This document shows positions 1-64,000 of a stretch of DNA of 64,000 bases, piece by piece (positions within the stretch are counted from its first letter, which is position 1; each line of letters opens with the position of its first letter). Both the position numbers and the translations under genes were made by a program. The DNA is from an uncultured Candidatus Saccharibacteria bacterium. GTDB lineage: Bacteria > Patescibacteriota > Doudnabacteria > UBA920. A model generated the notes under the pieces. It did not search any database, was not told the DNA's origin, and saw only the letters and a program-made list of their open reading frames with translations. The DNA lies in NCBI GenBank assembly GCA_964561365.1, contig CAZLPF010000002.1:10068-74067 (forward strand). Reading direction: 5' to 3'.

Positions 1-2
1 GC

Positions 3-809
3 ATGTTCCTCGTCACCGGCCCGACCGGCAGCGGCAAGTCCACGACGCTCTACACCATGCTCTCGCTGCTGAACACGAAGGGTGTGAACATTTCGACCAT
101 TGAGGACCCGGTCGAGTACCGCATCGTCGGCACGAACCAAATGCAGGTCAGCCCCAAAATTGGCCTGACGTTCGCGCTCGGCCTGCGCTCCCTGCTCCGG
201 CAGGACCCGAACATCATCATGATCGGTGAAATCCGCGACAAAGAGACGGCCGAGGAAGCGGTTCACGCCGCCATGACCGGCCACGTCGTGTTTTCCACCC
301 TCCACACGAACTCGGCGGCCGCGGCGCTGCCGCGGCTCCTGGACATTGGCGTTGAGCCGTACCTCATAGCCTCGACCATGAACGCGGTGCTCGCCCAGCG
401 CCTCGTGCGCGTCATTTGCAAAGACTGCAAGACCGAAATGAAGCTCGACGAGGCGGCCGACAGCAGCCTCCAGAAGCAGTTCCACTTCGACCGCCTCGCC
501 CGCGCCCTCGAGCGGGAGGGGCTCGTGCAGAAGGGCAGCAAGCTCCGGGGCTTCCGCGACCTGCCGTACTTCAGGGGCGAGGGCTGCGACAAGTGCAACC
601 GCACCGGCTACCGCGGCCGCATGGGCATCCACGAGGTGCTCGAGGTTACCCCCGAGATCGGCACCATGATCATGGAGCGCAAAACGTCCCAGGAGATCCA
701 GAACTACGCCGAGGAGCAGGGCATGGTTACGCTCTGGGAGGACGGGTTCATTAAGGCGACGCAGGGCGTTACGACCGTGGAGGAAATCCTCCGCGTGTCC
801 AAGGAGTAG
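3..809 (+). CDS. pilB: Type IV pilus assembly ATPase PilB / GspE family, C-terminal part (5' end lies outside window)
   Basis: In-frame from window edge; Walker [10 protein letters not shown], Asp and His boxes, C-terminal tetracysteine CKDC...CDKC typical of GspE/PilB; followed by pilC-pilM-pilN-pilO. Confidence 0.9.
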
Positions 810-812
810 CGC

Positions 813-2024
813 GTGGCAGAGTACGTCTACGAAGCGGTAACCCACGACGGGCGGCGCGAGTCCGCGAGCATCCAGGCGCCGTCTGCGGCCATGGCCTCGC
901 GCCTGCTCAAGGAGCAGGGGCTCCTGCCGACGCTCGTGCGCGAGAAGAAGACGACCGGCATTCTCGACCGGCTCCGCTCTATTTCGAACATTTCGCTCGA
1001 CGAGAAAATCGGCTTCATTTCCAACCTCGCCATCATGCTGAAAGCCGGCATCCCGCTCGCCCGCGGCATCAGCATCTTGGGCAGGCAGACGCAGAACGTC
1101 CGCTTCCGGGGCATTATTGCCGACGTGCACAGCCAGGTAGAGTCCGGTAAGCCCCTCGGCGAGGCTATGGCCAAGTACCCGGGCGTGTTCTCCGACATTT
1201 TCGTGAGCATGGTCAAGGTCGGCGAGCTCTCCGGCAACCTCGAGAAGAGCCTCGACTACCTCAACGTCCAGCTCTCGCGCGAAGCCGAGCTCCGGGCCAA
1301 GGTCAAGGGCGCCATGATTTACCCCTCGGTCATTGTCGGGGCCATGGTCATCATCGGCGTGCTCATGGCGGTGTTCGTTCTGCCGAAGCTGACCTCGGTG
1401 TTCAAGGACTTCAACACCGACCTGCCCATTACCACGCGCATCATCATGGCCATTGCAGACTTCGCCGGCGCGCACGCCTTCCTCATGATCGGCGGGATTG
1501 TGGCGTTCGCTGCCGGCTTCATTGCCCTGCTGAAGACCGAGCCGGGCGGTCGGGCCTTCGACTGGCTCACCATCCGCATGTTCGTCATCGGCACCGTGGT
1601 TCGCAAGGTCAACCTCGCCCGGTTCGCCCGCATCTTGAGCTCCCTGCTCAAGAGCGGCATCCCCATTGTCCAGAGCCTCGAGGTTACCGGCCAGGCCATG
1701 GGCAACGTCCACTACCGCGAGCGCGTGGTGCAGGGCGGCGCGGACGTGAAGACCGGCAAACCCCTGTCCGAGTCGCTCGGGAGAGACACCGTGCTCTTCC
1801 CGGTGCTCGTCGTTCAGATGCTCCAGGTGGGGGAGGAGAGCGGCACCGTGGAGGTTATCCTCGAAGAGCTCGCCGGCCACTACGAGGACCAGGTCGACGA
1901 TACCTTGAAGAACCTCTCCTCGGTCATTGAGCCCATCCTGCTGCTCATCATCGGCGGGGTGGTGGGTTTCCTCGCACTCGCGCTCATCGGGCCCATTTAC
2001 AACATTAGCCAGACCATCAACTAA
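813..2024 (+). CDS. pilC: Type IV pilus inner-membrane platform protein PilC (GspF family)
   Basis: GTG start 7 nt after AAGGAG; 403 aa with two GspF-type repeats and three TM segments; immediately downstream of pilB. Confidence 0.85.
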   Translation: MAEYVYEAVTHDGRRESASIQAPSAAMASRLLKEQGLLPTLVREKKTTGILDRLRSISNISLDEKIGFISNLAIMLKAGIPLARGISILGRQTQNVRFRGIIADVHSQVESGKPLGEAMAKYPGVFSDIFVSMVKVGELSGNLEKSLDYLNVQLSREAELRAKVKGAMIYPSVIVGAMVIIGVLMAVFVLPKLTSVFKDFNTDLPITTRIIMAIADFAGAHAFLMIGGIVAFAAGFIALLKTEPGGRAFDWLTIRMFVIGTVVRKVNLARFARILSSLLKSGIPIVQSLEVTGQAMGNVHYRERVVQGGADVKTGKPLSESLGRDTVLFPVLVVQMLQVGEESGTVEVILEELAGHYEDQVDDTLKNLSSVIEPILLLIIGGVVGFLALALIGPIYNISQTIN

Positions 2025-2043
2025 CGGTGCCCCGCGAACCCTT

Positions 2044-2052
2044 GGTATACTG
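2044..2052 (+). promoter_or_regulatory. Extended -10 element TGGTATACT 8 nt upstream of pilM start (leaderless-type promoter)
   Basis: Motif TGnTATACT recurs immediately upstream of many start codons in this window. Confidence 0.4.
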
Positions 2053-2060
2053 AAACTGAT

Positions 2061-3122
2061 TTGTTCAACCTCTTCGGCAAAACCCAGGACGCCTTCGGCC
2101 TCGACGTGAGCACGAGCTCGGTGCACATCGTGCAGTTTCGCGGTACCCCAAAGAGCCTTTCGGTCCAGGCCTTCGCCCAGGTGCCGCTCACGAAGGGCGT
2201 GGTGACCGGCGACGAGGTAACCGACAGCAAGGCGTTTTCCCAGGCCGTGGACCAGGCCATGCACCAGCCGCAGTACGGCAGCGTGTCGAGCCGGTACGCC
2301 GTGGTGAACATCCCGGAGGCGAAAGCCTTCGTCCGCGTCATTCAAATTCCCGTCATGACCGAGACCGAGGCCGAGAGCGCGGTGCCGGTCGAGTCGGAGA
2401 ACTTCATTCCGCTCCCCATTGACCAGGTCTACCTCGACTGGCAGATCCTCGGCACCGACGGCGACAAGATGAATGTTCTCATCGTCGCGGCCCCGCGCGA
2501 GTACGTTGACCGCTACATTGAGATTTTAGAGCGCGCCGGCGTTCAGGTGGCGGCGCTCGAGGTCGAGTCCCAGAGCTGCCACCGGGCGCTCGTGGACTGG
2601 AGCTCGGGCCCGACGGCGCTCATCGTCGACCTGGCCGCGAACCACACGAACCTCATTGTCGTCGAAGACGGGAACCTCCACTTCACCTCGACCATTCCGG
2701 TGGCCGGCAACGCCTTCACCGAAGCCATTGCCCGGAGCCTCGGGGTGGCGAGCGTGAAAGCCGAAGCGGTCAAGCGGAAGGTCGGCTTCACGAACACCGC
2801 CGAGTACCCGAACGTTAAAACCGCCCTCGAGCCCGTCCTGAACGTGCTCGCGAGCGAGGTGAAGAACGTGGCCTCGTTCTACCGCGAGCACGCCGGCCGC
2901 GAGGTTGCCACGGTGCTGCTGACCGGCGGGAGCGCCCGCCTTACGGGGCTGGCCGAATTTTTGCAGGCGGCCCTGAAGCCGAGCGGTATTTCCCAGGTGC
3001 TGCTCGCCGATCCGTGGCGGAACGTGCCCGGCCTGCGCCAGCGGCCGTTCGACGCCCAGGAGAGCCTGAACTTCACCACCGCCATCGGGCTCGCGCTCCG
3101 CGGCGTTAACTTCGCCGAGTAA
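2061..3122 (+). CDS. pilM: Type IV pilus assembly protein PilM (actin-like ATPase fold)
   Basis: 353 aa, TTG start; cytoplasmic PilM-like protein in canonical position before pilN; stop overlaps pilN start (TAATG). Confidence 0.75.
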   Translation: MFNLFGKTQDAFGLDVSTSSVHIVQFRGTPKSLSVQAFAQVPLTKGVVTGDEVTDSKAFSQAVDQAMHQPQYGSVSSRYAVVNIPEAKAFVRVIQIPVMTETEAESAVPVESENFIPLPIDQVYLDWQILGTDGDKMNVLIVAAPREYVDRYIEILERAGVQVAALEVESQSCHRALVDWSSGPTALIVDLAANHTNLIVVEDGNLHFTSTIPVAGNAFTEAIARSLGVASVKAEAVKRKVGFTNTAEYPNVKTALEPVLNVLASEVKNVASFYREHAGREVATVLLTGGSARLTGLAEFLQAALKPSGISQVLLADPWRNVPGLRQRPFDAQESLNFTTAIGLALRGVNFAE

Positions 3123-3676
3123 TGAAGCTCGTCAACCTCCTCCCCAAGCGCAAGCAGCAAGAGCTCCGGTTTGAGCGCTTCTACCGGGCGTGCCTGACGT
3201 TCCTCGGGCTGTCCTGGGCCGTGTACCTGTTCGCCTTCGCCGGCCAGTACGCCACCAAGCTCTACCTCGGCAGCGTCGAAAAGGACCTCGTGGCCCAGAA
3301 CTCGAACCTGAGGCGCCAGGTCGACAAGCAAGACAACGCGAGCGTCAAGCAGCAGGTCAAGGAGCTCAACGGTTTCATTACCGACTACCAGCAGCTCGCG
3401 AGCACCACGCCGCGCTGGTCGAAGGTCCTCCGGGCCTTCTCCGAGCTCCCGCCCGACGGCGTGCAGGTTACGAGCGTCACCGCCGACGTCGGCCGGCGCA
3501 CGGTGAGCATCCGGGGCTTCGCCCCCGAGCGCGAGCAGGTCATAGAGTTCTACAACCGTATCCGCGCCGACGCAGACCACTTCGAGGCCGTGGACTACCC
3601 GCTCGAGAACGTCGAGCGCCCGAGGAACGTCAGCTTCCACTTCTCCTTCGTCGTTAAAGATTCTGTCCTGCGCTGA
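3122..3676 (+). CDS. pilN: Type IV pilus assembly protein PilN
   Basis: 184 aa; N-terminal basic segment (LLPKRKQQ) then single TM, PilN/fimbrial-assembly architecture; translationally coupled to pilM and pilO (TGATG). Confidence 0.65.
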   Translation: MKLVNLLPKRKQQELRFERFYRACLTFLGLSWAVYLFAFAGQYATKLYLGSVEKDLVAQNSNLRRQVDKQDNASVKQQVKELNGFITDYQQLASTTPRWSKVLRAFSELPPDGVQVTSVTADVGRRTVSIRGFAPEREQVIEFYNRIRADADHFEAVDYPLENVERPRNVSFHFSFVVKDSVLR

Positions 3677-4218
3677 TGTCGGCCCGCGGAAAAATTATCG
3701 TGGTGGCCGCGCTCTGGGTGCTGTCTGCCGGCGCCATGTTCGGCTTGGGGTTCGGCTGGCTCAACGAGCAGAACGACCTCCAGCTCAAGAAGCTCCAGGA
3801 CCAGACGCGCGACCAGCAGCTGCTCTTGGCTGAGCAGGACAGTTTCCAGAAGGCCAAGCGCGACGTGGAAGAGGCCAGCAAGGCCGCCCACCAGCCGGCC
3901 GAGCTGTTCAGCAAAGACGTGACGCTCGTGAACGAGATTAAGACGCTCGAGGACGTAACGGCGAGCCTCCACCTCGACTTCACGCTCTCCGGCCTCTCGG
4001 GAACGGTGCAGCGCGCGCCGAAGGCCAAAACGCAGTCCGAGCTCGTCCAGCTCCCGTATACCGTGTCGGTCTCCGGATCGTTCGCCGACGTGGTGGCCTT
4101 CCTGGAGACGCTCGAGAACCTGCCGTTCATTACCCAGGTCAGCGCCATTTCGTTCTCGGCCGGCAGCGGCGGGAAGACGGCCGCGAGCTTCACCGCCAGT
4201 TTCTTCGTCCGCAAGTAA
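3676..4218 (+). CDS. pilO: Type IV pilus assembly protein PilO-like (TM anchor + coiled coil + periplasmic domain)
   Basis: 180 aa; N-terminal TM, coiled-coil, position after pilN. Confidence 0.55.
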   Translation: MSARGKIIVVAALWVLSAGAMFGLGFGWLNEQNDLQLKKLQDQTRDQQLLLAEQDSFQKAKRDVEEASKAAHQPAELFSKDVTLVNEIKTLEDVTASLHLDFTLSGLSGTVQRAPKAKTQSELVQLPYTVSVSGSFADVVAFLETLENLPFITQVSAISFSAGSGGKTAASFTASFFVRK

Positions 4219-4232
4219 CCCCCGATCCTCCC

Positions 4233-4538
4233 GTGGCCAAAGTCAGCACCAAGCTTTACTGGCTCCAGCTCAAAACCTCGCTCAGGCGCCTGCCGACGAA
4301 CGTCAGCCTCATTTTTACGTTCCTCCTGGCCGCGCTCGCGGTGGCGGCCCTCCTGGCCGCCAAGCCGTCGCTCGACACCGTCGAACGCAGCGGCGAGCAG
4401 CCCGAAGTCAGGGCCTCGCGAGGCGTGCGGGTTAACTTCGGCGAGCTTTCGGAGGCCGGTAAGCGCATTGACGCCTGGGCCGATTTCCAGCCCGGGTCTC
4501 CGCCGAGCCGCGACCCGTTCAAGCCGGTCTTGCCGTGA
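4233..4538 (+). CDS. Small membrane protein, possibly pilus-cluster accessory (hypothetical)
   Basis: GTG start; one TM helix (LIFTFLLAALAVAALLAA); no recognisable family. Confidence 0.35.
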   Translation: MAKVSTKLYWLQLKTSLRRLPTNVSLIFTFLLAALAVAALLAAKPSLDTVERSGEQPEVRASRGVRVNFGELSEAGKRIDAWADFQPGSPPSRDPFKPVLP

Positions 4539-4593
4539 CAGCCTAGGCTGTAGCTGGTAGGATTCCGGGAGCTGGCGGCCGCCTCCCGCTGGG

Positions 4594-4668
4594 GTCCCCG
4601 TGGTGAAACGGATATCACGGCGGTCTTCGGAACCGCTATTGGGGGTTCGAATCCCTCCGGGGACACCA
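4594..4668 (+). tRNA. tRNA-Arg (anticodon TCG)
   Basis: Manual cloverleaf: acceptor GTCCCCG/CGGGGAC, D-arm, anticodon stem GCGGT/ACCGC with loop CTTCGGA, T-loop TTCGAAT, encoded CCA. Confidence 0.8.
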
Positions 4669-4681
4669 GGGGGAGGGGAGC

Positions 4682-4710
4682 TTGAAATTTTAGTGCTGTT
4701 TCGGTAGAAT
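4682..4710 (+). promoter_or_regulatory. Sigma70-type promoter TTGAAA-17-TAGAAT upstream of tRNA-Lys leader
   Basis: Consensus-like -35/-10 with 17-nt spacer, lies between the two tRNA genes. Confidence 0.5.
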
Positions 4711-4834
4711 GCAGCGGTGTTTGTTGGATGTTTGTCGCCCGGTTTCGGCTGCGGACGGCACATCAAATTCCGTCCAATCGCTCACGCACAATCAAATAGT
4801 TCCGGGTTTACCCTACGTAACTTCAGTGGAGTAT

Positions 4835-4910
4835 GGGTCGGTAGCTCAGCTGGTAGAGCAGACGCCTCTTAAGCGTAAGCGCGCGGGTTCGAGCCCCGCC
4901 CGACCCACCA
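4835..4910 (+). tRNA. tRNA-Lys (anticodon CTT)
   Basis: Cloverleaf GGGTCGG...CCGACCCACCA closely resembles bacterial tRNA-Lys; anticodon loop CTCTTAA; CCA encoded. Confidence 0.9.
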
Positions 4911-4966
4911 CGGGTCAATCGTGACTGCGGTTTGCGTGTACTCGACTTCGTCGAATCCACTCCAAC

Positions 4967-5228
4967 CTCCGTCACGTTGCCCCTCTGCCCCACGAACCCC
5001 CTTCGGGTTTTCGTGGGGACCCCGACGAGCAGTTCACATTCCGTCCCTTTTCCCCATTCGAACTTTGTTCGAATGGGGACCCCGAGGGCAACAAATCATT
5101 TCAGCTTTCAGGACATTTCCCGTCTTCCCAAAAATCTTTCCGAGCTTTTTGGGGACCCCGCTAACCCTACCTCCGTCACGTTGCCCCTTTTCCCACGAAG
5201 CCCCTACTTGGTCTTCGCGGGGACCCCA
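4967..5228 (+). repeat. Cluster 1 of hairpin repeats (4 units at 4988-5024, 5052-5088, 5127-5160, 5192-5228) plus two copies of 19-bp direct repeat CCTCCGTCACGTTGCCCCT (4967 and 5169)
   Basis: Each unit: CCCYTTYCCCCA + variable stem + loop + complementary stem + TGGGGACCCCG(AGGGAAC); stems differ between units with compensatory changes (ACGAA/TTCGT, ATTCGAAC/GTTCGAAT, AAAAA/TTTTT). Confidence 0.7.
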
Positions 5229-5272
5229 GTAGAACAGAAGAATCCGCTCGTACAATTCGCTCATTCGTTTGC

Positions 5273-6259
5273 ATGCTTACACTCCTGCTCGGACCCGACA
5301 GCTTCACCGCGAGGCGCACGGTAGAGCAGGCCGCCCAAAAAACGGGCGCGCCGGTGAGCTTCTTTTATTTTCCGGGTGACGGCGCGCCGGCGGCCTCGAG
5401 CCTGTCGGGCGGAGACCTGTTCGGCGGCGCCCACGTCTACGGGCTCGTGGGTGCGGTTTCTTCAGCCGCCTTTGGCACCGCCGACTGGGCCCGCCTCGCC
5501 GCGGGGTCGAACGCCGTGTACTGCCTCGAAGAATCGCTCGACCGGAGGAAGACCGCGACGAAAGAATTTCTCGATACCCCGGGCTTGAAAACTGAAAAAA
5601 TGGTTCTGCCCCACGGCCGCGAACTGAACCGCTGGATCGAGCGGCGGGCGGGGGAGCTGCCTCTGAGCATTGACCCGGACGCGGTCGAAGCCCTCGCCGT
5701 AGCCGCGGGCCGCGACGACGCCGAAGAGGTTCGGGCCGGCGGCGCCGTGGTCTCGGTCACCGAAACGTTCAGCCTCTGGCAGGTCGACGGCGAACTGCGG
5801 AAGCTCGCGGCCTACGCCACCGGGCGCGGCATCACCTCCGCCGACGTGGCCCTGCTCGTGCCCGCCGAGCGGACCGCGAACGCCTTCGAGCTCGTAGACG
5901 CCGCCGCGGCCGGCGACCGGCCTCGCGCGGCCCTGCTCCTGGACCGTTTCCTCGGCCCCGGCGGCGAAGCCAAAGACGGGCTCATCCAGCTCACCGTGCT
6001 CCTGTCGGAGCAGCTCCGCGCCGTGCTCATCGTTCAGGACTTCACGGCCCGCCGCGTGCCCGACCAGGCCGCGCTCTCGCTCACCGGCTGGAAGCCCGGC
6101 CGCCTGTCCATGGTTCGCCGCCTCGGGGGACGGCTCCAGGAAAAGCGCGTGGCCGAGACCCTGGGCCGCCTCGAGCACCTCGATCTTGAGCTCAAGTCTT
6201 CCGGCGCTCCGGCCCGGCTGCTGCTCGACATGGTTCTCGCGCAGCTCTCGGGCCGCTGA
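5273..6259 (+). CDS. holA: DNA polymerase III delta subunit (HolA)-like
   Basis: 328 aa; N-terminal MLTLLLGPDSF resembles the delta-subunit N-terminus, and the size and helical C-terminal part fit HolA; family assigned by eye only. Confidence 0.5.
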   Translation: MLTLLLGPDSFTARRTVEQAAQKTGAPVSFFYFPGDGAPAASSLSGGDLFGGAHVYGLVGAVSSAAFGTADWARLAAGSNAVYCLEESLDRRKTATKEFLDTPGLKTEKMVLPHGRELNRWIERRAGELPLSIDPDAVEALAVAAGRDDAEEVRAGGAVVSVTETFSLWQVDGELRKLAAYATGRGITSADVALLVPAERTANAFELVDAAAAGDRPRAALLLDRFLGPGGEAKDGLIQLTVLLSEQLRAVLIVQDFTARRVPDQAALSLTGWKPGRLSMVRRLGGRLQEKRVAETLGRLEHLDLELKSSGAPARLLLDMVLAQLSGR

Positions 6260-6369
6260 AACATTGCTCGAGGGCCGGCGTATAAGGGCTTAGGAAGGGT
6301 GGTACAATACCCGAAACAGGCAATTCATGGCGCGGCGCCCCAGGTGGCCGTGCCGGAGAAAAAAAGAAC

Positions 6370-6999
6370 ATGAACGGAAAGTTCTGGAAAGTTGCAGCGG
6401 CGGGCTTGCTGGCCGCATCAATGGTCGTCCCGGGCGCCGTAGCTTTCGCCGAAAGCGGCTCATCGTCCCCGGACCGTTCGAAAGCGGAACAGGCTGAAGA
6501 GAGAATCGAAAAGGCCAAAGAGAAGGCTGAAGCTTTGAAAGAGCGCCGCGAGAAGGCCAAACTCTGCCGTCAGGGAGAGCAGGATGCCCGTACCGCGTTC
6601 CGCAAAGCGGTCCAGGCCAACAACGCCGCGTACGCAGATGCGACCAAGGCTGCCCGCCAAGCGCTCCGCGACGCGATCAAGGCCGCGAATGAAACCTACG
6701 CGAGCTCGGTCAAAGCCGCGCTCGAGAAACGGAAAACCGACCTTGCGGCCGCCACCGACGACGCCGGCAAGAAAGTGGTCCGGGACGCCTACCGGGCTGC
6801 CGTGAAGGCCGCCCAGGACGTGCGTAAGGCCGCGCAGAAAGGCGCGAACGAGGCCTACCGGGCTGCCGTGAAGGCCGCCCAGGATAAACGCAAGGCCGCC
6901 AACCAGGCCGCGGAGCAGGCCCGCAAGGCCGCCATCAGCGCCGCGCAGGCACCCTGCCGTCCGGGCACGGCGAGCACCACCCCGACTTCTACCCAGTAA
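6370..6999 (+). CDS. Secreted Ala/Lys-rich repeat protein (signal peptide, low complexity)
   Basis: Signal peptide MNGKFWKVAAAGLLAASMVVPGAVAFA; repeated AYRAAVKAAQD(V/K)RKAA units encoded by near-identical DNA repeats 6790-6821 / 6853-6884. Confidence 0.6.
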   Translation: MNGKFWKVAAAGLLAASMVVPGAVAFAESGSSSPDRSKAEQAEERIEKAKEKAEALKERREKAKLCRQGEQDARTAFRKAVQANNAAYADATKAARQALRDAIKAANETYASSVKAALEKRKTDLAAATDDAGKKVVRDAYRAAVKAAQDVRKAAQKGANEAYRAAVKAAQDKRKAANQAAEQARKAAISAAQAPCRPGTASTTPTSTQ

Positions 7000-7006
7000 C
7001 GGTTCA

Positions 7007-7045
7007 GAAAATCCCTCCCGCTATACAGCGGGAGGGATTTTCGTT
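7007..7045. terminator. Bidirectional rho-independent terminator between convergent genes
   Basis: AATCCCTCCCGC-TATACA-GCGGGAGGGATTTTCG hairpin with flanking A/T tracts. Confidence 0.7.
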
Positions 7046-7048
7046 GCG

Positions 7049-8884
<1,836 letters not shown>

Positions 8885-8974
8885 GGGGTCTATTGCGGGG
8901 CAGAAAAAAATGGGCCCGGGCGTGGGGGCCACTGATGCAGCATGGTAGCACGTTCGGAGGTTACCGTCAACCTT

Positions 8975-8983
8975 TGGTATACT
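8975..8983 (+). promoter_or_regulatory. Extended -10 TGGTATACT upstream of AI-2E transporter gene
   Basis: Same motif family as other promoters in window. Confidence 0.4.
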
Positions 8984-9017
8984 ACCGGGGTCAGCGGTTT
9001 AAGCTTTCCGAAACAAA

Positions 9018-10046
9018 ATGACCCACCGAAAGATACAGATTGCGAGCTTCTTCGTTATCCTCGCCGTGGCCGGCTGGGTCGTGTGGGCCATGCTCCGGCC
9101 GTACGTGACCATCCTCCTGCTCGGGGCGGTGTTCGCGGTGCTCCTCAAGCCGCTTGAGCGCGCGCTCGTGCGCAAGCTCGGGCGCCCCGCGCTCGCGGCC
9201 TCTATCGTCATTGCAACGGTGCTCGGCTGCATCATCGTCCCGCCGGCGCTGTTCGGCCGGGCCATCGTTTCCGAGACCCTCGAAACCTACCGCGAGCTCC
9301 GCTCTTCGGACGATTCGTTCCCGCCGCCCGACGTCCGCGAGCGCCTGCCCGACTCCGTCGTCGCGGCGACCGATGCGCTCGTCCAAGGCCTTCGCGGCAG
9401 GCTCGCGAGCTTCGCCGGCAACGCCTTCCAGGCGGCCTCGAACGTGGCCTCGAACGTCGCATCGTTCTTCTTCGGGCTGTTCGTATTCCTCTTTACCCTC
9501 TACTACCTCCTCCGCGACGGCGACCGCATTCTCCAGGTCACCGCGGACCTGCTGCCGCTGTCCCGCGCCCACGAGAACACCATCTTCACGAAGCTGTCGG
9601 AAGCCGTCAACGGTGTGGTGAAGGGTTCGCTGCTCGTCGCGCTCTCGCAGGGCGTGCTCGCGACCATCGGCTTCTGGATTTTCGGTTTGCCCCAGCCGCT
9701 GCTCTGGGGCACCTTCGCCACGGTGGCCTCGCTCCTGCCGACCATCGGCACCGCCATTGCCACGGTTCCCGCGGCGCTCTACCTGCTCGCGAGCGGCGGC
9801 GTGCTGCCGGCCGCGGGCTTGGCCGCCTGGTCGCTCATCCTCGTCGGCAACGTCGACAACCTCCTGCGCCCGCAGCTCGTGGGCAGCAAGGCGAACCTCC
9901 ACCCGCTCTGGGTCCTGCTCTCGGTTATCGGCGGCATTGAGGTTTTCGGCTTCATGGGCTTCCTGCTCGGACCCATTTTTGCCGCGCTGTTCGTGACGCT
10001 CGTCGACATCTACCGTACCGACCTCCGGGGCGCCCTCACGCGGTAG
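9018..10046 (+). CDS. AI-2E family transporter (PerM/UPF0118)
   Basis: 342 aa polytopic membrane protein with AI-2E-like topology and conserved C-terminal region; second paralog at 44665. Confidence 0.75.
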   Translation: MTHRKIQIASFFVILAVAGWVVWAMLRPYVTILLLGAVFAVLLKPLERALVRKLGRPALAASIVIATVLGCIIVPPALFGRAIVSETLETYRELRSSDDSFPPPDVRERLPDSVVAATDALVQGLRGRLASFAGNAFQAASNVASNVASFFFGLFVFLFTLYYLLRDGDRILQVTADLLPLSRAHENTIFTKLSEAVNGVVKGSLLVALSQGVLATIGFWIFGLPQPLLWGTFATVASLLPTIGTAIATVPAALYLLASGGVLPAAGLAAWSLILVGNVDNLLRPQLVGSKANLHPLWVLLSVIGGIEVFGFMGFLLGPIFAALFVTLVDIYRTDLRGALTR

Positions 10047-10066
10047 CGGACCGGCCCGAGATTTCC

Positions 10067-12736
10067 ATGCAGTGGCACCAGTACCAGAAAGCCCAGCTCG
10101 CCGCCGAACTCGGCGTTGACCTGGGTCGCGGCCTTACGCCCGTCGAGGCCGGGCGCCGCCTCGCCGCAAACGGCGAGAACCGTTTGCCCGAACCCAAGCC
10201 CGAGGGCTGGGGCGTCCTGTTATTTCGGCAGGTTCGGAGCCCCTTCGTCTACGTCCTGCTCATCTGCACCCTGGCCGTCCTCCTGCTCGGCAACCACCGT
10301 GACGCGGTCATTATTGCCGCGGTGCTCGCCTTCAACGCCGCCGTGGGCGCGGCGCAGGAGGGGAGGAGCCAGCGCGCGCTCCTCGGCCTGCGGAAGCTCA
10401 CCCAGCCCGAGGCCACGGTTCTCCGCGGCGGCGCCGAGGCCGTGGTGCCCGAAACCTCCGTCGTCGTCGGCGACATTCTCGTACTGAAAGAGGGCCAGCG
10501 GGTCGCCGCCGACGCGCGCGTCCTTTCGGGCAACGACCTGTCGGTTGACGAGTCGACGCTCACCGGCGAGTCGGGCGCCGTCCAAAAGCATTCGGCGGTG
10601 CTCGAGGGCGAGCACGTTTCCCTCGGCAGCCGCACGAACGTGGTGTTCAAGGGTACCGCCATGCTCACCGGCAGCGGCACGGCTGTGGTCGTGGCCACCG
10701 GCGCCGCAACCGAGCTCGGCAAAACCGCGGCGGCTGTCATGCGGCCCGACACCGACGTGCCGCTCCGCCGGAGCATGGAGGGTTTTTCGCGCGCCATTCT
10801 CGCGCTCGCGTCCGCGGCCTGCGTCGGCATTTTCATCCTCGGCGTGGCAGAAGGCCGCGACGTGCGTGAAATGTTCGCCGTGGCCGTCTCGCTCGCCGTT
10901 TCGGCTATTCCCGAAGGTTTGCCGCTCGTCGTCACGCTCACGCTCGTTACCGGCGTCTGGCGCATGGCCGCCCGGAACGCGCTCGTTAAGAAGCTGCAGG
11001 CCGTGGAGGCGCTCGGCCGGGCCGACGTGCTCTGCGTCGACAAGACGGGAACCATAACCGAGAACGCCATGGTCGTCCGCCGCCTCCACACGGGCGGCAG
11101 CATCCACCAGGTCAGCGGCGACGGCTACCGGCCCACGGGCTCGGTCTCGCGCGCCGGCAGCCCGAGCGTCACCGATGCAGACGTCCTGCGCGCCGCCACG
11201 GTCGCCGGTCTGTCAGTGAAAGCCACGGCGGCCTTCAGCGAGTCCGAAGGCCGCTACCTCGTGACCGGCGATCCAACCGAGGTCGCGCTCTCGGTCTTCG
11301 CCGAGAAGCTCGGCCGTGCGCGCGGCAGCGCTACCGGCTACCGGGAGGTCGCCGAGGCGCCCTTCGACCACCACACGCGCTTGCGCGCCACCTACTACCG
11401 GGAAGCTGCCGACGGGGTGCTCTGCGCCGCCGCCGGCGCTCCCGAAGCCATACTGGCTCGCTGCACGCACGTGCTCCGCGGCGGCCAGCGCCACCCGCTC
11501 ACCGGACACGAGCGGGGAGAAATTGAAGCCGCGGCGGCGGAGTTTGCCGGAGCGGGCCTCCGGCTCGTGAGCATCGCCGAGCGCCAGCAGCACGCGGGCG
11601 AACCGCTCGAGCGGCCCGAGCAGCTGACCTACGTCGCAACCTTCGGCATCGAGGACGCCATCCGTCCCGCGGCGAAAGCGTCGGTCGCCGACGCCCAGGC
11701 CGCGGGCCTTCGGGTAGTCATGATCACCGGCGACCACCGCCGCACCGCCGAAGCGGTGGCCAAGCAGGTCGGCATCTTCCACCCCGGTGACGAGGTTATT
11801 TCCGGCGACGAGCTCGACGAGCTCACCACCGGGCGGCTCGCCGCCCGGCTCGGGAACGTTTCAGTTTTCGCCCGGGTCAGCCCGGAGCACAAGCTCAAGA
11901 TCATTGAGGCCTACCGCGCGAACGGGAAAATCGTCGCCATGACCGGCGACGGCGTGAACGACGCGCCGCCGCTCGTAGCGGCCGACCTCGGCGTGGCCAT
12001 GGGCAAGGCCGGCACCGAGGTGGCGCGCGAGGCCGCAGACATCGTGCTGCTCGACGACAACCTCGGGAGCGTGGTGGCCGCCGTGGCCGAGGGCCGCGCC
12101 ATGTTCGCGAGCATCCAGCGCGCGCTCATGTTCCTCATTTCCACGTCGCTCGGCGAGCTCCTCACCGTCGCCGCCGCGGTCGCGCTCGGCATGCCGCTGC
12201 CGCTCCTCGCCGTGCAGATCCTCTGGCTCAACCTCGTAACCGATCCGCTCATCGGCCTCGCGCTCGCGCTCTCGGCTGCGCCCGAGGCGGCGGGCACGAA
12301 GCGCGAGCAGCCCAAAAATTTCCTCGGCCGGCGGCACCTGCCGCAGCTCCTCCTCGTGCCGCTCTGCATGGCGGCGGGGAGCCTGCTCCTGTTCTCGCGC
12401 GCCCTGCCGCTCGGCTACGGCGCGGCGACGTCGGTCGCGCTGACCGTGCTCGCCGTCTTCCAGTGGTGGAACGCGCTCGCCTGCACCGACCTGGAATCCG
12501 GGACCCTCTTCTCGAAAGCTTCCCGCCCGCGGATGCCGATCGTAGTCGCGCTCGTTCTGAACTTCGTGCTCCAGCTCGCGGCGCTCCACCTCGCGCCGCT
12601 CCGAGACCTGCTCGGCACCGTCCCGCTCTCGCCCGCGCAGTGGGTTACCATCGCGGCCGTTTCGCTCTCGGTGCTCGTTCTCGAAGAGATCCGGCGCCGC
12701 CTCACCGGCCTGCTCCGGAGCCACGGCAACCGCTAG
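10067..12736 (+). CDS. Cation-transporting P-type ATPase (P2-type, Ca/Mg-like)
   Basis: 889 aa; TGES, phosphorylation motif CVDKTGTIT, hinge MTGDGVNDAPPL, 10 TM segments. Confidence 0.9.
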   Translation: MQWHQYQKAQLAAELGVDLGRGLTPVEAGRRLAANGENRLPEPKPEGWGVLLFRQVRSPFVYVLLICTLAVLLLGNHRDAVIIAAVLAFNAAVGAAQEGRSQRALLGLRKLTQPEATVLRGGAEAVVPETSVVVGDILVLKEGQRVAADARVLSGNDLSVDESTLTGESGAVQKHSAVLEGEHVSLGSRTNVVFKGTAMLTGSGTAVVVATGAATELGKTAAAVMRPDTDVPLRRSMEGFSRAILALASAACVGIFILGVAEGRDVREMFAVAVSLAVSAIPEGLPLVVTLTLVTGVWRMAARNALVKKLQAVEALGRADVLCVDKTGTITENAMVVRRLHTGGSIHQVSGDGYRPTGSVSRAGSPSVTDADVLRAATVAGLSVKATAAFSESEGRYLVTGDPTEVALSVFAEKLGRARGSATGYREVAEAPFDHHTRLRATYYREAADGVLCAAAGAPEAILARCTHVLRGGQRHPLTGHERGEIEAAAAEFAGAGLRLVSIAERQQHAGEPLERPEQLTYVATFGIEDAIRPAAKASVADAQAAGLRVVMITGDHRRTAEAVAKQVGIFHPGDEVISGDELDELTTGRLAARLGNVSVFARVSPEHKLKIIEAYRANGKIVAMTGDGVNDAPPLVAADLGVAMGKAGTEVAREAADIVLLDDNLGSVVAAVAEGRAMFASIQRALMFLISTSLGELLTVAAAVALGMPLPLLAVQILWLNLVTDPLIGLALALSAAPEAAGTKREQPKNFLGRRHLPQLLLVPLCMAAGSLLLFSRALPLGYGAATSVALTVLAVFQWWNALACTDLESGTLFSKASRPRMPIVVALVLNFVLQLAALHLAPLRDLLGTVPLSPAQWVTIAAVSLSVLVLEEIRRRLTGLLRSHGNR

Positions 12737-12743
12737 GGGTTTA

Positions 12744-12752
12744 GGGTATACT
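12744..12752 (+). promoter_or_regulatory. Extended -10-like GGGTATACT upstream of zwf
   Basis: Motif family; 24 nt before ATG. Confidence 0.35.
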
Positions 12753-12776
12753 CAGGCAAACAATGCTCAACCCGCC

Positions 12777-14231
12777 ATGACCACGCTCAAAGACCGCATC
12801 CACCGCCTCCCGCAGCCCATTGCCCCGACCATTCTGACCATCTTCGGTTCGACGGGCGACTTGGCGTCGGACTACCTCCTGCCCGCGCTCGCGCACCTCG
12901 TCTGCCACGGCCTCGTGCCGAAAGATTTTTTCCTTGTTTGCGTCGGTCGGCGAGACCTCACGCCGCAAACCTACCTCAATTTCGTCCAAAAAAAATCAGG
13001 CCGGCTGAAGCTCTCGAAGCCTGATCGCCGGAAGCTGCTCCGGCACCTCGCGTACTTCAGGGCCGACCTCGACGACGCCGAGAGCTTTGCGGGCTTCGCC
13101 CCGTTCCTCAAGAAGCTCGAGGGCGACCGCTGCATGAACCGCCTGTTCTACCTGGCCACGGCGCCCGCCTACTTCGCCGTGGTGGGGAACATCCTCAAGC
13201 GCTTCGGCCTGCTCGTGTCCTGCGACGATCCGAAGCGTTCTCTGCGCGTCCTCATTGAAAAACCGTTCGGCAGCAGCTTCGCGTCGGCCCGCGCGCTGAA
13301 CCGCGAGCTCCTCCAGACGTTCGACGAGCGGCAAATTTACCGCATTGACCACTACCAGGGCAAAGAAACCGTCCAGAACCTCATGGTCGTCCGCTTCGCG
13401 AACTCGCTGTTCGAGCCGCTCTGGAACCGGGACTACGTTAGCCACATTGAGGTCTCGGCGCTCGAGGCCGACGACGCGCGTGACCGGGCCGCTTTTTACG
13501 ACCAGACCGGGGCGCTCAAAGACTTCCTCCAGAACCACCTCCTGCAGATACTCGCCCTCGTGGCCATGGACGAGCCGTACGACTTAACCGCAGACCACAT
13601 CCGCGGCGAGAAGCTGAAAATTTTACAGCACCTCGTTCCGTTCACGGCCAAGGGCGCGGAGCAAGACCTCGTCCGCGGCCAGTACGACGGGTACCAGAAG
13701 CACGTCGGAAACAGGAGTCAGACCGAGACCTACCTCGCGCTCAAAACCTTCATTGACACCCCGCGCTGGCGCGGCGTCCCCATGTACCTGCGCACCGGCA
13801 AAGCCCTGGGCAAAAAGCTCGCCGAGGTTTCGGTCCACTTCAAGGAGCTGCCGCGCTGCATTTTCCGGGGCTGCGCCGGCAACGTCCTGACCTTCCGCCT
13901 CCAGCCCGACGAGAGCGTCCACCTCCAGCTCAACAACAAGGTGCCGGGTTTCGGCATTGACCTCCACCAGGGCGACTACGAGTTCGGCTACCAGAAGGCC
14001 TTCATGAGCGAACTGCCGTCGGCCTACGAGCGGCTGCTGCTCGACTTCATGCAGGGCGACCAGCGGCTGTTCATCCGCTCGGACGAGATTGAGGCTGCCT
14101 GGAAGTTCGTCGATTCCGTTGCCAGCAGCTGGAGCGGAATGCCCCTCCACCGCTACCGGCCCGGCAGCAGCGGCCCGAAAGCGGCGGACGATCTCGTTGC
14201 CGGCGACGGGCGAACTTGGTGGACCACGTAG
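12777..14231 (+). CDS. zwf: Glucose-6-phosphate 1-dehydrogenase
   Basis: NADP-binding FGSTGDLA, active-site RIDHYQGKE, EKPFG motif; 484 aa. Confidence 0.9.
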   Translation: MTTLKDRIHRLPQPIAPTILTIFGSTGDLASDYLLPALAHLVCHGLVPKDFFLVCVGRRDLTPQTYLNFVQKKSGRLKLSKPDRRKLLRHLAYFRADLDDAESFAGFAPFLKKLEGDRCMNRLFYLATAPAYFAVVGNILKRFGLLVSCDDPKRSLRVLIEKPFGSSFASARALNRELLQTFDERQIYRIDHYQGKETVQNLMVVRFANSLFEPLWNRDYVSHIEVSALEADDARDRAAFYDQTGALKDFLQNHLLQILALVAMDEPYDLTADHIRGEKLKILQHLVPFTAKGAEQDLVRGQYDGYQKHVGNRSQTETYLALKTFIDTPRWRGVPMYLRTGKALGKKLAEVSVHFKELPRCIFRGCAGNVLTFRLQPDESVHLQLNNKVPGFGIDLHQGDYEFGYQKAFMSELPSAYERLLLDFMQGDQRLFIRSDEIEAAWKFVDSVASSWSGMPLHRYRPGSSGPKAADDLVAGDGRTWWTT

Positions 14232-14251
14232 TAACCGTTAACCGTAGACCA

Positions 14252-14668
14252 ATGGCAAAGAAAGTGGTGCTCGCCCTCGGCGCTGCCGGGGTGCTGTTCT
14301 CGGGGTACCTGAGCGGCGTGAAGTTTTTTAGCGCGCGGTGCGCATTCGGCGAAGGCTGTCCGCTCTTTTTGGGCAAGCCAGCTTGCTACTTCGGCTTCGC
14401 ACTGTTCTTGCTCATTTTTATCTCCGCCGCGTTCTGGGTCTTTAGCCGGCACGAGCGGATGGCACGCTACGGCGCATTTGTTTTTTCCCTGCTCGGCACC
14501 CTGTTCGCCGGCCGCTTCACCGTAGCCGAGCTGCCGCTGCTCTTTGATCGCGGGTTCAAGGCCTACGCGCTCGGGCTGCCGACCTGCGCGCTCGGATTAA
14601 TCTTTTTCGCCGCGGTCCTTTTCATTACCGTTGGCGCATGGCCGGCTTCGGAACCGAAAAGGTCCTAA
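14252..14668 (+). CDS. Small integral membrane protein with Cys motif (CAFGEGCP); hypothetical
   Basis: 4 predicted TM helices; start placed at MAKKVV (ORF track starts 14216, overlapping zwf). Confidence 0.4.
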   Translation: MAKKVVLALGAAGVLFSGYLSGVKFFSARCAFGEGCPLFLGKPACYFGFALFLLIFISAAFWVFSRHERMARYGAFVFSLLGTLFAGRFTVAELPLLFDRGFKAYALGLPTCALGLIFFAAVLFITVGAWPASEPKRS

Positions 14669-15657
14669 GCTCCGCCGTGAGCAGTCGGGTAATTGAAGCC
14701 CCGCGGGCAAGAAACTGGAAACCGGCGCTCACGCTCATTGCTTTGAGTGCGGTGCTGACCGAGCTGCTTTCCGGTAACCAGGTCTTTTCTGTTTTCCTGC
14801 AGCCGTTCAACCTCATTATCCTCCTGAGCTTCGGGTACGGCTTGCCGGTGCTCGCTATTCGCGAGCTGTGGGTCCGCAAGGGCTGGGGGCTGCCGAGCCT
14901 CTTGACCCTCGGGCTCGTCTACGGCATGCACAACGAAGGCGTCTTGGCTAAAACCTTCTTCGCCGCCGTCCACCACCCCGCGCCGAGCATGGTCGGCTAC
15001 GGCGCCGTTGGCCAGCTCAACGCGGCCTGGGCCCTGGCCATAAGTACCTGGCACGCGGTGCACGCGGTCGTCATTCCCATTTTGGTGACCCACGCGCTGT
15101 TTCCCACTGTCCAAAACCAGCCGTGGCTGACGGTACCGAAAACTTGGCTGGCCTTCCTGCTGTCCATAGCCGGCGGGGCGCTCCTGTACTTCTGGTCCCC
15201 GCTGCCGACGAACAAGGCGCTCTGGTACGCGGCCATGCTGGCCGCCGCCGCGCTGCTCTACGCGGCGGCCAGCCTGCAGGGGAGCGGCGCGCGGCCGGAA
15301 ACGGTCGCCGGAGCGAGGCCGCATTTTTGGCTCGGCTTTTTCGCGCCGCTGCTGTACCTGTGGCTGCCGGCGATTATTTCCGGGCTCAAGCTTCCGGCCG
15401 CCCTGTGCTTCGGCGCCTCGGGGCTCGCCCTCTACCTGCTCTACCGCGCGGCCAAAACCATGCAGCCCTGGGCGCTGAACGTACAGCTCAAGACGCTGCT
15501 CGGGACGCTCGTGTTTTCCTGCATTTCGCTCGGCGTCATAAGCGCCTCGGTCCGCGGCCCGCTCGAGACCATCCCGGCTGCCGTACTGTTCCTCGCCGGT
15601 TTCTACGTACTTCACCGAAAGACGAGGGCCGAAGATGTCGCCCTAGCAGCCGGTTGA
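14638..15657 (+). CDS. Polytopic membrane protein (hypothetical)
   Basis: 339 aa, >8 hydrophobic helices; start uncertain (overlaps previous gene by 31 nt). Confidence 0.45.
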   Translation: MAGFGTEKVLSSAVSSRVIEAPRARNWKPALTLIALSAVLTELLSGNQVFSVFLQPFNLIILLSFGYGLPVLAIRELWVRKGWGLPSLLTLGLVYGMHNEGVLAKTFFAAVHHPAPSMVGYGAVGQLNAAWALAISTWHAVHAVVIPILVTHALFPTVQNQPWLTVPKTWLAFLLSIAGGALLYFWSPLPTNKALWYAAMLAAAALLYAAASLQGSGARPETVAGARPHFWLGFFAPLLYLWLPAIISGLKLPAALCFGASGLALYLLYRAAKTMQPWALNVQLKTLLGTLVFSCISLGVISASVRGPLETIPAAVLFLAGFYVLHRKTRAEDVALAAG

Positions 15658-15764
15658 TTTGCGCCCGTGCATGACTGCCGCACGGCAGTTTTTTGTCTTG
15701 CCAAATGGCCTGAAATGTTCTACCATGTGCTGTTTCGCACATTGCAAAACAAGGGGAGGAAACA

Positions 15765-16901
15765 ATGCTTTCAGCGAAAGCGTTCGCGGTTCAGGCCCTG
15801 CTGCGCTGGGCTGGAATCAAAATCAACGGCAACCGTCCGTGGGACATCGTCACGAGCCAGCCGGCAGGGCTGCTCGAACGTATGGCCCAGGACGGCGCCA
15901 GTCTCGGCCTCGGCGAGGCTTACATGGGCCGCCTGTGGGAATGTCGCGATCCGGCGCAGTTGGAGCAGATGTTCCAGCACATACTCCGGTCCAAGATGCT
16001 GGATTTCGTGTCCCGCAAGTGGAAGCTCTACGGTTGCCAGGGCGAGCCACGAGCCATACGGTCCGTCGCGGCTCACTACAACCTCGGGCACGATCTGTAC
16101 GGGGCCATGCTCGACGCCAGTAAATCGTACTCGTGCCCTTACCGCATGAAAGAACTCGGTGATCTTGCGGCTGGGCAGGCGGCGAAATGGAACCTCGGCT
16201 GCCGTAAGCTCGGCCTCAAGGCTGGTGATCGCGTCCTGAACGTCGGCTGCGGTTGGGCTCCGTTCGAACGGTACGCGGCTCATAACTTTGACGCTACCGT
16301 CGTCGGCGTTACCATCGCCGAAGAGCAGGGCCGGCGGGCCCGAGAGCTCTGCGCCCGATTCGGTGATCGTATCGACATCCGGTGCATGAACTATGCCGAC
16401 CTCGACGAAACCGAGAAGTTCGACCACATCGCGTCATTCGGTATGTTCGAGCACCTCCTCCCGAAGGATCGAGCCTTCTACTTCAGTAAGCTGTGGAGGC
16501 TCCTGAAGCCGCGTGGGCGTTTCCTCCTTCACACCATCGGGAAGAAGGAGGCTGGTCCGACCGACCCCTGGACCGCGGCGTATATTTTTCCCGACAGCCA
16601 GGTGCCGACCGAGGGGGAGATTCGTGAAGTTGTCGATCCGCTGTGGGCTATCCATGACTGGCACGCGATCGGAGTAAACTACGCGCCGGCTCTCCGTGCC
16701 TGGAAAGAGAATTTCTACCGCGGATGGCCAAAGCTGCGGGGAAGCTACGAGCACCTCGTCGACGGCAGGTTTTACCGGATGTGGGAGTACTACCTTACAA
16801 GTTGTGCGGCCGCCTTCGAGGTCGGTGCGCTCGACGTTTGGCAGATACTCATGACCAAGACGGGGGATTCGCTCCCGTCCGAGATGGCCTGCGTTCGCTA
16901 A
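15765..16901 (+). CDS. cfa: Cyclopropane-fatty-acyl-phospholipid synthase family SAM-dependent methyltransferase
   Basis: SAM-binding motif VLNVGCGWAP, CFA/mycolic-acid cyclopropane synthase-like length and C-terminal region. Confidence 0.8.
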   Translation: MLSAKAFAVQALLRWAGIKINGNRPWDIVTSQPAGLLERMAQDGASLGLGEAYMGRLWECRDPAQLEQMFQHILRSKMLDFVSRKWKLYGCQGEPRAIRSVAAHYNLGHDLYGAMLDASKSYSCPYRMKELGDLAAGQAAKWNLGCRKLGLKAGDRVLNVGCGWAPFERYAAHNFDATVVGVTIAEEQGRRARELCARFGDRIDIRCMNYADLDETEKFDHIASFGMFEHLLPKDRAFYFSKLWRLLKPRGRFLLHTIGKKEAGPTDPWTAAYIFPDSQVPTEGEIREVVDPLWAIHDWHAIGVNYAPALRAWKENFYRGWPKLRGSYEHLVDGRFYRMWEYYLTSCAAAFEVGALDVWQILMTKTGDSLPSEMACVR

Positions 16902-16921
16902 CACTTCGCTGAACCAATACC

Positions 16922-16960
16922 GAGAGCCGCCCTGGGCAAACCCTGGGGCGGCTCTTTCGT
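16922..16960 (+). terminator. Rho-independent terminator after cfa
   Basis: GAGCCGCCC-TGGGCAAACCCTG-GGGCGGCTC hairpin followed by TTTCGTTT. Confidence 0.55.
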
Positions 16961-16978
16961 TTGGTTTACAATAGACGT

Positions 16979-17290
16979 ATGGAGAATTTTAGAGAACGCG
17001 TTTTGGTAATCATCGCCGCGGTACCGCGCGGCAAGGTCGTTTCCTACGGCCAGGTGGCGGCCGCGGCCGGCAGCCCCCGCGCCGCCCGCCAGGTCGGGGG
17101 TATTTTGCGAGCGCTCGATCCGGGCCAGGGTGTGCCTTGGTGGCGGGTTATAAATAGTGAAGGGTTCATTAGCATCAAGGGGAACTGGGAGGCGACGAAA
17201 GAAGTGCAAGCCGAGCTGCTCCGTCGCGAGGGTGTTGCGGTGGGCGAGGATTTTACGGTCGACATGGGCCGCTACCGCTACAATCCGTAG
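16979..17290 (+). CDS. MGMT-family alkyltransferase-like DNA-binding protein (methylated-DNA-protein-cysteine methyltransferase C-terminal domain-like)
   Basis: VPRGKVVSYGQVA...GSPRAARQVG...PWWRV resembles the DNA-binding domain of Ogt/Atl; ATG start 7 nt after TACAAT (ORF track TTG at 16961). Confidence 0.65.
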   Translation: MENFRERVLVIIAAVPRGKVVSYGQVAAAAGSPRAARQVGGILRALDPGQGVPWWRVINSEGFISIKGNWEATKEVQAELLRREGVAVGEDFTVDMGRYRYNP

Positions 17291-17293
17291 CCT

Positions 17294-17302
17294 TGGTATA
17301 CT
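17294..17302 (+). promoter_or_regulatory. Extended -10 TGGTATACT upstream of gnd
   Basis: Motif family. Confidence 0.4.
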
Positions 17303-17330
17303 TTCGGTAACGCATTCACAACTACCCGCT

Positions 17331-18236
17331 ATGGAAATCGCAGTCCTCGGCCTCGGCAGAATGGGCGGGCAGATTGCCCGCCGGCTCCACAAGAACGGCT
17401 TTTCTGTTTTCGCCTGGAACCGCTCGCCCGAACCCGTCACCGCGGCACAGCAGCTCGGCATGTTCGCCTCGCAGGATCTCGCCGAAGTTACCGGAAAATT
17501 TTCCGGTCAGCGCGTGTTCTGGGTCATGCTCACCCACACCATCGTTGAAGAGTTTTTAGAGCAGCAGCTCGGGCCGCTCCTCAAGCCCGGCGACATTGTC
17601 ATCGACGGCGGTAACTCCTTCTACAAAGACTCCGTCCGCCGCGGGGAGGCGCTGAAAGAAAAAGGCGTGCACTTCTTTGACTCCGGCACCTCGGGCGGGG
17701 TGTGGGGTGAGGAGAACGGTTTCGCGCTCATGGTCGGCGGCCCGGCCGAGCAGTGGCCGGCCATAGAGCCCATTTTCAAAACGCTCTCCTCGGGGGAGAA
17801 CTACGGGCGCGTCGGGAACAGCGGCGCCGGGCACTTCGTGAAAATGGTGCACAACGGCATTGAGTACGGCATGATGGAGGCCATTGCCGAGGGCTACGCG
17901 GTCATGGAAGCCTCGCCGTTTTCGCTCGACCTCGCGCAGGTTACGAAAATTTACCAGCAGGGCAGCGTCGTGCGCAGCTGGCTCATTGACCTGACCCGGA
18001 ACATCTTCGAGCACGAAGACGTCGCCGCTACGGCCGGGGTCATTGGCGCGCTCGGGGAGGGGGAGTGGACGGTGAACGCCGGCCACGAGTTCGGCGTCGA
18101 TGTCCGCGTCATTGAGGACAGCCTGAACGTCCGCCGGGAATCCCAGGATCCGAAGAACCAGCAGAAGTTTTCAAATAAGATCGTGGCGCTGCTCCGCAAG
18201 CAGTTCGGCGGCCACGCGGTACTCGGGAAGCCATGA
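17331..18236 (+). CDS. gnd: 6-phosphogluconate dehydrogenase, decarboxylating, short (YqeC-type) form
   Basis: Rossmann MEIAVLGLGRMGGQIA, 301 aa short-form 6PGDH; internal ATG chosen, upstream part of ORF-track ORF (17157) overlaps MGMT gene. Confidence 0.85.
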   Translation: MEIAVLGLGRMGGQIARRLHKNGFSVFAWNRSPEPVTAAQQLGMFASQDLAEVTGKFSGQRVFWVMLTHTIVEEFLEQQLGPLLKPGDIVIDGGNSFYKDSVRRGEALKEKGVHFFDSGTSGGVWGEENGFALMVGGPAEQWPAIEPIFKTLSSGENYGRVGNSGAGHFVKMVHNGIEYGMMEAIAEGYAVMEASPFSLDLAQVTKIYQQGSVVRSWLIDLTRNIFEHEDVAATAGVIGALGEGEWTVNAGHEFGVDVRVIEDSLNVRRESQDPKNQQKFSNKIVALLRKQFGGHAVLGKP

Positions 18237-18571
18237 ACGAACTGAGAGCGCACATCGCGCGGCTTCTCGCCGAGCTCGAAACGCCGCCCGACCAAGTCGA
18301 GCTCTTGCTCGCGCGCCTCGCCGTGCCGAAAAACATTCCCGAGGTCGCCGGCGAGGTTTACCGGCTCATGAAGCAGCGCGAGTCGGACCGAAAACTGACC
18401 GTTGATCTTGAGGTAGAAAAAATGAAGCGCGATCTCGCCGAAGAAACCGCGCGCTTCGCCCGGGAAATTCAGGACCTCGAACGGGAGGTTCGCCAGGCGG
18501 CCCACGAGCTGCGCCAGGAGCACGACGCGGGCCAGATTGACCAGCTCCGCCAGAATATTTCCAGCCTCTAG
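18233..18571 (+). CDS. Hypothetical coiled-coil protein
   Basis: ATGA overlap with gnd stop (translational coupling); no family recognised. Confidence 0.4.
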   Translation: MNELRAHIARLLAELETPPDQVELLLARLAVPKNIPEVAGEVYRLMKQRESDRKLTVDLEVEKMKRDLAEETARFAREIQDLEREVRQAAHELRQEHDAGQIDQLRQNISSL

Positions 18572-19201
18572 GTGCCTGTCGAGCGATTTTCGCCGGGCGA
18601 GCTCCGCACCCTTTCCCGGCTCAACACGCCGCCAAAAGTTCAGGACTTCCTCGCGACCCTGGAAGTAAATTTTGAAACGCGCGGCGACACCGTTCAGTCG
18701 CCCCGCGTGGTTTTGCGTAGCAGATCGGCGCACTGCATGGAGGGGGCTCTGCTGGCCGCAGCCGCCCTCGAACTTCACGGGTTCCCGCCGCTCGTCATGG
18801 ACCTGCGCTCGAGCCGGCACGACGTAGACCACGTCGTGGCGCTGTTTCGCCTGCGCGGCTGCTGGGGCGCTGTGGGCAAGACGAACCACGCGGTCCTGCG
18901 CTACCGCGAGCCGGTCTACCGGACCCTGCGCGAACTCGCGCTCTCGTACTTTCACGAGTACTTTTTAGACAGCGGCAAAAAGACCCTGCGCGAGTACTCG
19001 GCCCCCGTAAACTTGAAACGGTTCAATGGCCTGGGCTGGCGAACGTCAGAAAAAGATTTATTTGAAATTCCCGAAGCGGTCGACGACGCCCGCCACTACC
19101 GCATCCTCACCCTGCAGCAAATCAAGAACTTGCGGAAGGCTGATCCCATAGAAATTCAAGCCGGCAAGCTCGTGGAGTGGAAGTCGCCCGCACCGCGCTG
19201 A
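18572..19201 (+). CDS. Hypothetical protein with ordered Cys..His..Asp residues (possible papain/transglutaminase-like fold)
   Basis: 209 aa; SAHCMEGALL ... RHDVDHVVAL; assignment speculative. Confidence 0.4.
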   Translation: MPVERFSPGELRTLSRLNTPPKVQDFLATLEVNFETRGDTVQSPRVVLRSRSAHCMEGALLAAAALELHGFPPLVMDLRSSRHDVDHVVALFRLRGCWGAVGKTNHAVLRYREPVYRTLRELALSYFHEYFLDSGKKTLREYSAPVNLKRFNGLGWRTSEKDLFEIPEAVDDARHYRILTLQQIKNLRKADPIEIQAGKLVEWKSPAPR

Positions 19202-19204
19202 TTG

Positions 19205-19229
19205 AAAAACCCACCGGCCGGTGGGTTTT
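19205..19229. terminator. Bidirectional terminator (perfect 16-bp palindrome CCCACCGGCCGGTGGG flanked by A5 / T4)
   Basis: Between convergent genes 18572..19201 (+) and 19233..19844 (-). Confidence 0.7.
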
Positions 19230-19232
19230 GAT

Positions 19233-19844
19233 TTACTTCCAGAGTACCGCTCGGGCGGGAGAACCGTCGCCGCCGGATACCTTGAGCGGGAGTACCGCGC
19301 CGTCGTAGCCGCCCGGTGCCACGCCCGCCATGTTGAGGCCCTCAACGACAACTATGTGTTTTTTCAGCAGCGCGGTGTGTACCGGGTGGCCAGGGCTGCC
19401 CTTGGCCTCAATGCCGAAGTAATCAATGCCCACGAGCCAGACCCCGGCTTTCGCGAGGAGATGCGCCCCTTCGGGGGACAGGCTCACGTAGTTCGGCGTA
19501 AAGCGGCTCTGGCGGACAATGCCGTCGCTGTTCTTGGTGCGGAAGAGAATTCGTTCGCCCTTTTTCGGTTTCATTTTTTTTACATCATCGCCGGTGATCG
19601 TAGGCCTCGAGGCGACTCGAACCACCCGGAAGCGGCCGACGAGTTTTTCGAGGGGAATTTTGTCGACCGGGGCGCGGTTGAACAAAAAGTGCTTCGGCGC
19701 GTCAACGTGGGTGCCGAAGTGGCTTGAGAGTTCGAGGCGCGAGACTATAGCCGAAGTTTTGGTCTCTTCGCGTGAAAACGGCGCCTGGCCGGGCCATGCC
19801 GCGGTTTTTGCGGAGAGGGGGAGCGAGAGATCGTAAAATTTCAT
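19233..19844 (-). CDS. Cyclase family protein (kynurenine formamidase-like)
   Basis: Signature HFGTHVDAPKHF (HxGTHxDxPxH) of the putative cyclase / arylformamidase family. Confidence 0.8.
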   Translation of the reverse strand: MKFYDLSLPLSAKTAAWPGQAPFSREETKTSAIVSRLELSSHFGTHVDAPKHFLFNRAPVDKIPLEKLVGRFRVVRVASRPTITGDDVKKMKPKKGERILFRTKNSDGIVRQSRFTPNYVSLSPEGAHLLAKAGVWLVGIDYFGIEAKGSPGHPVHTALLKKHIVVVEGLNMAGVAPGGYDGAVLPLKVSGGDGSPARAVLWK

Positions 19845-19850
19845 ACGGCA

Positions 19851-19859
19851 AGTATACCA
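19851..19859 (-). promoter_or_regulatory. Extended -10 TGGTATACT (minus strand) 6 nt upstream of cyclase ATG (leaderless)
   Basis: Plus strand AGTATACCA is the reverse complement of the motif. Confidence 0.45.
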
Positions 19860-19910
19860 AAAGGAAGAGCCGGACAGTCCTCCCAGGTTGTCCGGCTCTC
19901 GATTGCAGCT

Positions 19911-20765
19911 TCATTGCACGAGGCGTAGGCCGACGCGGATCTCGTTTCCCCACTTCGGAATGAGGGGGCCGAGTGTTTGGTTGAAGGCGTGGCGGTACTG
20001 TACCTCGACGGCCACGCGTTCCCCAGCGGCGAATTGAATGCCGCCAATGCCCCACATCCGTTTCGCCGCGGTGCCCGGTATGGCACCGCGAACTTCTTCA
20101 TGGATGGACCCGTTCTGTTGGTACGTCCCGCCAAAGATGAGCGAAATTTCGCCACCCTCGAAACGCTTCAGTACCGGCTCAACGTCCGCGGTTCCGCGCC
20201 ACTCCTGTCCAAGGCGGAAACCTTCGTGGGTACCCGGGCGGCTGTAGCCGGCAATGAGGTTGGTAACCATTTTGCCGTTACCGTAGGAGTAGATGAGGTC
20301 TGCTCCCGGGCTCCAGCCCGGTGCCGTGAACTGAACCTGGTCGCGGACCGCCGGCTCCCAGAAGAAGAAGGTCGTAGGGTGGCCGCCGGCGAGGACGACT
20401 TTTGGCTCAACGGCCAGCCGGTGGTAGCGGCCGGGTTTTAGGAACGAAACGAAGTTCCACTTTACGCTGACCTCGGGGTTGCCGACGCCGACTTCGTGGA
20501 TTTGCCCGTTCGCCGTGGTAAAGCGCCCGGCCTCGAGCGAGGCGCGAAGCGTCACCGTGTTCGTGAGGCCTACCGCCGGCCCGAAGAAGATCGAGGTAGA
20601 CGAGATGTCCACCCCGCGGACCGAAAGCCGTTCGTGGCGGCCTTCGACGAGGACCATCCAGCGCCCAGGCAAAACTTCGCTCCGGGCGTTCGGGACCAGC
20701 AAGGATTCGGCGAAGGCCTTAGGAATCATAAAGCACCATAGCGTCGCGAGTAACGCGAGCTGCAT
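19911..20765 (-). CDS. Secreted beta-rich protein (hypothetical; signal peptide)
   Basis: Start set at MQLALLATLWCF (GGGAGG SD 9 nt upstream; ORF track start 20795 contains the SD inside); signal peptide cleavage AFA|ESL. Confidence 0.5.
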   Translation of the reverse strand: MQLALLATLWCFMIPKAFAESLLVPNARSEVLPGRWMVLVEGRHERLSVRGVDISSTSIFFGPAVGLTNTVTLRASLEAGRFTTANGQIHEVGVGNPEVSVKWNFVSFLKPGRYHRLAVEPKVVLAGGHPTTFFFWEPAVRDQVQFTAPGWSPGADLIYSYGNGKMVTNLIAGYSRPGTHEGFRLGQEWRGTADVEPVLKRFEGGEISLIFGGTYQQNGSIHEEVRGAIPGTAAKRMWGIGGIQFAAGERVAVEVQYRHAFNQTLGPLIPKWGNEIRVGLRLVQ

Positions 20766-20878
20766 TGTATTGTTCCTCCCATTTTTTGAAAACAAAGCGG
20801 ACCATTAGGTCCGCTGCGGGAGGAACGTTACCAATTTTTTTACCGTCTGGCAAGACCCCCAATTTTCGCCCCCCTTGC

Positions 20879-21340
20879 CTACGGAGATTTTTGGTTCCAT
20901 TTCGCGCCGAGCGGCCGGAGGTGCGCCGCAACTACGATCGCCGCGGCGATGATGACGAGGTTTTTGATGATGTACTGCCCCTCGAGGGTGGGCACTAGAA
21001 GTCCGCTCCAGGTGACCTGCGGCAGGAGGAACAGCGGCATGAAGGTCGTGATCATGTGCAGGAACAGCAGGGGAACAACCACGCGCTCGAAGCCCCGGAC
21101 CAGGAACATGAGCCCTATGGCGCACTCGAGCAGGGCAAACAGGAAGTAGAACGTTCCGAACGACATGAGCGGCACGGTCCGTTCGAACAGCTGCTGCACG
21201 AGCTCGCCCGCGGGGCTCAGGCCTATAAGCTTTAAGAGCCCGAACCAAAAGAAAATTACGAACAGCCCGAAGCGCGCCACCGGAACCGAAACCCGCTGGA
21301 AGAAGCGGATGAGGTGGAGGTCTATGTTTTTCAGTGACAT
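20879..21340 (-). CDS. DoxX-like small membrane protein
   Basis: 153 aa, 4 TM helices. Confidence 0.5.
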   Translation of the reverse strand: MSLKNIDLHLIRFFQRVSVPVARFGLFVIFFWFGLLKLIGLSPAGELVQQLFERTVPLMSFGTFYFLFALLECAIGLMFLVRGFERVVVPLLFLHMITTFMPLFLLPQVTWSGLLVPTLEGQYIIKNLVIIAAAIVVAAHLRPLGAKWNQKSP

Positions 21341-21403
21341 TTTTGTTTCGAAGTTCTTTTACTGAAAAGGAACAGGGCGATGCATTTAAAATGAGAACTA
21401 TGC

Positions 21404-21481
21404 TGGGGTGGGTAACCGGACTTGAACCGGCAACCTCTGCTTTCACAGAGCAGCGCTCTAACCAATTGAGCTATACCCACC
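21404..21481 (-). tRNA. tRNA-His (anticodon GTG)
   Basis: Minus-strand cloverleaf with extra G-1 paired to discriminator C, anticodon loop CTGTGAA, T-loop TTCAAGT, CCA encoded. Confidence 0.9.
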
Positions 21482-21570
21482 ACGCGATCTTCCGAAGAAG
21501 TCTTCGAGATTGTACCGAAAAAGAGCCTTTCCGTCAATTCTAAGCCTGAAAAAGCCGCTATACTGACTTC

Positions 21571-22143
21571 ATGCCAACGTACGCTTTCGAGCAGGCCCCG
21601 GGTGGGTTCGGTGCCGCCCAGCTGTTCTCGACCATCGTTCCTATTGCGGTGGTGCTCGTTCTAGTCGCCGCAGGCATTTTTGCGGCGGCGTGGTGGTGGC
21701 GAAGGCAGCAGCGCTGGCTGCTGTTCCTGAACCACCAGGAGGTTCCCGAGGTCATTGCCCTGCTGCGCGGCTCCCAGTTCGAAACCTGGGTCGAGCAGCT
21801 GCTCCGCTCCGTCGGCATCCAGGCCACCCAGGTCGGGCAGCAGGGCGACCACGGTATAGACGTGGTGGCGACCTACCGCGGCAAGAAGGTCGGCATCCAG
21901 TGTAAAAAATTTCATGACAAACTGTACATTGGTGAATCAATCATCCGCGACCTTTACGGAGCACAGCGTCATTTCGGTTACGCAGCCGTAGTCCTTTTTA
22001 CTACCACAAATTTTTCTTATTCAGCGCGGCGGTGGGCAGAGGGCAAGCGAGACCTCGCGCTTGTGAATGGCTACGCGCTTGGTAAAATTGTTAAAGATCG
22101 ACGCCTCCTCATTGAGCTTTTCGATCGGTTAGTAGGCGCCTGA
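21571..22143 (+). CDS. Membrane-anchored restriction-endonuclease-like protein (Mrr_cat domain)
   Basis: N-terminal TM helix then GDHGIDVVA ... VGIQCKK ... VLFTTTNFS pattern typical of Mrr catalytic domain (D...(D/E)xK). Confidence 0.65.
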   Translation: MPTYAFEQAPGGFGAAQLFSTIVPIAVVLVLVAAGIFAAAWWWRRQQRWLLFLNHQEVPEVIALLRGSQFETWVEQLLRSVGIQATQVGQQGDHGIDVVATYRGKKVGIQCKKFHDKLYIGESIIRDLYGAQRHFGYAAVVLFTTTNFSYSARRWAEGKRDLALVNGYALGKIVKDRRLLIELFDRLVGA

Positions 22144-22146
22144 CTG

Positions 22147-22806
22147 CTAGCGCAGTTCGCCAATAACCTGTGCCGCGTCGAGCCAGCCGGAGAGCTGGCT
22201 CTTTTGCTGGACGTAGCCGGCGAGCACCACGCTGCTGCCTGCATGGACGGCGAGGTGCAGGTGCTTGCGCTCGCCGGCCGTTTCGCTCGAGTAGCCGGTG
22301 CCCAAAATCCCTACCGCATCACCGCGCGAGATGGCATCGCCGATTTTTAGATTGATGCTCGAAAGCCGGAGGTGGCCGTAGAGTACGGTAACTGCCTGAC
22401 CGTCCCGCTCGCAGCTCTGCACGAGCACACCGCCGTAGCCGGAGACCGTCCGGGCGAGCAGCACCGTGCCGCTGCAGATCGCGCGGACAGCTACATCCGC
22501 AGCCGCTTCTTCCGGGAACGCTTCGTAGTCCGTGCCGGTGTGGTAGCCGCTGAAGCGCTCGGGCTGTACCGGCGACGTTTTTTTATCTATAAAAATCCCG
22601 AACGGTTTTTTGGTAATGCGTTCACCGGCCCGGTCGAGGGGAATTGGGGATCCGTTCGCGGGTTGAGGGGTTACGGCCTGGGTCGCGGTAGGTGGCGCCG
22701 GCGAGCTTGGCCTGACGGGTTTGGTCGGTTTCGGGTCCGAAGAAAAAGGTCCGGCGCACGAGGCCGCGAGCAGGCAAACCGATAGCATTAGGAACGTTCG
22801 TTTCAT
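22147..22806 (-). CDS. M23 family metallopeptidase lipoprotein (LytM-like)
   Basis: Lipobox LAASC; M23 motifs HTGTDY and HLHLAVH; start at MKRTFLML. Confidence 0.8.
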   Translation of the reverse strand: MKRTFLMLSVCLLAASCAGPFSSDPKPTKPVRPSSPAPPTATQAVTPQPANGSPIPLDRAGERITKKPFGIFIDKKTSPVQPERFSGYHTGTDYEAFPEEAAADVAVRAICSGTVLLARTVSGYGGVLVQSCERDGQAVTVLYGHLRLSSINLKIGDAISRGDAVGILGTGYSSETAGERKHLHLAVHAGSSVVLAGYVQQKSQLSGWLDAAQVIGELR

Positions 22807-22896
22807 GCTGTAATCGTAGCACCCATAGGGTTCTGAAAACAGAAAGCCGCCCCACACCTTGCGGGACGGCTTTTCGTTGTAGTCAGCGTAGGCACC

Positions 22897-24273
22897 TTAG
22901 TGCCCGAAAGCGATTTTGAAATTGATGATCATGCGAGCCCGGAACATCCAGTCACCGGCAAAGGTACGGAAAGCTCCGGCTTCGAGCATCAGCTTCTTGT
23001 GCGTGTCCGGCCATAGGCCGAACGTGGGGCCGTGGTAGCCGCTCGCAGCTTGCCCGAAGGGTTTAGCTACGAACGTTTCTTCTCCAACGGCGATGCGGCG
23101 GTGAAGGTAGACCAGTATCTGGTGGTTTTCCTTCAGTCCATGGGTAGTGCGACCGCTGCCGAATTCGTGGAAAGCTTCGGCAACCGGCATGGCGACTTCA
23201 ACCTTCGGCACTCGTTTCGTCGGCGGCCTTGCCCAGTACGCCTGGGCACCTTCTCCAACGGCCGTGGTTCCCGAGCTGCTCGGAGAAACGCTGCCGGCGG
23301 CAAAGATTTGGAAGCCCCAGCGGTTCAGCACTTCGGGTCCGGCAGCGTAGCGGCCGTTGAAGGCCTTGCCGGTTTTGATGCTGATAACGTCCGCCACCCA
23401 CCTCTTCGGCAGGAGCGTGAAGCGCACGAACTGCTGTGTCTGTCCGAGCACACCAACCTTGTCGCTCATGCGCACGTCAATCTGAGCGGCGACTTCGCGG
23501 GTGGTTTTGGGATTGGGAACCCCCGTGTCTTGAGCCATAACCTTCACCGCACCCATCCCGCAGACCGATATAGTCGCCGACAGAGCGTAGCGAATGGCAA
23601 ACATGGCTCGCCTCGTCTGCTCGTAGATCGTCCCGTTTGGATAACAGAAGATCATGAACGGCCAAAAAACGGCTGCGTAGAGCGGACGCCAGAGGCAGAG
23701 CAGTTCGAGCCGGAGCGATAGCTGCTCCTCCTGCAAAATGCGCAGAAGGAAAAACATAAACGCAGCCGGAATCGAAAGCAGGTAGAACAGCCTCACGTTC
23801 CGCCACTGAATGCTGTTCTCTTCGTCCCTTGCCGCCGCGTTGTGCCGGTACGGCCCCGGGTGCGTCTTGGTGTAGCGTTGGGTTGCTTCAGCAACCGCGC
23901 GGTAGCCAAATTTGTCTTGGTAGACGTTGGTTATGCTTCCCGCGCTGCCGAACAGTTCGAGCTTCTGGGACATGCGCATGAACGTGTTGATGTCGCCGTT
24001 GTCGCCCCATTCTTTTAGCCCGCGCCTGCAGGCCAGGTCGAGCGTCGCACTTTCGTAGAGAGCGAGTGCGTGACCTTCGGGAGTGCTTGGGTTATGTAGG
24101 CTCGCGTAGAGCGCGTCAACCCGGCGCTCTAATTCGGCTGCGGACATCTTGGGGTAGTCCAGCCACTCGGCTGGGCCCGTGAACTGCTCTTTCATCGAAA
24201 ACCATGAAATGATCATGGTGACGACAATAAGCAGCTGCGTGGCACGGATGCACCACCTCTCGCTGACTGTCAT
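22897..24273 (-). CDS. Large membrane protein with C-terminal beta-rich domain (hypothetical, lower GC)
   Basis: Start at MTVSERW with AAGGAGGA SD 7 nt upstream; several TM helices; no family recognised. Confidence 0.5.
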   Translation of the reverse strand: MTVSERWCIRATQLLIVVTMIISWFSMKEQFTGPAEWLDYPKMSAAELERRVDALYASLHNPSTPEGHALALYESATLDLACRRGLKEWGDNGDINTFMRMSQKLELFGSAGSITNVYQDKFGYRAVAEATQRYTKTHPGPYRHNAAARDEENSIQWRNVRLFYLLSIPAAFMFFLLRILQEEQLSLRLELLCLWRPLYAAVFWPFMIFCYPNGTIYEQTRRAMFAIRYALSATISVCGMGAVKVMAQDTGVPNPKTTREVAAQIDVRMSDKVGVLGQTQQFVRFTLLPKRWVADVISIKTGKAFNGRYAAGPEVLNRWGFQIFAAGSVSPSSSGTTAVGEGAQAYWARPPTKRVPKVEVAMPVAEAFHEFGSGRTTHGLKENHQILVYLHRRIAVGEETFVAKPFGQAASGYHGPTFGLWPDTHKKLMLEAGAFRTFAGDWMFRARMIINFKIAFGH

Positions 24274-24329
24274 TACACAGTCCTCCTTCGCTATGGTCCG
24301 CCGTTTCAAAGGTCAGCGGGTAGCTTTTT

Positions 24330-24358
24330 ATTATAGTATGAAAAAGGTTATTTGTCAA
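24330..24358 (-). promoter_or_regulatory. Consensus sigma70 promoter TTGACA-17-TATAAT (minus strand) driving 22897..24273
   Basis: Plus strand ATTATA ... TGTCAA with 17-nt spacer in AT-rich intergenic region. Confidence 0.6.
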
Positions 24359-24418
24359 AGACCAAGATAAACAAAAACCCCCTTATTTCAAAAGAAACAG
24401 AGGGTATTTGAAATGGCG

Positions 24419-25222
24419 CTACCTGGAAACGATCATGGCTATCTTTATTGACGTGTCCGTGGTGCCGCGGGCGTGGTCCCAGTCGGCCGCCGCGCCGTAG
24501 AGCGTTTGGAACGGGTAGGGGTAGTTCTGTCCGCGCCGCGTGCCGGGGTCGTTCGTCACGAAGTCGCCGGTAACCGTGTAGCCGCGGAGCACGAGCATGT
24601 GGTGAATGGGCCCGGGCTGCTTGTAGTAGGGGTTGCCGAGCAGCCGACCGTTCGTGGAAATGAGCACAAGCTTGCCGGCGGCGAGCGCGGTTTTGAGGTC
24701 GGATTCTGAAAAGTTTTCTTTCAGCTCCACGGTCAGGCCGTAGTTCTCCCGGATCATGCGCGCGGTTTCCGCCACCGTCGTGTCCAGGTGGTAGCCGAAC
24801 GCGGACTGCTCCCAGGCGGCGAGCGCGGAAAGACCTCGCTCGACTTCGTCTGCAGCCAGGGTAGCCGAGCGGTTGCCGCGGAAGTACTCGTTCGCCATGA
24901 GCGCGGAGGCTTCTTCGCAGGCTTCGTTGTGGAATTCATCCCAGTTCCCGGTCGGCGCCTGGGAGGTGAAGGGAACCGAGAGGAGCACCCGGTCGTCCGT
25001 GTTCGGAGCGGGCGCTGGCGGCGTTTGCGCCGTGCTGCCGGTGGCCTTCTGGGGCGCCTTGATCGGCGCGGCGGTTGCCGTGCCTGCTGCCGGCGCGGTG
25101 TGGCGGGGGAGCGGCGTGGGGGCAACGTCAGGGTAGCGTGAGCCGAGCGTAAACAGCGCGGCGGCTGTGATGCCGGCGGCGAGGGTCAGGAACCAAAGAA
25201 TTATTTTTCGGCCGCGATTCAT
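24419..25222 (-). CDS. Peptidase C39-like domain protein (membrane anchored, Pro/Ala-rich linker)
   Basis: N-terminal TM, low-complexity linker, then VPFTSQAPTGNWDEFHNEACEEAS... resembling Peptidase_C39_2. Confidence 0.5.
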   Translation of the reverse strand: MNRGRKIILWFLTLAAGITAAALFTLGSRYPDVAPTPLPRHTAPAAGTATAAPIKAPQKATGSTAQTPPAPAPNTDDRVLLSVPFTSQAPTGNWDEFHNEACEEASALMANEYFRGNRSATLAADEVERGLSALAAWEQSAFGYHLDTTVAETARMIRENYGLTVELKENFSESDLKTALAAGKLVLISTNGRLLGNPYYKQPGPIHHMLVLRGYTVTGDFVTNDPGTRRGQNYPYPFQTLYGAAADWDHARGTTDTSIKIAMIVSR

Positions 25223-25229
25223 GCGATTG

Positions 25230-25922
25230 TTACCCCTTCATGATGGCTTCTCTGGCTACCTCGCGGTACTGGCCGGGCGCGAGGTCTTTCGGGAGCTCGA
25301 GCGAACCGATGCGGATTCGCTTCAGATTTTTTACCGACAACCCGACGGTCTCGAACATGCGCCGGATTTGGCGCTTCTTGCCTTCGTGGATGGTGATGTA
25401 GACGTTACCGTTCCGCGTTCTGACCTTCGCCGGGTACGTGGTGCCCGTCGGGAGTTCGACGCCGGTTCGGAGCGTGTCGAGCTGCCGGTCGCTCGGCGCC
25501 TCCCGCGTAACCACCTCGTACTCCTTGTCGTGCTCGAACGACGGGTGGGCGAGCTGCTGGGTCAGGTCGCCGTCGTTCGTCATAACGAGCAGGCCCTCGG
25601 TGTCGTAGTCGAGCCGCCCGACGTTCCAGACCTGGCGCTGGAACTGCTCGGGCAGCAGCTGGTAGACGGTCTTGCGGCCTTCGGGGTCCCGCCTTGAAAC
25701 GACGTACCCCTTCGGTTTGTTCAGGATAATGTAGAGGTTCGCGCTTTTGGCCTTGATGATCTTTCCGTAGACTTTTACGACGTCTTTTTTCGGGTCGACC
25801 TTGTCGCCGAGTCCGGCCTTTTTACCGTTAATTTGAACCTGGCCCGAGCGGATGAACTGCTCTGCCTGGCGGCGCGACGCCACCCCGGCGGCGCTCAAAA
25901 ATTTCTGTACCCGTTCTAGCAT
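25230..25922 (-). CDS. rluB: rRNA pseudouridine synthase, RsuA/RluB family
   Basis: S4 domain (GVASRRQAEQFIRSGQVQING), catalytic VGRLDYDTEGLLVMTNDG; TATACT -10 7 nt upstream of ATG. Confidence 0.85.
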   Translation of the reverse strand: MLERVQKFLSAAGVASRRQAEQFIRSGQVQINGKKAGLGDKVDPKKDVVKVYGKIIKAKSANLYIILNKPKGYVVSRRDPEGRKTVYQLLPEQFQRQVWNVGRLDYDTEGLLVMTNDGDLTQQLAHPSFEHDKEYEVVTREAPSDRQLDTLRTGVELPTGTTYPAKVRTRNGNVYITIHEGKKRQIRRMFETVGLSVKNLKRIRIGSLELPKDLAPGQYREVAREAIMKG

Positions 25923-25946
25923 AGCTCTAAGTATAGGGCCCGGAGC

Positions 25947-25975
25947 TTGAAAAAACTAGGAAGGTATGCTAAATT
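25947..25975 (+). promoter_or_regulatory. Putative promoter TTGAAA-17-(TGc)TAAATT for tRNA-Arg operon
   Basis: Divergent from rluB promoter; extended -10 TGn. Confidence 0.4.
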
Positions 25976-26056
25976 GCGTCAGCTGTCTTTTGTGCAGCCC
26001 TGGTCTTCCAAGTGCAGTTCGCGGTCCCGGCTGTACCGGGGACGCAAACACAAAAC

Positions 26057-26084
26057 TGGAAGGGGAGGCCGGGAAGGGGAAACC
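26057..26084 (+). promoter_or_regulatory. Conserved leader box TGGAAGGGGAG-N-GAGGGGAAACC, copy 1 (38 nt before tRNA-Arg GCG)
   Basis: Near-identical 27/28-mer at 26423-26449, 40 nt before second tRNA-Arg. Confidence 0.45.
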
Positions 26085-26122
26085 TTGAGCGAAGCGAAAG
26101 GTGTCCCCTCACGAATTGTTTT

Positions 26123-26199
<77 letters not shown>

Positions 26200-26278
26200 G
26201 CATGGGCCATGCAACGATGCGGCTTTCGTGTGCTGAAAGACTTCAGCCCACTTCAGCCTTCCCGTTGCTGTCCCACTT

Positions 26279-26317
26279 CCCCACGAACCCCCTTATCGGG
26301 TCTTCGTGGGGACCCCG
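26279..26317 (+). repeat. Hairpin repeat unit (CCCCACGAA...TTCGTGGGGACCCCG) between the two tRNA-Arg genes
   Basis: Same family as cluster at 4967-5228. Confidence 0.65.
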
Positions 26318-26340
26318 GAGAATATTGGATCAAGAAGCAA

Positions 26341-26362
26341 TCCGCCGAAGGCGGATTTTTTG
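26341..26362 (+). terminator. Rho-independent terminator (TCCGCC-GAAG-GCGGA + T6)
   Basis: Canonical hairpin plus U-tract after first tRNA-Arg module. Confidence 0.7.
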
Positions 26363-26422
26363 CTAGACTGGCTTCAGTTCTTTTGTTTCCAAGCGCGGCT
26401 TCGCCGCTTTGGAAACTCAACA

Positions 26423-26449
26423 TGGAAGGGGAGCCCGCGAGGGGAAACC
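26423..26449 (+). promoter_or_regulatory. Conserved leader box, copy 2 (40 nt before tRNA-Arg TCT)
   Basis: TGGAAGGGGAGCCCGCGAGGGGAAACC. Confidence 0.45.
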
Positions 26450-26489
26450 ACGAGGCTTTCCGAGTGGTGTCACTTCGCGAGGCATTTGT

Positions 26490-26565
26490 GGGCCCGTAGC
26501 TCAGTTGGAAGAGCAAGGGACTTCTAAGCCCGAGGTCGCAGGTTCGATTCCTGCCGGGCCCACCA
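26490..26565 (+). tRNA. tRNA-Arg (anticodon TCT)
   Basis: Perfect acceptor, D and T stems; anticodon loop CTTCTAA identical to bacterial tRNA-Arg(UCU); anticodon stem has A-G mismatches at both ends; CCA encoded. Confidence 0.75.
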
Positions 26566-26640
26566 CGGGTCATCGAAAGCTACCGCTTACGTATTTCGCC
26601 TCCGGCGAATTACTTCAGCTTCCGCTTTCATGCCCCTTTA

Positions 26641-26824
26641 CCCCAAAAACCTCTTCGATCTTTTTGGGGACCCCGAGGGAACGTTCGGAACAGCTTCTAG
26701 GATGTTTCCCCTTACCCCACGAACCCCTCCGGGTCTTCGTGGGGACCCCGAGGGAACATGAGAACAGTTGTCATGGCCCTTTACCCCAAACTTCCTCCGT
26801 AGCTTTTGGGGACCCTTGGGGAAC
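26641..26824 (+). repeat. Cluster 2 of hairpin repeats (3 units at 26641-26682, 26715-26757, 26784-26824)
   Basis: CCCTTTACCCCA + stem-loop + TGGGGACCCCGAGGGAAC; about 70-bp periodicity. Confidence 0.7.
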
Positions 26825-27089
26825 AATCGAAGTTGTTTTCAGCAGTTTGTCCGTATTATCCAAAAATATAGGTAACGTAAAATATCAAATATTTTGAGAA
26901 AAAGTTTTCCCTTACGCGAGGGGAATTTTATTTTATCCACCGCGAACGCACAGGAAACGCACACTTTTTTGTTTGACACGCAAACGAAAATGCGATAAAA
27001 ATTTAGTAGAGGCATTCTCTGCAGATTCCAATCCAGACTCAGCATTAATCCGCCGGTCCGAGGCGGGTAGATGAGGGGAGGTGAGAAAC

Positions 27090-27266
27090 ATGCAGAACCT
27101 CTTCATGTACCGCTGCGAAGTCTGCGGGTACGCGAGGCAGAAGCCGGGGACCTGTCCGTTCTGTGAGCTGACGCTGGTCGATTACGACCGCGAAGCCCAG
27201 CGCGAGTACCAGGTCGACATGGAAGAAGCCATGCGCACCATGCGTGAACTCCAGTGGTATATCTAG
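27090..27266 (+). CDS. Small zinc-ribbon protein (CxxC...CxxC), acidic C-terminus
   Basis: ATG with GAGGGGAGGTGA SD; MYRCEVCG...CPFCE; sits in AT-rich segment next to recombinase gene. Confidence 0.5.
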   Translation: MQNLFMYRCEVCGYARQKPGTCPFCELTLVDYDREAQREYQVDMEEAMRTMRELQWYI

Positions 27267-27560
27267 GGCCGGTTCGAGGGCACACACCGACAGCCGCACC
27301 GCTGCCAGGGTTGAACAGATCAATATTAGTCACCGATGATCAGGTCGTCCTGAAAATCCCACGCTTGTTCAAGGCGTGGGATTTTCATAAACACGAAAGG
27401 ACAAACTGCGTTTTTCCTTTCGTGAACTATCCTTTTCCTTACTTCGTTTCGCTCGGCCGGGAGTAAATACCGCCCGCGCGAAAGATTGCCGAAAACCTAA
27501 TCCCCACAACCAAGCCCCTAGCCTTCCCTAAACGCTACCCGCCTTACGCTAAACGCTAAC

Positions 27561-28559
27561 TCATTTTTTCCCGTGGAAGCGTTCGTGGATTTCCCGCAGG
27601 CCCTTGTTCGTTACGTGGGTGTAGAGCTGGGTCGTGGTAATGCTCGCGTGGCCGAGCAGGCTCTGCACCGAGCGGATGTCCGCGCCGTTCTGCAGCAGGT
27701 CCGTGGCGAAGCTGTGCCGGAGCGTGTGCGGCGAGACCTTTTTGACGATACCCGCTACCTGGCAATACTTCTTGACCGTGCGCTGGACCGAGCGGGGCGT
27801 GAGGCCGGCGTTCGTCTGCTTTTCCTCATCGCGTTCGCCTTTTTTGTAGCCCTGGGACTCGATTTCACGCTCAATGCCGCCCGTTCCCACCGTGGAGTGC
27901 GCCACGAACAGGGCCTGGCTCGCGTCCGTCCGCTTTTTTAGGTACTGCCTCACGGCTTTTGAAGCTTCCGGGGAAATGAACACGATGCGGAGCTTGTCGC
28001 CCTTGCCGCGGACCGTGAACTCGCCGCGGTCGAGGTTCACGTTATTTTTTTTCAGGTGGCAGAGCTCGGAAACGCGCAGGCCGGTGGAGAAGAGGAGCTC
28101 CAAAATGGCCCGGTCCCGCAGGCGTAAGATCTCGTCATCTTCTTGTTCCGTGGCCTTGAACAGCCGCTCGAGCTCGTCTTGTTCTAGGAACTCAACCTGC
28201 CGCGCCGGGTTCTTCGGCAGCTCGACCTTTTCGGGCGCGAGCGTCTCGTGGTCCATTTTGCGGAGGTACTTCAGGAACGCCCGGAGCGCAATGAGGTGGA
28301 AGTTCTGCGTGACCATTTTGAGCGGCCGCCCGTCCGGGGTTTCGAGGCGGTTCAAAAAGAGGCGGTAGCGCTTCACGAAGTCGAGCGAAATCTGCTCGGG
28401 CTTCGTAACGCCGGCGCTCTCGGCGAACCTCACGAGGCGGCCGAGGAACCTGCTATAGTTTTCAACGGTGTTGCGGCTCTGGTTCTTACCGATCTCGCAG
28501 AACTCGAGAAAGTCGTTGACCGCGCGCTTCAGGGCCGAGAACTGTTTCTGTTTCTGCAC
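27561..28559 (-). CDS. Tyrosine site-specific recombinase, XerC/XerD-integrase family
   Basis: N-terminal core-binding domain; catalytic R...HxxR...Y residues (RVSEL, HTLRHSFAT, LLGHASITTTQLYTHV); about 40-aa insertion in catalytic domain. Confidence 0.9.
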   Translation of the reverse strand: MQKQKQFSALKRAVNDFLEFCEIGKNQSRNTVENYSRFLGRLVRFAESAGVTKPEQISLDFVKRYRLFLNRLETPDGRPLKMVTQNFHLIALRAFLKYLRKMDHETLAPEKVELPKNPARQVEFLEQDELERLFKATEQEDDEILRLRDRAILELLFSTGLRVSELCHLKKNNVNLDRGEFTVRGKGDKLRIVFISPEASKAVRQYLKKRTDASQALFVAHSTVGTGGIEREIESQGYKKGERDEEKQTNAGLTPRSVQRTVKKYCQVAGIVKKVSPHTLRHSFATDLLQNGADIRSVQSLLGHASITTTQLYTHVTNKGLREIHERFHGKK

Positions 28560-28606
28560 GTCGTAATAATTTACCGTTTTGCGACACGGTCAGTATACAC
28601 GCCCCC

Positions 28607-29422
28607 ATGCCTAGCCTGCTACTGCTCGCCAAGTCCGGCGTCTACGCTACCACGAGGCTCGTCGCCGAATGCGACGCGCTCGGTGTGCCGGTTACGCAGA
28701 TTGAGGTAGGGGATTTAAAAAATCGCGACCTGGAAGCCGATGCCGACAGCTTCGACGCGCTCTACGTCCGCATGGCCTGGCCGGAGCTGGACCGGGTGGC
28801 CGAACTCGCCCAGAACTTTCGCGCGCGCGGGAAGCGGGTGGTCGACGCCATAGTCGCGGACGGAAAAATAGACGAAGGCAAACTCGTCATGTACGACGAG
28901 CTGCGCGAGGCCGGCATTCGCTTTCCCGAGACCGTGGCCTACGTCCACGCGGGCGAGCGCCTCGCGCGATTCCCGTACATTCTCAAGTGGACGTACGGTA
29001 TGCAGGGGAAAGAGGTTTACCTGGTCCAGCGCGGAGAGCAGCACGAGCACATTGCGAAAAAGCACGGCGCCGGCGAGCTGCTCTGGCAGGAATTTTTGCC
29101 GGTAGAACGAGAGTTCAAGGTTTACACCGTCGGTTACCGTTCGGTGCCGTTCGCGCAAGCCTTCGAGCCTCGGCCGAACGGTTTCCGGGTGGACCACAAA
29201 ACCGCTCAGACGGAGCCAATCGAATCATGCGGCGATGTCGTAGCGGCGGCCGAAACCGCAGCCCGGACCTGCGGTTTTGAGCTAGCCAAGACCGACGTGG
29301 CGGTCTCGGGCGGAGTGCCGTACGTGCTGGAGACGAACCGCCGGCCGGGCTTCGAGTTCTTCGAGAAGAAAACCGGGTACAACCTGGCGCGCGACTTCGC
29401 GCGCTACGCCGCGGGAGTATAG
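28607..29422 (+). CDS. ATP-grasp family protein (RimK / glutathione-synthetase-like ligase)
   Basis: 271 aa; ATP-grasp layout with the conserved ExN-like C-terminal motif (PYVLETNRRPGFEFF); family assigned by eye, not searched. Confidence 0.6.
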   Translation: MPSLLLLAKSGVYATTRLVAECDALGVPVTQIEVGDLKNRDLEADADSFDALYVRMAWPELDRVAELAQNFRARGKRVVDAIVADGKIDEGKLVMYDELREAGIRFPETVAYVHAGERLARFPYILKWTYGMQGKEVYLVQRGEQHEHIAKKHGAGELLWQEFLPVEREFKVYTVGYRSVPFAQAFEPRPNGFRVDHKTAQTEPIESCGDVVAAAETAARTCGFELAKTDVAVSGGVPYVLETNRRPGFEFFEKKTGYNLARDFARYAAGV

Positions 29423-29432
29423 AAAAGTCGAA

Positions 29433-29462
29433 ACGCCGCTCCGTGGGGGAGCGGCGTTTTCT
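29433..29462. terminator. Bidirectional terminator hairpin AAACGCCGCTCC-GTGG-GGGAGCGGCGTTTT
   Basis: Between convergent 28607..29422 and 29474..29821. Confidence 0.6.
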
Positions 29463-29473
29463 GTGTCTGCCCG

Positions 29474-29821
29474 TTACGAGGGCGGAAAGAGCTTATGAAT
29501 GGCGGAGATCGCGCCAATCAGCTCCGAGGTGGTCCCGAGGCTCACATCACCGAGTTTATCCATGAAGGCTTGAAGTGCGTCGTGCTTGGCTCGGTTTCCG
29601 TTTAGGGGCATCGCCCCGTAGCCGCGGATCAGCCCACGAACAGACTCGCGGGCCTCTGTCGAAAAGCCTGATGTCGCATCTTCGAGTAGTTCTCCGGCTC
29701 GCTGACGGCGGTTTTGAGTTGCTTCTTGCGCTGCCGTAAAAACCGCGATTTGGAGAGCGCTGAGCTCTGCGCGCACAGATGGTGGTAGTGAAAGACGTGG
29801 TGCGGACCTCCAACTAAACAT
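29474..29821 (-). CDS. Hypothetical protein
   Basis: 115 aa ORF in lower-GC segment; no family recognised. Confidence 0.35.
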   Translation of the reverse strand: MFSWRSAPRLSLPPSVRAELSALQIAVFTAAQEATQNRRQRAGELLEDATSGFSTEARESVRGLIRGYGAMPLNGNRAKHDALQAFMDKLGDVSLGTTSELIGAISAIHKLFPPS

Positions 29822-29930
29822 TCAATGGTTTCCTCCCGTAAAATCAGCTTACGGTACCACGGAATAGGGAAGCGGTCAAGCGAAAGCCGGAGCGCTCACA
29901 TGAGTGCTCCGGCTACGTTGTAGAAGTGGA

Positions 29931-30518
29931 TCAGCGTTTCCGGTACGGGTCGAGCCAGCCGGAAAGCTCTTTTGCGGCCGTTTCAATCTCCCGGTGCCGC
30001 GCAGCCATCCATTGCCCGGCCTTGTCAGCCAGGTACTGCAGCCTCGTTTGGCCAATGCCCGGCAAGGCGAGCCCGTCGTCCGGAAGCTCCGCCCAATAGC
30101 TCACCTGCCGAGCTGAAATGCGGTGGGTTGTACTGCCAATGACGAGCGTATCCAAAGTGACCTTCTCGCCTCTGAGGGTGCGGTTGATTCCTTGGTCTGA
30201 ACGCCCCGCCTTTTCAAAGGCAGTTTGCAACGCCTTCAGGCAATCAGCCATCTTGCCAAAGGCTTCGTCCTTGGAGCCCTCGAGCATGGCGATTTCCATT
30301 CGCATGCCACGGTCGTGCCACTTGGCGGTTATGCTGCAGAACGCCAGCAGCTTTTGCCACTCAGAATCTTTCGACCTCGATCCGAGAATTACCTGTAGCA
30401 CCCCGAGGTCTTTCTGCAGCTCTTGTTCGAGCGCAAAGATTTCTTTCGGCGGGCCGCTTTGGAATGACTTGATGGCCGCGTCGATCAGCCCCGCGAGCCA
30501 TTTCATGAACCGATTCAT
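29931..30518 (-). CDS. Hypothetical protein (lower GC, island cargo)
   Basis: 195 aa, helical; no family recognised. Confidence 0.45.
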   Translation of the reverse strand: MNRFMKWLAGLIDAAIKSFQSGPPKEIFALEQELQKDLGVLQVILGSRSKDSEWQKLLAFCSITAKWHDRGMRMEIAMLEGSKDEAFGKMADCLKALQTAFEKAGRSDQGINRTLRGEKVTLDTLVIGSTTHRISARQVSYWAELPDDGLALPGIGQTRLQYLADKAGQWMAARHREIETAAKELSGWLDPYRKR

Positions 30519-30670
30519 TTCGTCTTCCTCCTTGCTAACGACACACTATATATAAAAAAATGCCCCGAGGCAAGGCTAGAAAAAGAGGGAACCCGCCGGA
30601 GACCAGCGGGTTCGAGAGAGGTTCGCCTCTAGTAGAGGCGAGATGGCAGCAGTTGACCGGGAGGAATTGG

Positions 30671-30979
30671 TCAGCTCGCGTTGGCCAGGTGGTTGCGCAC
30701 CGGATGCACCGCGGATAGCGGCGGGAATTCGAGGTGTTCACCTTGGCGAACGACCGCGAGGCGGGGCGTCCTGTTGAGCAGGCCTCGAAGTGCGAACACG
30801 ACGTCGCCGTCATGAATTCCGTCGAGGAATACCTTGGCGTTGTGTTTCGCTTCGCGAGCCGGTGGACCTGCGCTCAGTAGCGTGAAGTAACCTGTCGGAT
30901 CACCGTGTTTGATCGACTCGTGCGCCGATCCATCAATGGTGACAGTAATACCCGGGCGGAGCGCCTTGGGCTGCTTCAT
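30671..30979 (-). CDS. Hypothetical protein
   Basis: 102 aa; AT-rich divergent promoter region 30980-31180 upstream. Confidence 0.4.
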   Translation of the reverse strand: MKQPKALRPGITVTIDGSAHESIKHGDPTGYFTLLSAGPPAREAKHNAKVFLDGIHDGDVVFALRGLLNRTPRLAVVRQGEHLEFPPLSAVHPVRNHLANAS

Positions 30980-31180
30980 AATTCGAACCTCCTAGGATCT
31001 CCGCCGTCGCGGAGTTGTACGTACGCATATATAATCAACTATTTTTGACGTTCTGTCAAATTTGCAAAAAAGCCTAAAGAAAAGTATAATTCATGCAGTT
31101 TTATTAATTCCACGGGCTAGTACGTAATGCGGCCGTAAACAGGAACGGGGCCGCAACTCGCCGCGTGCAGAAAGATTGAC

Positions 31181-31462
31181 ATGCTCTCGAACAAAGAGAA
31201 GCAAGCCATTATCAAGAAGTTCCAGGTCCACAAGGACGACACCGGCAGCCCCGAGGTGCAGATTGCGATTCTGACCAAGGAAGTCGAGCAGGTTCAGGAG
31301 CACCTCCAGGTGCACAAGAAGGACAACCACTCGCGCCGCGGGCTGCTCAAAATGGTCGGCAACCGCCGCCGGCTGCTCCGGTTCCTCAAGTCCGAAGACC
31401 AGAAGCGCTTCGACAAGATTGTCGAAAAGCTGAAGCTGAAAGTAGCTTCACAGGCCGAATAG
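31181..31462 (+). CDS. rpsO: 30S ribosomal protein S15
   Basis: GSPEVQIA...[22 protein letters not shown] classical S15 sequence; upstream of pnp. Confidence 0.95.
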
Positions 31463-31535
31463 GTGGCACGCCGGCAGTTTGCCCAGCGCAGACGGCCGGC
31501 GCTTTCATCAGAAAAATAATTTACGCGGTTTGACG

Positions 31536-31565
31536 TGCGGGTGCAGCGTTGACTAACGAACGGTT
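31536..31565 (+). promoter_or_regulatory. pnp leader hairpin (GACTAAC-GAACG-GTTAGTC)
   Basis: Stable stem-loop in rpsO-pnp intergenic region, position analogous to autoregulatory/RNase III-processed pnp leaders. Confidence 0.4.
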
Positions 31566-31608
31566 AGTCACCGTCCGCACGTACGCCAAACCCACGCAAG
31601 GAACACGC

Positions 31609-34011
31609 ATGTTCGAACGCAAGAGCGTTTCGACGCACGTCGGGAACGCCGACGTAAGTTTCGAGGTCGGCCGGGTGGCCGGCCAGGCCGACGCGGCCGT
31701 CCTGGCCCGCGCCGGCGACACCGTGGTGCTCGCCACGGTGGTCATGTCGAGGAAAGCCCGCGAAGGCATTGAGTTCTTCCCGCTGCTCGTTGACTACGAG
31801 GAGCGGCTGTACGCAGCGGGCAAAATTAAGGGCAGCCGCTGGATTAAGCGCGAGGGCCGCGCGTCCGACAACGCCATTCTCCGCGGCCGCGTCATTGACC
31901 GTAGCTTACGCCCGCTCTTCCCCGACGGCATGCGCAACGACGTCCAGGTCGTGGCCACGGTCATGTCGTACGACGGCGTAAACGATCCCGACATTCTCGC
32001 GGTCAACGCCGCCTCCATGGCGCTCCACCTTTCCCACGTGCCGTTCGACGGCCCCATTTCGAGCGTCCGCGTCGGCATGGCTGAGGGACAGCTCGTGGTG
32101 AACCCTTCCCCCGAGCAGGTTGAAACCGGCGACATGGACCTCGTGGTCTGCGGCACGGGCGACCACATCATCATGGTTGAGGCCGGCCTCAAGTTCGTTC
32201 CCGAGACGAAGATCGTCGAGGGTGTCCGCTTCGCCCAGCAGTACCTCGGCGCGCTCTGCAAGCTCCAGGACGAGTTCCGCAAGCAGGTCGGCAAGGAGAA
32301 GACGTCCGACGTCATATACAGCAAGCCCGCCGAACAGATTGTGGACTTCGTCCACGGGTTTGCCACCGACGACAAGATTGACGCCGCACTCTACGTGCCC
32401 ACAAAAGAGCAGCGCGACGCCGGCGAGTTTAAACTCGAGAAAGAAACCGTAGCAGCGGCGAAAGAAAAGTTCGGTAGCACGCTCGGTGAAGCGGTAAACG
32501 TGGAGAAGCAGACGGCCGACGCGCTCAACAAAATAATGAAGCAGTACACGCGTAAGCAGATTCTGGAAAAGGAGCGCCGCGTGGACGGCCGCAAGCTGGA
32601 CCAGACCCGGCAGATTACCTGCGAGGTCGGCGTGCTGCCCCGCACCCACGGCTCGGCACTGTTTACCCGCGGCGAGACCCAGGCCCTGACCACGGTGACT
32701 TTGGGCAGCAAGGGCGACGAGCAGATGCTCGACGGCATTGACGACCCCTCCGAGGGCACGCCGAAGCGCTACATGCACCACTACAACATGCCGGGCTATT
32801 CGGTCGGCGAGGTGACGCCCATCCGCGGCCCCGGCCGGCGCGAGATAGGCCACGGGGCGCTCGCCGAGCGCGCCGTGGAGTTCAGCCTGCCCGCGCAGAC
32901 CGAGTTCCCGTACACCATGCGCCTCGTCTCCGAGGTGCTCTCGAGCAACGGCTCGACCTCCATGGCGAGCACCTGCGGCAGCACGCTCGCGCTCATGGAC
33001 GCCGGCGTTCCCATTCAGAAGATTGTCGGCGGCGTGGCCATGGGCCTCGTCATGGACGAGCAGAACCCCTCGCGCTTCAAGGTCCTGACCGACATTGCCG
33101 GCATTGAGGACTTCAACGGCCACATGGATTTCAAGGTCACCGGCACCGAAGAGGGCGTCACCGCGCTCCAGCTCGACATCAAGGTCAAGGGCTTAACGCC
33201 CGAGATCCTCGAAGCCGCGCTCGAGCAGGCCAAGCCCGGGCGCGCGTACATTCTTTCCAAAATGAAAGAGTGCCTCGACAAGCCGCGGCCCGACCTCTCG
33301 CCGTACGCGCCGCGCATCTACACCCTGCACATTAAGCCGGAGAAGATCCGCGAGGTCATCGGCAGCGGCGGCAAGGTGGTCAACGACATCATCGCCAAGA
33401 CCGGCGTGAAGATCGACATTGAGAACGACGGGACCATCATGGTCGTCTCGGTCGACAAGCAGGCCGCCGACCGCGCCATTGAAATGATCAACGCCATTGC
33501 CCGCGACCCGGAGCCGGGCGAGGTCTTCGAGGGCAAGGTGACCCGCCTCATGAACTTCGGCGCCTTCGTCGAGATTGCGCCGGGCAAGGAAGGCATGGTC
33601 CACGTCAGCGAGCTCGCCAACTACCGCGTCGGCCAGCCGTCGGACGTGGTGAGCGTCGGCGATCCGCTCAAGGTCCAGGTTTTGGAGATTGACGACCAGG
33701 GCCGCCTGAACCTCACGCACCGTCCGTTCGCCGGACCCGCGCCCGAGGGCGCCGAGCCCCGCGGCCCGGCCGGCGGCGACCGCGGCCCGCGCGACTTCCG
33801 CAGCGGACCCCCGCGCGGTGGCCACGGTGGTGGCCACGGCGGCGGTTTCCGGGGCGGCCACGGCGGCCCGCGGCACGGCGGCGGCGACCGCGGCCCGCGC
33901 CGCGACTTCGGTGACCGCGCCCCGCGCCCGCCCCGCCCCGAGGGCCCGGCAACTCCCGGCGCGCCGGCCGCTCCCGGCCAGAAGTACGACTTCGAAGAGT
34001 TCGAACTTTAA
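31609..34011 (+). CDS. pnp: Polyribonucleotide nucleotidyltransferase (PNPase) with long Gly/Arg-rich C-terminal tail
   Basis: Two RNase PH domains, KH and S1 domains; start at MFERKS with AAGGA SD (ORF-track TTG start 31549 lies inside hairpin); about 100-aa RGG/GGHGG tail. Confidence 0.9.
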   Translation: MFERKSVSTHVGNADVSFEVGRVAGQADAAVLARAGDTVVLATVVMSRKAREGIEFFPLLVDYEERLYAAGKIKGSRWIKREGRASDNAILRGRVIDRSLRPLFPDGMRNDVQVVATVMSYDGVNDPDILAVNAASMALHLSHVPFDGPISSVRVGMAEGQLVVNPSPEQVETGDMDLVVCGTGDHIIMVEAGLKFVPETKIVEGVRFAQQYLGALCKLQDEFRKQVGKEKTSDVIYSKPAEQIVDFVHGFATDDKIDAALYVPTKEQRDAGEFKLEKETVAAAKEKFGSTLGEAVNVEKQTADALNKIMKQYTRKQILEKERRVDGRKLDQTRQITCEVGVLPRTHGSALFTRGETQALTTVTLGSKGDEQMLDGIDDPSEGTPKRYMHHYNMPGYSVGEVTPIRGPGRREIGHGALAERAVEFSLPAQTEFPYTMRLVSEVLSSNGSTSMASTCGSTLALMDAGVPIQKIVGGVAMGLVMDEQNPSRFKVLTDIAGIEDFNGHMDFKVTGTEEGVTALQLDIKVKGLTPEILEAALEQAKPGRAYILSKMKECLDKPRPDLSPYAPRIYTLHIKPEKIREVIGSGGKVVNDIIAKTGVKIDIENDGTIMVVSVDKQAADRAIEMINAIARDPEPGEVFEGKVTRLMNFGAFVEIAPGKEGMVHVSELANYRVGQPSDVVSVGDPLKVQVLEIDDQGRLNLTHRPFAGPAPEGAEPRGPAGGDRGPRDFRSGPPRGGHGGGHGGGFRGGHGGPRHGGGDRGPRRDFGDRAPRPPRPEGPATPGAPAAPGQKYDFEEFEL

Positions 34012-34034
34012 AGAGCAGTAACGAAACAAAAACC

Positions 34035-34676
34035 ATGGCACGCCCGATGAGAGCAGGGGCCTACGGTTTCTCGGCGCACCGGGAAGACGGTCCGGGTCGG
34101 CCGATTGAGGGCCTCGAACGCAGCGCCGAACAGCGCGCAGAAGGCGAGTACCAGCATGTGCTCGAGGGCATCGTCGCACGGCTCGCGCGGGAAGAAAAAC
34201 AGCTCGAAACCGCCGCTGCGGCGCGAACGCGTCCGCTCCCGCGCGGCGTACAGCCCAGAAAAACAATGCGCGAAGTGCTCGAGGCAGACCTCGACCGGGC
34301 CTTGGTTCCGAATTCAGAAATTTCAGGGCCTGCCCGCCAGCGCCTCGTGGGCATGGGTATTCCGAGCACGTGGAGCAGCGAGCAGCTCGCCATGCTGAAG
34401 TCGAGCATCCCGTGGATGCTCGAGATGTACAAAAAAGCTCAAGCGCAGTCGCAGTTTGAAAGCGGCATGGCGGCAGCCGGCGCAGAGCAGGGCGCCGCTG
34501 CCGCAACGAACCGCGACCTCGGCGCGCTCATCCGCGCGACCGAGGAAGGTGCCGGACCGTCGCCGAAACGCAGCGCTGGCTACAGCGATGCCCGCGCCAA
34601 GTTCGAGGCGCTGTTTGGCGGTGCGCCCGCCGAGAGCGGCGACGCGGCAGCGGCCGGCGAGCACGCGGATCGTTAG
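34035..34676 (+). CDS. Hypothetical protein
   Basis: 213 aa; followed 8 nt later by next gene. Confidence 0.4.
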   Translation: MARPMRAGAYGFSAHREDGPGRPIEGLERSAEQRAEGEYQHVLEGIVARLAREEKQLETAAAARTRPLPRGVQPRKTMREVLEADLDRALVPNSEISGPARQRLVGMGIPSTWSSEQLAMLKSSIPWMLEMYKKAQAQSQFESGMAAAGAEQGAAAATNRDLGALIRATEEGAGPSPKRSAGYSDARAKFEALFGGAPAESGDAAAAGEHADR

Positions 34677-34683
34677 GGAAGCC

Positions 34684-35613
34684 ATGCACGGCCCCGGCTC
34701 ACCTGAACATTTCCACGAAGAGCCGCCCCGGCTCGAACGGGCGGTTGACCTTGAACCTGCCTACGAGCACGCCGAGCGGGTGCTGGAAGCCGACCGCGAG
34801 CCGCTCGAATCGTTCATAGCCCCGGACGGGGCCAACCGGGCAATTGTGGCCCGCGATTGTGCCGAGGTCGAGCGGCTCGAAGCAATCTTCAGGGCGAAAG
34901 AGGCCGTAGACCCCGAGCACCGCAAACAGAAGATGCTCGCCACGGCGACCGAGGCCGCGCTGAAAGACGGCGTCAACGAAGGCAATATGTTCGGGAGCGG
35001 CGTGCGCTACCGCTCGACCACGAAGTTCGACGACTACGTCAACAAGTACGACGGTGTGCTCGAGTTCAGCGACGGGCACCTCGGCATCGGCGTCGACGTG
35101 ACGTTCAGCGCCGAGGCAACGGGACGAAAGCTCCAAGCGGCGCTCGACGAAATAGACAAACACAAGCTCGGCACGGTTCGCTACTACCGCGGCCAGAACG
35201 GCGAGCACCGCCCCCTGCGCAACCTTCCGCGCGTCATTGTTCGGTTCAGTCCCGGCGACGCGACCCGCGTGGCGCGCGATTGGCACGAGGGCAACCAGGC
35301 GGCTGCGAGCGGCGCCCGCCTCCAGGTCCTGCGGCAAATGGCGGTGCAGCTCCGCGCCTTCCGGGCCTACGCGGCGAGGAGCGGCTGGGAGCCGCGCGAG
35401 CTGCTGCCGTTCGACGAGTCGCTCCGCCACGTTGACGGCATGCTTTCGAAGGTCGCGACGCCGGAAGAGCGGAGCGCCATGCAGATCGACGAGGCCGTAC
35501 TGAACCTCTCGCGCCAGCTCGAAGCCGCCGGCGGGGGACCGCGGCCCGGCACGAGCGATCGCGGCAGCAGCTCACATCCTGGTTCCGCACCCGGCTACCG
35601 TAGGGCCGCATAA
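34684..35613 (+). CDS. Hypothetical protein
   Basis: Start at MHGPGSPEHF after AGGGAAG SD; the ORF-track ORF 34456.. has a low-complexity N-terminal extension overlapping previous gene. Confidence 0.45.
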   Translation: MHGPGSPEHFHEEPPRLERAVDLEPAYEHAERVLEADREPLESFIAPDGANRAIVARDCAEVERLEAIFRAKEAVDPEHRKQKMLATATEAALKDGVNEGNMFGSGVRYRSTTKFDDYVNKYDGVLEFSDGHLGIGVDVTFSAEATGRKLQAALDEIDKHKLGTVRYYRGQNGEHRPLRNLPRVIVRFSPGDATRVARDWHEGNQAAASGARLQVLRQMAVQLRAFRAYAARSGWEPRELLPFDESLRHVDGMLSKVATPEERSAMQIDEAVLNLSRQLEAAGGGPRPGTSDRGSSSHPGSAPGYRRAA

Positions 35614-35650
35614 TTTTTTGTAACGGTTCCCGGCGATTTTTTATTCTGCC

Positions 35651-36838
35651 GTGCCCTACTTCGACATTACCAAGAAAGATACCGCGCACCCCCTGGCCCG
35701 CGCCGGGGTGCTGCACACCGCGCACGGCGACGTTCAGACGCCGGCGTTTTTACCCATTGGCACGAAGGGTGCGGTAAAGGCAGTTACGCCCGAGGAGCTG
35801 AAGTTCTGGGGCGCGGAAATGATCCTCGCGAACACCTACCACCTCTGGCAGCGGCCCGGCGACGGGCTCATTTACAAAGCCGGGGGGCTGCACGGCTTCA
35901 TGAACTGGAAGGGGCCCATATTCACCGACAGCGGCGGCTTCCAGGTGCAGTCGCTCGCGAAATTCAAGAAGGTCATGGAGGCCGGGGTGCTCTTCAACTT
36001 CGACCTCGACGGCAAGCAGGAAATGCTCTCGCCGGAAAAGTCGGTCGACATACAGGCGAACCTCGGCTCTGACATCGCCCTCATCCTCGACGACTTTTCC
36101 GGCGTGCCGTTCGAGTACGAGGAGAGCAGGGCCTCGGTCGAGCTCACCACCCGCTGGGCCGAGCGGGCGCAGCGCGAGCACCGGCACATTGTGGAAGACG
36201 GCGACCCGGTCAACGCCGGCCAGAAGCTCTGGGGCATTGTCCAGGGTTCGAACTTCGAAGACCTGCGCCGCGAGTCTGCCGAGGCCATGGTCAAATTGAG
36301 CTTCGAGGGGTACGCCATTGGCGGCGTGGCCACGGTCGACGAGCCGTTCGCTGAAATGATGAAGGCCGTGGAGTGGTCAATCGCGGGGCTGCCCGAGGCG
36401 GCGCCGAAGCACCTGCTCGGCGTCGGCACGCCGTACGACATTGTCCAGGGGGTGAGCCGCGGCTGCGACACCTTTGACTGCGTTATTCCGACCCGCGAAG
36501 CCCGGCACGGCCGGCTCTACGTCCGCGCCCAGAACGTGGAGACGAAGCAGGGGACCGTGGAAGGCTACCGGACCATGGACGTGCGACTCGAACGCTACAA
36601 GGAAGATTTCACCCCGCCGGATCCCGCCTGCAGCTGCTACCTCTGCCTCAACCACACCAAGAGCTACCTCCGCCACCTGTTCCAAACCGGCGAGCCTTTG
36701 GCCGAGCGCCTCGCGACCATGCACAACCTGCGCTTCTACCTGGATCTCATGGCGCGTATCCGGCAGGCCATACACTACGAGCATTTCGGCGAAATGGTGA
36801 AGGGCTTTAAGGACTACAGCGACAAGAAAGAGAAATAA
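35651..36838 (+). CDS. tgt: Queuine tRNA-ribosyltransferase (tRNA-guanine transglycosylase)
   Basis: TIM-barrel TGT with catalytic Asp motifs and zinc site CxCxxC...H (CSCYLCLNH). Confidence 0.9.
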   Translation: MPYFDITKKDTAHPLARAGVLHTAHGDVQTPAFLPIGTKGAVKAVTPEELKFWGAEMILANTYHLWQRPGDGLIYKAGGLHGFMNWKGPIFTDSGGFQVQSLAKFKKVMEAGVLFNFDLDGKQEMLSPEKSVDIQANLGSDIALILDDFSGVPFEYEESRASVELTTRWAERAQREHRHIVEDGDPVNAGQKLWGIVQGSNFEDLRRESAEAMVKLSFEGYAIGGVATVDEPFAEMMKAVEWSIAGLPEAAPKHLLGVGTPYDIVQGVSRGCDTFDCVIPTREARHGRLYVRAQNVETKQGTVEGYRTMDVRLERYKEDFTPPDPACSCYLCLNHTKSYLRHLFQTGEPLAERLATMHNLRFYLDLMARIRQAIHYEHFGEMVKGFKDYSDKKEK

Positions 36839-36840
36839 AA

Positions 36841-36868
36841 AATCCCCTGCCATAGGCGGGGGATTTTT
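36841..36868. terminator. Bidirectional terminator AATCCCCTGCC-ATAG-GCGGGGGATTTTT
   Basis: Between convergent tgt and DinB-like gene. Confidence 0.7.
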
Positions 36869-36875
36869 AGCGGAG

Positions 36876-37403
36876 CTACTCGCCGCTGTCGGCCGACGGG
36901 CCGTAGATAGCCGGTACCTTGCCGCCCATGGGACGGATGAGCGTCGTCATCTGCCCGCGGTGGTGGATGAGGTCGAACATGAGCATCCAGGCCATGCCGC
37001 CCTTCGTGGCGGCCCAGACCTCTTTACCGTCCACCAGCATCGCCGCCTTCGAGCCCCAATCTTCTTCGGACATGGCGGCGGCCACGGTCCCCGCCTCGGC
37101 GAGGCCTTTCGCGAACATATCCTTAGCTTCGGGGAGCGTCTTCGGGGAGGGCGCGTCCTTGGACCAGTCGATCTGGCCGGTTTTAAGGAAAATACCGAAC
37201 GTCGCGGCCTCGGAGGCCATGCTGCATGCGAGCTGGAGGGCCGTTTTGCCCTTCGGGTCGTCGGCGTGCTTGTAGTCGAGCTTGCCTTCCGGCAGGGCGT
37301 TAAACACGCCCGTGAAGCGGGCCGCCTCGTACTTCGTGGTTTCTACGAAAAACATTCGTTCGGTCATGGTGGTTTCGTTAATGGTTGCGCCGCCGTGCGG
37401 CAT
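36876..37403 (-). CDS. DinB/YfiT-like (DinB_2) family protein
   Basis: Metal-binding His pattern incl. LIHHRGQ; alternative start at MTERMFF (37367). Confidence 0.65.
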   Translation of the reverse strand: MPHGGATINETTMTERMFFVETTKYEAARFTGVFNALPEGKLDYKHADDPKGKTALQLACSMASEAATFGIFLKTGQIDWSKDAPSPKTLPEAKDMFAKGLAEAGTVAAAMSEEDWGSKAAMLVDGKEVWAATKGGMAWMLMFDLIHHRGQMTTLIRPMGGKVPAIYGPSADSGE

Positions 37404-37498
37404 GCGTACCGTAAATTCTATCCGTTCACGGAAGTAAGGTCAACGAAAAAAGGAAAGCGGCCCCGCAACGCGTTGCGGGGCCGCTCGGTCACCACTGC

Positions 37499-37879
37499 TC
37501 ACCGTGCCCACCACCTGCGCAGCTCCGAGCTGAGGGTGAGAACAACCGCCCCGCACATGATCAGGACAAAGCCGATCGTTCGCAGGGGATAGGTAGACAC
37601 GCTTACCCCGAGGAAGGCGGTCCACGCAGCAGTGGTCAGCAGTAGAATCCACAGGAAAGCGGCGCCACCTGCGCCGTCGTCGTAGCGGTCCCTGCAATTT
37701 TGGCCTTGACCCGGCCGGAACCCGAAGATGGCAATTGAGGCGGGGATGCACAAGAGCATCGCTACCACGAACGTCACCATGAGCGCCTCCAGTAGCTCGA
37801 GCTTCGACGATTGGCACACCCCGTACGTCATGGCAACCAGCACAGTGTGCAGGACAGCCGTAGTAAGTGATTTGAACAT
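37499..37879 (-). CDS. Small membrane protein (hypothetical)
   Basis: 126 aa, 4 TM helices. Confidence 0.45.
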   Translation of the reverse strand: MFKSLTTAVLHTVLVAMTYGVCQSSKLELLEALMVTFVVAMLLCIPASIAIFGFRPGQGQNCRDRYDDGAGGAAFLWILLLTTAAWTAFLGVSVSTYPLRTIGFVLIMCGAVVLTLSSELRRWWAR

Positions 37880-38089
37880 ATCCCCTCCGCACTTTTGATT
37901 TGCAACCCCTGATCTAGAGTTACTTTCAGAAGGTATTCTTTTAGGCTTTCCACGTCAACCTTGACAAGTTTGGCAATATGCTGTACATTAGGACGATTTC
38001 AGTTGATACCCGATCGGGAGCTGAAATACCTGGTTCTACCAGGGCTCGAACCCGATCAATTGCAAACAAAGAAAGCAGGAGGTTCGTTT

Positions 38090-38326
38090 ATGGACGTCAA
38101 GAAGATGATCCAAGAGTTAGAAGAAGAGCAGGAGCAGATCGGCGAGGCGTTACTTGCCCTTAAGCGCCTCGATCAGGGTCGCGGCAAGCGGCGGGGCAGG
38201 CCGCCAGCCTGGTTGGCCGAAATGCGGAAAGAGCAAAAGCCGGCCACTGCTGCAAAGGATGGCAAGCCGAAAAAGAAAGAAGGCGGTGCCGCAGCCGGTC
38301 CAGTCGCTATGGCCAAGTCGGCCTGA
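38090..38326 (+). CDS. Small Lys/Arg-rich protein (hypothetical)
   Basis: ATG 13 nt after GCAGGAGG SD; acidic N-terminus, basic C-terminus. Confidence 0.35.
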   Translation: MDVKKMIQELEEEQEQIGEALLALKRLDQGRGKRRGRPPAWLAEMRKEQKPATAAKDGKPKKKEGGAAAGPVAMAKSA

Positions 38327-38482
38327 CCGAAGTCCATCACAAGCTCACCTCGAACGGGGATTGCTTCAGAGGCACACGGCCTCCCAACGGCAGCAGCACA
38401 CTCGGTGTGCAGTTGCTGGCGGGAGGTCGTTTTGTTTTATGGAGAAAACAAAACAGAGCCCGAACGGTAATTCGGAACCCTG

Positions 38483-39265
38483 TTATTGGTTACGCAGGAA
38501 AAGACGGTAATGTTTTCCTCCCTGCAAGATACTAACCTGGTAGTACGGCCGACATGCCAGATTTATCACGAACGGCGGTGCGTGAATGTCGAGTTCGCTG
38601 AGCTCGCGGCCGGTAAGCTCGATGGTCGGGACCATTGCTTTCCCGCCGTCCCATTCGAGGGTCAGGGGGACTTGCTTGCCGTGGTCGAAGTACCAAAGCT
38701 CACCGCCCCGTTCATACAGCTTCAGTAGCTTCGGAGCCCGGTCGCCGAGTTCGGCGTCTTCTTGGGCCATTAGTCCGCCGCGGCGCACCCGGTCGAGCAT
38801 GATGAGCCGACCGTTCGGTATGATCAAGCCGGTCTTCCGGTTTTTTTCGCGGCTCTGCTGGCAGCTCGGGCAGGTGGTGTGAATGGTCACCCACTCGCTC
38901 GGCGAAAATACCTCGCCGCCCTTCCCTAACCGCGCGGGTCCGATGCGCACAAAGCGCACGGAGTCCTCGAGATTGTGCAGGCCGTTGCCGTGCACCGACT
39001 CCTCGGTTGCCTCGCCACGCTTGCGTCGCCCCGAGGTGCTGCACCAGGCGAGACGCCGGGCGCGGAGCTGGTCGTAGACGTAGCGGTTCCGCCCGAGCTC
39101 GTAGCGCTCTGCGCTACCCGCTACGTTGCCGATCCGCACGCGCGCTTCCGGCGGCACGTACTGCAGCTCGGCCGCGTCTGCGTCAGGCAGCAGGTAGAGC
39201 CTGCAGCCTCCGCAGGCCGCGAAGCGCGCAAGGTCTCCGCCGAGCGCGGTTCCGAGGTCTGTCAT
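38483..39265 (-). CDS. Hypothetical protein with four-Cys motif (CGGC ... CPSC)
   Basis: Start placed at MTDLG (ORF track GTG at 39358); possible zinc-binding. Confidence 0.45.
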   Translation of the reverse strand: MTDLGTALGGDLARFAACGGCRLYLLPDADAAELQYVPPEARVRIGNVAGSAERYELGRNRYVYDQLRARRLAWCSTSGRRKRGEATEESVHGNGLHNLEDSVRFVRIGPARLGKGGEVFSPSEWVTIHTTCPSCQQSREKNRKTGLIIPNGRLIMLDRVRRGGLMAQEDAELGDRAPKLLKLYERGGELWYFDHGKQVPLTLEWDGGKAMVPTIELTGRELSELDIHAPPFVINLACRPYYQVSILQGGKHYRLFLRNQ

Positions 39266-39437
39266 TTTCCCCCAAGAAAATTCGGCCCAAACCCGCCACA
39301 CGTCGTCTGAAGAAAGCGCCCGTTGCTGGACGCACATTGCTGACACCGCCATAGGCACCTCCTTTGTAGTTTGGGCGCATGGTAGCAGCCCCGCCCCGCC
39401 CCGGCAAGGCCCCGGGGCTATGCGGAAAGCCCATTTT

Positions 39438-39446
39438 TGCTATACT
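39438..39446 (+). promoter_or_regulatory. Extended -10-like TGCTATACT upstream of glyQS
   Basis: Motif family. Confidence 0.35.
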
Positions 39447-39471
39447 TTCGCCATAGACAAGACGGATTTGT

Positions 39472-40890
39472 TTGATTAACGCGCCCAGCGCCATGCCGAA
39501 ACAAGAACTGGATTTGATGGATAAGATAGTCAGCCTCTGCAAACGGCGCGGCTTCATTTTCCCCGGCAGCGAAATTTACGGCGGCCTGGCCAACAGCTGG
39601 GACTACGGCCCCCTGGGGGTTGAGCTCAAGAACAACATCAAGCAGCTGTGGTGGCACCGGTTCGTCCGCGGCCGCGAAGACGTGGTCGGCGTGGATTCGG
39701 CCTACATCATGAACCCGAAAGTCTGGCAGGCTTCGGGCCACGTGGCGACCTTCAACGACCCGCTCGTCGAGGACAAAAAAACCCACGAGCGGTTTCGCCT
39801 CGACCACCTCCTCGAAGAGCGCGGCGTGAACGTTTCGGGCATGACGTTCGAGCAGATGGTCGCCAAGGTTCGAGAGCTGCAGCTGAAGTCGCCGGGCGGC
39901 AACGAGCTGACCGAACCCAAGAAGTTCAACATGATGTTCCGCACCCACCTCGGGCCCGTGGAGGATGAGGACAACACCGTGTACCTCCGGCCCGAAACGG
40001 CGCAGGGACAGTTCGTGGACTTCAAGCTCGCGCAGGAATCCATGCGGCAGCGGGTGCCGTTCGGCATCGCCCAGATCGGCCCGGCCTTTCGGAACGAAAT
40101 CACCCCCGGCAACTTCATCTTCCGCACCCGCGAGTTCGAGCAAATGGAAATAGAGTACTTCGTGAAACCCGACGACTGGGAGCGGTGGTTCGAGTACTGG
40201 CTCGAGCAGCAGAAAGCCTGGTGCAAAGACTTGCACCTGCCGGAAGACAAGACGAAGTTCGTGGAAATTCCCGAAGCCGACCGCGCCCACTACAGCAAGC
40301 GGAGCGTAGATACCGAATTCGTATTCCCGTTCGGCCAGAAAGAGCTCTACGGGCTCGCGTACCGCACCGACTTCGATCTCCAGAACCATATCAAAGCCTC
40401 CGGCCAAGACCTCTCCTACCGCGATCCGGTTTCGAACGAGGTCTTCGTACCGCACGTCATAGAGCCGACCTGGGGCGTAAACCGCACGCTACTGGCCGTA
40501 CTCTGCGCTTCGTACGAAGAGGTTGAGGCAAGGAGCGGCGACGAAGAGGCTGTGCACGAGAAAGAAATCGTCCTCCGGCTGCCGAAGCAGCTCGCGCCCA
40601 TTAAGGTGGCTATTTTACCGCTGTCTAAGAAAGAGCCGCTCCAGGGCAAGGCCCGAGAAATTGCCGCGGGTCTCAGGCAGCACTTCACCGTGCAGTACGA
40701 CGAGACCGGCAGCGTCGGCAAGCGGTACCGCCGCCAAGACGAGATTGGCACCCCGTACTGCGTCACCGTAGACTTCGACACCGAAACCGACGGCAAGGTC
40801 ACGGTCCGCGACCGCGACACCATGTCGCAAGAGCGCATTGCGGTCGCCGAGCTGTTGCCCTGGCTGCAGTCAAAGAACCTCAACCCGTAA
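39472..40890 (+). CDS. glyQS: Glycyl-tRNA synthetase, dimeric alpha2 (eukaryote/archaeal-like) type
   Basis: Class II motifs, anticodon-binding C-terminal domain, 472 aa single-chain GlyRS. Confidence 0.9.
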   Translation: MINAPSAMPKQELDLMDKIVSLCKRRGFIFPGSEIYGGLANSWDYGPLGVELKNNIKQLWWHRFVRGREDVVGVDSAYIMNPKVWQASGHVATFNDPLVEDKKTHERFRLDHLLEERGVNVSGMTFEQMVAKVRELQLKSPGGNELTEPKKFNMMFRTHLGPVEDEDNTVYLRPETAQGQFVDFKLAQESMRQRVPFGIAQIGPAFRNEITPGNFIFRTREFEQMEIEYFVKPDDWERWFEYWLEQQKAWCKDLHLPEDKTKFVEIPEADRAHYSKRSVDTEFVFPFGQKELYGLAYRTDFDLQNHIKASGQDLSYRDPVSNEVFVPHVIEPTWGVNRTLLAVLCASYEEVEARSGDEEAVHEKEIVLRLPKQLAPIKVAILPLSKKEPLQGKAREIAAGLRQHFTVQYDETGSVGKRYRRQDEIGTPYCVTVDFDTETDGKVTVRDRDTMSQERIAVAELLPWLQSKNLNP

Positions 40891-40902
40891 CTACCGAACG
40901 AC

Positions 40903-42174
40903 TTGAAATTCATCAAAACCGTCCTCAAGAACGGCCTCACGGTCGTTGAGGTCCCGAGCCACGACGCCGAGAGCGTCGTGGTTGATATTTTCGTCAAAAC
41001 CGGCTCGCGCTCCGAGCGCCCCGAAGAGTCGGGCATCTCCCACTTCCTCGAGCACTTCCTGTTCAAGGGTACCGAGCAGTACCCTTCGGCCATGGCCATT
41101 TCCGAACTCGTCGACAGCATCGGCGGTGAAATGAACGCGTCCACGGGCAAGGAGTACACGCAGTACTTCATAAAGGTCGCACACGCGCACCTGCCGACCA
41201 TCTTCGGCGTGCTCACCGACATGGTCCGCCGGCCGCTGCTCGACCCCGTTGAGCTGGAAAAAGAGAAGGGCGTCATCGTCGAAGAGATCAACATGTACAA
41301 GGACACGCCCATGTACGAGATTGAGAACGTTTTGGAACGCACCATGTGGCCACAGGACGCCCTCGGCCGGGACATTGCCGGCACGAAAGGCACGGTGACG
41401 AAGTTCACCCAGGCTATGTTCCGCCGCTACATGAAGAAGCACTACCAGACCGGCAACACCATTGTCGGCGTCTCGGGCAAGTACGACCGCAAGCAGCTCT
41501 GGTCGCTCGTAAAGAAGCACTGGGAAAAGGCGCCGCGTCAGCCCCACGGCCGCTGGGCCAAGGCCAAAGACAGGCAGACCCGTCCCCGCATCGCCCTCGA
41601 GTTCAAGCAGACCGAGCAGGCGCACCTGGCCTTCGGCTTCAAGGCGCTGCCGTACGGGCACCCGCAGACCGCCGCCCTCTCGGTTCTGGCCGCCGTGCTC
41701 GGCGGCGGCATGTCGAGCCGGCTGTTTTCCGAGGTCCGCGAGAAGCGCGGGCTGTGCTACTACGTCCGCGCCGGCGCCGGGAGCTACCAGGATACCGGCA
41801 GCTTCGGGGTGAACAGCGGCGTGCACGTCGACAAGCTCCAAGAAGCCGTCGCGGTCATCGTCGATGAGCTTAAAAAAGTGAAGCAGCACCCGGTGCCGCA
41901 GCACGAGCTTCGCAAGGCGAAGGACTACATCAAGGGCAAGACGACGCTCGCCTTAGAAGACAACCAGGTCAGGCTCGACTGGTTCTTAGAGCGCGCGGCT
42001 TTCTTTAAAAATATGATTACCCCGGTCGAGGCTTTCGCGAAAATAGAGAAGGTCACGGCCGCCGACGTCCAGGCGGTGGCGCGGCACGTCCTTACGGGCC
42101 GGAACTGCTCGTTCGCGGTCATCGGGCCATACAAGTCGAAAGCTCCGCTCCAGAAGCTCATTAAGATTGATTAA
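40903..42174 (+). CDS. M16 family zinc peptidase (insulinase-like)
   Basis: Inverted zinc motif HFLEHFLF (HxxEH) plus downstream E; TTG start. Confidence 0.85.
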   Translation: MKFIKTVLKNGLTVVEVPSHDAESVVVDIFVKTGSRSERPEESGISHFLEHFLFKGTEQYPSAMAISELVDSIGGEMNASTGKEYTQYFIKVAHAHLPTIFGVLTDMVRRPLLDPVELEKEKGVIVEEINMYKDTPMYEIENVLERTMWPQDALGRDIAGTKGTVTKFTQAMFRRYMKKHYQTGNTIVGVSGKYDRKQLWSLVKKHWEKAPRQPHGRWAKAKDRQTRPRIALEFKQTEQAHLAFGFKALPYGHPQTAALSVLAAVLGGGMSSRLFSEVREKRGLCYYVRAGAGSYQDTGSFGVNSGVHVDKLQEAVAVIVDELKKVKQHPVPQHELRKAKDYIKGKTTLALEDNQVRLDWFLERAAFFKNMITPVEAFAKIEKVTAADVQAVARHVLTGRNCSFAVIGPYKSKAPLQKLIKID

Positions 42175-42227
42175 TATCCATTAACGTTAATCAATACTCA
42201 TCAACATTAATTAACGTTGATTAATCT
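42161..42227 (+). promoter_or_regulatory. AT-rich palindromic motif A (TTAATCAATACTCATCAACATTAATTAACGTTGATTAA and ATTAACGTTAAT palindromes)
   Basis: About 25% GC island in 65% GC genome; near-identical core at 52571-52619. Confidence 0.4.
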
Positions 42228-42380
42228 ATGGTGAAGCGGATTGCCATGACGAAAGCCCGGGTGCACCTCGGCAAGCTCGTGCGCGAGGTCTTTACCTCCG
42301 GCGCGAGTTTCGTGCTCACGAAGGCCGGCCTCCCCGTGGCGGCCATTGTGCCGGCCCCGAAAAAGAAAGTACGGCGCTAG
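42228..42380 (+). CDS. Mini Phd/YefM-like antitoxin-domain protein (50 aa), orphan
   Basis: MTKARVHLGKLVREV...GASFVLTKAGLPVAAIVPA matches the N-terminal beta-alpha pattern of Phd/YefM antitoxins; below ORF-track length cutoff; no adjacent toxin gene. Confidence 0.45.
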   Translation: MVKRIAMTKARVHLGKLVREVFTSGASFVLTKAGLPVAAIVPAPKKKVRR

Positions 42381-42425
42381 CGCCCCCTCCGGCGTTCCGG
42401 TCGTCCCGTTAACGTTCGATGAACC

Positions 42426-43292
42426 GTGCCGAAAGCTTCTGAAAATATTCAAAACCCGATTGGCTGTCACGTTTCCATAGCCGGCGGCGTGCAGAACGCG
42501 CCCGGCAACGCGGCGGCACTCGGCTGCGAAGCCTTCCAGATTTTTTCGCGCAGCCCGCAGGGCGGTCCGGCGCCGAAGCTGACCGGAGAGGTGCTCGCCG
42601 CGTTCCGCGCGGCCATGGACGAGCACGGGTACCGGCAGTTCGTCATTCATGCTCCGTACTACATAAACTTCGGCTCGGGGAAACCCGCAACCTACCAGGC
42701 GAGCATCCGGGTCATCCGCGAGGAGCTCGAGCGCGGCACCAGCTTGGGCGCCGCGTACCTCATGTTCCACCCCGGCAGCGGCAAGGACCTGGGCAGCGAG
42801 GCGGCCCTGAAGCAAGCCCGGGGCGGCATAAAAAAAGTCCTCGACGGCTACGCCGGGAGCTGCAAGCTCTTAATAGAGAATGCGGCCGGGGCCGGCGAGA
42901 TCCTCGGCGACACGTTCGAGGAGGTCGCGCTTTTAGCCGAGCCGATTTTAGAGCACCCGGGCTTCGGGGGCGTGTGCCTCGACACCCAGCACAGCTTCGC
43001 GAGCGGCTACGACCTGCGTTCAGCGGCAGCGGTAGCTGAAACCATGAAAAAGTTCGACGCCGCCGTAGGCCTCCGGTACCTAGCCTGCGTCCACGCGAAC
43101 GACTCGAAACCGGGCTTGGGTGAGCGCAAGGATCGGCACGATCACGTCGGTTCCGGGCAGATCGGCGAAGGGGGGTTCTCTGCGATTTTAAAATTTTTAC
43201 AGAAAAAAAAGATGGACGTCCCGGTTATCCTCGAAACAGAGCACGATCTGGTTAAGAAGGACATTGCCGCGCTCAAGCGCCTCCGCGGCTGA
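42426..43292 (+). CDS. nfo: Endonuclease IV (AP endonuclease family 2)
   Basis: TIM-barrel AP endonuclease with metal-binding His/Asp/Glu pattern (HAPYYINFGS, HVGSGQIGEGGF). Confidence 0.9.
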   Translation: MPKASENIQNPIGCHVSIAGGVQNAPGNAAALGCEAFQIFSRSPQGGPAPKLTGEVLAAFRAAMDEHGYRQFVIHAPYYINFGSGKPATYQASIRVIREELERGTSLGAAYLMFHPGSGKDLGSEAALKQARGGIKKVLDGYAGSCKLLIENAAGAGEILGDTFEEVALLAEPILEHPGFGGVCLDTQHSFASGYDLRSAAAVAETMKKFDAAVGLRYLACVHANDSKPGLGERKDRHDHVGSGQIGEGGFSAILKFLQKKKMDVPVILETEHDLVKKDIAALKRLRG

Positions 43293-43318
43293 AGGTTTCC
43301 GCAGCTTTTATTCACGGT

Positions 43319-44188
43319 ATGAAAATTGCAATCATCGGGGCCGGGGCGGTGGGCACCGCGCTGTCGCGCTGCTTCCGGGTTCCGGTCGGCCTCTGGGATA
43401 AGCGCCCGGAAGCCTCGGCCGGCAGCTCGCCCGAGGCCGTGCTCGGCGGCGCCGGCGCGGTGGTGCTCTGCGTGCCGTCGCCCTCGCTCCGCGAAGCCGC
43501 CGAGACCGTCGCCCGCCACGCGCCGCCCGAGGCCACCGTCTACTCGGTAACGAAGGGCGTCGAGCGCGTGAGCGGGAAGTTCGCCCACGTGGTCCTCGCG
43601 GACGTTTTCGGGGCGGGGCGGTCCGCGCTCCTGTCGGGCCCCATGCTCGCCGGAGAGGTGGAGGCCGGGAGCGTCGGCGCCGGCGTCGTAGCCGGATCGG
43701 GGGCCGCGTACGACCTGCTCCTTAGGGGGGCGGACAGCGGCAAGCTCGCGCTCGAGTGGAGCAGCGACGCGGCCGGCGTCGCGGCCTGCGGGGTGCTGAA
43801 GAACATTTACGCGCTCCTCGTGGGTGCGAGCTTCGGCGCCGGGTACGGCCAGAACGTCGCGGGGTGGCTCATTGGCCGCGCGGTGCGGGAGATGGCCGGG
43901 CTGCTGCCGCACTTCGGCGGCCGCGCCGAAACCGCGCTCGGCACCGCCGGGCTCGCCGACCTCGTCGCCACCTGCGCGAGCGAAGATTCCCTGAACCGGC
44001 GCGCGGGCGGGGCGCTCGCGCGCGGGCAGGAGCCGCCGGTTTCCGAGGCGACCGTTTCGCTCGAGCCGCTCCTCGGGCGGCTCGCCGCCGCGCCGCCGCC
44101 GCTCCTGGCCGCGGTTAAGGCCATCGCGCTGGACCGCGCCGGCGCCCGCGCGGCGGTTGCCGGCCTGCTCGCGTCCGGGCGCCGGTAA
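43319..44188 (+). CDS. gpsA: NAD(P)H-dependent glycerol-3-phosphate dehydrogenase-like
   Basis: Rossmann MKIAIIGAGAVGTAL; GVLKNIYALLVGAS...GYGQN core. Confidence 0.7.
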   Translation: MKIAIIGAGAVGTALSRCFRVPVGLWDKRPEASAGSSPEAVLGGAGAVVLCVPSPSLREAAETVARHAPPEATVYSVTKGVERVSGKFAHVVLADVFGAGRSALLSGPMLAGEVEAGSVGAGVVAGSGAAYDLLLRGADSGKLALEWSSDAAGVAACGVLKNIYALLVGASFGAGYGQNVAGWLIGRAVREMAGLLPHFGGRAETALGTAGLADLVATCASEDSLNRRAGGALARGQEPPVSEATVSLEPLLGRLAAAPPPLLAAVKAIALDRAGARAAVAGLLASGRR

Positions 44189-44400
44189 ACCTTGACGGCG
44201 GCGCGCGTGGGGCAGTAGAGTAGAAAAGCCATTTTAGTCCTTGAAACAAACGTAACGCGAACCGTCTATGGAAACGTCCGAGACTGAACCGAAGCCCGGG
44301 TACGCGGCAGCCCACGAAGCCATGCCCGAGCGCTTCAGTGACCCCGAGGCCGCCCAGCGCACGTTCACCGAGCTCCACGAGACGCTCGACGCCTAACCCC

Positions 44401-44628
44401 ATGACCGAAGAAGACAAAGTCCAAAAAATCGTAGCCCTCGTCGAGCAGTCGGAGCTCGACCCGACCATCAAGCAGATTCTCATCCGCGACCTGCGCTCCG
44501 AAGGCTTGACCGACTTCCTCAGGGAGCAGATCCGGGCCTACTGCCTCGAGGGGCTCAAGCGGGCGAGCGCCCAGATCGACGAGGCCCGGCGGCTCATTGA
44601 GATGCAGCAGCAGAATCCAGCGGCCTAG
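44401..44628 (+). CDS. Small hypothetical protein
   Basis: 75 aa from MTEEDKVQKIV; the ORF-track start at 44338 adds a low-complexity extension. Confidence 0.35.
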   Translation: MTEEDKVQKIVALVEQSELDPTIKQILIRDLRSEGLTDFLREQIRAYCLEGLKRASAQIDEARRLIEMQQQNPAA

Positions 44629-44664
44629 CTGGATTTTCTGTTCCGGGACGGCTACCATAGCACC

Positions 44665-45678
44665 ATGAAGCTTTCCGAGCTCGACCAGTCGACCCAGGTC
44701 ATACTGAAGGTCACTTTCGTGGTGCTCGTTTTGGGTTTCCTGTGGGTCATCCGCGACATTGTCCTCATTTTGCTCGTCGCGCTCATCCTCTCGTCGGCCA
44801 TGGAGCCGCTCGTGGACTACCTTGCCCGGCACCGCATTCCGCGGAGCGTGAGCGTGCTCGCCGTCTACCTGCTCGTCGTCGGCTTCGCCGTGCTCGTCGT
44901 TTCGCTCATCGTCCCGCCCATTGTCGAGCAGCTGAAGATTCTCCGCGATAACTGGGCCAACTACTCAACGGCGTTCGACGCCAAGGTCGGCGGCACCTTC
45001 GCCCAGCAGCTCGACCTGAAAAATTTGCTCGGCGGCGCGATTACGACCGACACCGGCGGGGGCGACACCGTGCTCTCGCGCACCTTCGGCGTGTTCTCGG
45101 GGCTGTTCTCGCTCATCACCATCATGGTCATTTCGTTCTACCTCGTGGCCGAGCAGCGCGGCATGAAGCAGTTCATTGCCACCGTGGTACCCCAGCCGCA
45201 CCAGGAATTCGCCGAGTCGCTCATTCAGAAAATTCAGAAGAAGATGGGCCTCTGGCTCCTCGGCCAGGTCATCTTGAGCTGCAGCATTTTCCTGCTGACC
45301 TACCTCGGCCTCGCCATCCTCGGCGTGCCGAACGCGCTCCTGCTCGCCGCGCTCGCCGGGCTCCTCGAGCTCGTGCCGTACGTCGGGCCGTTCATCTCAG
45401 CCATCCCGGCCGTGTTCTTCGCGTTCCTCTCGGGTCCGGCCCTCGCCGTTGCCACCGCGGTCATGTACCTCGCCGTCCAAAAAATTGAGGGCTACGTGCT
45501 CGTGCCGAAAATCATGGAGAAGACCGTGGGCACCTCGCCGCTCGTGGTCATTGTCGCGCTGCTCGTCGGCTTCAAGCTCGCCGGCATTTTCGGCCTGCTC
45601 ATCGCCGTGCCGCTGTCGGGCGCCGTGACCGTGTTCATTCAGGAGTTCGCCGCGGCCAAGGAGCAGGCGGCCCGGTAG
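44665..45678 (+). CDS. AI-2E family transporter (second paralog)
   Basis: 337 aa polytopic membrane protein with the same topology as the AI-2E transporter call at 9018; family assigned by eye. Confidence 0.7.
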   Translation: MKLSELDQSTQVILKVTFVVLVLGFLWVIRDIVLILLVALILSSAMEPLVDYLARHRIPRSVSVLAVYLLVVGFAVLVVSLIVPPIVEQLKILRDNWANYSTAFDAKVGGTFAQQLDLKNLLGGAITTDTGGGDTVLSRTFGVFSGLFSLITIMVISFYLVAEQRGMKQFIATVVPQPHQEFAESLIQKIQKKMGLWLLGQVILSCSIFLLTYLGLAILGVPNALLLAALAGLLELVPYVGPFISAIPAVFFAFLSGPALAVATAVMYLAVQKIEGYVLVPKIMEKTVGTSPLVVIVALLVGFKLAGIFGLLIAVPLSGAVTVFIQEFAAAKEQAAR

Positions 45679-45718
45679 GCGCGGTTCTTGTTGGCGCCCG
45701 GCGGCCGCGGTATACTGG

Positions 45719-45746
45719 AACGGCTCATAGCGAAGCCGTTTTTTCA
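45719..45746 (+). terminator. Hairpin + T6 (AACGGCT-CATAGCGA-AGCCGTT TTTTT) between AI-2E gene and metG
   Basis: Immediately downstream of a CGGTATACT -10 at 45708-45716 and 6 nt before metG GTG. Confidence 0.5.
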
Positions 45747-45751
45747 TTTCC

Positions 45752-47200
45752 GTGGCCGAACGAAACACCTTCTACATAACCACGACCCTGCCGTACGTGA
45801 ACAGCAAGCCCCACATGGGGCACGCGCTCGAGTTCGTGCAGGCTGACGTCCTCGCCCGCTACCACCGCCTGCTCGGCGAGCGGGTGGAGTTCAACGTCGG
45901 CACCGACGAGCACGGGCTCAAAATTTACGAGAAGGCCGTCGAGGCGGGGGAAGACCCGAAGGCCTACGCGGACCGCATGGCCGAACAGTTCAAGGCGCTG
46001 AAAGCCACCCTGAACCTCTCGTGGACGCGGTTCATCCGCACGACCGACCCGGCCCACGGGCGCGCCGCCCAGGAGTTCTGGAAACGGTGCCAGGCCAGCG
46101 GCGACATTTACCAGCAGCAGTACCAGGTCAGGTACTGCGTGGGCTGCGAGCTTGAGAAGACCGACTCCGAGCTCGAGAACGGCCGCTGCCTGCTGCACCC
46201 GAACCTCGAGATCCAAAGCATTTCGGAGCTGAATTACTTTTTCCGCTTCTCGAAGTACCAAGAACAGCTGCTCGCGCTCTACGGGCAGCCGGACTTCGTG
46301 GTGCCCGAGGGACGCCGGACCGAAATAGCCGAGTTCGTCCGCGCGGGCCTGAAGGACTTCAGCATTTCGCGGCTGAAAGACAAGCTGCCGTGGGGCGTGG
46401 CGGTGCCCGGCGACGACGCGCAGGTCATGTACGTCTGGTTCGACGCCCTCGTGAACTACATTTCCACCCTCGGGTGGCCCGCCGAAGGCGGCGACTTCAA
46501 AACATTTTGGCCCGGCGTGCAGATTGCGGGCAAAGATAACCTCCGCCAGCAGTCAGCCATGTGGCAGGCCATGCTCATGTCTGCCGGCGTCGCGCCCTCG
46601 AAGCAGATTGTCATTCACGGCTTCGTGACGAGCGGCGGCGAGAAGATGTCGAAGACCGTCGGCAACGTGGTGGACCCGCTCGAGATTGTGCAGCGGTTCG
46701 GCACCGACGCCTTCCGCTTCTGGGTCTGCCACGAGGCGAACACGTTCGAGGATAGCGACTTTACCTGGGAGCGCTTCTCGGACGGCTACGAGTCGAGGCT
46801 CGTCAACGGCGTCGGCAACCTGTTCAGCCGCGTGGTGAAAATGGCCACGAGCTACGGCGTGCCGCCGCCGAGCGGCGACGTGCCGAGCGTTTTCGGGGTG
46901 AACGACGCCTTCAACGCCGCGCTTTCCGCCCACCGCATTTCCGAGGCGGCGCGCCTCGTCTTTGAGCAGGCCGCCGAGCTCGACCGCGAAATCCAGTCGA
47001 AGCAGCCGTTCAAGGTGTTCAAGGAACATCCCGAGCAGGCCCGCGGTGACGTGGCCTCGCTGCTCCTGCGCCTCCGCGAGCTCGCGCTCCGCCTCCAGCC
47101 GTTCCTGCCCGAGACGGCCGAGCGCATGCTCGCGGTGCTCGGGAGCCCATCGTGGCCCGAGCAGCTGCCGCACCTCTTCGAGCGCATCGAAGCGGCCTAA
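45752..47200 (+). CDS. metG: Methionyl-tRNA synthetase (short form)
   Basis: HIGH-type motif PHMGHA, KMSKT; zinc knuckle CxxC...C; GTG start. Confidence 0.9.
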   Translation: MAERNTFYITTTLPYVNSKPHMGHALEFVQADVLARYHRLLGERVEFNVGTDEHGLKIYEKAVEAGEDPKAYADRMAEQFKALKATLNLSWTRFIRTTDPAHGRAAQEFWKRCQASGDIYQQQYQVRYCVGCELEKTDSELENGRCLLHPNLEIQSISELNYFFRFSKYQEQLLALYGQPDFVVPEGRRTEIAEFVRAGLKDFSISRLKDKLPWGVAVPGDDAQVMYVWFDALVNYISTLGWPAEGGDFKTFWPGVQIAGKDNLRQQSAMWQAMLMSAGVAPSKQIVIHGFVTSGGEKMSKTVGNVVDPLEIVQRFGTDAFRFWVCHEANTFEDSDFTWERFSDGYESRLVNGVGNLFSRVVKMATSYGVPPPSGDVPSVFGVNDAFNAALSAHRISEAARLVFEQAAELDREIQSKQPFKVFKEHPEQARGDVASLLLRLRELALRLQPFLPETAERMLAVLGSPSWPEQLPHLFERIEAA

Positions 47201-47212
47201 GGAGCGCGTTCC

Positions 47213-48071
47213 CATGCTCGTCGACACCCACGCCCACGTAAACTTCAGAGCCTTCGCCGCCGACCGCGGCGCGGTGCTAGCGCGCGCCCGTGAGGCGGGC
47301 GTTGCCGTGGTGAACGTCGGCACGCACCTGGGCACCTCGCGCTCGGCGGTAGCCCTGGCGCGCGAAAACCCCGGCCTCGCCTACGCGGTGGTGGGCCTGC
47401 ACCCGGTCCACACCTACGAGCAGGATTTGGAAGAAGAGGGCGACGCGTTCCGCACCCACGGCGACGTGTTCGACGCCGGGGCGTTCCGGGAACTCGCCGG
47501 CGACCCGTCCGTGGTCGGCATCGGCGAGTGCGGGCTCGACTACTACCGGCTGCCGGAAGACGAAGATCCGGCGCCGATCAAGCAGCGCCAGCGCGAGGCC
47601 TTCGCGGCGCAGATCCGCCTGGCCAAAGAGCTGAACAAGGCGCTCGTCATCCACTGCCGTCCAAGTAAAGGCACGCAGGACGCCTACGAAGATATTTTGA
47701 AAATTTTGGACGGGGAGGGGACTGAACGTTTGCGCTTTGAGGCGCACAGCTTTACCGGCACCGCAGAGACGGCGAACGCGTTCGTTTCACGCGGCGCGTA
47801 CATCGGCATCAACGGCATTGTGACCTTCGACAAGACTGGCGAAATGGAGCGCGTGGTCAAGGCCGTGCCGCTCGAGCGCATCGTCCTCGAAACCGACTGC
47901 CCCTACCTCGCGCCCGTGCCCTTCCGGGGGAAACGAAATGAGCCACGGTACGTAATGTCCGTGGCCCAGAAGCTTGCCGAGCTGAAAGGTGTGAGCGGAG
48001 CCGAGGTGGCTGAAGCGACGAACCGTTCCGCCGCAAAGCTATTTGGTGTCCTCCTCGGCGTTGATCTTTAG
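47213..48071 (+). CDS. tatD: TatD family metal-dependent deoxyribonuclease
   Basis: Start at MLVDTHAHVNF after AAGGAGCG SD; HxH, E, H, H, D metal ligands. Confidence 0.9.
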
Positions 48072-48341
48072 CGCCTTCAAGAATTTGTGATCCTGGTTGG
48101 TCCACCTGATCTTCCCGGGCTCACCGGTTGCCGCTTGGGTGTCAGGAGCAAGGGGCAGGTCTTCTCCCGTTTCTCCGTCGTCCCGTTTATTGAAGCCTAT
48201 GGTAGCCTCGAGCACCAGGAACACGTCGTACCCGGCGCGTTTGATCTCACCGATGGCTTCGGCGATGCGGTCAGAGTCAGACAGCGACTCATTGATCGCG
48301 TTGCCGAGCTCTTGCATCAGCTGCATTAACCTTTCGTCCAT
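48039..48341 (-). CDS. Small acidic hypothetical protein
   Basis: Start at MDERLMQ with GGGAGGA SD; 3' end overlaps tatD 3' end by 33 bp (convergent). Confidence 0.45.
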   Translation of the reverse strand: MDERLMQLMQELGNAINESLSDSDRIAEAIGEIKRAGYDVFLVLEATIGFNKRDDGETGEDLPLAPDTQAATGEPGKIRWTNQDHKFLKALKINAEEDTK

Positions 48342-48429
48342 ATATTGCAATCCTCCCGTTTTGCTATGATTTTCCCAAACTTTCTCGTATAGTTTAGCTG
48401 CTAGACAGCCTCGTAACAAGGCTACCCGT

Positions 48430-51400
48430 ATGCCCACTGACCGCTACGATCCAAAAAAAGTAGAAGCCCGATGGCAGAAGCACTGGCTGGCCAAAAAGGT
48501 TTTCAAGGCCAAGGATTTTTCGAAGCGGCCGAAGAAGTACATACTCGTGGAGTTCCCGTACCCGTCGGGCGCGGGCCTGCACATGGGCCACCTGCGCCCG
48601 TACGTCGCCGCCGACGTTTACACCCGCTTCCAGCGCGCGCGCGGACACGAGGTGCTGTTCCCCATCGGCTGGGACGCCTTCGGCCTGCCGGCCGAGAACT
48701 ACGCCATAAAGAACGGCGTGCACCCGAGCGTGTCCACGGCGCAGAACGTGAAGAACGCGAAAGCGCAAATGTTGTCGTGGGGTTTGTCGTTCGACTGGGA
48801 CCGGGAAATCAACACCACCGACCCGAGCTACTACCGTTTTACCCAGCGCATCTTCTTAGAGCTCTACCGCGCGGGGTTGGCCTACGAAGCCACCGGCATG
48901 ATCAACTGGTGCCCGAAGGACAAGACGGGCCTGGCCAACGAAGAGGTCATAGACGGCAAGTGCGAACGCTGCGGCACCGTGGTGGAGAAAAAAGAGCTAC
49001 GGCAGTGGTACCTGAAAATTACCGACTACGCCGACTCCCTGCTCGAGGGTTTGAACGAGCTGCCCGAATGGCCCGAACAGGTCAAGCTCCAGCAGGCGAA
49101 CTGGATCGGCAAGAGCGAGGGGCTCGTTGAGCGCTGGCAGGTTCAAGACATGGACCTCACGCTCGAAACGTTCACGACCTGGCCGCACACGACCTGGGGC
49201 GCGACCTTCATGGTCGTGGCGCCCGAACACCCGGTCATAGATCGGCTCGTGGGCGGCACCGAGCTCGAGAGCGGCGCCAAAAAATTCGCGGCGCGCTGCA
49301 TTGAGGCCAAGATTAAAGATCCCCTGAACGTCGCGAAGGAAAAAGAAGGCTTCTTCACCGGCCGCTACGCCGTAAACTACCTCACCGGTTGGAAGATGCC
49401 CATCTACATTGCCAACTTCGCCATTTACGATTACGGCACCGGTCTGGTGAAGTGCACGCCGGCGCACGACGAGCGCGACTTCGAGTTTGCTAAAAAGTAC
49501 CAGCTGCCGCTCGTGCCGGTGGTGGCGCCCATGGTGGAAGCCGACAACAGCGACTCGGCGCCGAAGCCCGGCCAGCCGGCCCGGAGCCTCGATGTCGCCT
49601 TCTGCGTTATCAAGCACGCGAAACAAGACCGCTACCTGGTGGTCAAGCACCACCGCAGCGGCGTGGACGGCTACCTGGCGTGCTCTGGCTCGCTCGAACC
49701 CGGAGAGACGCCGGAGCAGGCCGGGGAACGCGAGATTCGCGAGGAAACAGGCCTGAAGCATTTCCGTTTCATCCGTTCGCTCGGCGAGCCGGTCTACTTC
49801 AAGTACTTCAAGCCGAGCAAGAACGAGAACCGGCTCCTGAAGCTCATGCCGCTCTACTTTGAGGCTGACTCTGACGAACTCGAACCCACGACCGACTACG
49901 AGAAGGCCAAGCAGGAACCGGTGTGGCTCGACGGAAAAGACATAGAGAAGTTCCTCCGCACCCGTCCGTTCCACCGGACCTTCTACCGCCGCATGCGCGG
50001 CGAGGAGCCGCTCGAGCCGAAAATGGCCGCCGCCTACACCGGCGAAGGCGTCATGATCAACGCCGGCAAATTTATCGGCATGGAGAGCGGGGAAGCGCGC
50101 AGGGCCATTTCGGAGTTTTCCATTGCCGAAGGCCACGCCCGCTACGTGACCAACTACCGCCTGCGCGACTGGGTCTTTTCGCGCCAGCGCTACTGGGGCG
50201 AGCCTATTCCGCTCATCCACTGCGACGCCTGCGCGAGCCGGCCGCAGAAAGCGCTCCTCATTCACGGCTTCGAGGGCAGCCCTGAAGCGAACGAGTTTCC
50301 GTACCTGAAGCGAGAGCTCGAAGCGGCCGGCTTTACCGTCGTGGCACCGAAGCTCGAGGACGCCGACCATCCTACGGTGGAGTCTTGGACCAAGCAGCTC
50401 GTACCGCTCGTGCAGCAGCTCGGGCCGGACGACGTGGTCATGGGCCACAGCCTCGGAGCCAAGGCCGCCATTCTCGCGCTCCTGAAAGCCAAGAAAAAGA
50501 TCAAACACCTGTTCTTAATTGCGGGCACGCTCGGCAAGCTCTCCAAACCGCAGCGCGCCTTCTTTGACCGCGAGTGGCCGGACTCCGACAACGCGGCGCT
50601 CGAAAAGTTCTGGAACGCGCCGGCGAGCCTGAACCAAGCTTCCCGCCTGGCCGGCGAGGTGACTGCGGTACTCTCGGAAGACGACCCGTTCGTTTTGAAA
50701 GAGACCCACGAAAAGCTTCCCCGGAGCTGGAACGTGCTCTTTTGGCAGGGCTACGGCCACTTCGACGGCGAAGTGTACCCCGAGCTGCTCAAGCTCATCC
50801 TGTCAGCGAAGAACAGCGGCATTGTGCCGGTGCCGGAAAAAGATCTGCCGGTGCGCCTGCCGAACGTTGCCAAGTACGAACCGACGGGAACGGGGGAGTC
50901 GCCGCTCGCCGGCATCGACAGCTGGGTCAACGTCCGCTGCCCGGTCTGCAAGGGCCCGGGCCGGCGCGAGACGAACACCATGCCGCAGTGGGCCGGCAGC
51001 AGCTGGTACTGGCTGCGCTATGCAGACCCCAAAAATACCAAAGCCATTGCAGACAAGAGGAAGCTCGGCTACTGGCAGCCGGTTGATGTTTACTTCGGCG
51101 GCATGGAGCACACGACGCTGCACCTGCTCTACGCCCGTTTCTGGAATCAATTCCTCTTCGACCGCGGGCTCGCCACCTGCCGCGAGCCGTTCGAAAAGCG
51201 CGTGCCGCACGGCATTGTCCTCGGCCCCGACGGCGAGAAGATGTCCAAGAGCCGCGGCAACGTGGTGAACCCGCAGGACTTCGTGGAGAAGTTCGGCGCG
51301 GACGCGACCCGCATGTACGAAATGTTCCTTGGGCCGCACGGCGAAACCATCGCCTGGAACGAGCAGGGTATTTTGGGCGTCCGCCGCTTCCTCGACCGCG

Positions 51401-51924
51401 TCTGGACCTGGGGCAACGAAGTTGTCTCTGCCCCGCACGCGAAACAGAAAACCGCCGTTGAAACCGAGAAGGTCGACCGCCTGCTCCACAAGCTGACGAA
51501 GAAAATTACCGAAGACCTCAACGCGTTCCGTTTCAACACCTGCGTCTCGGCGTTCATGGAGTTCCATAACGAGGTCAAAGACGAATTCATTTCACTCGCG
51601 GGTCTGCGCCGGTTCCTGTCCCTCATGCATCCGTTCGCGCCGCACCTTGCTGAAGAGCTGGCGAGCTGCGCCGGGGTAAAGCGCAGCCTGCAGCTTGAGC
51701 CGTGGCCCGAGTTCGACCCGGCAAAGGTTGCCGACGCGACCGTGACCGTCGTGGTGCAGGTCAACGGAAAAGTTCGCGGCAGCATGGAGGTGGCGGCGAC
51801 CGCACCGCAAGATGAAGTTCAGGCAAAAGCCGTAGCGCTCCCGTCGGTGAAAGCCCACCTCGGCGGCGGGGTCATCAAGCGCGCGGTCTTCGTGCCCGGC
51901 AAGCTTTTAAACCTGGTTGTGTAG
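48430..51924 (+). CDS. leuS: Leucyl-tRNA synthetase with two inserted enzymatic domains (NUDIX and alpha/beta serine hydrolase)
   Basis: HMGH, editing domain (TTWPHT...PAHDERD), YRLRDWVFSRQRYWGEPIP, KMSKS; single uninterrupted 1164-aa ORF, about 300 aa longer than typical LeuRS. Confidence 0.9.
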   Translation: MPTDRYDPKKVEARWQKHWLAKKVFKAKDFSKRPKKYILVEFPYPSGAGLHMGHLRPYVAADVYTRFQRARGHEVLFPIGWDAFGLPAENYAIKNGVHPSVSTAQNVKNAKAQMLSWGLSFDWDREINTTDPSYYRFTQRIFLELYRAGLAYEATGMINWCPKDKTGLANEEVIDGKCERCGTVVEKKELRQWYLKITDYADSLLEGLNELPEWPEQVKLQQANWIGKSEGLVERWQVQDMDLTLETFTTWPHTTWGATFMVVAPEHPVIDRLVGGTELESGAKKFAARCIEAKIKDPLNVAKEKEGFFTGRYAVNYLTGWKMPIYIANFAIYDYGTGLVKCTPAHDERDFEFAKKYQLPLVPVVAPMVEADNSDSAPKPGQPARSLDVAFCVIKHAKQDRYLVVKHHRSGVDGYLACSGSLEPGETPEQAGEREIREETGLKHFRFIRSLGEPVYFKYFKPSKNENRLLKLMPLYFEADSDELEPTTDYEKAKQEPVWLDGKDIEKFLRTRPFHRTFYRRMRGEEPLEPKMAAAYTGEGVMINAGKFIGMESGEARRAISEFSIAEGHARYVTNYRLRDWVFSRQRYWGEPIPLIHCDACASRPQKALLIHGFEGSPEANEFPYLKRELEAAGFTVVAPKLEDADHPTVESWTKQLVPLVQQLGPDDVVMGHSLGAKAAILALLKAKKKIKHLFLIAGTLGKLSKPQRAFFDREWPDSDNAALEKFWNAPASLNQASRLAGEVTAVLSEDDPFVLKETHEKLPRSWNVLFWQGYGHFDGEVYPELLKLILSAKNSGIVPVPEKDLPVRLPNVAKYEPTGTGESPLAGIDSWVNVRCPVCKGPGRRETNTMPQWAGSSWYWLRYADPKNTKAIADKRKLGYWQPVDVYFGGMEHTTLHLLYARFWNQFLFDRGLATCREPFEKRVPHGIVLGPDGEKMSKSRGNVVNPQDFVEKFGADATRMYEMFLGPHGETIAWNEQGILGVRRFLDRVWTWGNEVVSAPHAKQKTAVETEKVDRLLHKLTKKITEDLNAFRFNTCVSAFMEFHNEVKDEFISLAGLRRFLSLMHPFAPHLAEELASCAGVKRSLQLEPWPEFDPAKVADATVTVVVQVNGKVRGSMEVAATAPQDEVQAKAVALPSVKAHLGGGVIKRAVFVPGKLLNLVV
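49540..50019 (+). other. NUDIX hydrolase domain inserted in LeuRS after the editing domain
   Basis: Perfect Nudix box GSLEPGETPEQAGEREIREETGL (Gx5Ex7REUxEExGU) at 49687-49755; insertion bounded by LeuRS segments AKKYQLPLVPVV and GVMINAGKF. Confidence 0.7.
50236..50814 (+). other. Alpha/beta serine-hydrolase domain (RBBP9/YdeN-like) inserted inside LeuRS zinc knuckle
   Basis: LIHGFEGS, nucleophile elbow GHSLG (50443-50457), DDP and GHF triad elements; inserted between HCDAC and conserved VPVPEKDLPVRLP / RCPVC. Confidence 0.7.
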
Positions 51925-51925
51925 G

Positions 51926-52582
51926 GTGCGGGCCGCTGACCCAAAATCGAAATCCGAACGCGCCTTGCAGGAGGCGCTTTCGTTTCTTAAGGCGGGCAAG
52001 GTGGTAGCCTACCCGACAGACACCTCGTACGGCCTCGCGGCCGACGCGAGCAACGCGTGGGCGGTTTTGCGCCTCTACCGCATAAAAGAGCGCAGCTTCA
52101 AGCAGCCCGTCCACGTTGTGGTAGGGTCGGTTGCTCAGGCCAAGCGGATTGTCGCATGGAACCGTACGGCCGGTCGGCTCGCTAGAAAATTTTGGCCCGG
52201 ACCGCTCACGCTCGTGCTGCCGCTCCGGTCACGCGCCCCGCTCCTCAAAAAATTGAGCGCACGTACCGGGTACTTAGGTTTGCGCATGCCGAAGCATCCG
52301 TTCGTTGCCGCGCTTTCCCGCGCATTCAAGCGGCCGTACACCGCTACGAGCGCGAACCCTTCGGGTGCGCGTTCGGGCGGCTACGACAGCTACTCCGCCG
52401 CCGACGTAGTGGTACAATTCAGCAAGCGGCGCCACCGCCCCGACGTGGTCATCGACGGCGGCCGGCTGCGGCGTACGAAACCCTCCACCGTGGTGAAAGT
52501 TGCCGGCGACGGCCGCGTGAGCGTCCTCCGATCGGGACCCGTTTCGAAATCAGAAATCAAAAAAGCAATTCATCAACGGTAA
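51926..52582 (+). CDS. tsaC: L-threonylcarbamoyladenylate synthase (Sua5/YrdC/TsaC family)
   Basis: KVVAYPTDTSYGLAADA signature; start uncertain (TTG 51917 overlapping leuS stop, or GTG 51926). Confidence 0.8.
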   Translation: MRAADPKSKSERALQEALSFLKAGKVVAYPTDTSYGLAADASNAWAVLRLYRIKERSFKQPVHVVVGSVAQAKRIVAWNRTAGRLARKFWPGPLTLVLPLRSRAPLLKKLSARTGYLGLRMPKHPFVAALSRAFKRPYTATSANPSGARSGGYDSYSAADVVVQFSKRRHRPDVVIDGGRLRRTKPSTVVKVAGDGRVSVLRSGPVSKSEIKKAIHQR

Positions 52583-52619
52583 TCAAGGTTAATCAATACC
52601 CATCAACATTGATTAATCC
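52571..52619 (+). promoter_or_regulatory. AT-rich palindromic motif B (CATCAACGGTAATCAAGGTTAATCAATACCCATCAACATTGATTAATCC)
   Basis: Shares core TTAATCAATAC(Y)CATCAACATT(R)ATTAA with motif A; inverted repeat TTAATCAA / TTGATTAA. Confidence 0.4.
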
Positions 52620-52640
52620 GGTTACCGCCTTTCCCCGAGC

Positions 52641-53789
52641 ATGATTTTCCACTTCCACTTCCCGCACTACTTCACGAAGCGCGTGCGGACAGAAGTTTCC
52701 GAGCTCTACGCCTCGAGTGCGATTTCCAACCTCGGGCTCTCGCTCGTCATGCTGTTCGAGCCCATTTTCCTGCACGTCGGCGTCGGGCTCTCGGTTCCGC
52801 AGGTGCTCTGGTTCATGGCCGGGGTTTACGCGATTTACATACTCTGCATTCCCGCCGGCGCCTGGCTCGCGAGCGTCCTCGGCTACCGCCGGACGCTCGC
52901 CGCCGCCGCGCCGCTCCAGATTGGCTACTGGCTCCTGCTGGCCGCGGCCGTCTCGCACCCCGTGGTCCTGCCGCTCGCCGCCGCCGCCTTCGGGCTCCAG
53001 AAGGCGGCCTACTGGCCGGCCTTCCACGCCGTACTCGCCCGCTACGGGCGCGAGCAGCAGGTCGGCCGCGAGTTCGGGGCCGTGAACTTCATCGTCATGG
53101 CTTCGCACATCGTCGGGCCGCTCATCGGCGGGTTCGTTTCCCAAGCCTACGGCGTACCGGCGACCCTCGTCGTCGCCTCGGTCGTCTGCCTCTGCTCGGC
53201 CATACCGCTCCTCGAAACGCCCGAGCGGTTCACGCCGAAACCCTACCGCTTCCAGGATACGCTCGCACTCTACCGCCGCTTCCCCCGCTTCGCGGCCGGA
53301 TACCTCGGCTTCGGCGAGGAGCTGCTCGTGCTGACCATCTGGCCCATATTCATGTACGCGGTCGTCAAGAACTTCGGGGGCACCGGCGCGCTCGCCACGG
53401 CGTCGTCGGTAGCGGCGGCGCTGTTTGCCCTCGCCATGGGCAAGCTCTCCGACCAGTACACGAAGCGCATGCTCATTCGCGTCGGCGCGGGCCTCACCGC
53501 CATAGTCTGGATGCTCCGGACCACCGTCTCGAGCGTCGGCGGCGTGTTCGCGGCTGACGCGCTGTCGCAGACCTCGAAAGAGGTCGCCTTCGTTCCGCTC
53601 TCGGCGCTCACGTACGTCCGCGCCGAAGAAACCCACATCCTGCCGTACGCCGTATTCTTCGAGCAGAGCCTGTCGGTCGGCAAGCTCGCGGCGGCAATCG
53701 TCGGCGCCGTGCTCTTTTCCCTGACCGGCAGCTACGCAGTCCTATTCTTCCTGGCGGCCCTGTTCTCGCTCATGTACACTTTACTGTGA
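52641..53789 (+). CDS. MFS transporter
   Basis: 382 aa, about 12 TM helices in 6+6 arrangement; family assigned by eye. Confidence 0.7.
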   Translation: MIFHFHFPHYFTKRVRTEVSELYASSAISNLGLSLVMLFEPIFLHVGVGLSVPQVLWFMAGVYAIYILCIPAGAWLASVLGYRRTLAAAAPLQIGYWLLLAAAVSHPVVLPLAAAAFGLQKAAYWPAFHAVLARYGREQQVGREFGAVNFIVMASHIVGPLIGGFVSQAYGVPATLVVASVVCLCSAIPLLETPERFTPKPYRFQDTLALYRRFPRFAAGYLGFGEELLVLTIWPIFMYAVVKNFGGTGALATASSVAAALFALAMGKLSDQYTKRMLIRVGAGLTAIVWMLRTTVSSVGGVFAADALSQTSKEVAFVPLSALTYVRAEETHILPYAVFFEQSLSVGKLAAAIVGAVLFSLTGSYAVLFFLAALFSLMYTLL

Positions 53790-53882
53790 CATGCGAAAGA
53801 GCCTCCTTTTCATTTTTGAGCGGATGGCCCGCTGCTAGCGGCCGGGGATGTTTTTGCACTACCACCTAACGAAAAACTCCCC

Positions 53883-55184
53883 ATGAACTACGCATCTCTC
53901 GAATCCGGCGACCCTGAAATCTACCGGCTCATCCGCGGCGAAGAACGGCGGCAATCCCGCGGCATGGAGCTCATCGCGAGCGAGAACTACACGTCGCCCG
54001 CGGTCCTCGAGGCGCTCGGTTCGGTCCTCACGAACAAGTACTCCGAAGGGTACCCCGGCAAGCGCTACTACGGAGGCCAGGAATTTACCGATCAGGTTGA
54101 GCAGCTCTGCATAGACCGCGCCAGGGCGCTCTTCCGATGCGACCACGCGAACGTCCAGCCGCTGTCGGGTGCCGCGGCCAACGTCGCCGCCTACTTTTCC
54201 TGGCTCGAGCCCGGCGACACGGTCCTCGGCATGGACCTCAGCCACGGCGGCCACCTGACCCACGGCAGCCCGGTCACGTACATCAGCAAGCTGTTCCGCT
54301 TCGTGCGCTACAAGATGCGGGACGTGGAGACCGGCGCCATTGACTTCGACGAGCTCCGGCAGACCGCGCTCCGGGAGAAGCCGAAAATAATCCTCGCCGG
54401 TTTCTCGGCCTACCCGCGCGAGCTCGACTACGCGGCCTTCAAGAAAATCGCCGACGAGGTTGGGGCCATTGCCATGGCCGACGTGGCCCACATTGCCGGG
54501 CTCATTGCCGCCGGCGTTCTGAAGAACCCGTTCGACTTCGGCTTCAACATGGTTACGACCACGACGCACAAGACGCTCCGCGGCCCCCGCGGCGGCATGA
54601 TCTTAACGCGCGGCACGGTGGGCAATCCCCTCAAGCAGGTTGAGAAAACCGTGGGAAACCTCCCGACGCTCGTTGACCGGTCGGTGTTTCCGGGGTTCCA
54701 GGGCGGGCCGCACGAGCACCAGATCGCCGGCATTGCGGTGGCGCTCCACGAAGCCGGCCAGCCGGAATTTAAAACCTACGCCGCGCAGGTCGTGAAGAAT
54801 GCCGCGGCCATGGCCGCGGAGCTCATGAGCCTGGGCGGCAAGCTCGTGACGAACGGAACCGACAACCACCTCATGGTCGTAAACTGCGACCAGACGTGGG
54901 GGACCGACGGCGCCGAAGTCGAGCACGTCCTCGACGCCATTGGCATCACCGCGAGCAAGAGCACGGTTCCCGACGACCCGAAACCCCCGTACAAACCCTC
55001 GGGCCTGCGGCTCGGGAGCCCGGCCATGACCACGCGCGGCCTCGGTGAAGCGGAGTTTAAACAGATCGCCCGCTGGATTGACCGCGCGGTGAAAGCCCGC
55101 AGCCAGGCCGATGAAATTGCCAAGCTGAAAGCCGAGGTCGAGGCGCTCTGCGCGCAGCACCCGGTGCCCGGGATCGGTAACTAG
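53883..55184 (+). CDS. glyA: Serine hydroxymethyltransferase
   Basis: PLP-lysine motif TTTHKTLRGPRGG; full-length SHMT. Confidence 0.95.
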   Translation: MNYASLESGDPEIYRLIRGEERRQSRGMELIASENYTSPAVLEALGSVLTNKYSEGYPGKRYYGGQEFTDQVEQLCIDRARALFRCDHANVQPLSGAAANVAAYFSWLEPGDTVLGMDLSHGGHLTHGSPVTYISKLFRFVRYKMRDVETGAIDFDELRQTALREKPKIILAGFSAYPRELDYAAFKKIADEVGAIAMADVAHIAGLIAAGVLKNPFDFGFNMVTTTTHKTLRGPRGGMILTRGTVGNPLKQVEKTVGNLPTLVDRSVFPGFQGGPHEHQIAGIAVALHEAGQPEFKTYAAQVVKNAAAMAAELMSLGGKLVTNGTDNHLMVVNCDQTWGTDGAEVEHVLDAIGITASKSTVPDDPKPPYKPSGLRLGSPAMTTRGLGEAEFKQIARWIDRAVKARSQADEIAKLKAEVEALCAQHPVPGIGN

Positions 55185-55192
55185 GCTGCTGC

Positions 55193-56014
55193 ATGCCGAG
55201 CGTATTCCAGGCACTCGTCCTCGGGCTCGTCCAGGGGCTGACCGAATTTTTACCGGTTTCGTCTTCCGCGCACCTCGCCGTTGCCCCGTGGCTCGCGGGC
55301 TGGCAAGACCCGGGCCTCGCGTTCGACATCGCCCTCCACTGGGGTACGCTGCTGGCCGTGCTCCTGTACTTCCGGCTCGATATCTGGAACCTCGCGCGGG
55401 GGTTCTGGCACAGCCTCTGGCCCTCGACGCGCGATTTTTCAGAGAACATATACCAGAAGCTCTCGTGGTTCGTCGTGGTTGCCACCATCCCCGGCGCCGT
55501 TGCCGGCAAGCTCCTCGAGCGAGCGGCTGAGCAGCAGTTCCGAGCGCCGCTGCTCATTGCCTGCACGCTCGCCGTCTTCGGCGTCGTTCTATTCATCGCC
55601 GACCGGCTCGGCACGAAAGGCAAAAACCTCGACCGCATGACCTGGACAGACGCGCTGCTCGTCGGTCTCGCCCAGGCCTTCGCCATTGTTCCCGGCGTGT
55701 CGCGGAGCGGCGCGACCATTGCCGCGGCCCTCGGCCGCGGCATGACGCGCGCCGATGCCGCGCGCTTCTCGTTCCTCCTGTCGGCGCCCATAATCTTCGG
55801 GGCCGGCGTCTTGAAGCTCCCCGAGCTCCGGCACGCGAGCGACGTGAGCGGCGTGGCGCTCGCCGTCGGGTTCTTCGCCTCGGCCGTTTCTGGCTACCTC
55901 GCCATCCGCTTCCTGCTCCGCTACCTTTCCACGAAGAGCTACGCGGTGTTCACCTGGTACCGCCTCGCGGCCGCGGCTTTGATCGTACTGCTGTGGTTTG
56001 GTAGAATGCGCTGA
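55193..56014 (+). CDS. uppP: Undecaprenyl-diphosphate phosphatase
   Basis: BacA family motifs GLTEFLPVSSSAHL and PGVSRSG. Confidence 0.9.
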   Translation: MPSVFQALVLGLVQGLTEFLPVSSSAHLAVAPWLAGWQDPGLAFDIALHWGTLLAVLLYFRLDIWNLARGFWHSLWPSTRDFSENIYQKLSWFVVVATIPGAVAGKLLERAAEQQFRAPLLIACTLAVFGVVLFIADRLGTKGKNLDRMTWTDALLVGLAQAFAIVPGVSRSGATIAAALGRGMTRADAARFSFLLSAPIIFGAGVLKLPELRHASDVSGVALAVGFFASAVSGYLAIRFLLRYLSTKSYAVFTWYRLAAAALIVLLWFGRMR

Positions 56015-56017
56015 CGC
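56009..56017 (+). promoter_or_regulatory. Extended -10 TGGTAGAAT immediately upstream of tRNA-Leu
   Basis: Within uppP 3' end; 7 nt before tRNA 5' end. Confidence 0.4.
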
Positions 56018-56024
56018 CGGAGTG

Positions 56025-56108
56025 GCGGAATGGCAGACGCACGCGACTCAAAATCGCGCGGGGAAACCCATGAGGGTTCGACTCCCTCCTCCGGCACCAC
56101 GGGCCCTG
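56025..56108 (+). tRNA. tRNA-Leu (anticodon CAA)
   Basis: Long variable arm, anticodon loop CTCAAAA, acceptor GCCGGAG/CTCCGGC, CCA encoded. Confidence 0.9.
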
Positions 56109-56211
56109 CATGGCTGCAGCCTGCGAGTACTGAATGTGTTCAGTCCTCTCTGGCTTTCGCCACCAACTCCTCCTACCCGATGAACCTGTCCGGGGTTCAT
56201 GGCAATCCCAA

Positions 56212-57309
56212 ATGGAAAACAACATGGACGACATACAGGCTCCACGGCCCAGCGGCGTGACGTTCGAGCCCCTCGGCGCCCCCATTCCGGTGCCGCCGTT
56301 TCAGCCTGCCCAGCGCGCCCTGCCGCCGGACGACCCGTTCAGCCGCATTACCGGCATTCCGTCGCCGGCGTTCAACCAAATCGCGAGCGGCGCGCAGCCA
56401 CACGCCGTGCCTGCTTCCGCGCCTGCCCCAAAACCCCCACAAACCACGCCCTCTTTCGTGTCCCCCTCGCCTTCGGCCGATCGGATTTCCTATGCCGACG
56501 CGAAAATCCAAGAGGTTGAAATAACCTCAATAGTCCCGAACCCCTACCAGCCGCGGAAAGTTTTCGATCCCCAGGCGCTCCGCGAGCTCGCCGACTCCAT
56601 AGCCGAGCACGGCGTCATTCAGCCGCTCGTGGTGACGCGAACGCCGTCGGGCTACGAAATCGTCGTCGGCGAGCGCCGCTTCCGCGCGAGCCAGCTCGCC
56701 GGTCTCTCGCGCGTGCCGGTCATCGTCAAGAACCAGCTCGAGGACATTACCAAACTCGAGGTCGCGCTCATTGAGAACATCCAGCGCCAGGAGCTGAACC
56801 CCATAGAAGAGGCGCAGGCCTACGACCGGCTCATGAAGACCTTCAAGCTCACCCAGGAGCAGGTGGCCAAGAAGGTCGGCAAGGCGCGGCCGTCGGTCGC
56901 CAACACCATCCGGCTCTTGAATCTCCCGGCGGAAATCCAGCGCGGGCTCGTGGAGGGGAAAATTTCCGAGGGCCACGCCCGCGCCATTTTAGGCCTCGTG
57001 GACCGTGAGAAGATGCTCGCCATGTACCAGCAGGTGCTCGACAGCGGCTGGAACGTGCGCCAGGTGGAGCTGAAGGTCCGCGAAATTTCCGAGCGCCGCC
57101 GCGTGGACGCCGCCGCCCCGGACCCCAAACTCATGGCCCTCGAGGGCGAGCTCCGCACCAAGCTCGGTACGCAGGTGAAAATTCAGCGGCAGGGGCGGGG
57201 CGGGAAAATTACCATTGAGTTCTTTTCGGAAGATGAGCTCGCGGACATTGTGGGCCGCATGGCCGAGCACCCGAGCGACGCCCCAGACGCCGGCTACATC
57301 GCCGTGTAG
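56212..57309 (+). CDS. parB: ParB/Spo0J family partition protein (Pro-rich N-terminal extension)
   Basis: ParB box GERRFRA, HTH KLTQEQVAKKVGKARPSVANTIRLL; no parA in window. Confidence 0.8.
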   Translation: MENNMDDIQAPRPSGVTFEPLGAPIPVPPFQPAQRALPPDDPFSRITGIPSPAFNQIASGAQPHAVPASAPAPKPPQTTPSFVSPSPSADRISYADAKIQEVEITSIVPNPYQPRKVFDPQALRELADSIAEHGVIQPLVVTRTPSGYEIVVGERRFRASQLAGLSRVPVIVKNQLEDITKLEVALIENIQRQELNPIEEAQAYDRLMKTFKLTQEQVAKKVGKARPSVANTIRLLNLPAEIQRGLVEGKISEGHARAILGLVDREKMLAMYQQVLDSGWNVRQVELKVREISERRRVDAAAPDPKLMALEGELRTKLGTQVKIQRQGRGGKITIEFFSEDELADIVGRMAEHPSDAPDAGYIAV

Positions 57310-57406
57310 CTGAGCCTTGCGGCCGGCTACCTCGGCCGCTATACTCACCGCGTGAAAGCTGTGCACCGTGCACAGCTTTTCAATTTCCGAAGGGGGAAGC
57401 AGATAC

Positions 57407-58795
57407 ATGCAACAGCCAATTGCTCTTTTTGACCTAGTCGGCGCGCTTGATTTCCGAGCGCTCCGAAAGGATCCGGGAGTCCGAAAGTTTTTGAGCGAGC
57501 GGACATTCGTCGCCGACAAAGCCAGGGTTGAGCTCGCTCTCGTAACCACCTACGCGAACTACCGCCTGTGCGATCCCGAGGTTGTTGAACGCGTTGCCGC
57601 AGCGTGCGCCGCCGTTACGGCGGAAGAAGTTTACGAGCAAGAAGATGAAATTCGCCACGACATCCGCGCGCTCGTGCAGTGCATTAAGCGCTCGCTCGCG
57701 AACAATTCCGACCACACCATTGTGCACCGCGGGGCGACGTCGTACGATATCATCGATACGGCGTACGCGCTCATGTTCCGCCGGGCCGTCCGCGAGCTGC
57801 TCATCACGCGCCTCAAGGGGATTGCCGCCCGGCTCATGGTCATGGCGCTCGCGCACGCCGAAACGGTACAGGTAGGACGGACCCACCGCGTCCACGCGGT
57901 GCCGATTACCGTCGGACACTGGCTCGCGGGTTTCGTGAGTCGGCTCGGGAACTGCATTGAAAACCTCGACCGGCTCGCCGGTGAACTGCGGGGGAAGTTC
58001 AGTGGCGCGGTTGGCGTGTACAGCGCGACCTCGCTCTTCGTTCCTGACCCTCGGCAGTTTGAGCGAGACGTGCTCACCCAGCTCGGCATGGAACCGCACG
58101 AGCACTCAACCCAGATTGCTCCACCCGAACGCGTGGCCCGCCTATTGTTTGAGGTCAACCTGTGCCTCGGGGTCCTCGCCGACCTCGCCGAAGACGTCTG
58201 CCAGCTCCACCGGCCCGAGATCGGTGAAATCCGCCTGAAGCCTTCCGGAGCATCTTCGTCGGCCATGGTCGGTAAGGAGAACCCGGAGGGTTTCGAGAAT
58301 GTCGTCGGTACGTGGAAGCTCACGCTCGGGTCCATGGTCGGGGTGCTCGTGAATCTCGTGTCGAACCACCAGCGGGATCTGTCGAACTCGATCGGCATGA
58401 GAACCTACTCGCAAACCATTGCCTGGGCGGCGTACCAGGCCGCCAGGTTAGACCGTGAGCTTGATTCGGTCATCGTCGTGCCCGAGCGGCTCGCGCAGAA
58501 CCTTCATCTCACCGGCCACTACACGCTCGGCGAAGCGCTCTGGAACTCGCTCGCCGCGCACGGCCACCCCGACGCGTACAATGCGGTCAAGCCGCTCGTG
58601 GTGAAGGCCAAACAAACCGGAACGCCCCTGTGGCAGCTCGCCGAAGCCGATGGCGCACTTGCTCCCTACCTGGCGCAGTTCACCGAAAAGCAGCGAGCGG
58701 CGATACGGAACCACGCCGACTACCTCGGCGAGGCCGTGGGTGTAACTCAGCAGGTTTGCAATCGTTGGCAGGAACGGCTCGGTCTGACGGCCTAG
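57407..58795 (+). CDS. Adenylosuccinate-lyase-like protein (fumarate lyase superfamily) with divergent signature loop
   Basis: Lyase_1 fold; signature GASSSAMVGKENP instead of canonical SSxMPxKxNP. Confidence 0.65.
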   Translation: MQQPIALFDLVGALDFRALRKDPGVRKFLSERTFVADKARVELALVTTYANYRLCDPEVVERVAAACAAVTAEEVYEQEDEIRHDIRALVQCIKRSLANNSDHTIVHRGATSYDIIDTAYALMFRRAVRELLITRLKGIAARLMVMALAHAETVQVGRTHRVHAVPITVGHWLAGFVSRLGNCIENLDRLAGELRGKFSGAVGVYSATSLFVPDPRQFERDVLTQLGMEPHEHSTQIAPPERVARLLFEVNLCLGVLADLAEDVCQLHRPEIGEIRLKPSGASSSAMVGKENPEGFENVVGTWKLTLGSMVGVLVNLVSNHQRDLSNSIGMRTYSQTIAWAAYQAARLDRELDSVIVVPERLAQNLHLTGHYTLGEALWNSLAAHGHPDAYNAVKPLVVKAKQTGTPLWQLAEADGALAPYLAQFTEKQRAAIRNHADYLGEAVGVTQQVCNRWQERLGLTA

Positions 58796-58872
58796 CGAGC
58801 ACTCGCTCTGAACACAAATCCGGGCCCGGCGGCGACCACCGTCCGGGCCCTTACCTTTTGTGGATTGCTTAC

Positions 58873-58901
58873 TTGATCGGTCCCTTGCGGCCTGCTATAT
58901 T
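58873..58901 (+). promoter_or_regulatory. Consensus sigma70 promoter TTGATC-17-TATATT
   Basis: Drives about 140-nt unit ending at terminator 59018-59052. Confidence 0.55.
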
Positions 58902-58910
58902 CACTTGGCA

Positions 58911-58997
58911 ATGTTAAAGCAACTCAACAGCAGCGTTCGCGTCAACGGTACGGTCGTTATTTCGATCGTCAGCGTTCTGCGTACGCGCTGGGCTTGA
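58911..58997 (+). CDS. Candidate 28-aa hydrophobic peptide (MLKQLNSSVRVNGTVVISIVSVLRTRWA) or small RNA
   Basis: Only ORF inside the promoter-terminator unit; leaderless position; coding status unproven. Confidence 0.3.
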   Translation: MLKQLNSSVRVNGTVVISIVSVLRTRWA

Positions 58998-59017
58998 GCA
59001 CTCGGTAAGAACTTCTA

Positions 59018-59052
59018 CCGCCTGCCCCGCGTCGGGGCAGGCGGTTTGTTTT
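59018..59052 (+). terminator. Rho-independent terminator CCGCCTGCCCC-GCGTC-GGGGCAGGCGG TTTGTTTT
   Basis: 11-bp GC stem plus U-tract. Confidence 0.75.
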
Positions 59053-59134
59053 AGGCCCCCGGTTGAAGCGAAACCATTCGCTCCTGCCGGGGTCCGGGAA
59101 ACGGACCCACTACAGCATCCGGGAGGAAACTTTT

Positions 59135-59341
59135 ATGGATATGGGACGGCCGAGCATCAGCTGGCTCAGGCAGCAGGTATTGAGCGCCGAGCGCGAGCTC
59201 GCAGGAATGAAAGACGGCAAAGAGCGCCGTCAGCTCGTCGGGAAGCGCGATCGGCTCAAGCGAACGATTAACTTGCGTTTGGAAGAAGAAGGTCTTCCTC
59301 GGAAGAGGTCGGCGTCGTTCATGGAGGCAATAGCATGCTAG
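59135..59341 (+). CDS. Small coiled-coil hypothetical protein
   Basis: ATG 8 nt after GGGAGG. Confidence 0.35.
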   Translation: MDMGRPSISWLRQQVLSAERELAGMKDGKERRQLVGKRDRLKRTINLRLEEEGLPRKRSASFMEAIAC

Positions 59342-59449
59342 CCGCTTCCACCCGCGTCCAACCTTCGGTAACCCACGGCACAGTGCCGTGGGTTCCATTT
59401 TTTATGCATTTTCGGTATACTCTTCAGGCGAAAGTCGTTCCCGCGTGAA

Positions 59450-59523
59450 CGGGCTGTAGTATACCGGTAGTACGCATGCATGGGGTGCATGTAGACCGGG
59501 TTCAATTCCCGGCAGCCCGACCA
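59450..59523 (+). tRNA. tRNA-Pro (anticodon GGG)
   Basis: C1-G72 pair typical of tRNA-Pro, anticodon stem CATGC/GCATG, loop ATGGGGT, T-loop TTCAATT, CCA encoded; TATACT -10 at 59416-59421. Confidence 0.85.
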
Positions 59524-59540
59524 CGCGTGAAGGAACTAGC

Positions 59541-60044
59541 ATGGCCGAAATAAAAAAACGTCGAAAATCAAAACTGTCCACAGCTGCTAAAAAACCTCCG
59601 GGGTGGCTGTCTGACCGCGAGTACCTCCGGATTTTTTCCCGCGTGCCGCGCCTGTGCGTTGACCTGGCCATTTTGGGACCCGGCGGGCTGCTGCTGGGCT
59701 GGCGCAGCCACGACCCGAGCCCGAACACCTGGAACCTTCCCGGTGGCCGCGTCCGCTTCCGGGAAACCGTAACGAAAGCGGCCCAGCGGATTGCCCGAAC
59801 CGAGCTCGGCGTCGGGCTGCGGGGGATTCGCGTGCTCGGCGTCATGGAGTTTTTAAACGAGGTGGACCGCGGGACGCCGATTCACTCCGTGAGCGTCGTT
59901 GTTTCAGCGTCGCTCGCCGGCAAACTGAAGCCGAACGGCCGCACCGCCCGGTTTCGGCACGTGCCCCGTTCGTTCTACCCGGTGCACCGCCGGTTCGCGC
60001 TCGTGCATGGCCTCATCCGTCCCGGTCCGCATTCGGCCCGCTGA
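59541..60044 (+). CDS. NUDIX-fold protein with degenerate Nudix box
   Basis: PGGRVRFRETVTKAAQRIARTELGV: Gx5E and R..E..G retained but REUxEE reduced to RIARTE. Confidence 0.55.
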   Translation: MAEIKKRRKSKLSTAAKKPPGWLSDREYLRIFSRVPRLCVDLAILGPGGLLLGWRSHDPSPNTWNLPGGRVRFRETVTKAAQRIARTELGVGLRGIRVLGVMEFLNEVDRGTPIHSVSVVVSASLAGKLKPNGRTARFRHVPRSFYPVHRRFALVHGLIRPGPHSAR

Positions 60045-60046
60045 AA

Positions 60047-60055
60047 GGGTATACT
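60047..60055 (+). promoter_or_regulatory. Extended -10-like GGGTATACT upstream of DUF1761 gene
   Basis: Motif family. Confidence 0.35.
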
Positions 60056-60085
60056 AGGGTACACTAATTCCGAACCCGAAAGGGG

Positions 60086-60517
60086 GTGTACATTTTGGAA
60101 TACAGCATCAATTACCTCGCGGTGCTCGTGGCCGGCATAGTCGCCGGCATGGGCGTGGGCATGCTCTGGTACGGCCCACTGTTCGGCAAGCCGTGGTCTT
60201 TAGAAATGGGCTGGGGCGGCATGACCCCCGAGCAGATCAAGGCCAAGCAGAAGGCGGCCATGCCCGGCTACCTCGTGAGCCTCGTGCTGAACCTCGTTAC
60301 CGCATTCGTGTTCCTCCACGTGCTCCAGGCGTTTAAGGCCGGGAGCGTCGGCGCGGCGCTCCAGGGCGCGGCATGGATGTGGCTCGGTTTTCAGTTCCCG
60401 CTCCACGTTGGCAAGAAGCTCTGGATGGACAAGAGCTGGAAGCTCGTCGCCATTGACGCGGGCTACAGTTTGGTAAGCCTCGCCGTTATGGCTGCCATCC
60501 TCGTACTCTGGAAGTAG
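60086..60517 (+). CDS. DUF1761-like small membrane protein
   Basis: 143 aa, 4 TM helices. Confidence 0.5.
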   Translation: MYILEYSINYLAVLVAGIVAGMGVGMLWYGPLFGKPWSLEMGWGGMTPEQIKAKQKAAMPGYLVSLVLNLVTAFVFLHVLQAFKAGSVGAALQGAAWMWLGFQFPLHVGKKLWMDKSWKLVAIDAGYSLVSLAVMAAILVLWK

Positions 60518-60626
60518 CCTATACGCAGCCTATGTTTTTGCACTCAGCCCCCTTCCTTACCTTCGGTTGGGGGCTGAGTGGTTTTTAGCCTGGACGGTCA
60601 AATAAAATTTCGCTAAAGTACCGCGT

Positions 60627-61907
60627 ATGAAGGCAACCTCAGTTCGGGTTGGATTTTTTTTAGCGACCCGCCAAATCCGCCGGGCGAGCGTCTGGACGAA
60701 CGGGCTCATCGTGTTCGTCATGACCCTGACGTTCCTGAACCTCGTGGTGGTCAACGGCGTGCTCGTCGGGCTCCTCACGGGCTCGTACAAGCAGTTCAAC
60801 GAGCGCTACTCGGGCGACGTGCTCGTCACCGCCCAAGACCGCCTCTCGAGCATTGACCGCAGCCCCCAGATTGAGCAGCTCGCCCGCTCCCTGCCGGGCG
60901 TGCACGCGGTTTCGGCGCGCATCGCCGTCAGCGGCCGCATCCGCGCCGACCTCGACCAGAACCCGAAAGGCAAGGAAGCGCCGAACGAGAACGGCGGTTC
61001 CATAGTCGGCATTAACCCCGAGGACGAAGAGGCGGTTACCGGTTTGTCAGACCTCGCCATTGAGGGCTCGTCGCTCAAACGCGGCGACAGCGGCGGAATT
61101 TTGATAGGCGCGAGCCTGATAAAAGAGTACTCGAATTTCGCGGACGCGAACTTTCCCGGATTCACCATCCTCCGCGGGGTGAAGGTCGGCGACAAAGTCC
61201 GCGTGACGCTCGCGGTACAGCAGCTCGGCCGCACCGTGAACGTTTCGGAAGACCTCACCGTCAAGGGCATCATCAAGAGCAAGGTCGACCAGGTCTCGCA
61301 GCGCTCGTTCATGCTTTCGAGCGAAGTCCGCAAACTCACCGGCAACACCGACCTGAGCGTCCAGGAAATTGCCATCCGCGCCGATCCCGCGCGCGTACCC
61401 GAGGTTGTCGACGCGCTCCGCCGCAGCTCGGACCCGCTCAAGGTCCGCGTCCAGCCTTCGATTGAGGCCATTCCGTCGTTCCTCCGCGACATTGAGCAGA
61501 CGTTCGGGGTCTTGGGCAACGTCATTGGCAGCATCGCGCTCGTCGTGGCGTCGATCACCATCTTCATTGTAATCTTCATCAACGCGGTAACGCGGCGGAA
61601 GTACATCGGCATCTTAAAGGGCATCGGCGTCAAAGCCGCGGCGCTCCAGTGGGCCTACGTTTTCCAGGCGCTGTTCTACGGGCTGCTCGGTACGGGCATC
61701 GGCAGCCTCGTGGTCTTCCTCTTGCTCCGGCCCGCCCTGGACGCCCACCCGCTCGACTTTCCCTTCAGTGACGGCATCCTCGCGGTCACCGGTCTCGGGG
61801 CCCTGGGCCGCGCCGGCATCCTCCTGCTCATTACGGTCATTGCCGGTTTTCTGCCGGCGCGGATGATCGTTCGCAAGAACACCCTCGACTCAATTTTGGG
61901 ACGCTAG
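60627..61907 (+). CDS. ABC transporter permease, FtsX/MacB-like
   Basis: N-terminal TM, large periplasmic domain, C-terminal FtsX 3-TM bundle; coupled to ATPase gene. Confidence 0.8.
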   Translation: MKATSVRVGFFLATRQIRRASVWTNGLIVFVMTLTFLNLVVVNGVLVGLLTGSYKQFNERYSGDVLVTAQDRLSSIDRSPQIEQLARSLPGVHAVSARIAVSGRIRADLDQNPKGKEAPNENGGSIVGINPEDEEAVTGLSDLAIEGSSLKRGDSGGILIGASLIKEYSNFADANFPGFTILRGVKVGDKVRVTLAVQQLGRTVNVSEDLTVKGIIKSKVDQVSQRSFMLSSEVRKLTGNTDLSVQEIAIRADPARVPEVVDALRRSSDPLKVRVQPSIEAIPSFLRDIEQTFGVLGNVIGSIALVVASITIFIVIFINAVTRRKYIGILKGIGVKAAALQWAYVFQALFYGLLGTGIGSLVVFLLLRPALDAHPLDFPFSDGILAVTGLGALGRAGILLLITVIAGFLPARMIVRKNTLDSILGR

Positions 61908-61909
61908 CC

Positions 61910-62584
61910 ATGATTACCACGAAGCAGCTCAAGAAAAGTTTCGGCAGCGGCGACCTCGTGACCGAGGTGCTCCGCGGCATTGACCTGGAAATTCCGGCCG
62001 GCCAGTTCACCGCCATTGTCGGGCCGTCGGGCGCGGGCAAGTCCACGCTGCTCTACCAGCTCAGCCTGCTCGACCACCCGACCTCCGGCGACCTGCGCAT
62101 CGACGGCATGGACGCGCTCGGCCTGTCGAGCGACGAGCGTACCGCCTTCCGCCTCACGCACCTCGGCTACGTCTTCCAAGACTACGCGCTCGTGCCAGAA
62201 TTGACCGCGGCCGAAAACGTCATGGTCCCCATGCTCATGCAGGGGCTCAGCGGCAGCAGCGCGTTCGACGTAGCCGAAGCCGCGCTCGAGCGCGTCGGCC
62301 TCACCGGCAAGGGTCGGCAGCTCCCGAGCCAGCTCTCCGGCGGCCAGCAGCAGCGCGTGTCCATTGCCCGCGCCGTGGCCCACAACCCGAAAATTTTGTT
62401 CGCCGACGAGCCGACCGCGAACCTGGACTCGGCGACCTCGCGGGAAATATTAAAACTGTTTTTGGAGCTCCACGGGTCCGGCCAAACCATTGTCATGGTT
62501 ACCCACGAGCCGGAGTTCGCCCGCATGAGCCAGCGCGTCGTAGAGCTCGCCGACGGCCGAATTACCGGCGATCATAAGCCGTAG
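61910..62584 (+). CDS. ABC transporter ATP-binding protein (MacB/LolD-like)
   Basis: Walker A GPSGAGKST, signature LSGGQQQRVSIARA, Walker B ILFADEPT. Confidence 0.9.
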   Translation: MITTKQLKKSFGSGDLVTEVLRGIDLEIPAGQFTAIVGPSGAGKSTLLYQLSLLDHPTSGDLRIDGMDALGLSSDERTAFRLTHLGYVFQDYALVPELTAAENVMVPMLMQGLSGSSAFDVAEAALERVGLTGKGRQLPSQLSGGQQQRVSIARAVAHNPKILFADEPTANLDSATSREILKLFLELHGSGQTIVMVTHEPEFARMSQRVVELADGRITGDHKP

Positions 62585-62680
62585 CGTTTTATCCACACCC
62601 CCACTTCCGCGCCCGCCCGCGGAGCGCTATAGTTGATTCGGAACGCACAACGTAACCTAAACGTAACGAAAGGGACCCCC

Positions 62681-63097
62681 ATGGCAAAAAAGTTCGCCAT
62701 GCTGTTCGGGATCGTGTTCGTAATCGTCGGCATCCTCGGTTTCATTAAAAATCCCATTGTGGGCGCGGGTGGATACTTTGAGACCGACCTGCTCCACAAC
62801 CTTGTGCACCTCGTCATCGGCGTGCTCCTGCTCTACGGCCAGGGCAAGGGTGAGGCCCAAGCCGCGACCTTCCTGAAGGTCGTCGGTATCATCTACCTTC
62901 TCCTCGCCGTGCTCGGTTTCCTCATGCCGGGCGGCAAGCTCATTGGCCTCGTGGCCGTGAACATGGCCGACCACTGGCTCCACCTGGTCCTCGGCGTGAT
63001 CATTACCGCGATCGGTTTTTCCGCCAAGGGCTCAAGCATGGGCAGCGGCATGGGTACCGGTATGGGCGGCGGAATGCCGCCGGCGCCCCAGGCCTAA
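62681..63097 (+). CDS. DUF4383-like membrane protein with Gly/Met-rich tail
   Basis: Start at MAKKFAMLFG after GAAAGGGA SD. Confidence 0.5.
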   Translation: MAKKFAMLFGIVFVIVGILGFIKNPIVGAGGYFETDLLHNLVHLVIGVLLLYGQGKGEAQAATFLKVVGIIYLLLAVLGFLMPGGKLIGLVAVNMADHWLHLVLGVIITAIGFSAKGSSMGSGMGTGMGGGMPPAPQA

Positions 63098-63108
63098 CCG
63101 TTTCAAAA

Positions 63109-63140
63109 AATCCCGCCCGCGTTCCGGGGCGGGATTTTCG
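63109..63140 (+). terminator. Rho-independent terminator AATCCCGCCC-GCGTTCCG-GGGCGGGATTTT
   Basis: 10-bp stem plus T-tract after DUF4383 gene. Confidence 0.75.
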
Positions 63141-63159
63141 TTTCCTGGTAAAATGAGGC

Positions 63160-64000
63160 GTGAACTCGGCAACGAAAAAAGTCATCGTTCTGCTCCTCGT
63201 ACTGGCGTGCGCAGCCGCGCTCGCGGTCGTGTGGCAGCGGTCAGGGCGCCCGGCGGGCGACCGCGGCCCTATTCCGGTACCCGAAGCGCCGACGGCCCCG
63301 GGCATTTCTGGCATTTTAGTCGACCCTGAAGTTGCCACCCGGCGGCCGCTCGCCGTGGTGGTGGAGAACCACCCCGACAGCCGGCCGCAGGACGGCCTTT
63401 CGTCTGCCGACGTCGTCTACGAATTCTTGGCCGAGGGCGGCATAACCCGGTTCCTCGCGCTCTACCAGTCCAGCGATCCGGAAATTGTCGGCCCGGTACG
63501 TTCGGCGCGCAGCTACATAGCCGAACTGGGGGATAGCTGGGGCGCGGTGTTCGCGCACGTCGGCGGCAGCGACCAGGTCATTGCGGCGCTGAAAGCGGGG
63601 GAGTACCAGAACCTGCTGGACCTCAACGAATACTCGCACGAGCAGCAGTTCGCGCGGGTCAGTTTCCGCGGGCCGCCGCACAACGTTTACACCTCGGGCG
63701 AACGGCTCCGGGCCTGGGCCGGCGAGGCGTCGTCCACCCCGTGGCAGGCGCGCGCGCCGTGGGTGTTCTCTGGAGCCCCCGCCGCGAGCGACTCTCCGGC
63801 GTCGGTCATCGCGGTCAATTTTTCTCGTCCCGGCTACGACGTCCAGTTCGAGTACGACGCCGTGGCGAATACCTACCGCCGGCTCTTGGGCGGCCGGCGG
63901 CACGTTGAGCGCGCGGAGGGCGCAGCGGTAGCCCCGAGCACCGTCGTCGTCCAGCTCGTGGACGTTACCCCGGTGCCCGACGATCCGCTCCTCCACGTTA
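63160..64000 (+). CDS. DUF3048 family lipoprotein (YerB-like), 3' end outside window
   Basis: GTG start, lipobox LLVLAC; LAVVVENHPDSRPQDGLSSADVVYEFLAEGGITRFLALY...GPVRSARSY signature; not in ORF track because no stop before window end. Confidence 0.65.
   Translation, partial: MNSATKKVIVLLLVLACAAALAVVWQRSGRPAGDRGPIPVPEAPTAPGISGILVDPEVATRRPLAVVVENHPDSRPQDGLSSADVVYEFLAEGGITRFLALYQSSDPEIVGPVRSARSYIAELGDSWGAVFAHVGGSDQVIAALKAGEYQNLLDLNEYSHEQQFARVSFRGPPHNVYTSGERLRAWAGEASSTPWQARAPWVFSGAPAASDSPASVIAVNFSRPGYDVQFEYDAVANTYRRLLGGRRHVERAEGAAVAPSTVVVQLVDVTPVPDDPLLHV

What the first reader, a model, noticed from the sequence alone, without database searches (positions are those of the whole stretch)
4967..5228. 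Family of about 70-bp structured hairpin repeats with compensatory stem variation, clustered directly downstream of tRNA genes (cluster 1)
Seen in sequence: four tandem units follow tRNA-Lys, each built as CCCYTTYCCCCA + 5-12-nt stem + loop + exact complement + TGGGGACCCCG(AGGGAAC) + a short variable tail that often contains GAACAG. The stems differ between units (ACGAACCC/GGGTTCGT, ATTCGAAC/GTTCGAAT, AAAAA/TTTTT, ACGAAG/CTTCGC) but always stay complementary. This covariation argues that an RNA or DNA hairpin, not the primary sequence, is under selection. Units 1 and 4 are each preceded by an identical 19-mer CCTCCGTCACGTTGCCCCT. Four more units of the same family occur around the tRNA-Arg genes (26279-26824). 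This is not a CRISPR array: there are no unique spacers, the repeats themselves vary, and there are no cas genes. Inference: a tRNA-co-transcribed structured RNA family (processing signal, decoy or terminator array) or a REP/MITE-like element that targets tRNA 3' flanks.
Basis: seen in the sequence. Interest (0 to 1): 0.65.

Follow-up and report, generated by a model that had tools for sequence, protein, structure and literature searches.

The report
Small mobile hairpin repeats behind tRNAs
The eight hairpin units behind three tRNA genes are real, but they are most likely copies of a small, REP-like repeat that spreads at the DNA level in many uncultured bacteria and at least one phage-like contig, and that here happens to sit in tRNA trailers, rather than a dedicated tRNA-linked RNA.

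Summary
The window holds exactly eight units, all on the + strand, 76-80 nt and further downstream of tRNA-Lys, tRNA-Arg(gcg) and tRNA-Arg(tct). Each unit is a CCCC...GGGG-clamped hairpin followed by ACCCC. The stems covary (97% paired, 4 pairs changed on both sides).

The same core, (C)CA-CCCC-stem-loop-stem-GGGG-ACCCCG, occurs in 161 distinct copies in unrelated metagenome and viral contigs: Acidobacteria-like soil DNA, a Candidatus Gottesmanbacteria genome and a phage-like 134-kb contig. These copies are mostly far from tRNAs and have no fixed orientation to genes.

Several results point to insertion at the DNA level:
- In Gottesmanbacteria, 7-9 copies fill spacers between ribosomal-protein genes, antisense to the mRNA, and are absent from the same spacers in five close relatives.
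- Copy number differs between strains.
- Copies occur nested inside other copies.
- Neighbouring copies share a strand.

I conclude it is a REP-like miniature palindromic repeat with a new tag. In this genome it sits in tRNA 3' trailers and is probably co-transcribed with them. No mobilising enzyme was found. A secondary RNA role in this lineage is not excluded: one other contig shows the same 77-nt tRNA-to-hairpin spacing.

The parts
4978..5032 (+). Unit U1: hairpin CCCCACGAACCC..GGGTTTTCGTGGGG (4988-5018) followed by ACCCCG
   Evidence: 63.9 bits
5042..5092 (+). Unit U2: perfect 13-bp hairpin TCCCCATTCGAAC/GTTCGAATGGGGA followed by CCCCGAGGG; outer helix CCCTT/GAGGG
   Evidence: I2; z -5.5
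5116..5168 (+). Unit U3: hairpin TCCCAAAAA..TTTTTGGGG followed by ACCCCG
5181..5236 (+). Unit U4: hairpin TCCCACGAAG..CTTCGCGGGG followed by ACCCCA; paralogue of U1 (76% over 62 nt)
   Evidence: (D1)
4966..4984 (+). 19-mer CCTCCGTCACGTTGCCCCT before U1; an identical copy at 5170-5188 before U4 marks a 204-nt local duplication
   Evidence: D1
5170..5188 (+). Second copy of the 19-mer, before U4
26269..26325 (+). Unit U5, 80 nt after tRNA-Arg(gcg) and upstream of the terminator at 26339-26357
   Evidence: 65 bits
26631..26683 (+). Unit U6 (AAAAA/TTTTT stem), 76 nt after tRNA-Arg(tct)
   Evidence: 67.6 bits
26705..26758 (+). Unit U7 (ACGAA/TTCGT stem, outer helix CCCUU/GAGGG)
   Evidence: 71 bits
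26774..26825 (+). Unit U8 (degenerate: GGGGACCCTTGGGG)
   Evidence: 52.5 bits
4835..4910 (+). tRNA-Lys(ctt); its 3' trailer carries U1-U4. A promoter-like site lies at 4682-4710
26123..26199 (+). tRNA-Arg(gcg); its trailer carries U5. A promoter-like site lies at 25947-25975
26490..26565 (+). tRNA-Arg(tct); its trailer carries U6-U8. With its leader it forms a 366-nt tandem paralogue of the tRNA-Arg(gcg) module
   Evidence: (D3-D6)
26339..26363 (+). Canonical intrinsic-terminator-like hairpin AATCCGCCGAAGGCGGATT followed by TTTTTT, downstream of U5
26906..26935 (+). Terminator-like hairpin TTTCCCTTACGCGAGGGGAA followed by TTTTATTTTA, about 80 nt downstream of U8. It resembles the units' outer helix without the inner hairpin, but the match is not above chance

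Best explanation
The units are copies of a miniature, non-autonomous palindromic repeat of the REP-like kind. Its constant parts are a CCCC/GGGG clamp at the foot of a 9-13 bp hairpin and a single-stranded ACCCC(G) tag on the 3' side. The rest of the stem and the loop vary between copies. The family multiplies and moves at the DNA level. Inferred: it does so through a folded single-strand hairpin recognised by an unidentified enzyme, plus local tandem duplication. In this genome the copies have accumulated in three paralogous tRNA 3' trailers, which are among the few long non-coding stretches of a compact Patescibacteria-type genome. They lie between the tRNA and a canonical terminator, so they are probably transcribed with the tRNA and fold as RNA hairpins. 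Any effect there, such as blocking a 3' exonuclease or slowing trailer processing, would be secondary. Shown: existence, covariation, wide distribution, presence/absence at orthologous sites, copy-number variation, nesting and strand consistency. Inferred: the mobilising mechanism, co-transcription, and near-neutrality in the trailers.
For: 1. The window has exactly 8 copies, all in tRNA trailers, with covarying stems. Both stem types, ACGAA and AAAAA, occur in both clusters 21 kb apart, so copies were exchanged between loci and not only duplicated in place.
2. The same core is widespread. About 25 of the 120 metagenome loci returned by the tandem-pattern scan carry it. In the viral-contig scan 64 of 120 loci carry true hairpins, against my rough estimate of 7-10% expected by chance for such pattern hits. 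After de-duplication there are 161 unique copies with consensus (c)CA-CCCC..GGGG-ACCCCG(g). Inner lengths are 21-44 nt and there is no reading-frame preference. Among the copies with a 28-nt hairpin, 36 sequences were aligned: 95.6% of cells are paired and 6 pairs covary.
3. Insertion polymorphism. In a Candidatus Gottesmanbacteria lineage (EF-Tu 93% identical to a named genome), 7-9 copies each fill a spacer between genes of the S10/spc operon: stop codon, 6-9 nt, hairpin, 6-10 nt, start codon. Five relatives with 91-95% identical EF-Tu have no copy there and spacers of 2-28 nt. Two strains differ by one 38-nt unit between the S8 and L6 genes.
4. Copies are nested inside copies in L030 (flanked by a GGGTTT direct repeat) and L069. 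L042 and L058 differ in presence/absence of a copy. The same 200-nt two-unit module sits in unrelated flanks in L050 and L127.
5. There is no fixed orientation to neighbouring genes, but neighbouring copies more than 200 nt apart share a strand in 22 of 25 cases, p = 1.6e-4. A strand-specific DNA process would give this pattern.
6. The nearest relatives of the window's organism (HolA 41% identical, same pil-tRNA-holA synteny) have no units.
7. No Rfam family matches.
Against: No transposase or RAYT-like gene was found in the window or among 93 ORFs next to foreign copies. However, only the 25 most frequent families were listed, so a single hit could have been hidden. The genome-wide copy number in the source organism is unknown, because only 64 kb could be read. 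The GTAG or CGTC tags of classical REPs are absent, and all copies are head-to-tail rather than alternating as in BIMEs. The first unit starts 76-80 nt after the tRNA in all three window trailers and 77 nt after tRNA-Arg(gcg) in an unrelated 48% GC contig (L051), always on the tRNA strand. That regularity would fit a conserved RNA module better than random parking. Exact element ends and target duplications could not be defined. The foreign copies share only the core with the window units (12-27 bits with the window model), and the search patterns required that core, so common descent of all subfamilies is not proven.
Confidence: 0.6

Rival explanations
1. The units are a functional RNA module of tRNA transcripts in this lineage. 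The trailer (a small hairpin H1, a C-rich linker, then one to four clamped hairpins) is co-transcribed and acts as a processing signal, a 3'-exonuclease barrier, a Rho-entry or termination region, or a mimic of the tRNA acceptor minihelix (10-13 bp stem followed by A-CC-). It may have been domesticated from the repeat family.
For: All 8 units are on the tRNA strand, between the tRNA and canonical terminators. Spacing from the tRNA 3' end is 78, 80 and 76 nt in the window and 77 nt in L051, behind the same tRNA-Arg(gcg) in a different organism. Each trailer also holds a small hairpin of differing sequence at the same place. The whole tRNA-Lys trailer folds far better than shuffles, z = -5.3. 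In the phage-like contig some copies lie 5 and 47 nt after tRNAs on the same strand.
Against: Three other tRNAs in the window (His, Leu, Pro) lack a unit behind them. Syntenic relatives lack units. The three window modules are paralogues, so they give one or two independent observations rather than three. The same core lies antisense to mRNA in Gottesmanbacteria and in all orientations elsewhere. Unit number (1, 3, 4) and stem types vary freely. In L051 a strong hairpin followed by a U run, terminator-like, lies between the tRNA and the unit.
Confidence: 0.22
2. The units are remnants of duplicated tRNA 3' ends. They would be left by repeated integration and excision of elements that use tRNA genes as attachment sites, or they would be a tyrT-like repeated distal region.
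For: U4 reads CGGGGACCCCA against CGGGGACACCA at the 3' end of tRNA-Arg(tcg). U7 shares CGAA-CCCTCCGGG with the T-arm and acceptor region of the same tRNA (score z = 5.8). A tyrosine recombinase gene lies at 27561-28559, 0.7 kb beyond cluster 2. Relatives carry a partial tRNA-Arg-like fragment directly after tRNA-Arg(tcg).
Against: Only 1 of 56 unit-by-tRNA comparisons stands out, and the matching segment of U7 is not conserved in its closest paralogues U1 and U5. The units follow tRNA-Lys, tRNA-Arg(gcg) and tRNA-Arg(tct), whose 3' ends they do not resemble. There is no cargo DNA between units. The family is abundant where no tRNA is present.
Confidence: 0.08
3. The units are ordinary transcription terminators or attenuators.
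For: They are GC-clamped hairpins downstream of genes.
Against: No U tract follows any unit. The terminator scan finds none in cluster 1, and in cluster 2 only the two separate hairpins at 26339 and 26906. Copies lie inside an essential operon in the antisense orientation.
Confidence: 0.04

Closest known systems
REP elements (repetitive extragenic palindromes) and REP-like stem-loop repeats, as surveyed by Di Nocera et al. 2013 (PMC3733652)
   Same: Both are 20-40 nt imperfect palindromes in extragenic DNA with a conserved asymmetric tag next to the stem. Both are often reiterated in tandem together with flanking DNA, differ between close relatives, are tolerated inside operons, and keep hairpins through compensatory changes.
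   Different: The tag here is 3' ACCCC(G) with a CCCC/GGGG clamp, not GTAG or CGTC. Copies are head-to-tail rather than in alternating BIME-like pairs. No RAYT (TnpA-REP) gene was found. The same clamp and tag recur across very different hosts (39-70% GC) and in a phage-like contig, whereas classical REP sequences are largely species-specific.
REPINs and MITEs (miniature non-autonomous mobile DNA; Bertels & Rainey 2011, PMC3116915)
   Same: Both show presence/absence at orthologous sites, nesting, a possible short target duplication (GGGTTT in L030), and non-coding cargo-free units.
   Different: The core is only about 35-45 nt, shorter than typical MITEs or REPIN doublets. There are no conserved terminal inverted repeats beyond the clamp. 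Units act as singletons or head-to-tail arrays.
Repeated distal region of the E. coli tyrT tRNA operon, and functional tRNA 3' external transcribed spacers (from my own knowledge, not checked in the papers here)
   Same: Both are tandem repeats directly downstream of a tRNA gene and transcribed with it.
   Different: The tyrT repeats are 178 bp and contain the tRNA 3' end. The units here do not convincingly contain tRNA sequence and belong to a family found far from tRNAs.
Acido-Lenti-1 RNA motif (Rfam RF01687)
   Same: It is a small GC-rich hairpin motif found next to the hairpin arrays in two soil contigs (L030, L059), so it lives in the same genomes.
   Different: It has a different sequence and structure. 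The units do not match it or any other Rfam model.

Membership tests
REP sensu stricto (RAYT-associated) | Short (20-40 nt) imperfect palindrome | tested here: met
   The hairpin core is 21-44 nt, and 27-33 nt in the window
REP sensu stricto (RAYT-associated) | Extragenic location | tested here: met
   All 8 window copies are intergenic. Foreign copies show no reading-frame preference: 101 of 170 lie in no long open frame and the rest are spread over all six frames
REP sensu stricto (RAYT-associated) | High copy number spread over the genome | not testable with these tools
   Only 64 kb of the source genome is readable, holding 8 copies in 2 clusters. The look-up of encoding contigs has no record for the source contig
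REP sensu stricto (RAYT-associated) | Conserved GTAG (or CGTC) terminal tag | tested here: not met
   The flank consensus is (c)CA on the 5' side and ACCCCG(g) on the 3' side. Tags as defined in PMC3733652
REP sensu stricto (RAYT-associated) | A cognate Y1 transposase (RAYT) gene flanked by REPs | tested here: inconclusive
   None was found among 20 window proteins or in the top families of 93 ORFs next to foreign copies. Whole genomes were not searched
MITE | Terminal inverted repeats shared by all copies, plus a target-site duplication | tested here: inconclusive
   Only the CCCC/GGGG clamp is shared. One nested copy has a GGGTTT direct repeat. The Gottesmanbacteria insertions show no clear duplication
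Mobile repeat (any mechanism) | Presence/absence at orthologous sites in close relatives | tested here: met
   Shown for the Gottesmanbacteria subfamily and for L042 versus L058. Not testable for the window's own copies, because no close relative is available
Intrinsic terminator | GC-rich hairpin followed by a U tract | tested here: not met
   No unit is called by the terminator scan; each is followed by ACCCCG
CRISPR array | Identical repeats separated by unique spacers of similar length, with cas genes | tested here: not met
   The repeats vary, spacing is 60-76 nt of related flank sequence, and no cas domain was found in the neighbours examined
Integron attC array | R''/R' boxes RYYYAAC ... 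GTTRRRY flanking an imperfect hairpin, with cassette ORFs between sites | tested here: not met
   The flanks read CCCYTTW and ACCCCGAGGGAAC, and there are no ORFs between units. The attC consensus is from my own knowledge
tRNA-3'-end duplication (att remnant or tyrT-like repeat) | The unit contains the 3' part of the adjacent tRNA | tested here: not met
   No significant similarity to tRNA-Lys, Arg(gcg) or Arg(tct). There are only 11-16 nt matches to tRNA-Arg(tcg)
Any described RNA family (Rfam 15) | Covariance-model match | tested here: not met
   Gathering-threshold and E<=10 scans of both clusters and of foreign loci find only tRNAs, Acido-Lenti-1 at other positions, and sub-threshold matches I take to be chance, the best being isrK (18.8 bits against a gathering score of 50) across U5

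The most novel reading that the evidence does not exclude
The CCCC/GGGG-clamped hairpin with a 3' ACCCC tag may define a third, cross-phylum super-family of REP-like elements, alongside the GTAG and CGTC classes. It would be carried by Patescibacteria, Acidobacteria-like soil bacteria and phages, mobilised by an as yet unidentified enzyme that reads the clamp and tag on folded single-stranded DNA, and possibly spread by phages. In the window's lineage one subfamily may have been co-opted as a fixed-distance module of tRNA 3' trailers.
Probability: 0.25. Interest if true: 0.65.

Novelty: new variant of a known kind. Interest (0 to 1): 0.45.

Why it matters
Small palindromic repeats shape bacterial genomes and transcripts, affecting mRNA stability, termination and recombination, but they have been described almost only in cultured Proteobacteria and a few other groups. 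This family has a simple, searchable signature. It occurs in streamlined CPR (Patescibacteria) genomes, inside an essential ribosomal-protein operon, and in a phage-like contig. Those settings give a handle on three questions: how such genomes tolerate and acquire selfish DNA, which enzyme moves these hairpins, and whether tRNA trailers serve as safe havens or have put the hairpins to use. In practice, these arrays can be mistaken for CRISPR arrays or for novel structured RNAs in genome scans.

Tried and rejected
- The genome-contig scan with TGGGGACCCCGAGGGAAC gave 6 hits, all of them chance matches without a hairpin, at least one clearly inside a coding sequence.
- Exact look-up of the source contig failed. 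HolA relatives are only 41% identical and carry no units, so orthologous-site tests for the window's own copies were impossible.
- Coding hypothesis: in one frame many soil copies read H-P-x-D-x-D-L-S-L-G-T-P. I rejected it because hairpin lengths are not multiples of three, there is no frame preference, and invariant positions include third codon positions.
- An outer helix (P1), or insertion into pre-existing hairpin loops, as a general feature: the enrichment is weak (mean duplex energy -7.0 against -6.0 kcal/mol, p = 0.014). The 'empty site' look-alike at 26906 is not above chance (1 match, 1.6 expected).
- tRNA targeting as a general property: outside the window 3 of 30 tRNAs have a copy within 100 nt downstream. 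About 2.4 are expected if copies are simply intergenic; that estimate assumes about 12% of the DNA is intergenic.
- Derivation of the units from tRNA: the similarity is weak.
- Literature searches for the core sequence and for REPs in Patescibacteria or Acidobacteria found nothing that describes this element.
- The window covariance model with default filters found no foreign copy. With filters off it scores them at 12-27 bits.
- Many hits of the tandem pattern were unrelated: collagen-like coding repeats, 22-nt satellites and fully palindromic repeats.

Full report
**The observation**

Each has a C-rich 5' flank (CCCYTTW), a hairpin that starts with (C/T)CCCA and ends with YGGGG, and then ACCCC(G), often followed by AGGGAAC. 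The pattern CCCA-N(8-36)-GGGGACCC matches only these places, all on the + strand, against 0.35 matches expected by chance. A sequence profile (nhmmer) and a covariance model run with filters off (R1) each find exactly eight copies in the 64 kb. The model scores are 52-71 bits, and the next hits, at 16 bits, are the reverse strands of the same hairpins.

ARAGORN and Rfam place seven tRNAs in the window. The units follow tRNA-Lys(ctt), tRNA-Arg(gcg) and tRNA-Arg(tct). tRNA-His, Leu and Pro have no unit behind them, and tRNA-Arg(tcg) is followed directly by tRNA-Lys.

On the alignment of the eight units, the nine outer pairs of the hairpin are 97% paired. Four pairs change on both sides, and no shuffle or slid control comes close. 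Each unit folds as predicted. About five of the eight also form a short outer helix, CCCUU/GAGGG, across an asymmetric internal loop that holds the ACCCC.

**The setting in the window**

The organism is a high-GC (about 62%) relative of the Patescibacteria. Its HolA protein has no relative closer than 41% identity among 5.8 billion proteins, and one of those relatives is named 'Patescibacteria group bacterium'. Genes are tightly packed.

Promoter-like sites precede tRNA-Lys and tRNA-Arg(gcg). Canonical hairpin-plus-T-run terminators lie after U5 (26339-26357) and about 80 nt after U8 (26906-26925). No unit itself looks like a terminator. The units are therefore most likely part of the transcribed 3' trailers. 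This is an inference from consensus scans, not from RNA data.

The three tRNA modules are paralogous. The two tRNA-Arg genes, with leader, trailer and first unit, form a 366-nt tandem duplication. The tRNA-Lys trailer aligns with both. U1 and U4, with their identical 19-mers, mark a 204-nt local duplication. 'Three tRNAs, eight units' is therefore fewer independent events than it seems. On the other hand, both stem types (ACGAA and AAAAA) occur in both clusters 21 kb apart, so copies have moved or been converted between loci.

**The family outside the window**

The 18-mer scan of species-representative genomes returned only chance hits. Syntenic relatives (pil genes, tRNA-Arg, tRNA-Lys, holA) have no units.

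A metagenome scan for two TGGGGACCCC boxes 41-71 nt apart and a viral-contig scan for CCCCA-N(11-30)-TGGGGACCCCG brought in many loci in which the boxes belong to true hairpins. In the viral scan, 64 of 120 loci have at least nine pairs. My rough estimate is that 7-10% of pattern hits would do so by chance. After de-duplication there are 161 distinct copies:
- The consensus is (c)CA-CCCC...GGGG-ACCCCG(g).
- Hairpin lengths run from 21 to 44 nt.
- No reading frame is preferred.
- Covariation is strong: among the copies with a 28-nt hairpin, 36 aligned sequences are 95.6% paired with six covarying pairs.

The window model recognises these copies only weakly (12-27 bits). The subfamilies therefore share the clamp, the tag and the architecture, but not the flanks.

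The hosts are diverse:
- High-GC soil contigs that also carry the Acido-Lenti-1 motif.
- A 39% GC Candidatus Gottesmanbacteria lineage.
- A 134-kb phage-like contig with a tRNA array, a Ro60/TROVE protein and a DNA methylase.
- A 1.7-kb contig (L051) in which tRNA-Arg(gcg) is followed after 77 nt by one full unit and two half units much like the window's.

**Evidence that it behaves as mobile DNA**

In the Gottesmanbacteria lineage, seven to nine copies sit in the S10/spc ribosomal-protein operon. All are antisense to the mRNA. Most exactly fill a spacer between two genes: stop codon, 6-9 nt, hairpin, 6-10 nt, start codon.

Five relatives with 91-95% identical EF-Tu have no copy anywhere in the same 20 kb. 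Their orthologous spacers measure 2-28 nt, against 35-73 nt in the lineage with copies. Two strains differ by exactly one 38-nt unit between the S8 and L6 genes.

Other contigs show the same behaviour:
- One copy lies inside another in L030, flanked by a GGGTTT direct repeat, and in L069.
- Two near-identical contigs, L042 and L058, differ in the presence of single copies.
- A 200-nt two-unit module sits in unrelated flanks in L050 and L127.

Orientation relative to neighbouring genes is mixed. Neighbouring copies more than 200 nt apart nevertheless share a strand in 22 of 25 cases. This points to a strand-specific DNA process rather than a strand-specific RNA function.

No transposase was found near any copy. 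The check covered only the top families among 93 ORFs, plus 20 window proteins.

**The tRNA link**

Across 106 hairpin-bearing loci (895 kb, 180 hairpins, 37 tRNAs), six tRNAs have a copy within 100 nt downstream on the same strand. Three of these are the window's own. The remaining three of 30 match what intergenic location alone predicts, if about 12% of the DNA is assumed to be intergenic. tRNA linkage is therefore not a property of the family.

Within the window's subfamily, however, the first hairpin begins 76-80 nt after the tRNA in all three trailers. It begins at 77 nt in L051, a contig with quite different base composition and different neighbouring genes. Each trailer also holds a small hairpin of differing sequence at a similar position. 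This is the best argument that, in this lineage, the trailer-plus-hairpin arrangement is retained and might be used. I cannot exclude it.

**Alternatives considered**

- A terminator role fails for lack of U tracts.
- CRISPR and integron attC fail on their defining features.
- Derivation from tRNA 3' ends rests on an 11-nt match (U4 against tRNA-Arg(tcg)) and on one 16-nt match in U7 that U7's own paralogues do not share. The nearby tyrosine recombinase (27561-28559) is therefore probably unrelated.
- A coding reading of the soil copies is rejected.
- No Rfam family matches, and no paper found by sequence or topic describes the element.

**Verdict**

I file it as REP-like but not as a classical REP: the tag differs, the arrangement is head-to-tail, and no RAYT is known.

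It is a new variant of a known kind. Its unusual points are the conservation of the clamp and tag across phyla, its presence inside an essential operon of a CPR bacterium and in a phage-like contig, and its fixed-distance placement in tRNA trailers here.

Confidence is 0.6 for the mobile-repeat explanation. It is 0.2-0.25 that the copies in this lineage additionally serve the tRNA transcripts.

Noticed in passing
window 26057-26083 and 26423-26449 (also 4672-4684): A purine-rich motif, GGAAGGGGAG(G/C)CCG(G/C)GA(A)GGGGAAAC, lies in the leaders of both tRNA-Arg genes. It resembles the 3' half of a unit (GGGGACCCCGAGGGAAC). It is also complementary to the C-rich 5' flank of the units (GGGAAGGGGAAAC against GTTTCCCCTTACC, 92% over 13 nt), so long-range leader-trailer pairing around the tRNA is conceivable.
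   Followed up: partly
window 25990-26570: A 366-nt tandem duplication holds leader, tRNA and trailer for tRNA-Arg(gcg) and tRNA-Arg(tct). The two tRNAs are 83-88% identical in parts but have different anticodons.
   Followed up: partly
L007 9326-9400 and L008 9726-9800 (Patescibacteria relatives): Directly after tRNA-Arg(tcg) lies a tRNA-Arg-like piece with anticodon arm, T arm and a 3' end of the acceptor type, but without a recognisable 5' acceptor strand. ARAGORN does not call it. The complete tRNA is bracketed by a 13-nt inverted repeat (CCCTGTCGCTCAT / ATGAGCGACAGGG). It could be an integration scar or an unusual tRNA gene.
   Followed up: no
window 27561-28559 (-), 27091-27266 (+), 26840-27000: A tyrosine recombinase (Phage_integrase plus SAM-like N domain) lies 0.7 kb beyond cluster 2. 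Before it come a small Cys-rich ORF (two CxxC pairs, possibly a zinc ribbon) and an AT-rich stretch. This 1.6-kb gap is the largest non-coding region in the window.
   Followed up: partly
L030 355-400 (-), L030 495-542 (+), L059 789-834 (+): Rfam Acido-Lenti-1 motifs (31-43 bits, one of them above the gathering score) lie within 100-250 nt of the hairpin arrays in two soil contigs. This suggests that motif is also a dispersed repeat in the same genomes.
   Followed up: no
L149-L152, L161, L200, L208, L212, L217 (IMGVR_UViG_3300035696_000011, 134 kb): This phage-like contig (about 60% GC) has a tRNA array, a TROVE/Ro60-like protein (L208 8188-9720), a DNA methylase and at least 15 hairpin copies. 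Some copies are 5-47 nt after tRNAs. It is a candidate vehicle for spread of the repeat.
   Followed up: partly
L016, L020, L028, L038, L123: An unrelated 22-nt tandem satellite, TTGTTGGGGACCCCGGTAGTTC, contains the same GGGGACCCC box. Its origin is unknown. It was picked up only because of the search pattern.
   Followed up: no
L085: A 45% GC contig is full of perfectly palindromic repeats, TGGGGTCCCCGGACA...TGTCCGGGGACCCCA, present on both strands. This is a symmetric cousin of the clamp-and-tag hairpin.
   Followed up: no
soil and viral copies of the 28-nt class (alignment A6): The loop is conserved as NNRGACCY, so GGACC/AGACC occurs both in the loop and in the GGGGACCCC box (a GGWCC-type site). 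Window and Gottesmanbacteria copies lack this loop motif.
   Followed up: no
window 21571-22143 (+): An Mrr-type restriction endonuclease gene lies about 90 nt from the 5' side of tRNA-His (21404-21480, - strand) and is transcribed divergently from it.
   Followed up: no

What the first reader, a model, noticed from the sequence alone, without database searches (positions are those of the whole stretch)
26279..26824. Cluster 2 of the same hairpin-repeat family interleaved with two tRNA-Arg modules
Seen in sequence: one unit (26279-26317) follows tRNA-Arg(GCG), then a canonical hairpin+T6 terminator (26341-26362). After tRNA-Arg(TCT) come three tandem units (26641-26682, 26715-26757, 26784-26824) with about 70-bp periodicity and the shared 3' tail TGGGGACCCCGAGGGAACA. 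Stems are ACGAA-type, AAAAA-type, ACGAA-type and AAA-type, homologous to the cluster-1 variants (for example CCAAAAACCTCTTCGATCTTTTTGG versus CCAAAAATCTTTCCGAGCTTTTTGG). Two loci 21 kb apart, both tRNA-adjacent, strengthen the link between this repeat family and tRNA transcription units.
Basis: seen in the sequence. Interest (0 to 1): 0.55.

Follow-up and report, generated by a model that had tools for sequence, protein, structure and literature searches.

The report
Structured RNA cassette abutting tRNA ends
The "hairpin repeats" are the second hairpin of a conserved, roughly 115-base two-hairpin element that starts one base after the CCA end of many tRNA genes in some Patescibacteria (candidate phyla radiation), matches no Rfam family, and probably acts on the tRNA transcript's 3' trailer.

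Summary
All four units are at the stated coordinates, and the shared tail occurs far more often than chance (4 matches against 0.11 expected).

The units are not free-standing. Each is hairpin 2 plus the R-CCCC tail of a larger element:
- C+1
- a long hairpin 1, with base GGGUCA/UGCCCC and conserved U.C mismatches
- a UUU linker
- a roughly 12-bp hairpin 2, CCCCA...UGGGG
- the tail R-CCCC

The element begins exactly one nucleotide after the encoded CCA in 17 of 18 tRNA-adjacent copies. The later "tandem units" are short-hairpin-1 versions chained head to tail.

The element occurs in about a dozen Patescibacteria contigs with differing GC content, after Lys, Arg, Leu, Thr, Tyr, Pro, Gln and Val tRNAs. 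It is absent from three other Patescibacteria lineages, from viral contigs and from Rfam.

Covariation is very strong: 94% of cells are paired against 66% when shuffled, and 27 of 33 pairs show double changes. Canonical terminators follow it, so it is not itself a terminator.

Best reading: a co-transcribed 3'-trailer RNA cassette, with hairpin 2 + RCCC mimicking a tRNA acceptor end. This fits an RNase P-type or related end-processing signal. Function is inferred, not shown.

Rivals are a self-cleaving ribozyme, a selfish single-stranded-DNA repeat and a trailer-derived small RNA.

The parts
25947..25975 (+). Promoter-like site (TTGAAA-17-TAAATT, with TG) upstream of the tRNA-Arg(GCG) cassette.
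   Evidence: This is a consensus match only.
26057..26122 (+). Structured leader of the Arg(GCG) cassette (GGAAGGGGAG...GGGGAAACC hairpin). It is paralogous to 26423-26489.
   Evidence: (D5).
26123..26199 (+). tRNA-Arg(GCG), with CCA encoded.
26203..26316 (+). Full element copy: hairpin 1 at 26204-26274, linker 26275-26278, hairpin 2 at 26279-26311, tail A-CCCC at 26312-26316. It is offset by 3 extra nt (GCA) from the CCA, the only tRNA-adjacent copy that does not start at +1.
   Evidence: Covariance model (CM) hit of 87.8 bits, E=3.6e-18; sequence.
26339..26363 (+). Canonical intrinsic terminator (8-bp stem plus T run) ending the first cassette.
26423..26489 (+). Leader of the Arg(TCT) cassette, a paralogue of 26057-26122.
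26490..26565 (+). tRNA-Arg(TCT), with CCA encoded.
26566..26674 (+). Full element copy starting at CCA+1: hairpin 1 at 26567-26636, linker 26637-26640, hairpin 2 at 26641-26669, tail A-CCCC at 26670-26674.
   Evidence: CM hit of 99.9 bits, E=5.7e-21.
26675..26749 (+). Short-form copy: short hairpin 1 GGGAAC...GTTTCCCC at 26677-26711, linker TTA, hairpin 2 at 26715-26744, tail at 26745-26749.
   Evidence: Sequence; fold; weak CM hit at 26730-26822; hairpin scan.
26750..26816 (+). Short-form copy: short hairpin 1 at 26752-26779 (GGG..CATGA/TCATG..CCC), linker, hairpin 2 at 26784-26811, degenerate tail A-CCCT.
   Evidence: Sequence.
26818..26845 (+). Trailing partial copy: GGGGAACAA..TTGTT hairpin followed by TTTC.
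   Evidence: Sequence; inference.
26906..26932 (+). Terminator-like hairpin plus T run that probably ends the second cassette.
4835..4910 (+). tRNA-Lys(CTT), with CCA encoded (cluster 1).
4911..5023 (+). Full element copy at CCA+1 of tRNA-Lys (hairpin 2 plus tail at 4988-5023).
   Evidence: CM hit of 100 bits, E=5.4e-21.
5024..5227 (+). Three further short or truncated copies (hairpin 2 plus tail at 5052-5083, 5127-5159 and 5192-5227).
56100..56215 (+). Degenerate full-length copy at CCA+1 of tRNA-Leu(CAA), which lies at 56016-56099.
   Evidence: CM hit of 38.4 bits, E=9e-7; sequence.

Best explanation
The repeats are copies of a conserved structured element that is transcribed as part of the tRNA 3' trailer.

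A full copy is about 115 nt and consists of:
- C+1
- hairpin 1, of about 70-75 nt. Its base is G2G3G4-U-CA paired with UG-C-CCC. It has a conserved U.C mismatch and two 3x3 pyrimidine loops (UNC/UYC).
- a U-rich 3-5 nt linker
- hairpin 2, CCCCA...UGGGG, of 10-13 bp and mostly 12 bp
- a single-stranded tail, purine then CCCC.

Short forms keep only the base of hairpin 1. They chain head to tail, each starting right after the previous tail.

Shown:
- the anatomy
- the fixed junction with CCA
- selection on the base-pairing
- location inside the tRNA transcription unit, between the tRNA and a canonical terminator or the next tRNA
- restriction to certain lineages.

Inferred mechanism: the cassette works at the RNA level as an end-processing and insulating module.
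- Hairpin 2, with U at -1, a 12-bp stem, a purine 'discriminator' and CC(C), mimics a tRNA acceptor/T-arm minihelix with its RCCA end. It would therefore be recognised by the tRNA end-processing machinery. RNase P cutting at UUU|CCCC is the most specific guess.
- This would sever the tRNA-plus-hairpin-1 piece from downstream RNA.
- The same helix-N-CC(A/C)|(C/G)-GGG junction recurs at the tRNA end and at every unit boundary. One activity could therefore release the tRNA 3' end and separate the units.
For: Anatomy and junction:
- 17 of 18 tRNA-adjacent copies start exactly at CCA+1.
- All 18 of these tRNAs encode CCA.

Structure:
- RNAalifold predicts the two hairpins; 24 of 33 pairs have compensatory changes.
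- On 22 covariance-model (CM) hits, 94.3% of cells are paired against 66.2% in shuffles. 27 pairs have double changes, and 0 of 500 shuffles reach the observed values. Slid controls give 40-52%.
- The top mutual-information column pairs are almost all modelled pairs; the few that are not are adjacent to or overlap them.
- The basal helix covaries: GGGUCA/UGCCCC becomes GCGUGA/UCCCGC in L073:4893 and L057:1026. This argues against 5' GGG pairing with the 3' tail.
- The two paralogous Arg cassettes in this window differ in the hairpin 1 stem by compensatory changes.

Transcript context:
- Promoter-like sites lie upstream, and canonical terminators follow the element in the window and in L073.
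- The element lies between Tyr and Thr tRNAs in L066.

Acceptor-end mimicry:
- Hairpin 2 has 10-13 bp.
- The nucleotide before it is U in most copies.
- The next base is A or G in 21 of 22 copies, followed by CCC in 21-22 of 22.

Other:
- No Rfam family matches on either strand.
- The element recurs in about a dozen Patescibacteria contigs from several metagenomes.
Against: - No expression or cleavage data exist.
- Three of the 7 tRNAs in this window, and whole Patescibacteria lineages with the same tRNA operon, lack the element. It is therefore not required for tRNA maturation.
- Degenerate, truncated and tandem copies look like a birth-and-death repeat.
- One high-scoring copy (L060/L074) has no tRNA upstream and lies antisense to its neighbours.
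- The complementary strand folds more stably in 22 of 22 copies, with means of -50.9 and -45.5 kcal/mol.
- The conserved mismatches are U.C on the tRNA strand, which is G.A on the other strand. A.C (13) outnumbers G.U (8) in the 19 good copies. The strand under selection is therefore not proven to be the tRNA-sense RNA.
- RNase P cleavage at hairpin 2 would not by itself free the CCA end.
Confidence: 0.45

Rival explanations
1. A selfish, DNA-level repeat, in the manner of a miniature inverted-repeat transposable element (MITE), a REP (repetitive extragenic palindrome) element or an IS200/IS605 relative. It would be mobilised as single-stranded hairpin DNA and insert 3' of a CCA-like target. 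Its own tail RCCC would then recreate a target, which would explain head-to-tail arrays.
For: - Patchy lineage distribution.
- Variable positions within orthologous Thr-Tyr-Thr operons.
- Tandem, truncated and degenerate copies.
- The second L029 copy is preceded by AACCA without a tRNA.
- There is a stand-alone copy in L060.
- Near-identical copies follow different tRNAs in related contigs.
- There is no G.U excess, and the complementary strand is the more stable one.
Against: - No transposase or other associated gene was seen in any locus, although this was not searched systematically.
- Copies within one genome have completely different stem sequences but keep 94% pairing. The two paralogous Arg cassettes evolved by compensatory change along with their tRNAs. 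This indicates long-term selection on each resident copy, not recent amplification.
- A 3-nt CCA target cannot explain the tRNA specificity.
Confidence: 0.2
2. A new class of self-cleaving ribozyme that cuts at its own 5' edge (A76|C+1). It would release a tRNA ending in CCA, functionally like the HDV-like theta ribozymes found 3' of phage tRNAs.
For: - The 5' boundary is exact at CCA+1 in 17 of 18 copies.
- The conserved unpaired or mismatched nucleotides all converge on the junction next to the putative scissile site. These are C+1, U5.C73, the UUU linker, R116 and the CCCC tail.
- There is a precedent for tRNA 3'-trailer ribozymes (PMC10879173).
- The same junction recurs between tandem units.
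Against: - The covariation-supported fold is two independent hairpins with no pseudoknot signal.
- There is no Rfam hit to HDV, hatchet, twister, pistol or hammerhead, even at E<=10.
- The Arg(GCG) copy is offset by 3 nt, which would leave CCAGCA.
- Most of the conserved positions are G-C pairs rather than loop nucleotides.
- There is no biochemical evidence.
Confidence: 0.12
3. A trans-acting small RNA made from the tRNA 3' external transcribed spacer. The tRNA would merely supply a promoter and a defined 5' end, and the C-rich tail or pyrimidine loops would pair with G-rich targets or sponge another RNA or protein.
For: - The tRNA-element-terminator architecture gives a discrete RNA of about 150 nt.
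- A stand-alone copy exists.
- The single-stranded CCCC tail is conserved.
- From memory, the 3'ETS-leuZ sponge and rtT RNA of E. coli are precedents.
Against: - There are many copies per small genome, each with different stem and loop sequences.
- Only helix bases and the tail are conserved, and no target was identified.
- Decaying copies exist.
Confidence: 0.1
4. Intrinsic transcription terminators or attenuators of the tRNA operons.
For: Stable GC-based hairpins lie immediately downstream of tRNA genes.
Against: - No U tract follows either hairpin.
- Canonical hairpin-plus-T-run terminators follow the element in the window (26339-26357) and in L073.
- The element sits between co-transcribed tRNAs in L066 and L057.
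Confidence: 0.03

Closest known systems
Theta ribozymes (minimal HDV-like ribozymes 3' of tRNAs in gut Caudoviricetes; PMC10879173)
   Same: A structured RNA placed directly downstream of tRNA genes. The authors proposed that it processes the tRNA 3' trailer.
   Different: - Theta ribozymes have the HDV nested double-pseudoknot fold with a catalytic C in J4/2. This element has two independent hairpins and no pseudoknot signal.
- Theta ribozymes are in phages, and only 4.5% of their tRNAs encode CCA. This element is in cellular Patescibacteria, every associated tRNA encodes CCA, and viral contigs gave no hits.
RNase P minihelix and 4.5S-RNA-type substrates (a hairpin of about 12 bp with a 3' RCC(A/C) end; from established knowledge, recalled from memory)
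   Same: Hairpin 2 has 10-13 bp, a U just upstream, a purine after the stem and then CCC. These are the determinants that bacterial RNase P reads on acceptor/T-arm minihelices.
   Different: The first pair is C-G rather than G-C. There is a conserved mismatch at layer 10. Cleavage is untested, and the element has an additional long hairpin 1 with no counterpart.
rtT RNA / tyrT 3' repeats of E. coli, and 3'ETS-derived sRNAs such as 3'ETS-leuZ (from memory; rtT is an Rfam family, per memory)
   Same: Repeated or structured RNA released from the 3' trailer of a tRNA operon. The repeats can include the tRNA 3' end.
   Different: There is no sequence or structure match (no Rfam hits). Those cases are single-locus enterobacterial features, not a multi-copy family that follows many different tRNAs.
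REP/BIME elements and MITE-like hairpin repeats (including IS200/IS605-derived palindrome-associated elements)
   Same: A short, multi-copy, hairpin-forming intergenic repeat with tandem and truncated copies and a patchy distribution.
   Different: - All copies share one orientation, fixed relative to the tRNA.
- The 5' junction is exact.
- Stems diverge strongly but are compensated within one genome.
- No GTAG-type REP head or RAYT/TnpA gene was seen.

Membership tests
HDV-like / theta ribozymes | Match to the HDV-type covariance models. | tested here: not met
   Rfam cmscan on both strands at E<=10 over 25900-27100 lists no HDV-type family.
HDV-like / theta ribozymes | Nested double pseudoknot (P1, P1.1, P2, P3, P4), with the P1 3' strand in the middle and the P2 3' strand at the 3' end. 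| tested here: not met
   Covariation supports two separate hairpins: 5' GGGUCA pairs with UGCCCC and closes hairpin 1. Mutual-information analysis shows no extra long-range pairs.
HDV-like / theta ribozymes | Self-cleavage at the ribozyme 5' end. | not testable with these tools
   This needs an in vitro transcription and cleavage assay.
Any described RNA family (Rfam 15) | Score at or above the gathering threshold. | tested here: not met
   Only tRNAs pass, in the window and in 5 related loci. The sub-threshold hits over the element itself are weak and unrelated; the two Plastid-ycf2 hits with E below 0.001 lie over the tRNA genes on the opposite strand, not over the element.
Intrinsic terminator | GC-rich hairpin followed directly by a U tract. 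| tested here: not met
   Hairpin 1 is followed by UUU then CCCC, and hairpin 2 by RCCCC. The scan calls terminators only downstream of the element.
CRISPR array | Near-identical direct repeats separated by unique spacers, usually with cas genes nearby. | tested here: not met
   Unit stems differ (ACGAA, AAAAA, UUCGAA) with compensatory changes, and the spacers are themselves homologous short hairpins. The presence of cas genes was not checked.
REP/BIME or IS200/IS605-derived palindromic elements | A conserved head sequence plus an imperfect palindrome. Copies occur in both orientations or in alternating clusters, and a cognate RAYT/TnpA is present in the genome. | tested here: inconclusive
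   Orientation is uniform and tRNA-linked. No transposase was noticed in the loci held, but whole genomes could not be scanned.
RNase P minihelix-type substrate (a 'works like' test) | A roughly 12-bp coaxial helix, a single-stranded 5' leader (U at -1 preferred), and a purine discriminator followed by CC. | tested here: met
   Stems of 10-13 bp with spans of 25-33 nt (one spurious overlapping 49-nt call at L057 aside). Column 79/80 is mostly U, column 116 is A or G in 21 of 22, and columns 117-119 are C in 21-22 of 22.
RNase P minihelix-type substrate (a 'works like' test) | Actual cleavage by RNase P at the 5' side of the helix. | not testable with these tools
   This needs an enzymatic assay or 5'-end mapping.
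tRNA 3' external-transcribed-spacer RNA (a generic kind) | Lies between the tRNA 3' end and the operon terminator or next tRNA, on the tRNA strand. | tested here: met

The most novel reading that the evidence does not exclude
The cassette is an undescribed RNA-based tRNA 3'-end maturation device of CPR bacteria. It would be either a new self-cleaving ribozyme class that cuts precisely after the encoded CCA, or an acceptor-end mimic that recruits RNase P or RNase Z. Either way it would substitute for exonucleases that these reduced genomes may lack, and it can be chained in tandem.
Probability: 0.15. Interest if true: 0.85.

Novelty: new variant of a known kind. Interest (0 to 1): 0.62.

Why it matters
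tRNA 3'-end maturation is poorly understood outside model bacteria. Patescibacteria have minimal RNA-processing toolkits.

This family has unusually strong covariation, an exact junction with the CCA end and an acceptor-end look-alike. That makes it a concrete handle that can be tested in vitro on how these organisms process tRNA operons.

If the selfish reading is right instead, it would be a rare example of a repeat that targets tRNA 3' ends.

It also supplies a covariance model for annotating intergenic regions of Patescibacteria that are currently unannotated.

Tried and rejected
- **Orthologous RluB loci.** The loci of the closest relatives (L001-L008) have no tRNAs and no motif, so they are uninformative.
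- **Genome-collection scan.** A hairpin 2 pattern gave 45 hits. Only the Patescibacteria hit L029 was read, and it is a real copy; 10 of the others had no adjacent tRNA and the rest were not examined. The window's own genome is not in that collection.
- **Viral contigs.** Two pattern scans plus a model search found no genuine copy.
- **HolA fragment as a synteny anchor.** The protein search returned nothing.
- **Extending the window's contig.** Look-ups of window proteins either failed or gave a 2-kb contig.
- **Correlation with encoded CCA.** Lineages that lack the element also mostly encode CCA, so CCA encoding does not predict the element.
- **Closing helix between 5' GGGUC and 3' GACCC (three-way junction).** Rejected, because the 5' GGG covaries with the CCC of UGCCCC instead.
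- **Leader-trailer pairing in the Arg cassettes.** One 8-nt complementarity was seen (I6-I7), but it is not conserved in other loci.
- **Integron attC, CRISPR and tRNA-pseudogene readings.** These were considered and dropped on anatomy.
- **Literature.** Four searches and two papers found no description of the element.

Full report
**1. Observation**

The sequence at 26279-26824 is as described.
- ARAGORN and Rfam place tRNA-Arg(GCG) at 26123-26199 and tRNA-Arg(TCT) at 26490-26565.
- One unit follows the first tRNA, and then a canonical terminator at 26339-26357 plus a T run.
- Three units follow the second tRNA, with starts 74 and 69 nt apart.
- The 18-mer tail with up to 3 mismatches occurs 4 times against 0.11 expected, and 0 of 100 shuffles reach 4.
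- The exact core GGGGACCCC occurs seven times on the + strand (plus once on the - strand, inside tRNA-Arg(TCG), which is not a unit). All seven + strand copies are in the trailers of tRNA-Lys (cluster 1), tRNA-Arg(GCG) and tRNA-Arg(TCT). An eighth unit has GGGGACCCT.

**2. What the units really are**

The window is from a Patescibacteria (CPR) genome with about 62% GC. Its pseudouridine synthase is at most 73% identical to its nearest relatives (other than a 99%-identical copy of itself), one of which (72%) is annotated as Candidatus Doudnabacteria.

A pattern scan of reference genomes found one genuine relative, a low-GC Patescibacteria MAG (L029). It carries two copies after tRNA-Leu(TAG). 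That comparison showed that conservation starts immediately after the tRNA: CCA|CGGGTCA, then a hairpin, then TTGCCCC-TTT-CCCCA...TGGGG-R-CCCC.

A metagenome scan anchored on this pattern returned 24 loci.
- 13 are genuine, one of them (L061) being the same contig as L029.
- 11 of the 13 lie directly after a tRNA CCA end. The tRNAs are Thr, Tyr, Pro, Gln, Leu and Val.
- The other two (L060 and L074) are the same stand-alone copy with no tRNA upstream.

I aligned 14 copies and built covariance model R1. The model then found further copies:
- a degenerate one at 56100-56215, at CCA+1 of tRNA-Leu(CAA) in the window;
- copies after tRNA-Pro (L073) and tRNA-Tyr (L057);
- a 72-nt short form in L064.

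Four of the seven tRNAs in the window therefore carry the element. tRNA-Arg(TCG), His and Pro(GGG) do not.

**3. Anatomy**

The consensus reads as follows:
- C+1.
- Hairpin 1, at positions 2-76. Its base is GGG-U-CA / UG-C-CCC with a conserved U5.C73 mismatch. Three variable helices follow, separated by two 3x3 loops (5'-UNC / 5'-UYC). The apex is variable.
- A linker, UUU, of 3-5 nt.
- Hairpin 2, with an invariant CCCCA/UGGGG base, an A/U-rich middle, a frequent C.A or C.U mismatch at layer 10, three more pairs and a 3-7 nt loop.
- A tail of A or G followed by CCCC.

Hairpin 2 has 10-13 bp. In full copies it starts 72-80 nt after the tRNA end.

The shared GAGGGAAC is the 5' strand of the next copy's shortened hairpin 1. 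Examples are GGGAAC...GTTTCCC at 26677-26711 and GGG..CATGA/TCATG..CCC at 26752-26779. The "tandem units" are therefore short-form elements chained head to tail. Each starts after the previous RCCCC, just as the first starts after NCCA.

**4. Is the structure selected?**

Yes.
- RNAalifold gives 33 pairs, 24 of them with compensatory changes.
- On 22 model hits, 94.3% of cells pair, against 66.2% in column shuffles and 40-52% with slid partners.
- 27 of 33 pairs show double changes, and 0 of 500 shuffles reach any observed measure.
- The highest mutual-information column pairs are almost all modelled pairs; the few exceptions are adjacent to or overlap them, with no extra long-range signal.
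- Two copies have GCGUGA...UCCCGC in place of GGGUCA...UGCCCC. This fixes the partner of the 5' GGG as the CCC that closes hairpin 1, not the 3' tail.
- Within this window, the two Arg cassettes are paralogous over leader, tRNA and element at 80% identity. Their hairpin 1 stems differ by compensatory changes: GCAACG/CGTTGC against CGAAAGC/GCTTTC.

**5. Context**

- Promoter-like sites precede the cassettes.
- Canonical terminators follow the element in the window and in L073.
- In L066 and L057 the element lies between co-transcribed tRNAs.

The element is therefore part of the tRNA primary transcript and is not the terminator.

Among related Thr-Tyr-Thr-(rpmG)-Trp operons, the element sits after different tRNAs, in full or short form, sometimes with an extra hairpin-1-like stem. 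Parts have been swapped between close relatives.

Loci anchored on ribosomal protein L33 came from three other Patescibacteria groups: Parcubacteria, Buchananbacteria and one unnamed. They have the operon but no element. Viral contigs have none.

One high-scoring copy (L060/L074) has no tRNA. It lies antisense, 34 nt upstream of efp.

**6. Mechanism**

Shown: a structured element under selection, fused to the CCA end, inside the tRNA transcript.

Inferred: it acts as an RNA-level processing and insulating cassette.

The most specific clue is that hairpin 2 looks like a tRNA acceptor/T-arm minihelix. It has U at -1, about 12 bp, a purine "discriminator" and then CC(C). Bacterial RNase P reads these determinants (established knowledge, recalled from memory). 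The same helix-N-CC(A/C)|(C/G)GGG junction recurs at the tRNA end and at each unit boundary. One activity could therefore cut at all of them.

I commit to this reading at moderate confidence of 0.45. That figure covers [quoted passage not shown]. The specific RNase P step is perhaps 0.25.

**7. Caveats and rivals**

- The element is dispensable at many tRNAs and in whole lineages.
- Decayed, truncated and tandem copies exist.
- The complementary strand folds better in 22 of 22 copies, with means of -50.9 and -45.5 kcal/mol.
- The conserved mismatches are U.C on the tRNA strand, which is G.A on the other strand.
- A.C outnumbers G.U, 13 to 8, in the 19 good copies.

These points keep a DNA-level selfish repeat alive at 0.20.

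A self-cleaving ribozyme stands at 0.12. It is suggested by the exact CCA+1 boundary and by the theta-ribozyme precedent (PMC10879173). However, the fold is not HDV-like, no ribozyme model matches, and one copy is offset by 3 nt.

A trailer-derived trans-acting sRNA is at 0.10. A terminator is at 0.03 and is effectively refuted.

**8. Known or new?**

There is no Rfam 15 match on either strand. Full-text searches found nothing, nor did a 2026 paper on Patescibacteria tRNA genes.

It belongs to the general kind "structured or repeated RNA in tRNA 3' trailers", alongside theta ribozymes, rtT and 3'ETS sRNAs, but it fails the membership tests for each. I rate it a new variant of a known kind, with interest 0.62.

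Noticed in passing
window 26123-26199: tRNA-Arg has the anticodon GCG. From memory, bacteria normally decode CGN with tRNA-Arg(ACG) modified to inosine. A related contig (L060) does have Arg(ACG). This may reflect loss of TadA in this lineage.
   Followed up: no
window 26057-26122 and 26423-26489: The two Arg tRNAs have homologous G-rich structured leaders (TGGAAGGGGAG...GGGGAAACC-hairpin-GTGTC). Part of the first leader (GGGAAGGGGAAAC) is complementary to GTTTCCCCTTACC at 26704-26716 in the second trailer.
   Followed up: partly
window 59524-59550: tRNA-Pro(GGG) is followed by CGCGTGA. This is the variant 5' motif of the element seen after tRNA-Pro in L073 and tRNA-Tyr in L057. Here an ORF start follows 27 nt later, so it may be a truncated remnant.
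   Followed up: no
L064 792-839 (minus strand): A truncated tRNA fragment (GACCACCTAGTTCAGCTGGCAGAGCATCTGTTTTG) lies between tRNA-Tyr and tRNA-Thr(TGT). It indicates local tRNA-level duplication and decay in these operons.
   Followed up: no
L071 10601-10747: Two adjacent 'tRNA-Val(CAC)' calls lie 1 nt apart. The second is atypical, with the anticodon at position 27. It is this second one that is followed by the element, and it may be a pseudogene or a mis-called tRNA.
   Followed up: no
L064/L065/L072, about 10-90 nt downstream of the element: A further conserved stem (GCAAATC..CGTGCTC..inner hairpin..GCGCTCCT..GATTTGC) resembles a second hairpin 1 without a hairpin 2. Its apical hairpin (GTCCCGC/GCGGGAC) reappears as the short hairpin 1 of L064:1018.
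   Followed up: partly
window 31549-34011: The polynucleotide phosphorylase ORF (820 aa) carries a long C-terminal tail rich in Arg, Gly and Pro (GGHGGGHGGGFRGGHGGPRHGGGDRGPRR...).
   Followed up: no
L094-L096 5600-5690 and 5920-5990 (L094 coordinates): The Buchananbacteria tRNA spacers contain a different AT-rich repeat (TTAACAGTTAACAATTAAC...), and some tRNA genes there lack an encoded CCA.
   Followed up: no

What the first reader, a model, noticed from the sequence alone, without database searches (positions are those of the whole stretch)
42161..42227. Recurrent AT-rich palindromic motif (about 25% GC) in gene 3' / 5' junctions, copy A
Seen in sequence: the text TTAATCAATACTCATCAACATTAATTAACGTTGATTAATC, preceded by ATTAACGTTAAT (a perfect 12-bp palindrome), lies between the M16 peptidase stop and the ATG of the mini-antitoxin gene. 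A near-identical core, TTAATCAATACCCATCAACATTGATTAATCC, occurs 10.4 kb away at 52571-52619. Both contain the inverted repeat TTAATCAA...TTGATTAA and the word CATCAAC twice. In a 65% GC genome, a repeated 40-50-bp island of 25% GC cannot be explained by chance. Inference: operator sites for a shared dimeric regulator, or a compact promoter module (TTGATT -35-like and ATTAAT/ATACT -10-like, 0-25 nt from the downstream start codons).
Basis: seen in the sequence. Interest (0 to 1): 0.5.

Follow-up and report, generated by a model that had tools for sequence, protein, structure and literature searches.

The report
Operator arrays of a mini-antitoxin regulator
Two AT-rich islands in a GC-rich candidate-phyla-radiation (Patescibacteria) genome are rows of an 8-bp palindrome (TTRATYAA) spaced exactly one DNA turn apart, and the same rows precede related genes in other organisms, so they are most likely docking sites for the tiny toxin-less Phd/YefM-type DNA-binding protein encoded next to one of them.

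Summary
A 28-nt core occurs only at 42187 and 52589, against 0 expected by chance.

Both islands are arrays of the 8-bp pseudo-palindrome TTRATYAA, repeated every 10.0 bp. Array A has 7 positions and array B has 5. Both run into the last codons of the upstream gene and end 3 nt (A) or 24 nt (B) before the next start codon.

Array A abuts a 50-aa gene. Its product has the Phd/YefM antitoxin DNA-binding fold (AlphaFold2 pLDDT 90; all top PDB matches are Phd/YefM-type) but no toxin-binding tail, and there is no toxin gene.

The decisive evidence is comparative. Homologues of this protein (42-52% identity) in three unrelated metagenomic contigs with 37-42% GC carry the same TTRATYAA sites. The sites have the same 10-bp spacing and lie directly before the start codon. 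No such site pair occurs in 1.4 Mb of control DNA.

My best explanation is that these are cognate operator arrays:
- A is the autoregulatory operator of the mini-Phd gene.
- B is a second, gene-less operator before an MFS transporter operon.

No binding has been shown. No further copies could be retrieved, because this lineage is absent from the searchable collections. I rate it a new variant of a known kind, of moderate interest.

The parts
42157..42226 (+). Array A: seven 10-bp positions of TTRATYAA plus a 2-bp linker. Perfect sites are at 42167-74 (TTGATTAA), 42187-94 (TTAATCAA), 42207-14 (TTAATTAA) and 42217-24 (TTGATTAA). Sites matching 6 of 8 are at 42157-64, 42177-84 and 42197-204. The array is 24% GC.
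42172..42174 (+). Stop codon TAA of the M16 peptidase gene (40903-42174), lying inside array A. The last four sense codons (ATT AAG ATT GAT) form part of the array.
42192..42197 (+). AATACT, the only -10-like hexamer in array A. It matches 5 of 6 positions of this genome's own TATACT consensus. It is a possible embedded promoter element and is not validated.
42228..42380 (+). Mini-Phd gene (50 aa). It encodes the Phd/YefM N-terminal DNA-binding fold with a basic tail (PKKKVRR), no toxin-binding C-terminal region, and no toxin gene follows. It is the proposed binder of the arrays.
42489..43292 (+). nfo (endonuclease IV, Pfam AP_endonuc_2), the next gene 108 bp after mini-Phd. The pairing of mini-Phd with nfo recurs in another organism (the contig carrying P0123).
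52569..52618 (+). Array B: five 10-bp positions. Perfect sites are at 52589-96 (TTAATCAA) and 52609-16 (TTGATTAA). Sites matching 7 of 8 are at 52569-76 and 52579-86. A 5-of-8 site is at 52599-606. There is no Phd-like gene next to it. AT-richness begins about 52546, inside the Sua5 gene.
52580..52582 (+). Stop codon TAA of the Sua5/YrdC-family gene (51917-52582), lying inside array B.
52641..53789 (+). MFS transporter gene. Its ATG is 24 nt after the last site of array B. It is followed by SHMT (53883-55184) and BacA/UppP (55193-56014). It is the putative second target of the regulator.
39472..39479 (+). The only TTRATYAA match outside the arrays (TTGATTAA). It lies about 24 nt after the -10 (TGCTATACT) and 13 nt before the ATG (39493) of the class II tRNA-synthetase gene that heads the M16 gene string. 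It may be a weak single site or a chance match.

Best explanation
The two islands are multi-site operators for a small DNA-binding protein of the Phd/YefM antitoxin fold.

**Binding model.** The recognition unit is the 8-bp pseudo-palindrome TTRATYAA. Each unit would take one protein dimer. Units recur every 10 bp, so successive dimers would line up on about the same face of the helix and bind cooperatively.

**Array A** ends 3 nt before the start codon of the 50-aa mini-Phd gene. It is that gene's autoregulatory operator and covers whatever promoter and leader the gene has. Bound protein would block RNA polymerase, by promoter occlusion or as a roadblock, and so set its own level. It would probably also set the level of the downstream nfo gene.

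**Array B** shares the 28-nt core, lacks one unit and has no Phd gene. It is a second target in front of the MFS-SHMT-UppP gene string. On this reading a toxin-less, truncated antitoxin has been domesticated as a small transcription factor.

**Shown:**
- the sequence anatomy and its statistics;
- the fold of the protein;
- conservation of the same sites, at the same spacing, directly upstream of homologous genes in other organisms.

**Inferred:**
- binding itself;
- the stoichiometry of one dimer per 8-mer;
- repression as the outcome;
- that array B is functional.
For: 1. **Anatomy.** Exact 10-bp phasing of 7 and 5 units occurs nowhere else in the window. TTRATYAA occurs 7 times against 0.95 expected. 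Two-site matches number 10 against 0.21 expected.
2. **Adjacent gene.** The 50-aa ORF has coding-type composition (GC3 0.84). It matches Pfam Phd_YefM at E 5.6e-5. A profile built from it and its relatives retrieves 2695 proteins, nearly all carrying PF02604. The AlphaFold2 model has pLDDT 90.4. Its PDB matches are Phd/YefM-fold antitoxins, including the isolated Phd N-terminal DNA-binding domain (4zlx) and the Phd-operator complex (4zm2). R11 is invariant and K32 nearly invariant. By my own alignment they correspond to YefM R10 and R31, which are needed for DNA binding (PMC4803016).
3. **Decisive comparative evidence.** The same sites at the same spacing lie directly upstream of homologues in unrelated, low-GC contigs:
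   - L319/L320 (P0124, 57 aa): TTAATTAA-CA-TTAATCAA-TC-TTAATCAA-T-ATG. Its 22 nt ATTAATTAACATTAATCAATCT align with the window's ATTAATTAACGTTGATTAATCT with only 3 transitions.
   - L321 (P0129, 50 aa): five sites, at -54 to -14.
   - L323 (P0128, 78 aa): two sites. This gene is paired with a ParE toxin.
   - L316 and L314, which carry longer homologues, have related words (TTAATCGATAC, AATCAATCGAT) just after their -10 elements.
4. **Control.** Two adjacent perfect sites occur 0 times in 1.24 Mb of 80 Patescibacteria loci, 85 kb of syntenic relatives and 100 kb of random metagenome hits.
5. **Lineage distribution.** Syntenic relatives that lack the mini-Phd gene also lack both arrays at the orthologous gene junctions.
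6. **Precedent.** Antitoxins of this fold repress their own promoters through adjacent palindromes about one helical turn apart. The YefM L and S palindromes are 12 bp apart centre to centre (PMC1802561, PMC4803016).
Against: - No binding, transcription-start or expression data exist.
- Only two arrays are known in this organism, and the rest of its genome could not be reached.
- Array B has no adjacent regulator gene. It could be a relic or a recent copy; the 28-nt near-identity with A looks more like recent duplication than independent selection.
- No recognisable promoter lies in or after array B. The only -10-like hexamer there is AATACC.
- One divergent homologue (P0131, locus L322) has no such sites.
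- Similar phased AT-rich arrays in phage contigs lie next to replication genes or an integrase and have no Phd gene nearby. The geometry alone therefore does not identify the binder.
- The 50-aa protein lacks the third helix of full-length family members, so dimerisation is assumed rather than shown.
Confidence: 0.65

Rival explanations
1. The islands act as RNA. Transcribed within the gene strings, they would fold into long AU-rich hairpins at the end of the upstream cistron. These would control mRNA processing or stability, or would occlude the downstream start codon (in A the 3' arm pairs across the mini-Phd AUG).
For: Sense-strand folds are -18.8 kcal/mol (z -3.1) for A and -19.2 kcal/mol (z -3.3) for B. 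The hairpin in B is well defined, with 19 pairs and a 10-nt loop. The antisense strands fold less significantly (z -1.85 and -0.64). Both arrays carry extended imperfect inverted repeats.
Against: - A hairpin does not require, and does not explain, exact 10-bp phasing of same-orientation words.
- The homologous arrays in L319 and L321 are plain tandem runs of the 8-mer, not a conserved long hairpin.
- The palindromic folds follow automatically from tandem palindromic units.
- There is no Rfam match.
- This genome's terminators are GC-rich stems with T tracts, and the terminator scan finds none here.
Confidence: 0.1
2. The arrays bind a different protein. Candidates are an OmpR/PhoB-type response regulator (head-to-tail on 10-bp direct repeats), a nucleoid-associated protein, or the ParB encoded at 56134. 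On this reading the neighbouring Phd-like gene is merely one of the regulated genes.
For: ATYAA is perfectly conserved in direct orientation in 12 of 12 units. The 10-bp direct-repeat geometry and 20-bp super-unit resemble OmpR/PhoP-type site arrays (my own knowledge). parB is in the window and no canonical parS is found within 3 mismatches. Phage arrays of similar sequence are associated with other proteins.
Against: - The sites travel with the Phd-subfamily gene across organisms whose other neighbours differ (nfo, NUDIX, ORF6N, ParE). This is what is expected for a regulator and its own operator.
- No response regulator or other DNA-binding domain turned up in the roughly 50 of 66 predicted window proteins scanned against Pfam.
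- The unit is palindromic, which suits a symmetric dimer.
Confidence: 0.1
3. The arrays are a compact promoter module, or an AT-rich UP-like or translation-enhancer leader, with no dedicated repressor.
For: Both arrays sit directly before start codons that lack a Shine-Dalgarno sequence. A contains AATACT, which matches 5 of 6 positions of the genome's -10 consensus. In L319 a good TTGACT-17-TATACT promoter immediately precedes the sites.
Against: - There is no sigma-70 consensus match in either array.
- B has AATACC, without the essential final T.
- The roughly 20 recognisable promoters of this genome look quite different (often TGG or TGC before TATACT or TACCAT) and none carries these words.
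- A promoter does not need 5 to 7 phased palindromes.
Confidence: 0.08
4. The islands are selfish or structural DNA with no regulatory role. Options are a small palindromic mobile repeat (REP/MITE-like), recombinase att or arm-type sites, or a 10-bp minisatellite that was duplicated once.
For: The 28-nt core is nearly identical between A and B. A equals B plus one extra unit, as replication slippage would produce. The arrays are absent from relatives. A phage or island array of similar words lies between an integrase gene and a probable tmRNA 3' end. A Xer-like recombinase gene is in the window.
Against: - There are only two copies in 64 kb and none in the metagenome scan.
- I saw no terminal repeats with target duplications.
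- The 10.4 kb between A and B consists of housekeeping genes in the same order as in relatives, so A and B are not attL and attR.
- Conservation of the 8-mer and its spacing upstream of homologous genes in distant organisms is not expected for junk.
Confidence: 0.05

Closest known systems
Autoregulatory operators of Phd/YefM-family type II antitoxins (E. coli yefM-yoeB L and S palindromes; P1 phd-doc operator)
   Same: - The sites lie directly upstream of a Phd/YefM-fold gene.
- They consist of adjacent short palindromes about one helical turn apart (12 bp centre to centre for YefM; PMC4803016, PMC1802561).
- The motif is conserved upstream of homologues.
- The basic residues equivalent to YefM R10 and R31 are conserved.
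   Different: - The sequence is TTRATYAA, not TGTACA.
- There are 5 to 7 phased positions instead of 2.
- The spacing is 10 bp.
- The protein is truncated to the DNA-binding domain and has no toxin partner.
- A second array stands before an unrelated operon.
Antitoxins that also regulate host genes (for example MqsA acting on rpoS and csgD through mqsRA-like palindromes; PMC4803016)
   Same: An operator-like site sits away from the antitoxin's own locus, upstream of a cellular gene.
   Different: MqsA has a different fold (helix-turn-helix plus zinc) and keeps its toxin. Here the regulator has lost both its toxin and its toxin-binding tail. Nothing has been tested experimentally.
Omega repressor of pSM19035 and ParR/ParG-type centromere or operator arrays
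   Same: One dimer binds per short repeat, and dimers polymerise cooperatively along arrays of contiguous repeats in mixed orientation. Omega binds NATCACN heptads (PMC4803016).
   Different: Those proteins have a ribbon-helix-helix fold. Their repeat periods are 7 bp or 11 bp. They act in plasmid partition and copy control.
OmpR/PhoB-family site arrays and phage or plasmid iterons
   Same: These are 10-11-bp phased repeats covering 40-70 bp. Phage contigs retrieved here have very similar arrays (ATCAAGGTTA repeated, TTAATTAA repeated) next to replication genes or an integrase.
   Different: Those are bound head-to-tail by winged-helix regulators, initiators or integrase arm-binding domains. 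No such gene is linked to the arrays here, and no Phd gene is linked to the phage arrays.

Membership tests
Phd/YefM antitoxin autoregulatory operator | Lies in the promoter or leader region immediately upstream of a Phd/YefM-family gene | tested here: met
   Array A ends 3 nt before the ATG of the mini-Phd gene. Array B does not meet this: there is no Phd-like ORF near it.
Phd/YefM antitoxin autoregulatory operator | Two or more adjacent (pseudo)palindromic repeats at a fixed spacing of about one helical turn | tested here: met
   TTRATYAA sites recur at exact 10-bp intervals.
Phd/YefM antitoxin autoregulatory operator | The same motif is conserved upstream of homologous antitoxin genes in other genomes | tested here: met
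   L319/L320, L321 and L323 carry 2 to 5 phased sites directly before the start codon. Control DNA totalling 1.4 Mb has none. L322 lacks them.
Phd/YefM antitoxin autoregulatory operator | Bound and repressed by the antitoxin dimer, with the toxin as co-repressor | not testable with these tools
   Needs EMSA or footprinting and reporter assays.
Type II toxin-antitoxin module | A cognate toxin gene in the same operon, and a toxin-binding C-terminal region on the antitoxin | tested here: not met
   The protein ends at residue 50 after the DNA-binding fold. The next gene is nfo, after a 108-bp gap. The full-length relative P0128 does have a ParE toxin.
Phd/YefM protein family (PF02604), for the 50-aa product | Sequence match to the family model at its curated threshold | tested here: inconclusive
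   The score is 23.3 bits against the gathering cut-off of 29.8. However, a profile search from it and its relatives returns 2695 proteins, almost all pre-annotated PF02604.
Phd/YefM protein family (PF02604), for the 50-aa product | N-terminal beta-alpha-alpha-beta-beta DNA-binding fold | tested here: met
   The AlphaFold2 model has pLDDT 90.4 with elements E2-6, H7-12, H14-24, E27-32 and E35-40. Foldseek top hits are 3g5o, 6jqy, 9g12, 4zlx, 2a6q and 4zm2, all antitoxins of this fold, with TM-score 0.65-0.77 normalised by query length.
Sigma-70-type promoter | -35 and -10 hexamers with 16-18-nt spacing (or this genome's own -10, TATACT or TACCAT, often preceded by TGG/TGC) | tested here: not met
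   No consensus match in either array. The best hexamers are AATACT in A and AATACC in B, against the genome's own promoters.
Intrinsic terminator | GC-rich stem followed by a T tract | tested here: not met
   The scan finds none at the arrays. The predicted stems are AU-rich and have no T tract.
REP/MITE-like repeat | Many dispersed copies; terminal inverted repeats with target-site duplication | tested here: inconclusive
   There are 2 copies in 64 kb, none in the other collections, and I saw no target duplications. The rest of the genome could not be examined.
Recombinase att or arm-type sites | They flank a mobile segment and lie adjacent to an integrase gene or a tRNA/tmRNA gene | tested here: not met
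   The 10.4 kb between A and B is syntenic housekeeping DNA in relatives. No tRNA or integrase gene is adjacent.
Known RNA families (Rfam 15) | Covariance-model match at the gathering score | tested here: not met
   Only 7 tRNAs are found in the window.
Chromosomal parS | 16-bp palindrome TGTTNCACGTGAAACA | tested here: not met
   No match within 3 mismatches anywhere in the window.

The most novel reading that the evidence does not exclude
A toxin-less, 50-aa remnant of a Phd/YefM antitoxin has been domesticated in some Patescibacteria as a genuine transcription factor. It would polymerise on phased TTRATYAA arrays and control housekeeping functions: DNA repair and nucleotide sanitation genes (nfo, NUDIX) next to its own gene, and a transporter/one-carbon/cell-wall operon at a distance. 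If so, this would be, to my knowledge, one of the first sequence-defined regulator-operator pairs, and a minimal regulon, in the candidate phyla radiation. The regulator is small enough to be made by peptide synthesis.
Probability: 0.35. Interest if true: 0.6.

Novelty: new variant of a known kind. Interest (0 to 1): 0.5.

Why it matters
Almost nothing is known about transcriptional regulation in the candidate phyla radiation, because the organisms are largely uncultured and their genomes encode few recognisable regulators. This finding gives a concrete, testable pairing. The protein is 50 aa and can be made synthetically. The DNA word is defined (TTRATYAA every 10 bp). There are two candidate targets. 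It would also document a path by which an addiction-module antitoxin loses its toxin and its toxin-binding tail and survives as a cellular repressor. The operator motif appears to be new for the Phd/YefM family. If binding fails, the element remains an unexplained, strikingly regular structure.

Tried and rejected
**Searches for more copies**
- A MetRS-anchored scan of GTDB genomes returned 80 Patescibacteria loci with at most 60% identity. The source genome is not in that collection, and none of the loci has phased arrays.
- The metagenome scan with TTAATCAATNNNCATCAACATT gave 19 hits. All are in AT-rich contigs without arrays, about the number I calculated for chance.
- Generic phased patterns tried on viral contigs are swamped by tandem repeats of AT-rich viruses.

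**Close relatives for footprinting**
- The nearest M16 homologue is only 68% identical.
- Two Logan contigs are the same species and their array A is identical. One differs from the window by 1.9% over 4.4 kb, which is too little divergence to test a 70-bp element.

**Motifs considered and rejected**
- IHF consensus WATCAANNNNTTR: checked by eye on both strands, with no match; here the spacing between ATCAA and TTR is 2 nt, not 4.
- parS: no match.
- A dif/Xer-type 11-6-11 reading of the 28-nt core: two direct copies would delete essential genes, and their central regions differ.
- attL/attR of an island: the DNA between the arrays is syntenic in relatives.
- Integron attC: the R'/R'' core sequences do not fit.
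- CIRCE, CtsR, ArgR, ArcA and B. subtilis PhoP boxes: these are resemblances from memory only, and the associated genes do not fit.
- Patescibacteria LexA/SOS boxes: a literature lead only, and the relevant paper is not held in the library.

**Other checks**
- Phage arrays were tested for adjacent Phd-like genes with a subfamily HMM; none was found.
- DNA curvature was not computed, because I had no reliable parameter set.
- The exact-sequence look-up of P0001, which should be the source contig, returned nothing.
- The contig carrying P0123 has no DNA available.
Full report
**1. The observation**

The 28-nt pattern TTAATCAATACYCATCAACATTRATTAA matches only at 42187 and 52589, even with three mismatches allowed, and none is expected by chance.

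The islands are 22-24% GC (A) and 31-32% GC (B), in a window of 62.7% GC. Three details need correcting:
- The stop codons of the upstream genes lie inside the islands: M16 TAA at 42172-74 and Sua5 TAA at 52580-82.
- The last codons of both genes are abnormally AT-ending for a genome with GC3 of 0.72-0.86. The constraint therefore reaches into coding sequence.
- CATCAAC occurs twice only in B.

**2. Anatomy**

Written in lines of ten, copy A reads ATTAAGATTG / ATTAATATCC / ATTAACGTTA / ATCAATACTC / ATCAACATTA / ATTAACGTTG / ATTAATCTAT, followed by the G that completes the start codon ATG. Copy B reads ATCAACGGTA / ATCAAGGTTA / ATCAATACCC / ATCAACATTG / ATTAATCCGG.

- ATYAA stands at exact 10-bp intervals seven times in A and five times in B. 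No other run of two or more on the + strand exists in 64 kb, and periods of 9 or 11 bp give none.
- Tandem Repeats Finder reports periods of 10 and 20.
- A equals B plus one extra unit.
- Shifting the frame by three bases shows that the unit is the 8-bp pseudo-palindrome TTRATYAA plus a 2-bp linker. Perfect sites alternate with sites matching 5-7 of 8 positions.
- TTRATYAA occurs 7 times in the window against 0.95 expected. Six are in the arrays; the seventh is at 39472, in the leader of the class II tRNA-synthetase gene that heads the M16 gene string.
- The two-site pattern matches 10 times against 0.21 expected, all in the arrays.
- Because the units are palindromic, the arrays also contain many nested inverted repeats.

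**3. Context**

The window comes from a Patescibacteria (CPR) genome:
- The M16 protein is 100% identical to an NCBI protein on a 77.6-kb contig. The next best homologue is 68% identical.
- MetRS is at most 60% identical to any GTDB species representative, and all the best hits are Patescibacteria MAGs.
- Two short Logan contigs carry the same species with an identical array A.

The gene order class II tRNA synthetase - M16 - nfo - AI-2E - MetRS - LeuRS - Sua5 - MFS - SHMT is kept in relatives of 41-49% GC. In those relatives M16 abuts nfo or a NUDIX gene, and Sua5 abuts the MFS gene. They have no AT-rich array and no small gene there.

Array A and the 50-aa gene that follows it are thus absent from the nearest syntenic relatives. 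No phased array occurs in 1.25 Mb of 80 other Patescibacteria loci.

**4. What the arrays are not**

- There is no sigma-70 consensus promoter and no terminator in either array.
- This genome's own promoters are unusually clear. The -10 is TATACT or TACCAT, often preceded by TGG or TGC, and often only 6-7 nt from the start codon, which suggests leaderless mRNAs. The arrays offer only AATACT (A) and AATACC (B).
- Rfam finds only tRNAs.
- No parS is present, although parB is in the window.
- The sense strands are predicted to fold into long AU-rich hairpins (-18.8 and -19.2 kcal/mol; z -3.1 and -3.3). This is expected of tandem palindromes and does not explain the 10-bp phasing.

**5. The neighbouring gene**

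ORF 42228-42380 has coding-type composition (GC3 0.84) and a sub-threshold Pfam Phd_YefM match (E 5.6e-5).

- A word-based search found only the protein itself.
- An exhaustive HMMER search of 1.84 billion representatives found 12 relatives at E up to 0.001. They include other 50-59-aa proteins with basic tails (P0123, P0124, P0129, P0131) and members of 78-120 aa.
- A profile of these retrieved 2695 proteins, almost all annotated PF02604.
- A48-sequence alignment gave an AlphaFold2 model with pLDDT 90.4 and a beta-alpha-alpha-beta-beta topology.
- The Foldseek matches in the PDB are antitoxins of the Phd/YefM fold. They include the isolated N-terminal DNA-binding domain of P1 Phd (4zlx), Phd on its operator (4zm2) and YefM-YoeB on DNA (6l8e). 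A profile search of PDB sequences agrees weakly.
- R11 is invariant and K32 nearly so. By my alignment they correspond to YefM R10 and R31, reported as essential for DNA binding (PMC4803016).
- The protein stops where the toxin-binding region of full-length members begins, and no toxin gene follows. The next gene is nfo, after 108 bp.

**6. The decisive comparison**

I fetched the DNA around homologues of the mini-protein. Positions below are site starts relative to the A of the ATG.

| Locus | Protein | Sites upstream of the ATG | Downstream gene |
|---|---|---|---|
| Window, array A | mini-Phd, 50 aa | -61, -41, -21, -11 (perfect); 6-of-8 sites at -71, -51, -31 | nfo, after 108 bp |
| L319/L320, groundwater, 38% GC | P0124, 57 aa, 48% identical | -29, -19, -9: TTAATTAA-CA-TTAATCAA-TC-TTAATCAA-T-ATG, preceded by TTGACT-17-TATACT | ORF6N-domain gene |
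| L321, 37% GC | P0129, 50 aa | -54, -44, -34, -24, -14: TTGATTAA-CG-TTAATTAA-CA-TTGATTAA-TA-TTAATTAA-AA-CTAATCAA | NUDIX gene |
| L323, 42% GC | P0128, 78 aa | -23, -13: TTGATTAA-TG-TTAATCAA; the contig starts 27 nt before the ATG | ParE-family toxin |
| Window, array B | none adjacent | -72, -62, -52, -32 before the MFS start codon | MFS transporter |

- In L319, 22 nt (ATTAATTAACATTAATCAATCT) differ from the window's ATTAATTAACGTTGATTAATCT by three transitions.
- Longer homologues in a 68%-GC organism (L316-318) and a Nitrospiraceae MAG (L314/315) have related words (TTAATCGATAC, the reverse complement of CATCAACAATT, AATCAATCGAT) just downstream of their -10 elements.
- A more divergent member (P0131, L322) has none.
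- Two adjacent perfect sites occur nowhere in 1.24 Mb of unrelated Patescibacteria loci, 85 kb of syntenic relatives or 100 kb of random metagenome hits.
- By my calculation, the chance of two perfect sites at 10-bp spacing within 60 nt of a start codon in 38%-GC DNA is about 2e-6 per locus.

**7. Explanation**

Antitoxins of this fold repress their own promoters by binding adjacent palindromes about one helical turn apart. The YefM L and S palindromes have TGTACA cores 12 bp apart (PMC1802561, PMC4803016).

The conserved link between the gene subfamily and TTRATYAA sites at 10-bp spacing, across organisms of 37-63% GC and with different neighbouring genes, is what a regulator and its own operator would show. 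I therefore read the two arrays as follows:
- Array A is the autoregulatory operator of the mini-Phd gene. It covers that gene's promoter and leader.
- Array B is a second operator of the same protein in front of MFS-SHMT-UppP.

The full-length member with a ParE toxin carries the same sites, so the operator motif looks ancestral to the clade. The 50-59-aa toxin-less forms next to nfo, NUDIX or ORF6N look like domesticated derivatives.

Binding, stoichiometry, repression and the functionality of B are inferences. My confidence is 0.65.

**8. Rivals**

- RNA hairpin: 0.10.
- Another DNA-binding protein: 0.10.
- A bare promoter or leader: 0.08.
- Selfish or recombination-site DNA: 0.05.

The main caution is that phage and island contigs contain very similar phased arrays with other partners. 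L231 has one beside an O-like replication initiator gene. L274 has one near a primase-helicase gene. L125 has one between a gene that looks like a P4-type integrase and a probable tmRNA 3' end. No Phd-like gene lies next to any of them. Geometry alone therefore does not name the binder; the gene linkage does.

**9. Novelty and limits**

The kind of element is known: an antitoxin-type autoregulatory operator. Four things appear to be new:
- the motif itself;
- the length and strict phasing of the arrays;
- the truncation of the regulator to a bare DNA-binding domain without a toxin;
- a gene-less second array before housekeeping genes.

I could not reach the rest of this genome. The lineage is absent from the GTDB representatives and from the JGI metagenomes. 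The size of any regulon is therefore unknown.

Noticed in passing
window 48430-51924: The LeuRS gene encodes 1164 aa, against 805-814 aa in syntenic relatives. The extra ~400 residues (about 389-785, after the editing domain) match NUDIX and serine-hydrolase/alpha-beta-hydrolase domains. In relative L203 a separate NUDIX gene sits between M16 and nfo. This could be a real domain insertion or an assembly or frame artefact.
   Followed up: no
window, upstream regions of about 20 genes (for example 2061, 19233-, 21571, 25230-, 28607, 44665): The -10 consensus is very uniform: TATACT or TACCAT, often preceded by TGG or TGC. It often ends only 6-7 nt before the start codon, which implies widespread leaderless mRNAs in this Patescibacteria genome.
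   Followed up: partly
window 56134-57309: ParB (N-terminal, HTH and C-terminal domains all present) carries an N-terminal extension of about 120 aa. No parA was seen beside it, and there is no canonical parS within 3 mismatches anywhere in the 64 kb.
   Followed up: partly
loci L319 (P0124), L321 (P0129), L323 (P0128); JGI 3300078620 contig (P0123): Toxin-less 50-59-aa Phd-domain proteins with basic tails recur in metagenomes next to nfo, NUDIX or ORF6N-domain genes. A 78-aa relative keeps a ParE toxin. This looks like a series from antitoxin to solo regulator.
   Followed up: partly
L125 9299-9340; L231 2990-3045; L274 9268-9330; also L131, L267, L293: Phage and island contigs carry 10-bp phased arrays of nearly the same words (TTAATCAA/TTAATTAA, ATCAAGGTTA repeated). 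They lie between a gene that looks like a P4-type integrase and a probable tmRNA 3' end (L125), after an O-like replication initiator gene (L231), or near a primase-helicase gene (L274). They are probably arm-type sites or iterons. No Phd-like gene is adjacent.
   Followed up: partly
window 39472-39479: A single TTGATTAA sits in the leader of the class II tRNA-synthetase gene that heads the M16 gene string, 13 nt before its ATG and about 24 nt after the TGCTATACT -10 element. It may be a weak third target or a chance match.
   Followed up: no
window 27561-28559 (- strand): A Xer-like tyrosine recombinase gene (332 aa). The relative L203 also has a tyrosine recombinase gene upstream of its S15-PNPase genes. 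The surrounding 19-31 kb region has lower GC (0.53-0.61) and holds an Mrr-like restriction endonuclease gene (21571-22143) and three tRNA genes.
   Followed up: no
window 6787-6921: A 66-bp tandem repeat (2 copies, 81% matches) lies inside an ORF (6370-6999) that has no Pfam match.
   Followed up: no
window 42130-42517 versus L001: A second strain (run DRR685536) differs from the window at 85 of 4423 positions, but at none between 42130 and 42517, the stretch that holds array A and the mini-Phd gene. The differences are clustered elsewhere, so this is only suggestive of constraint.
   Followed up: partly
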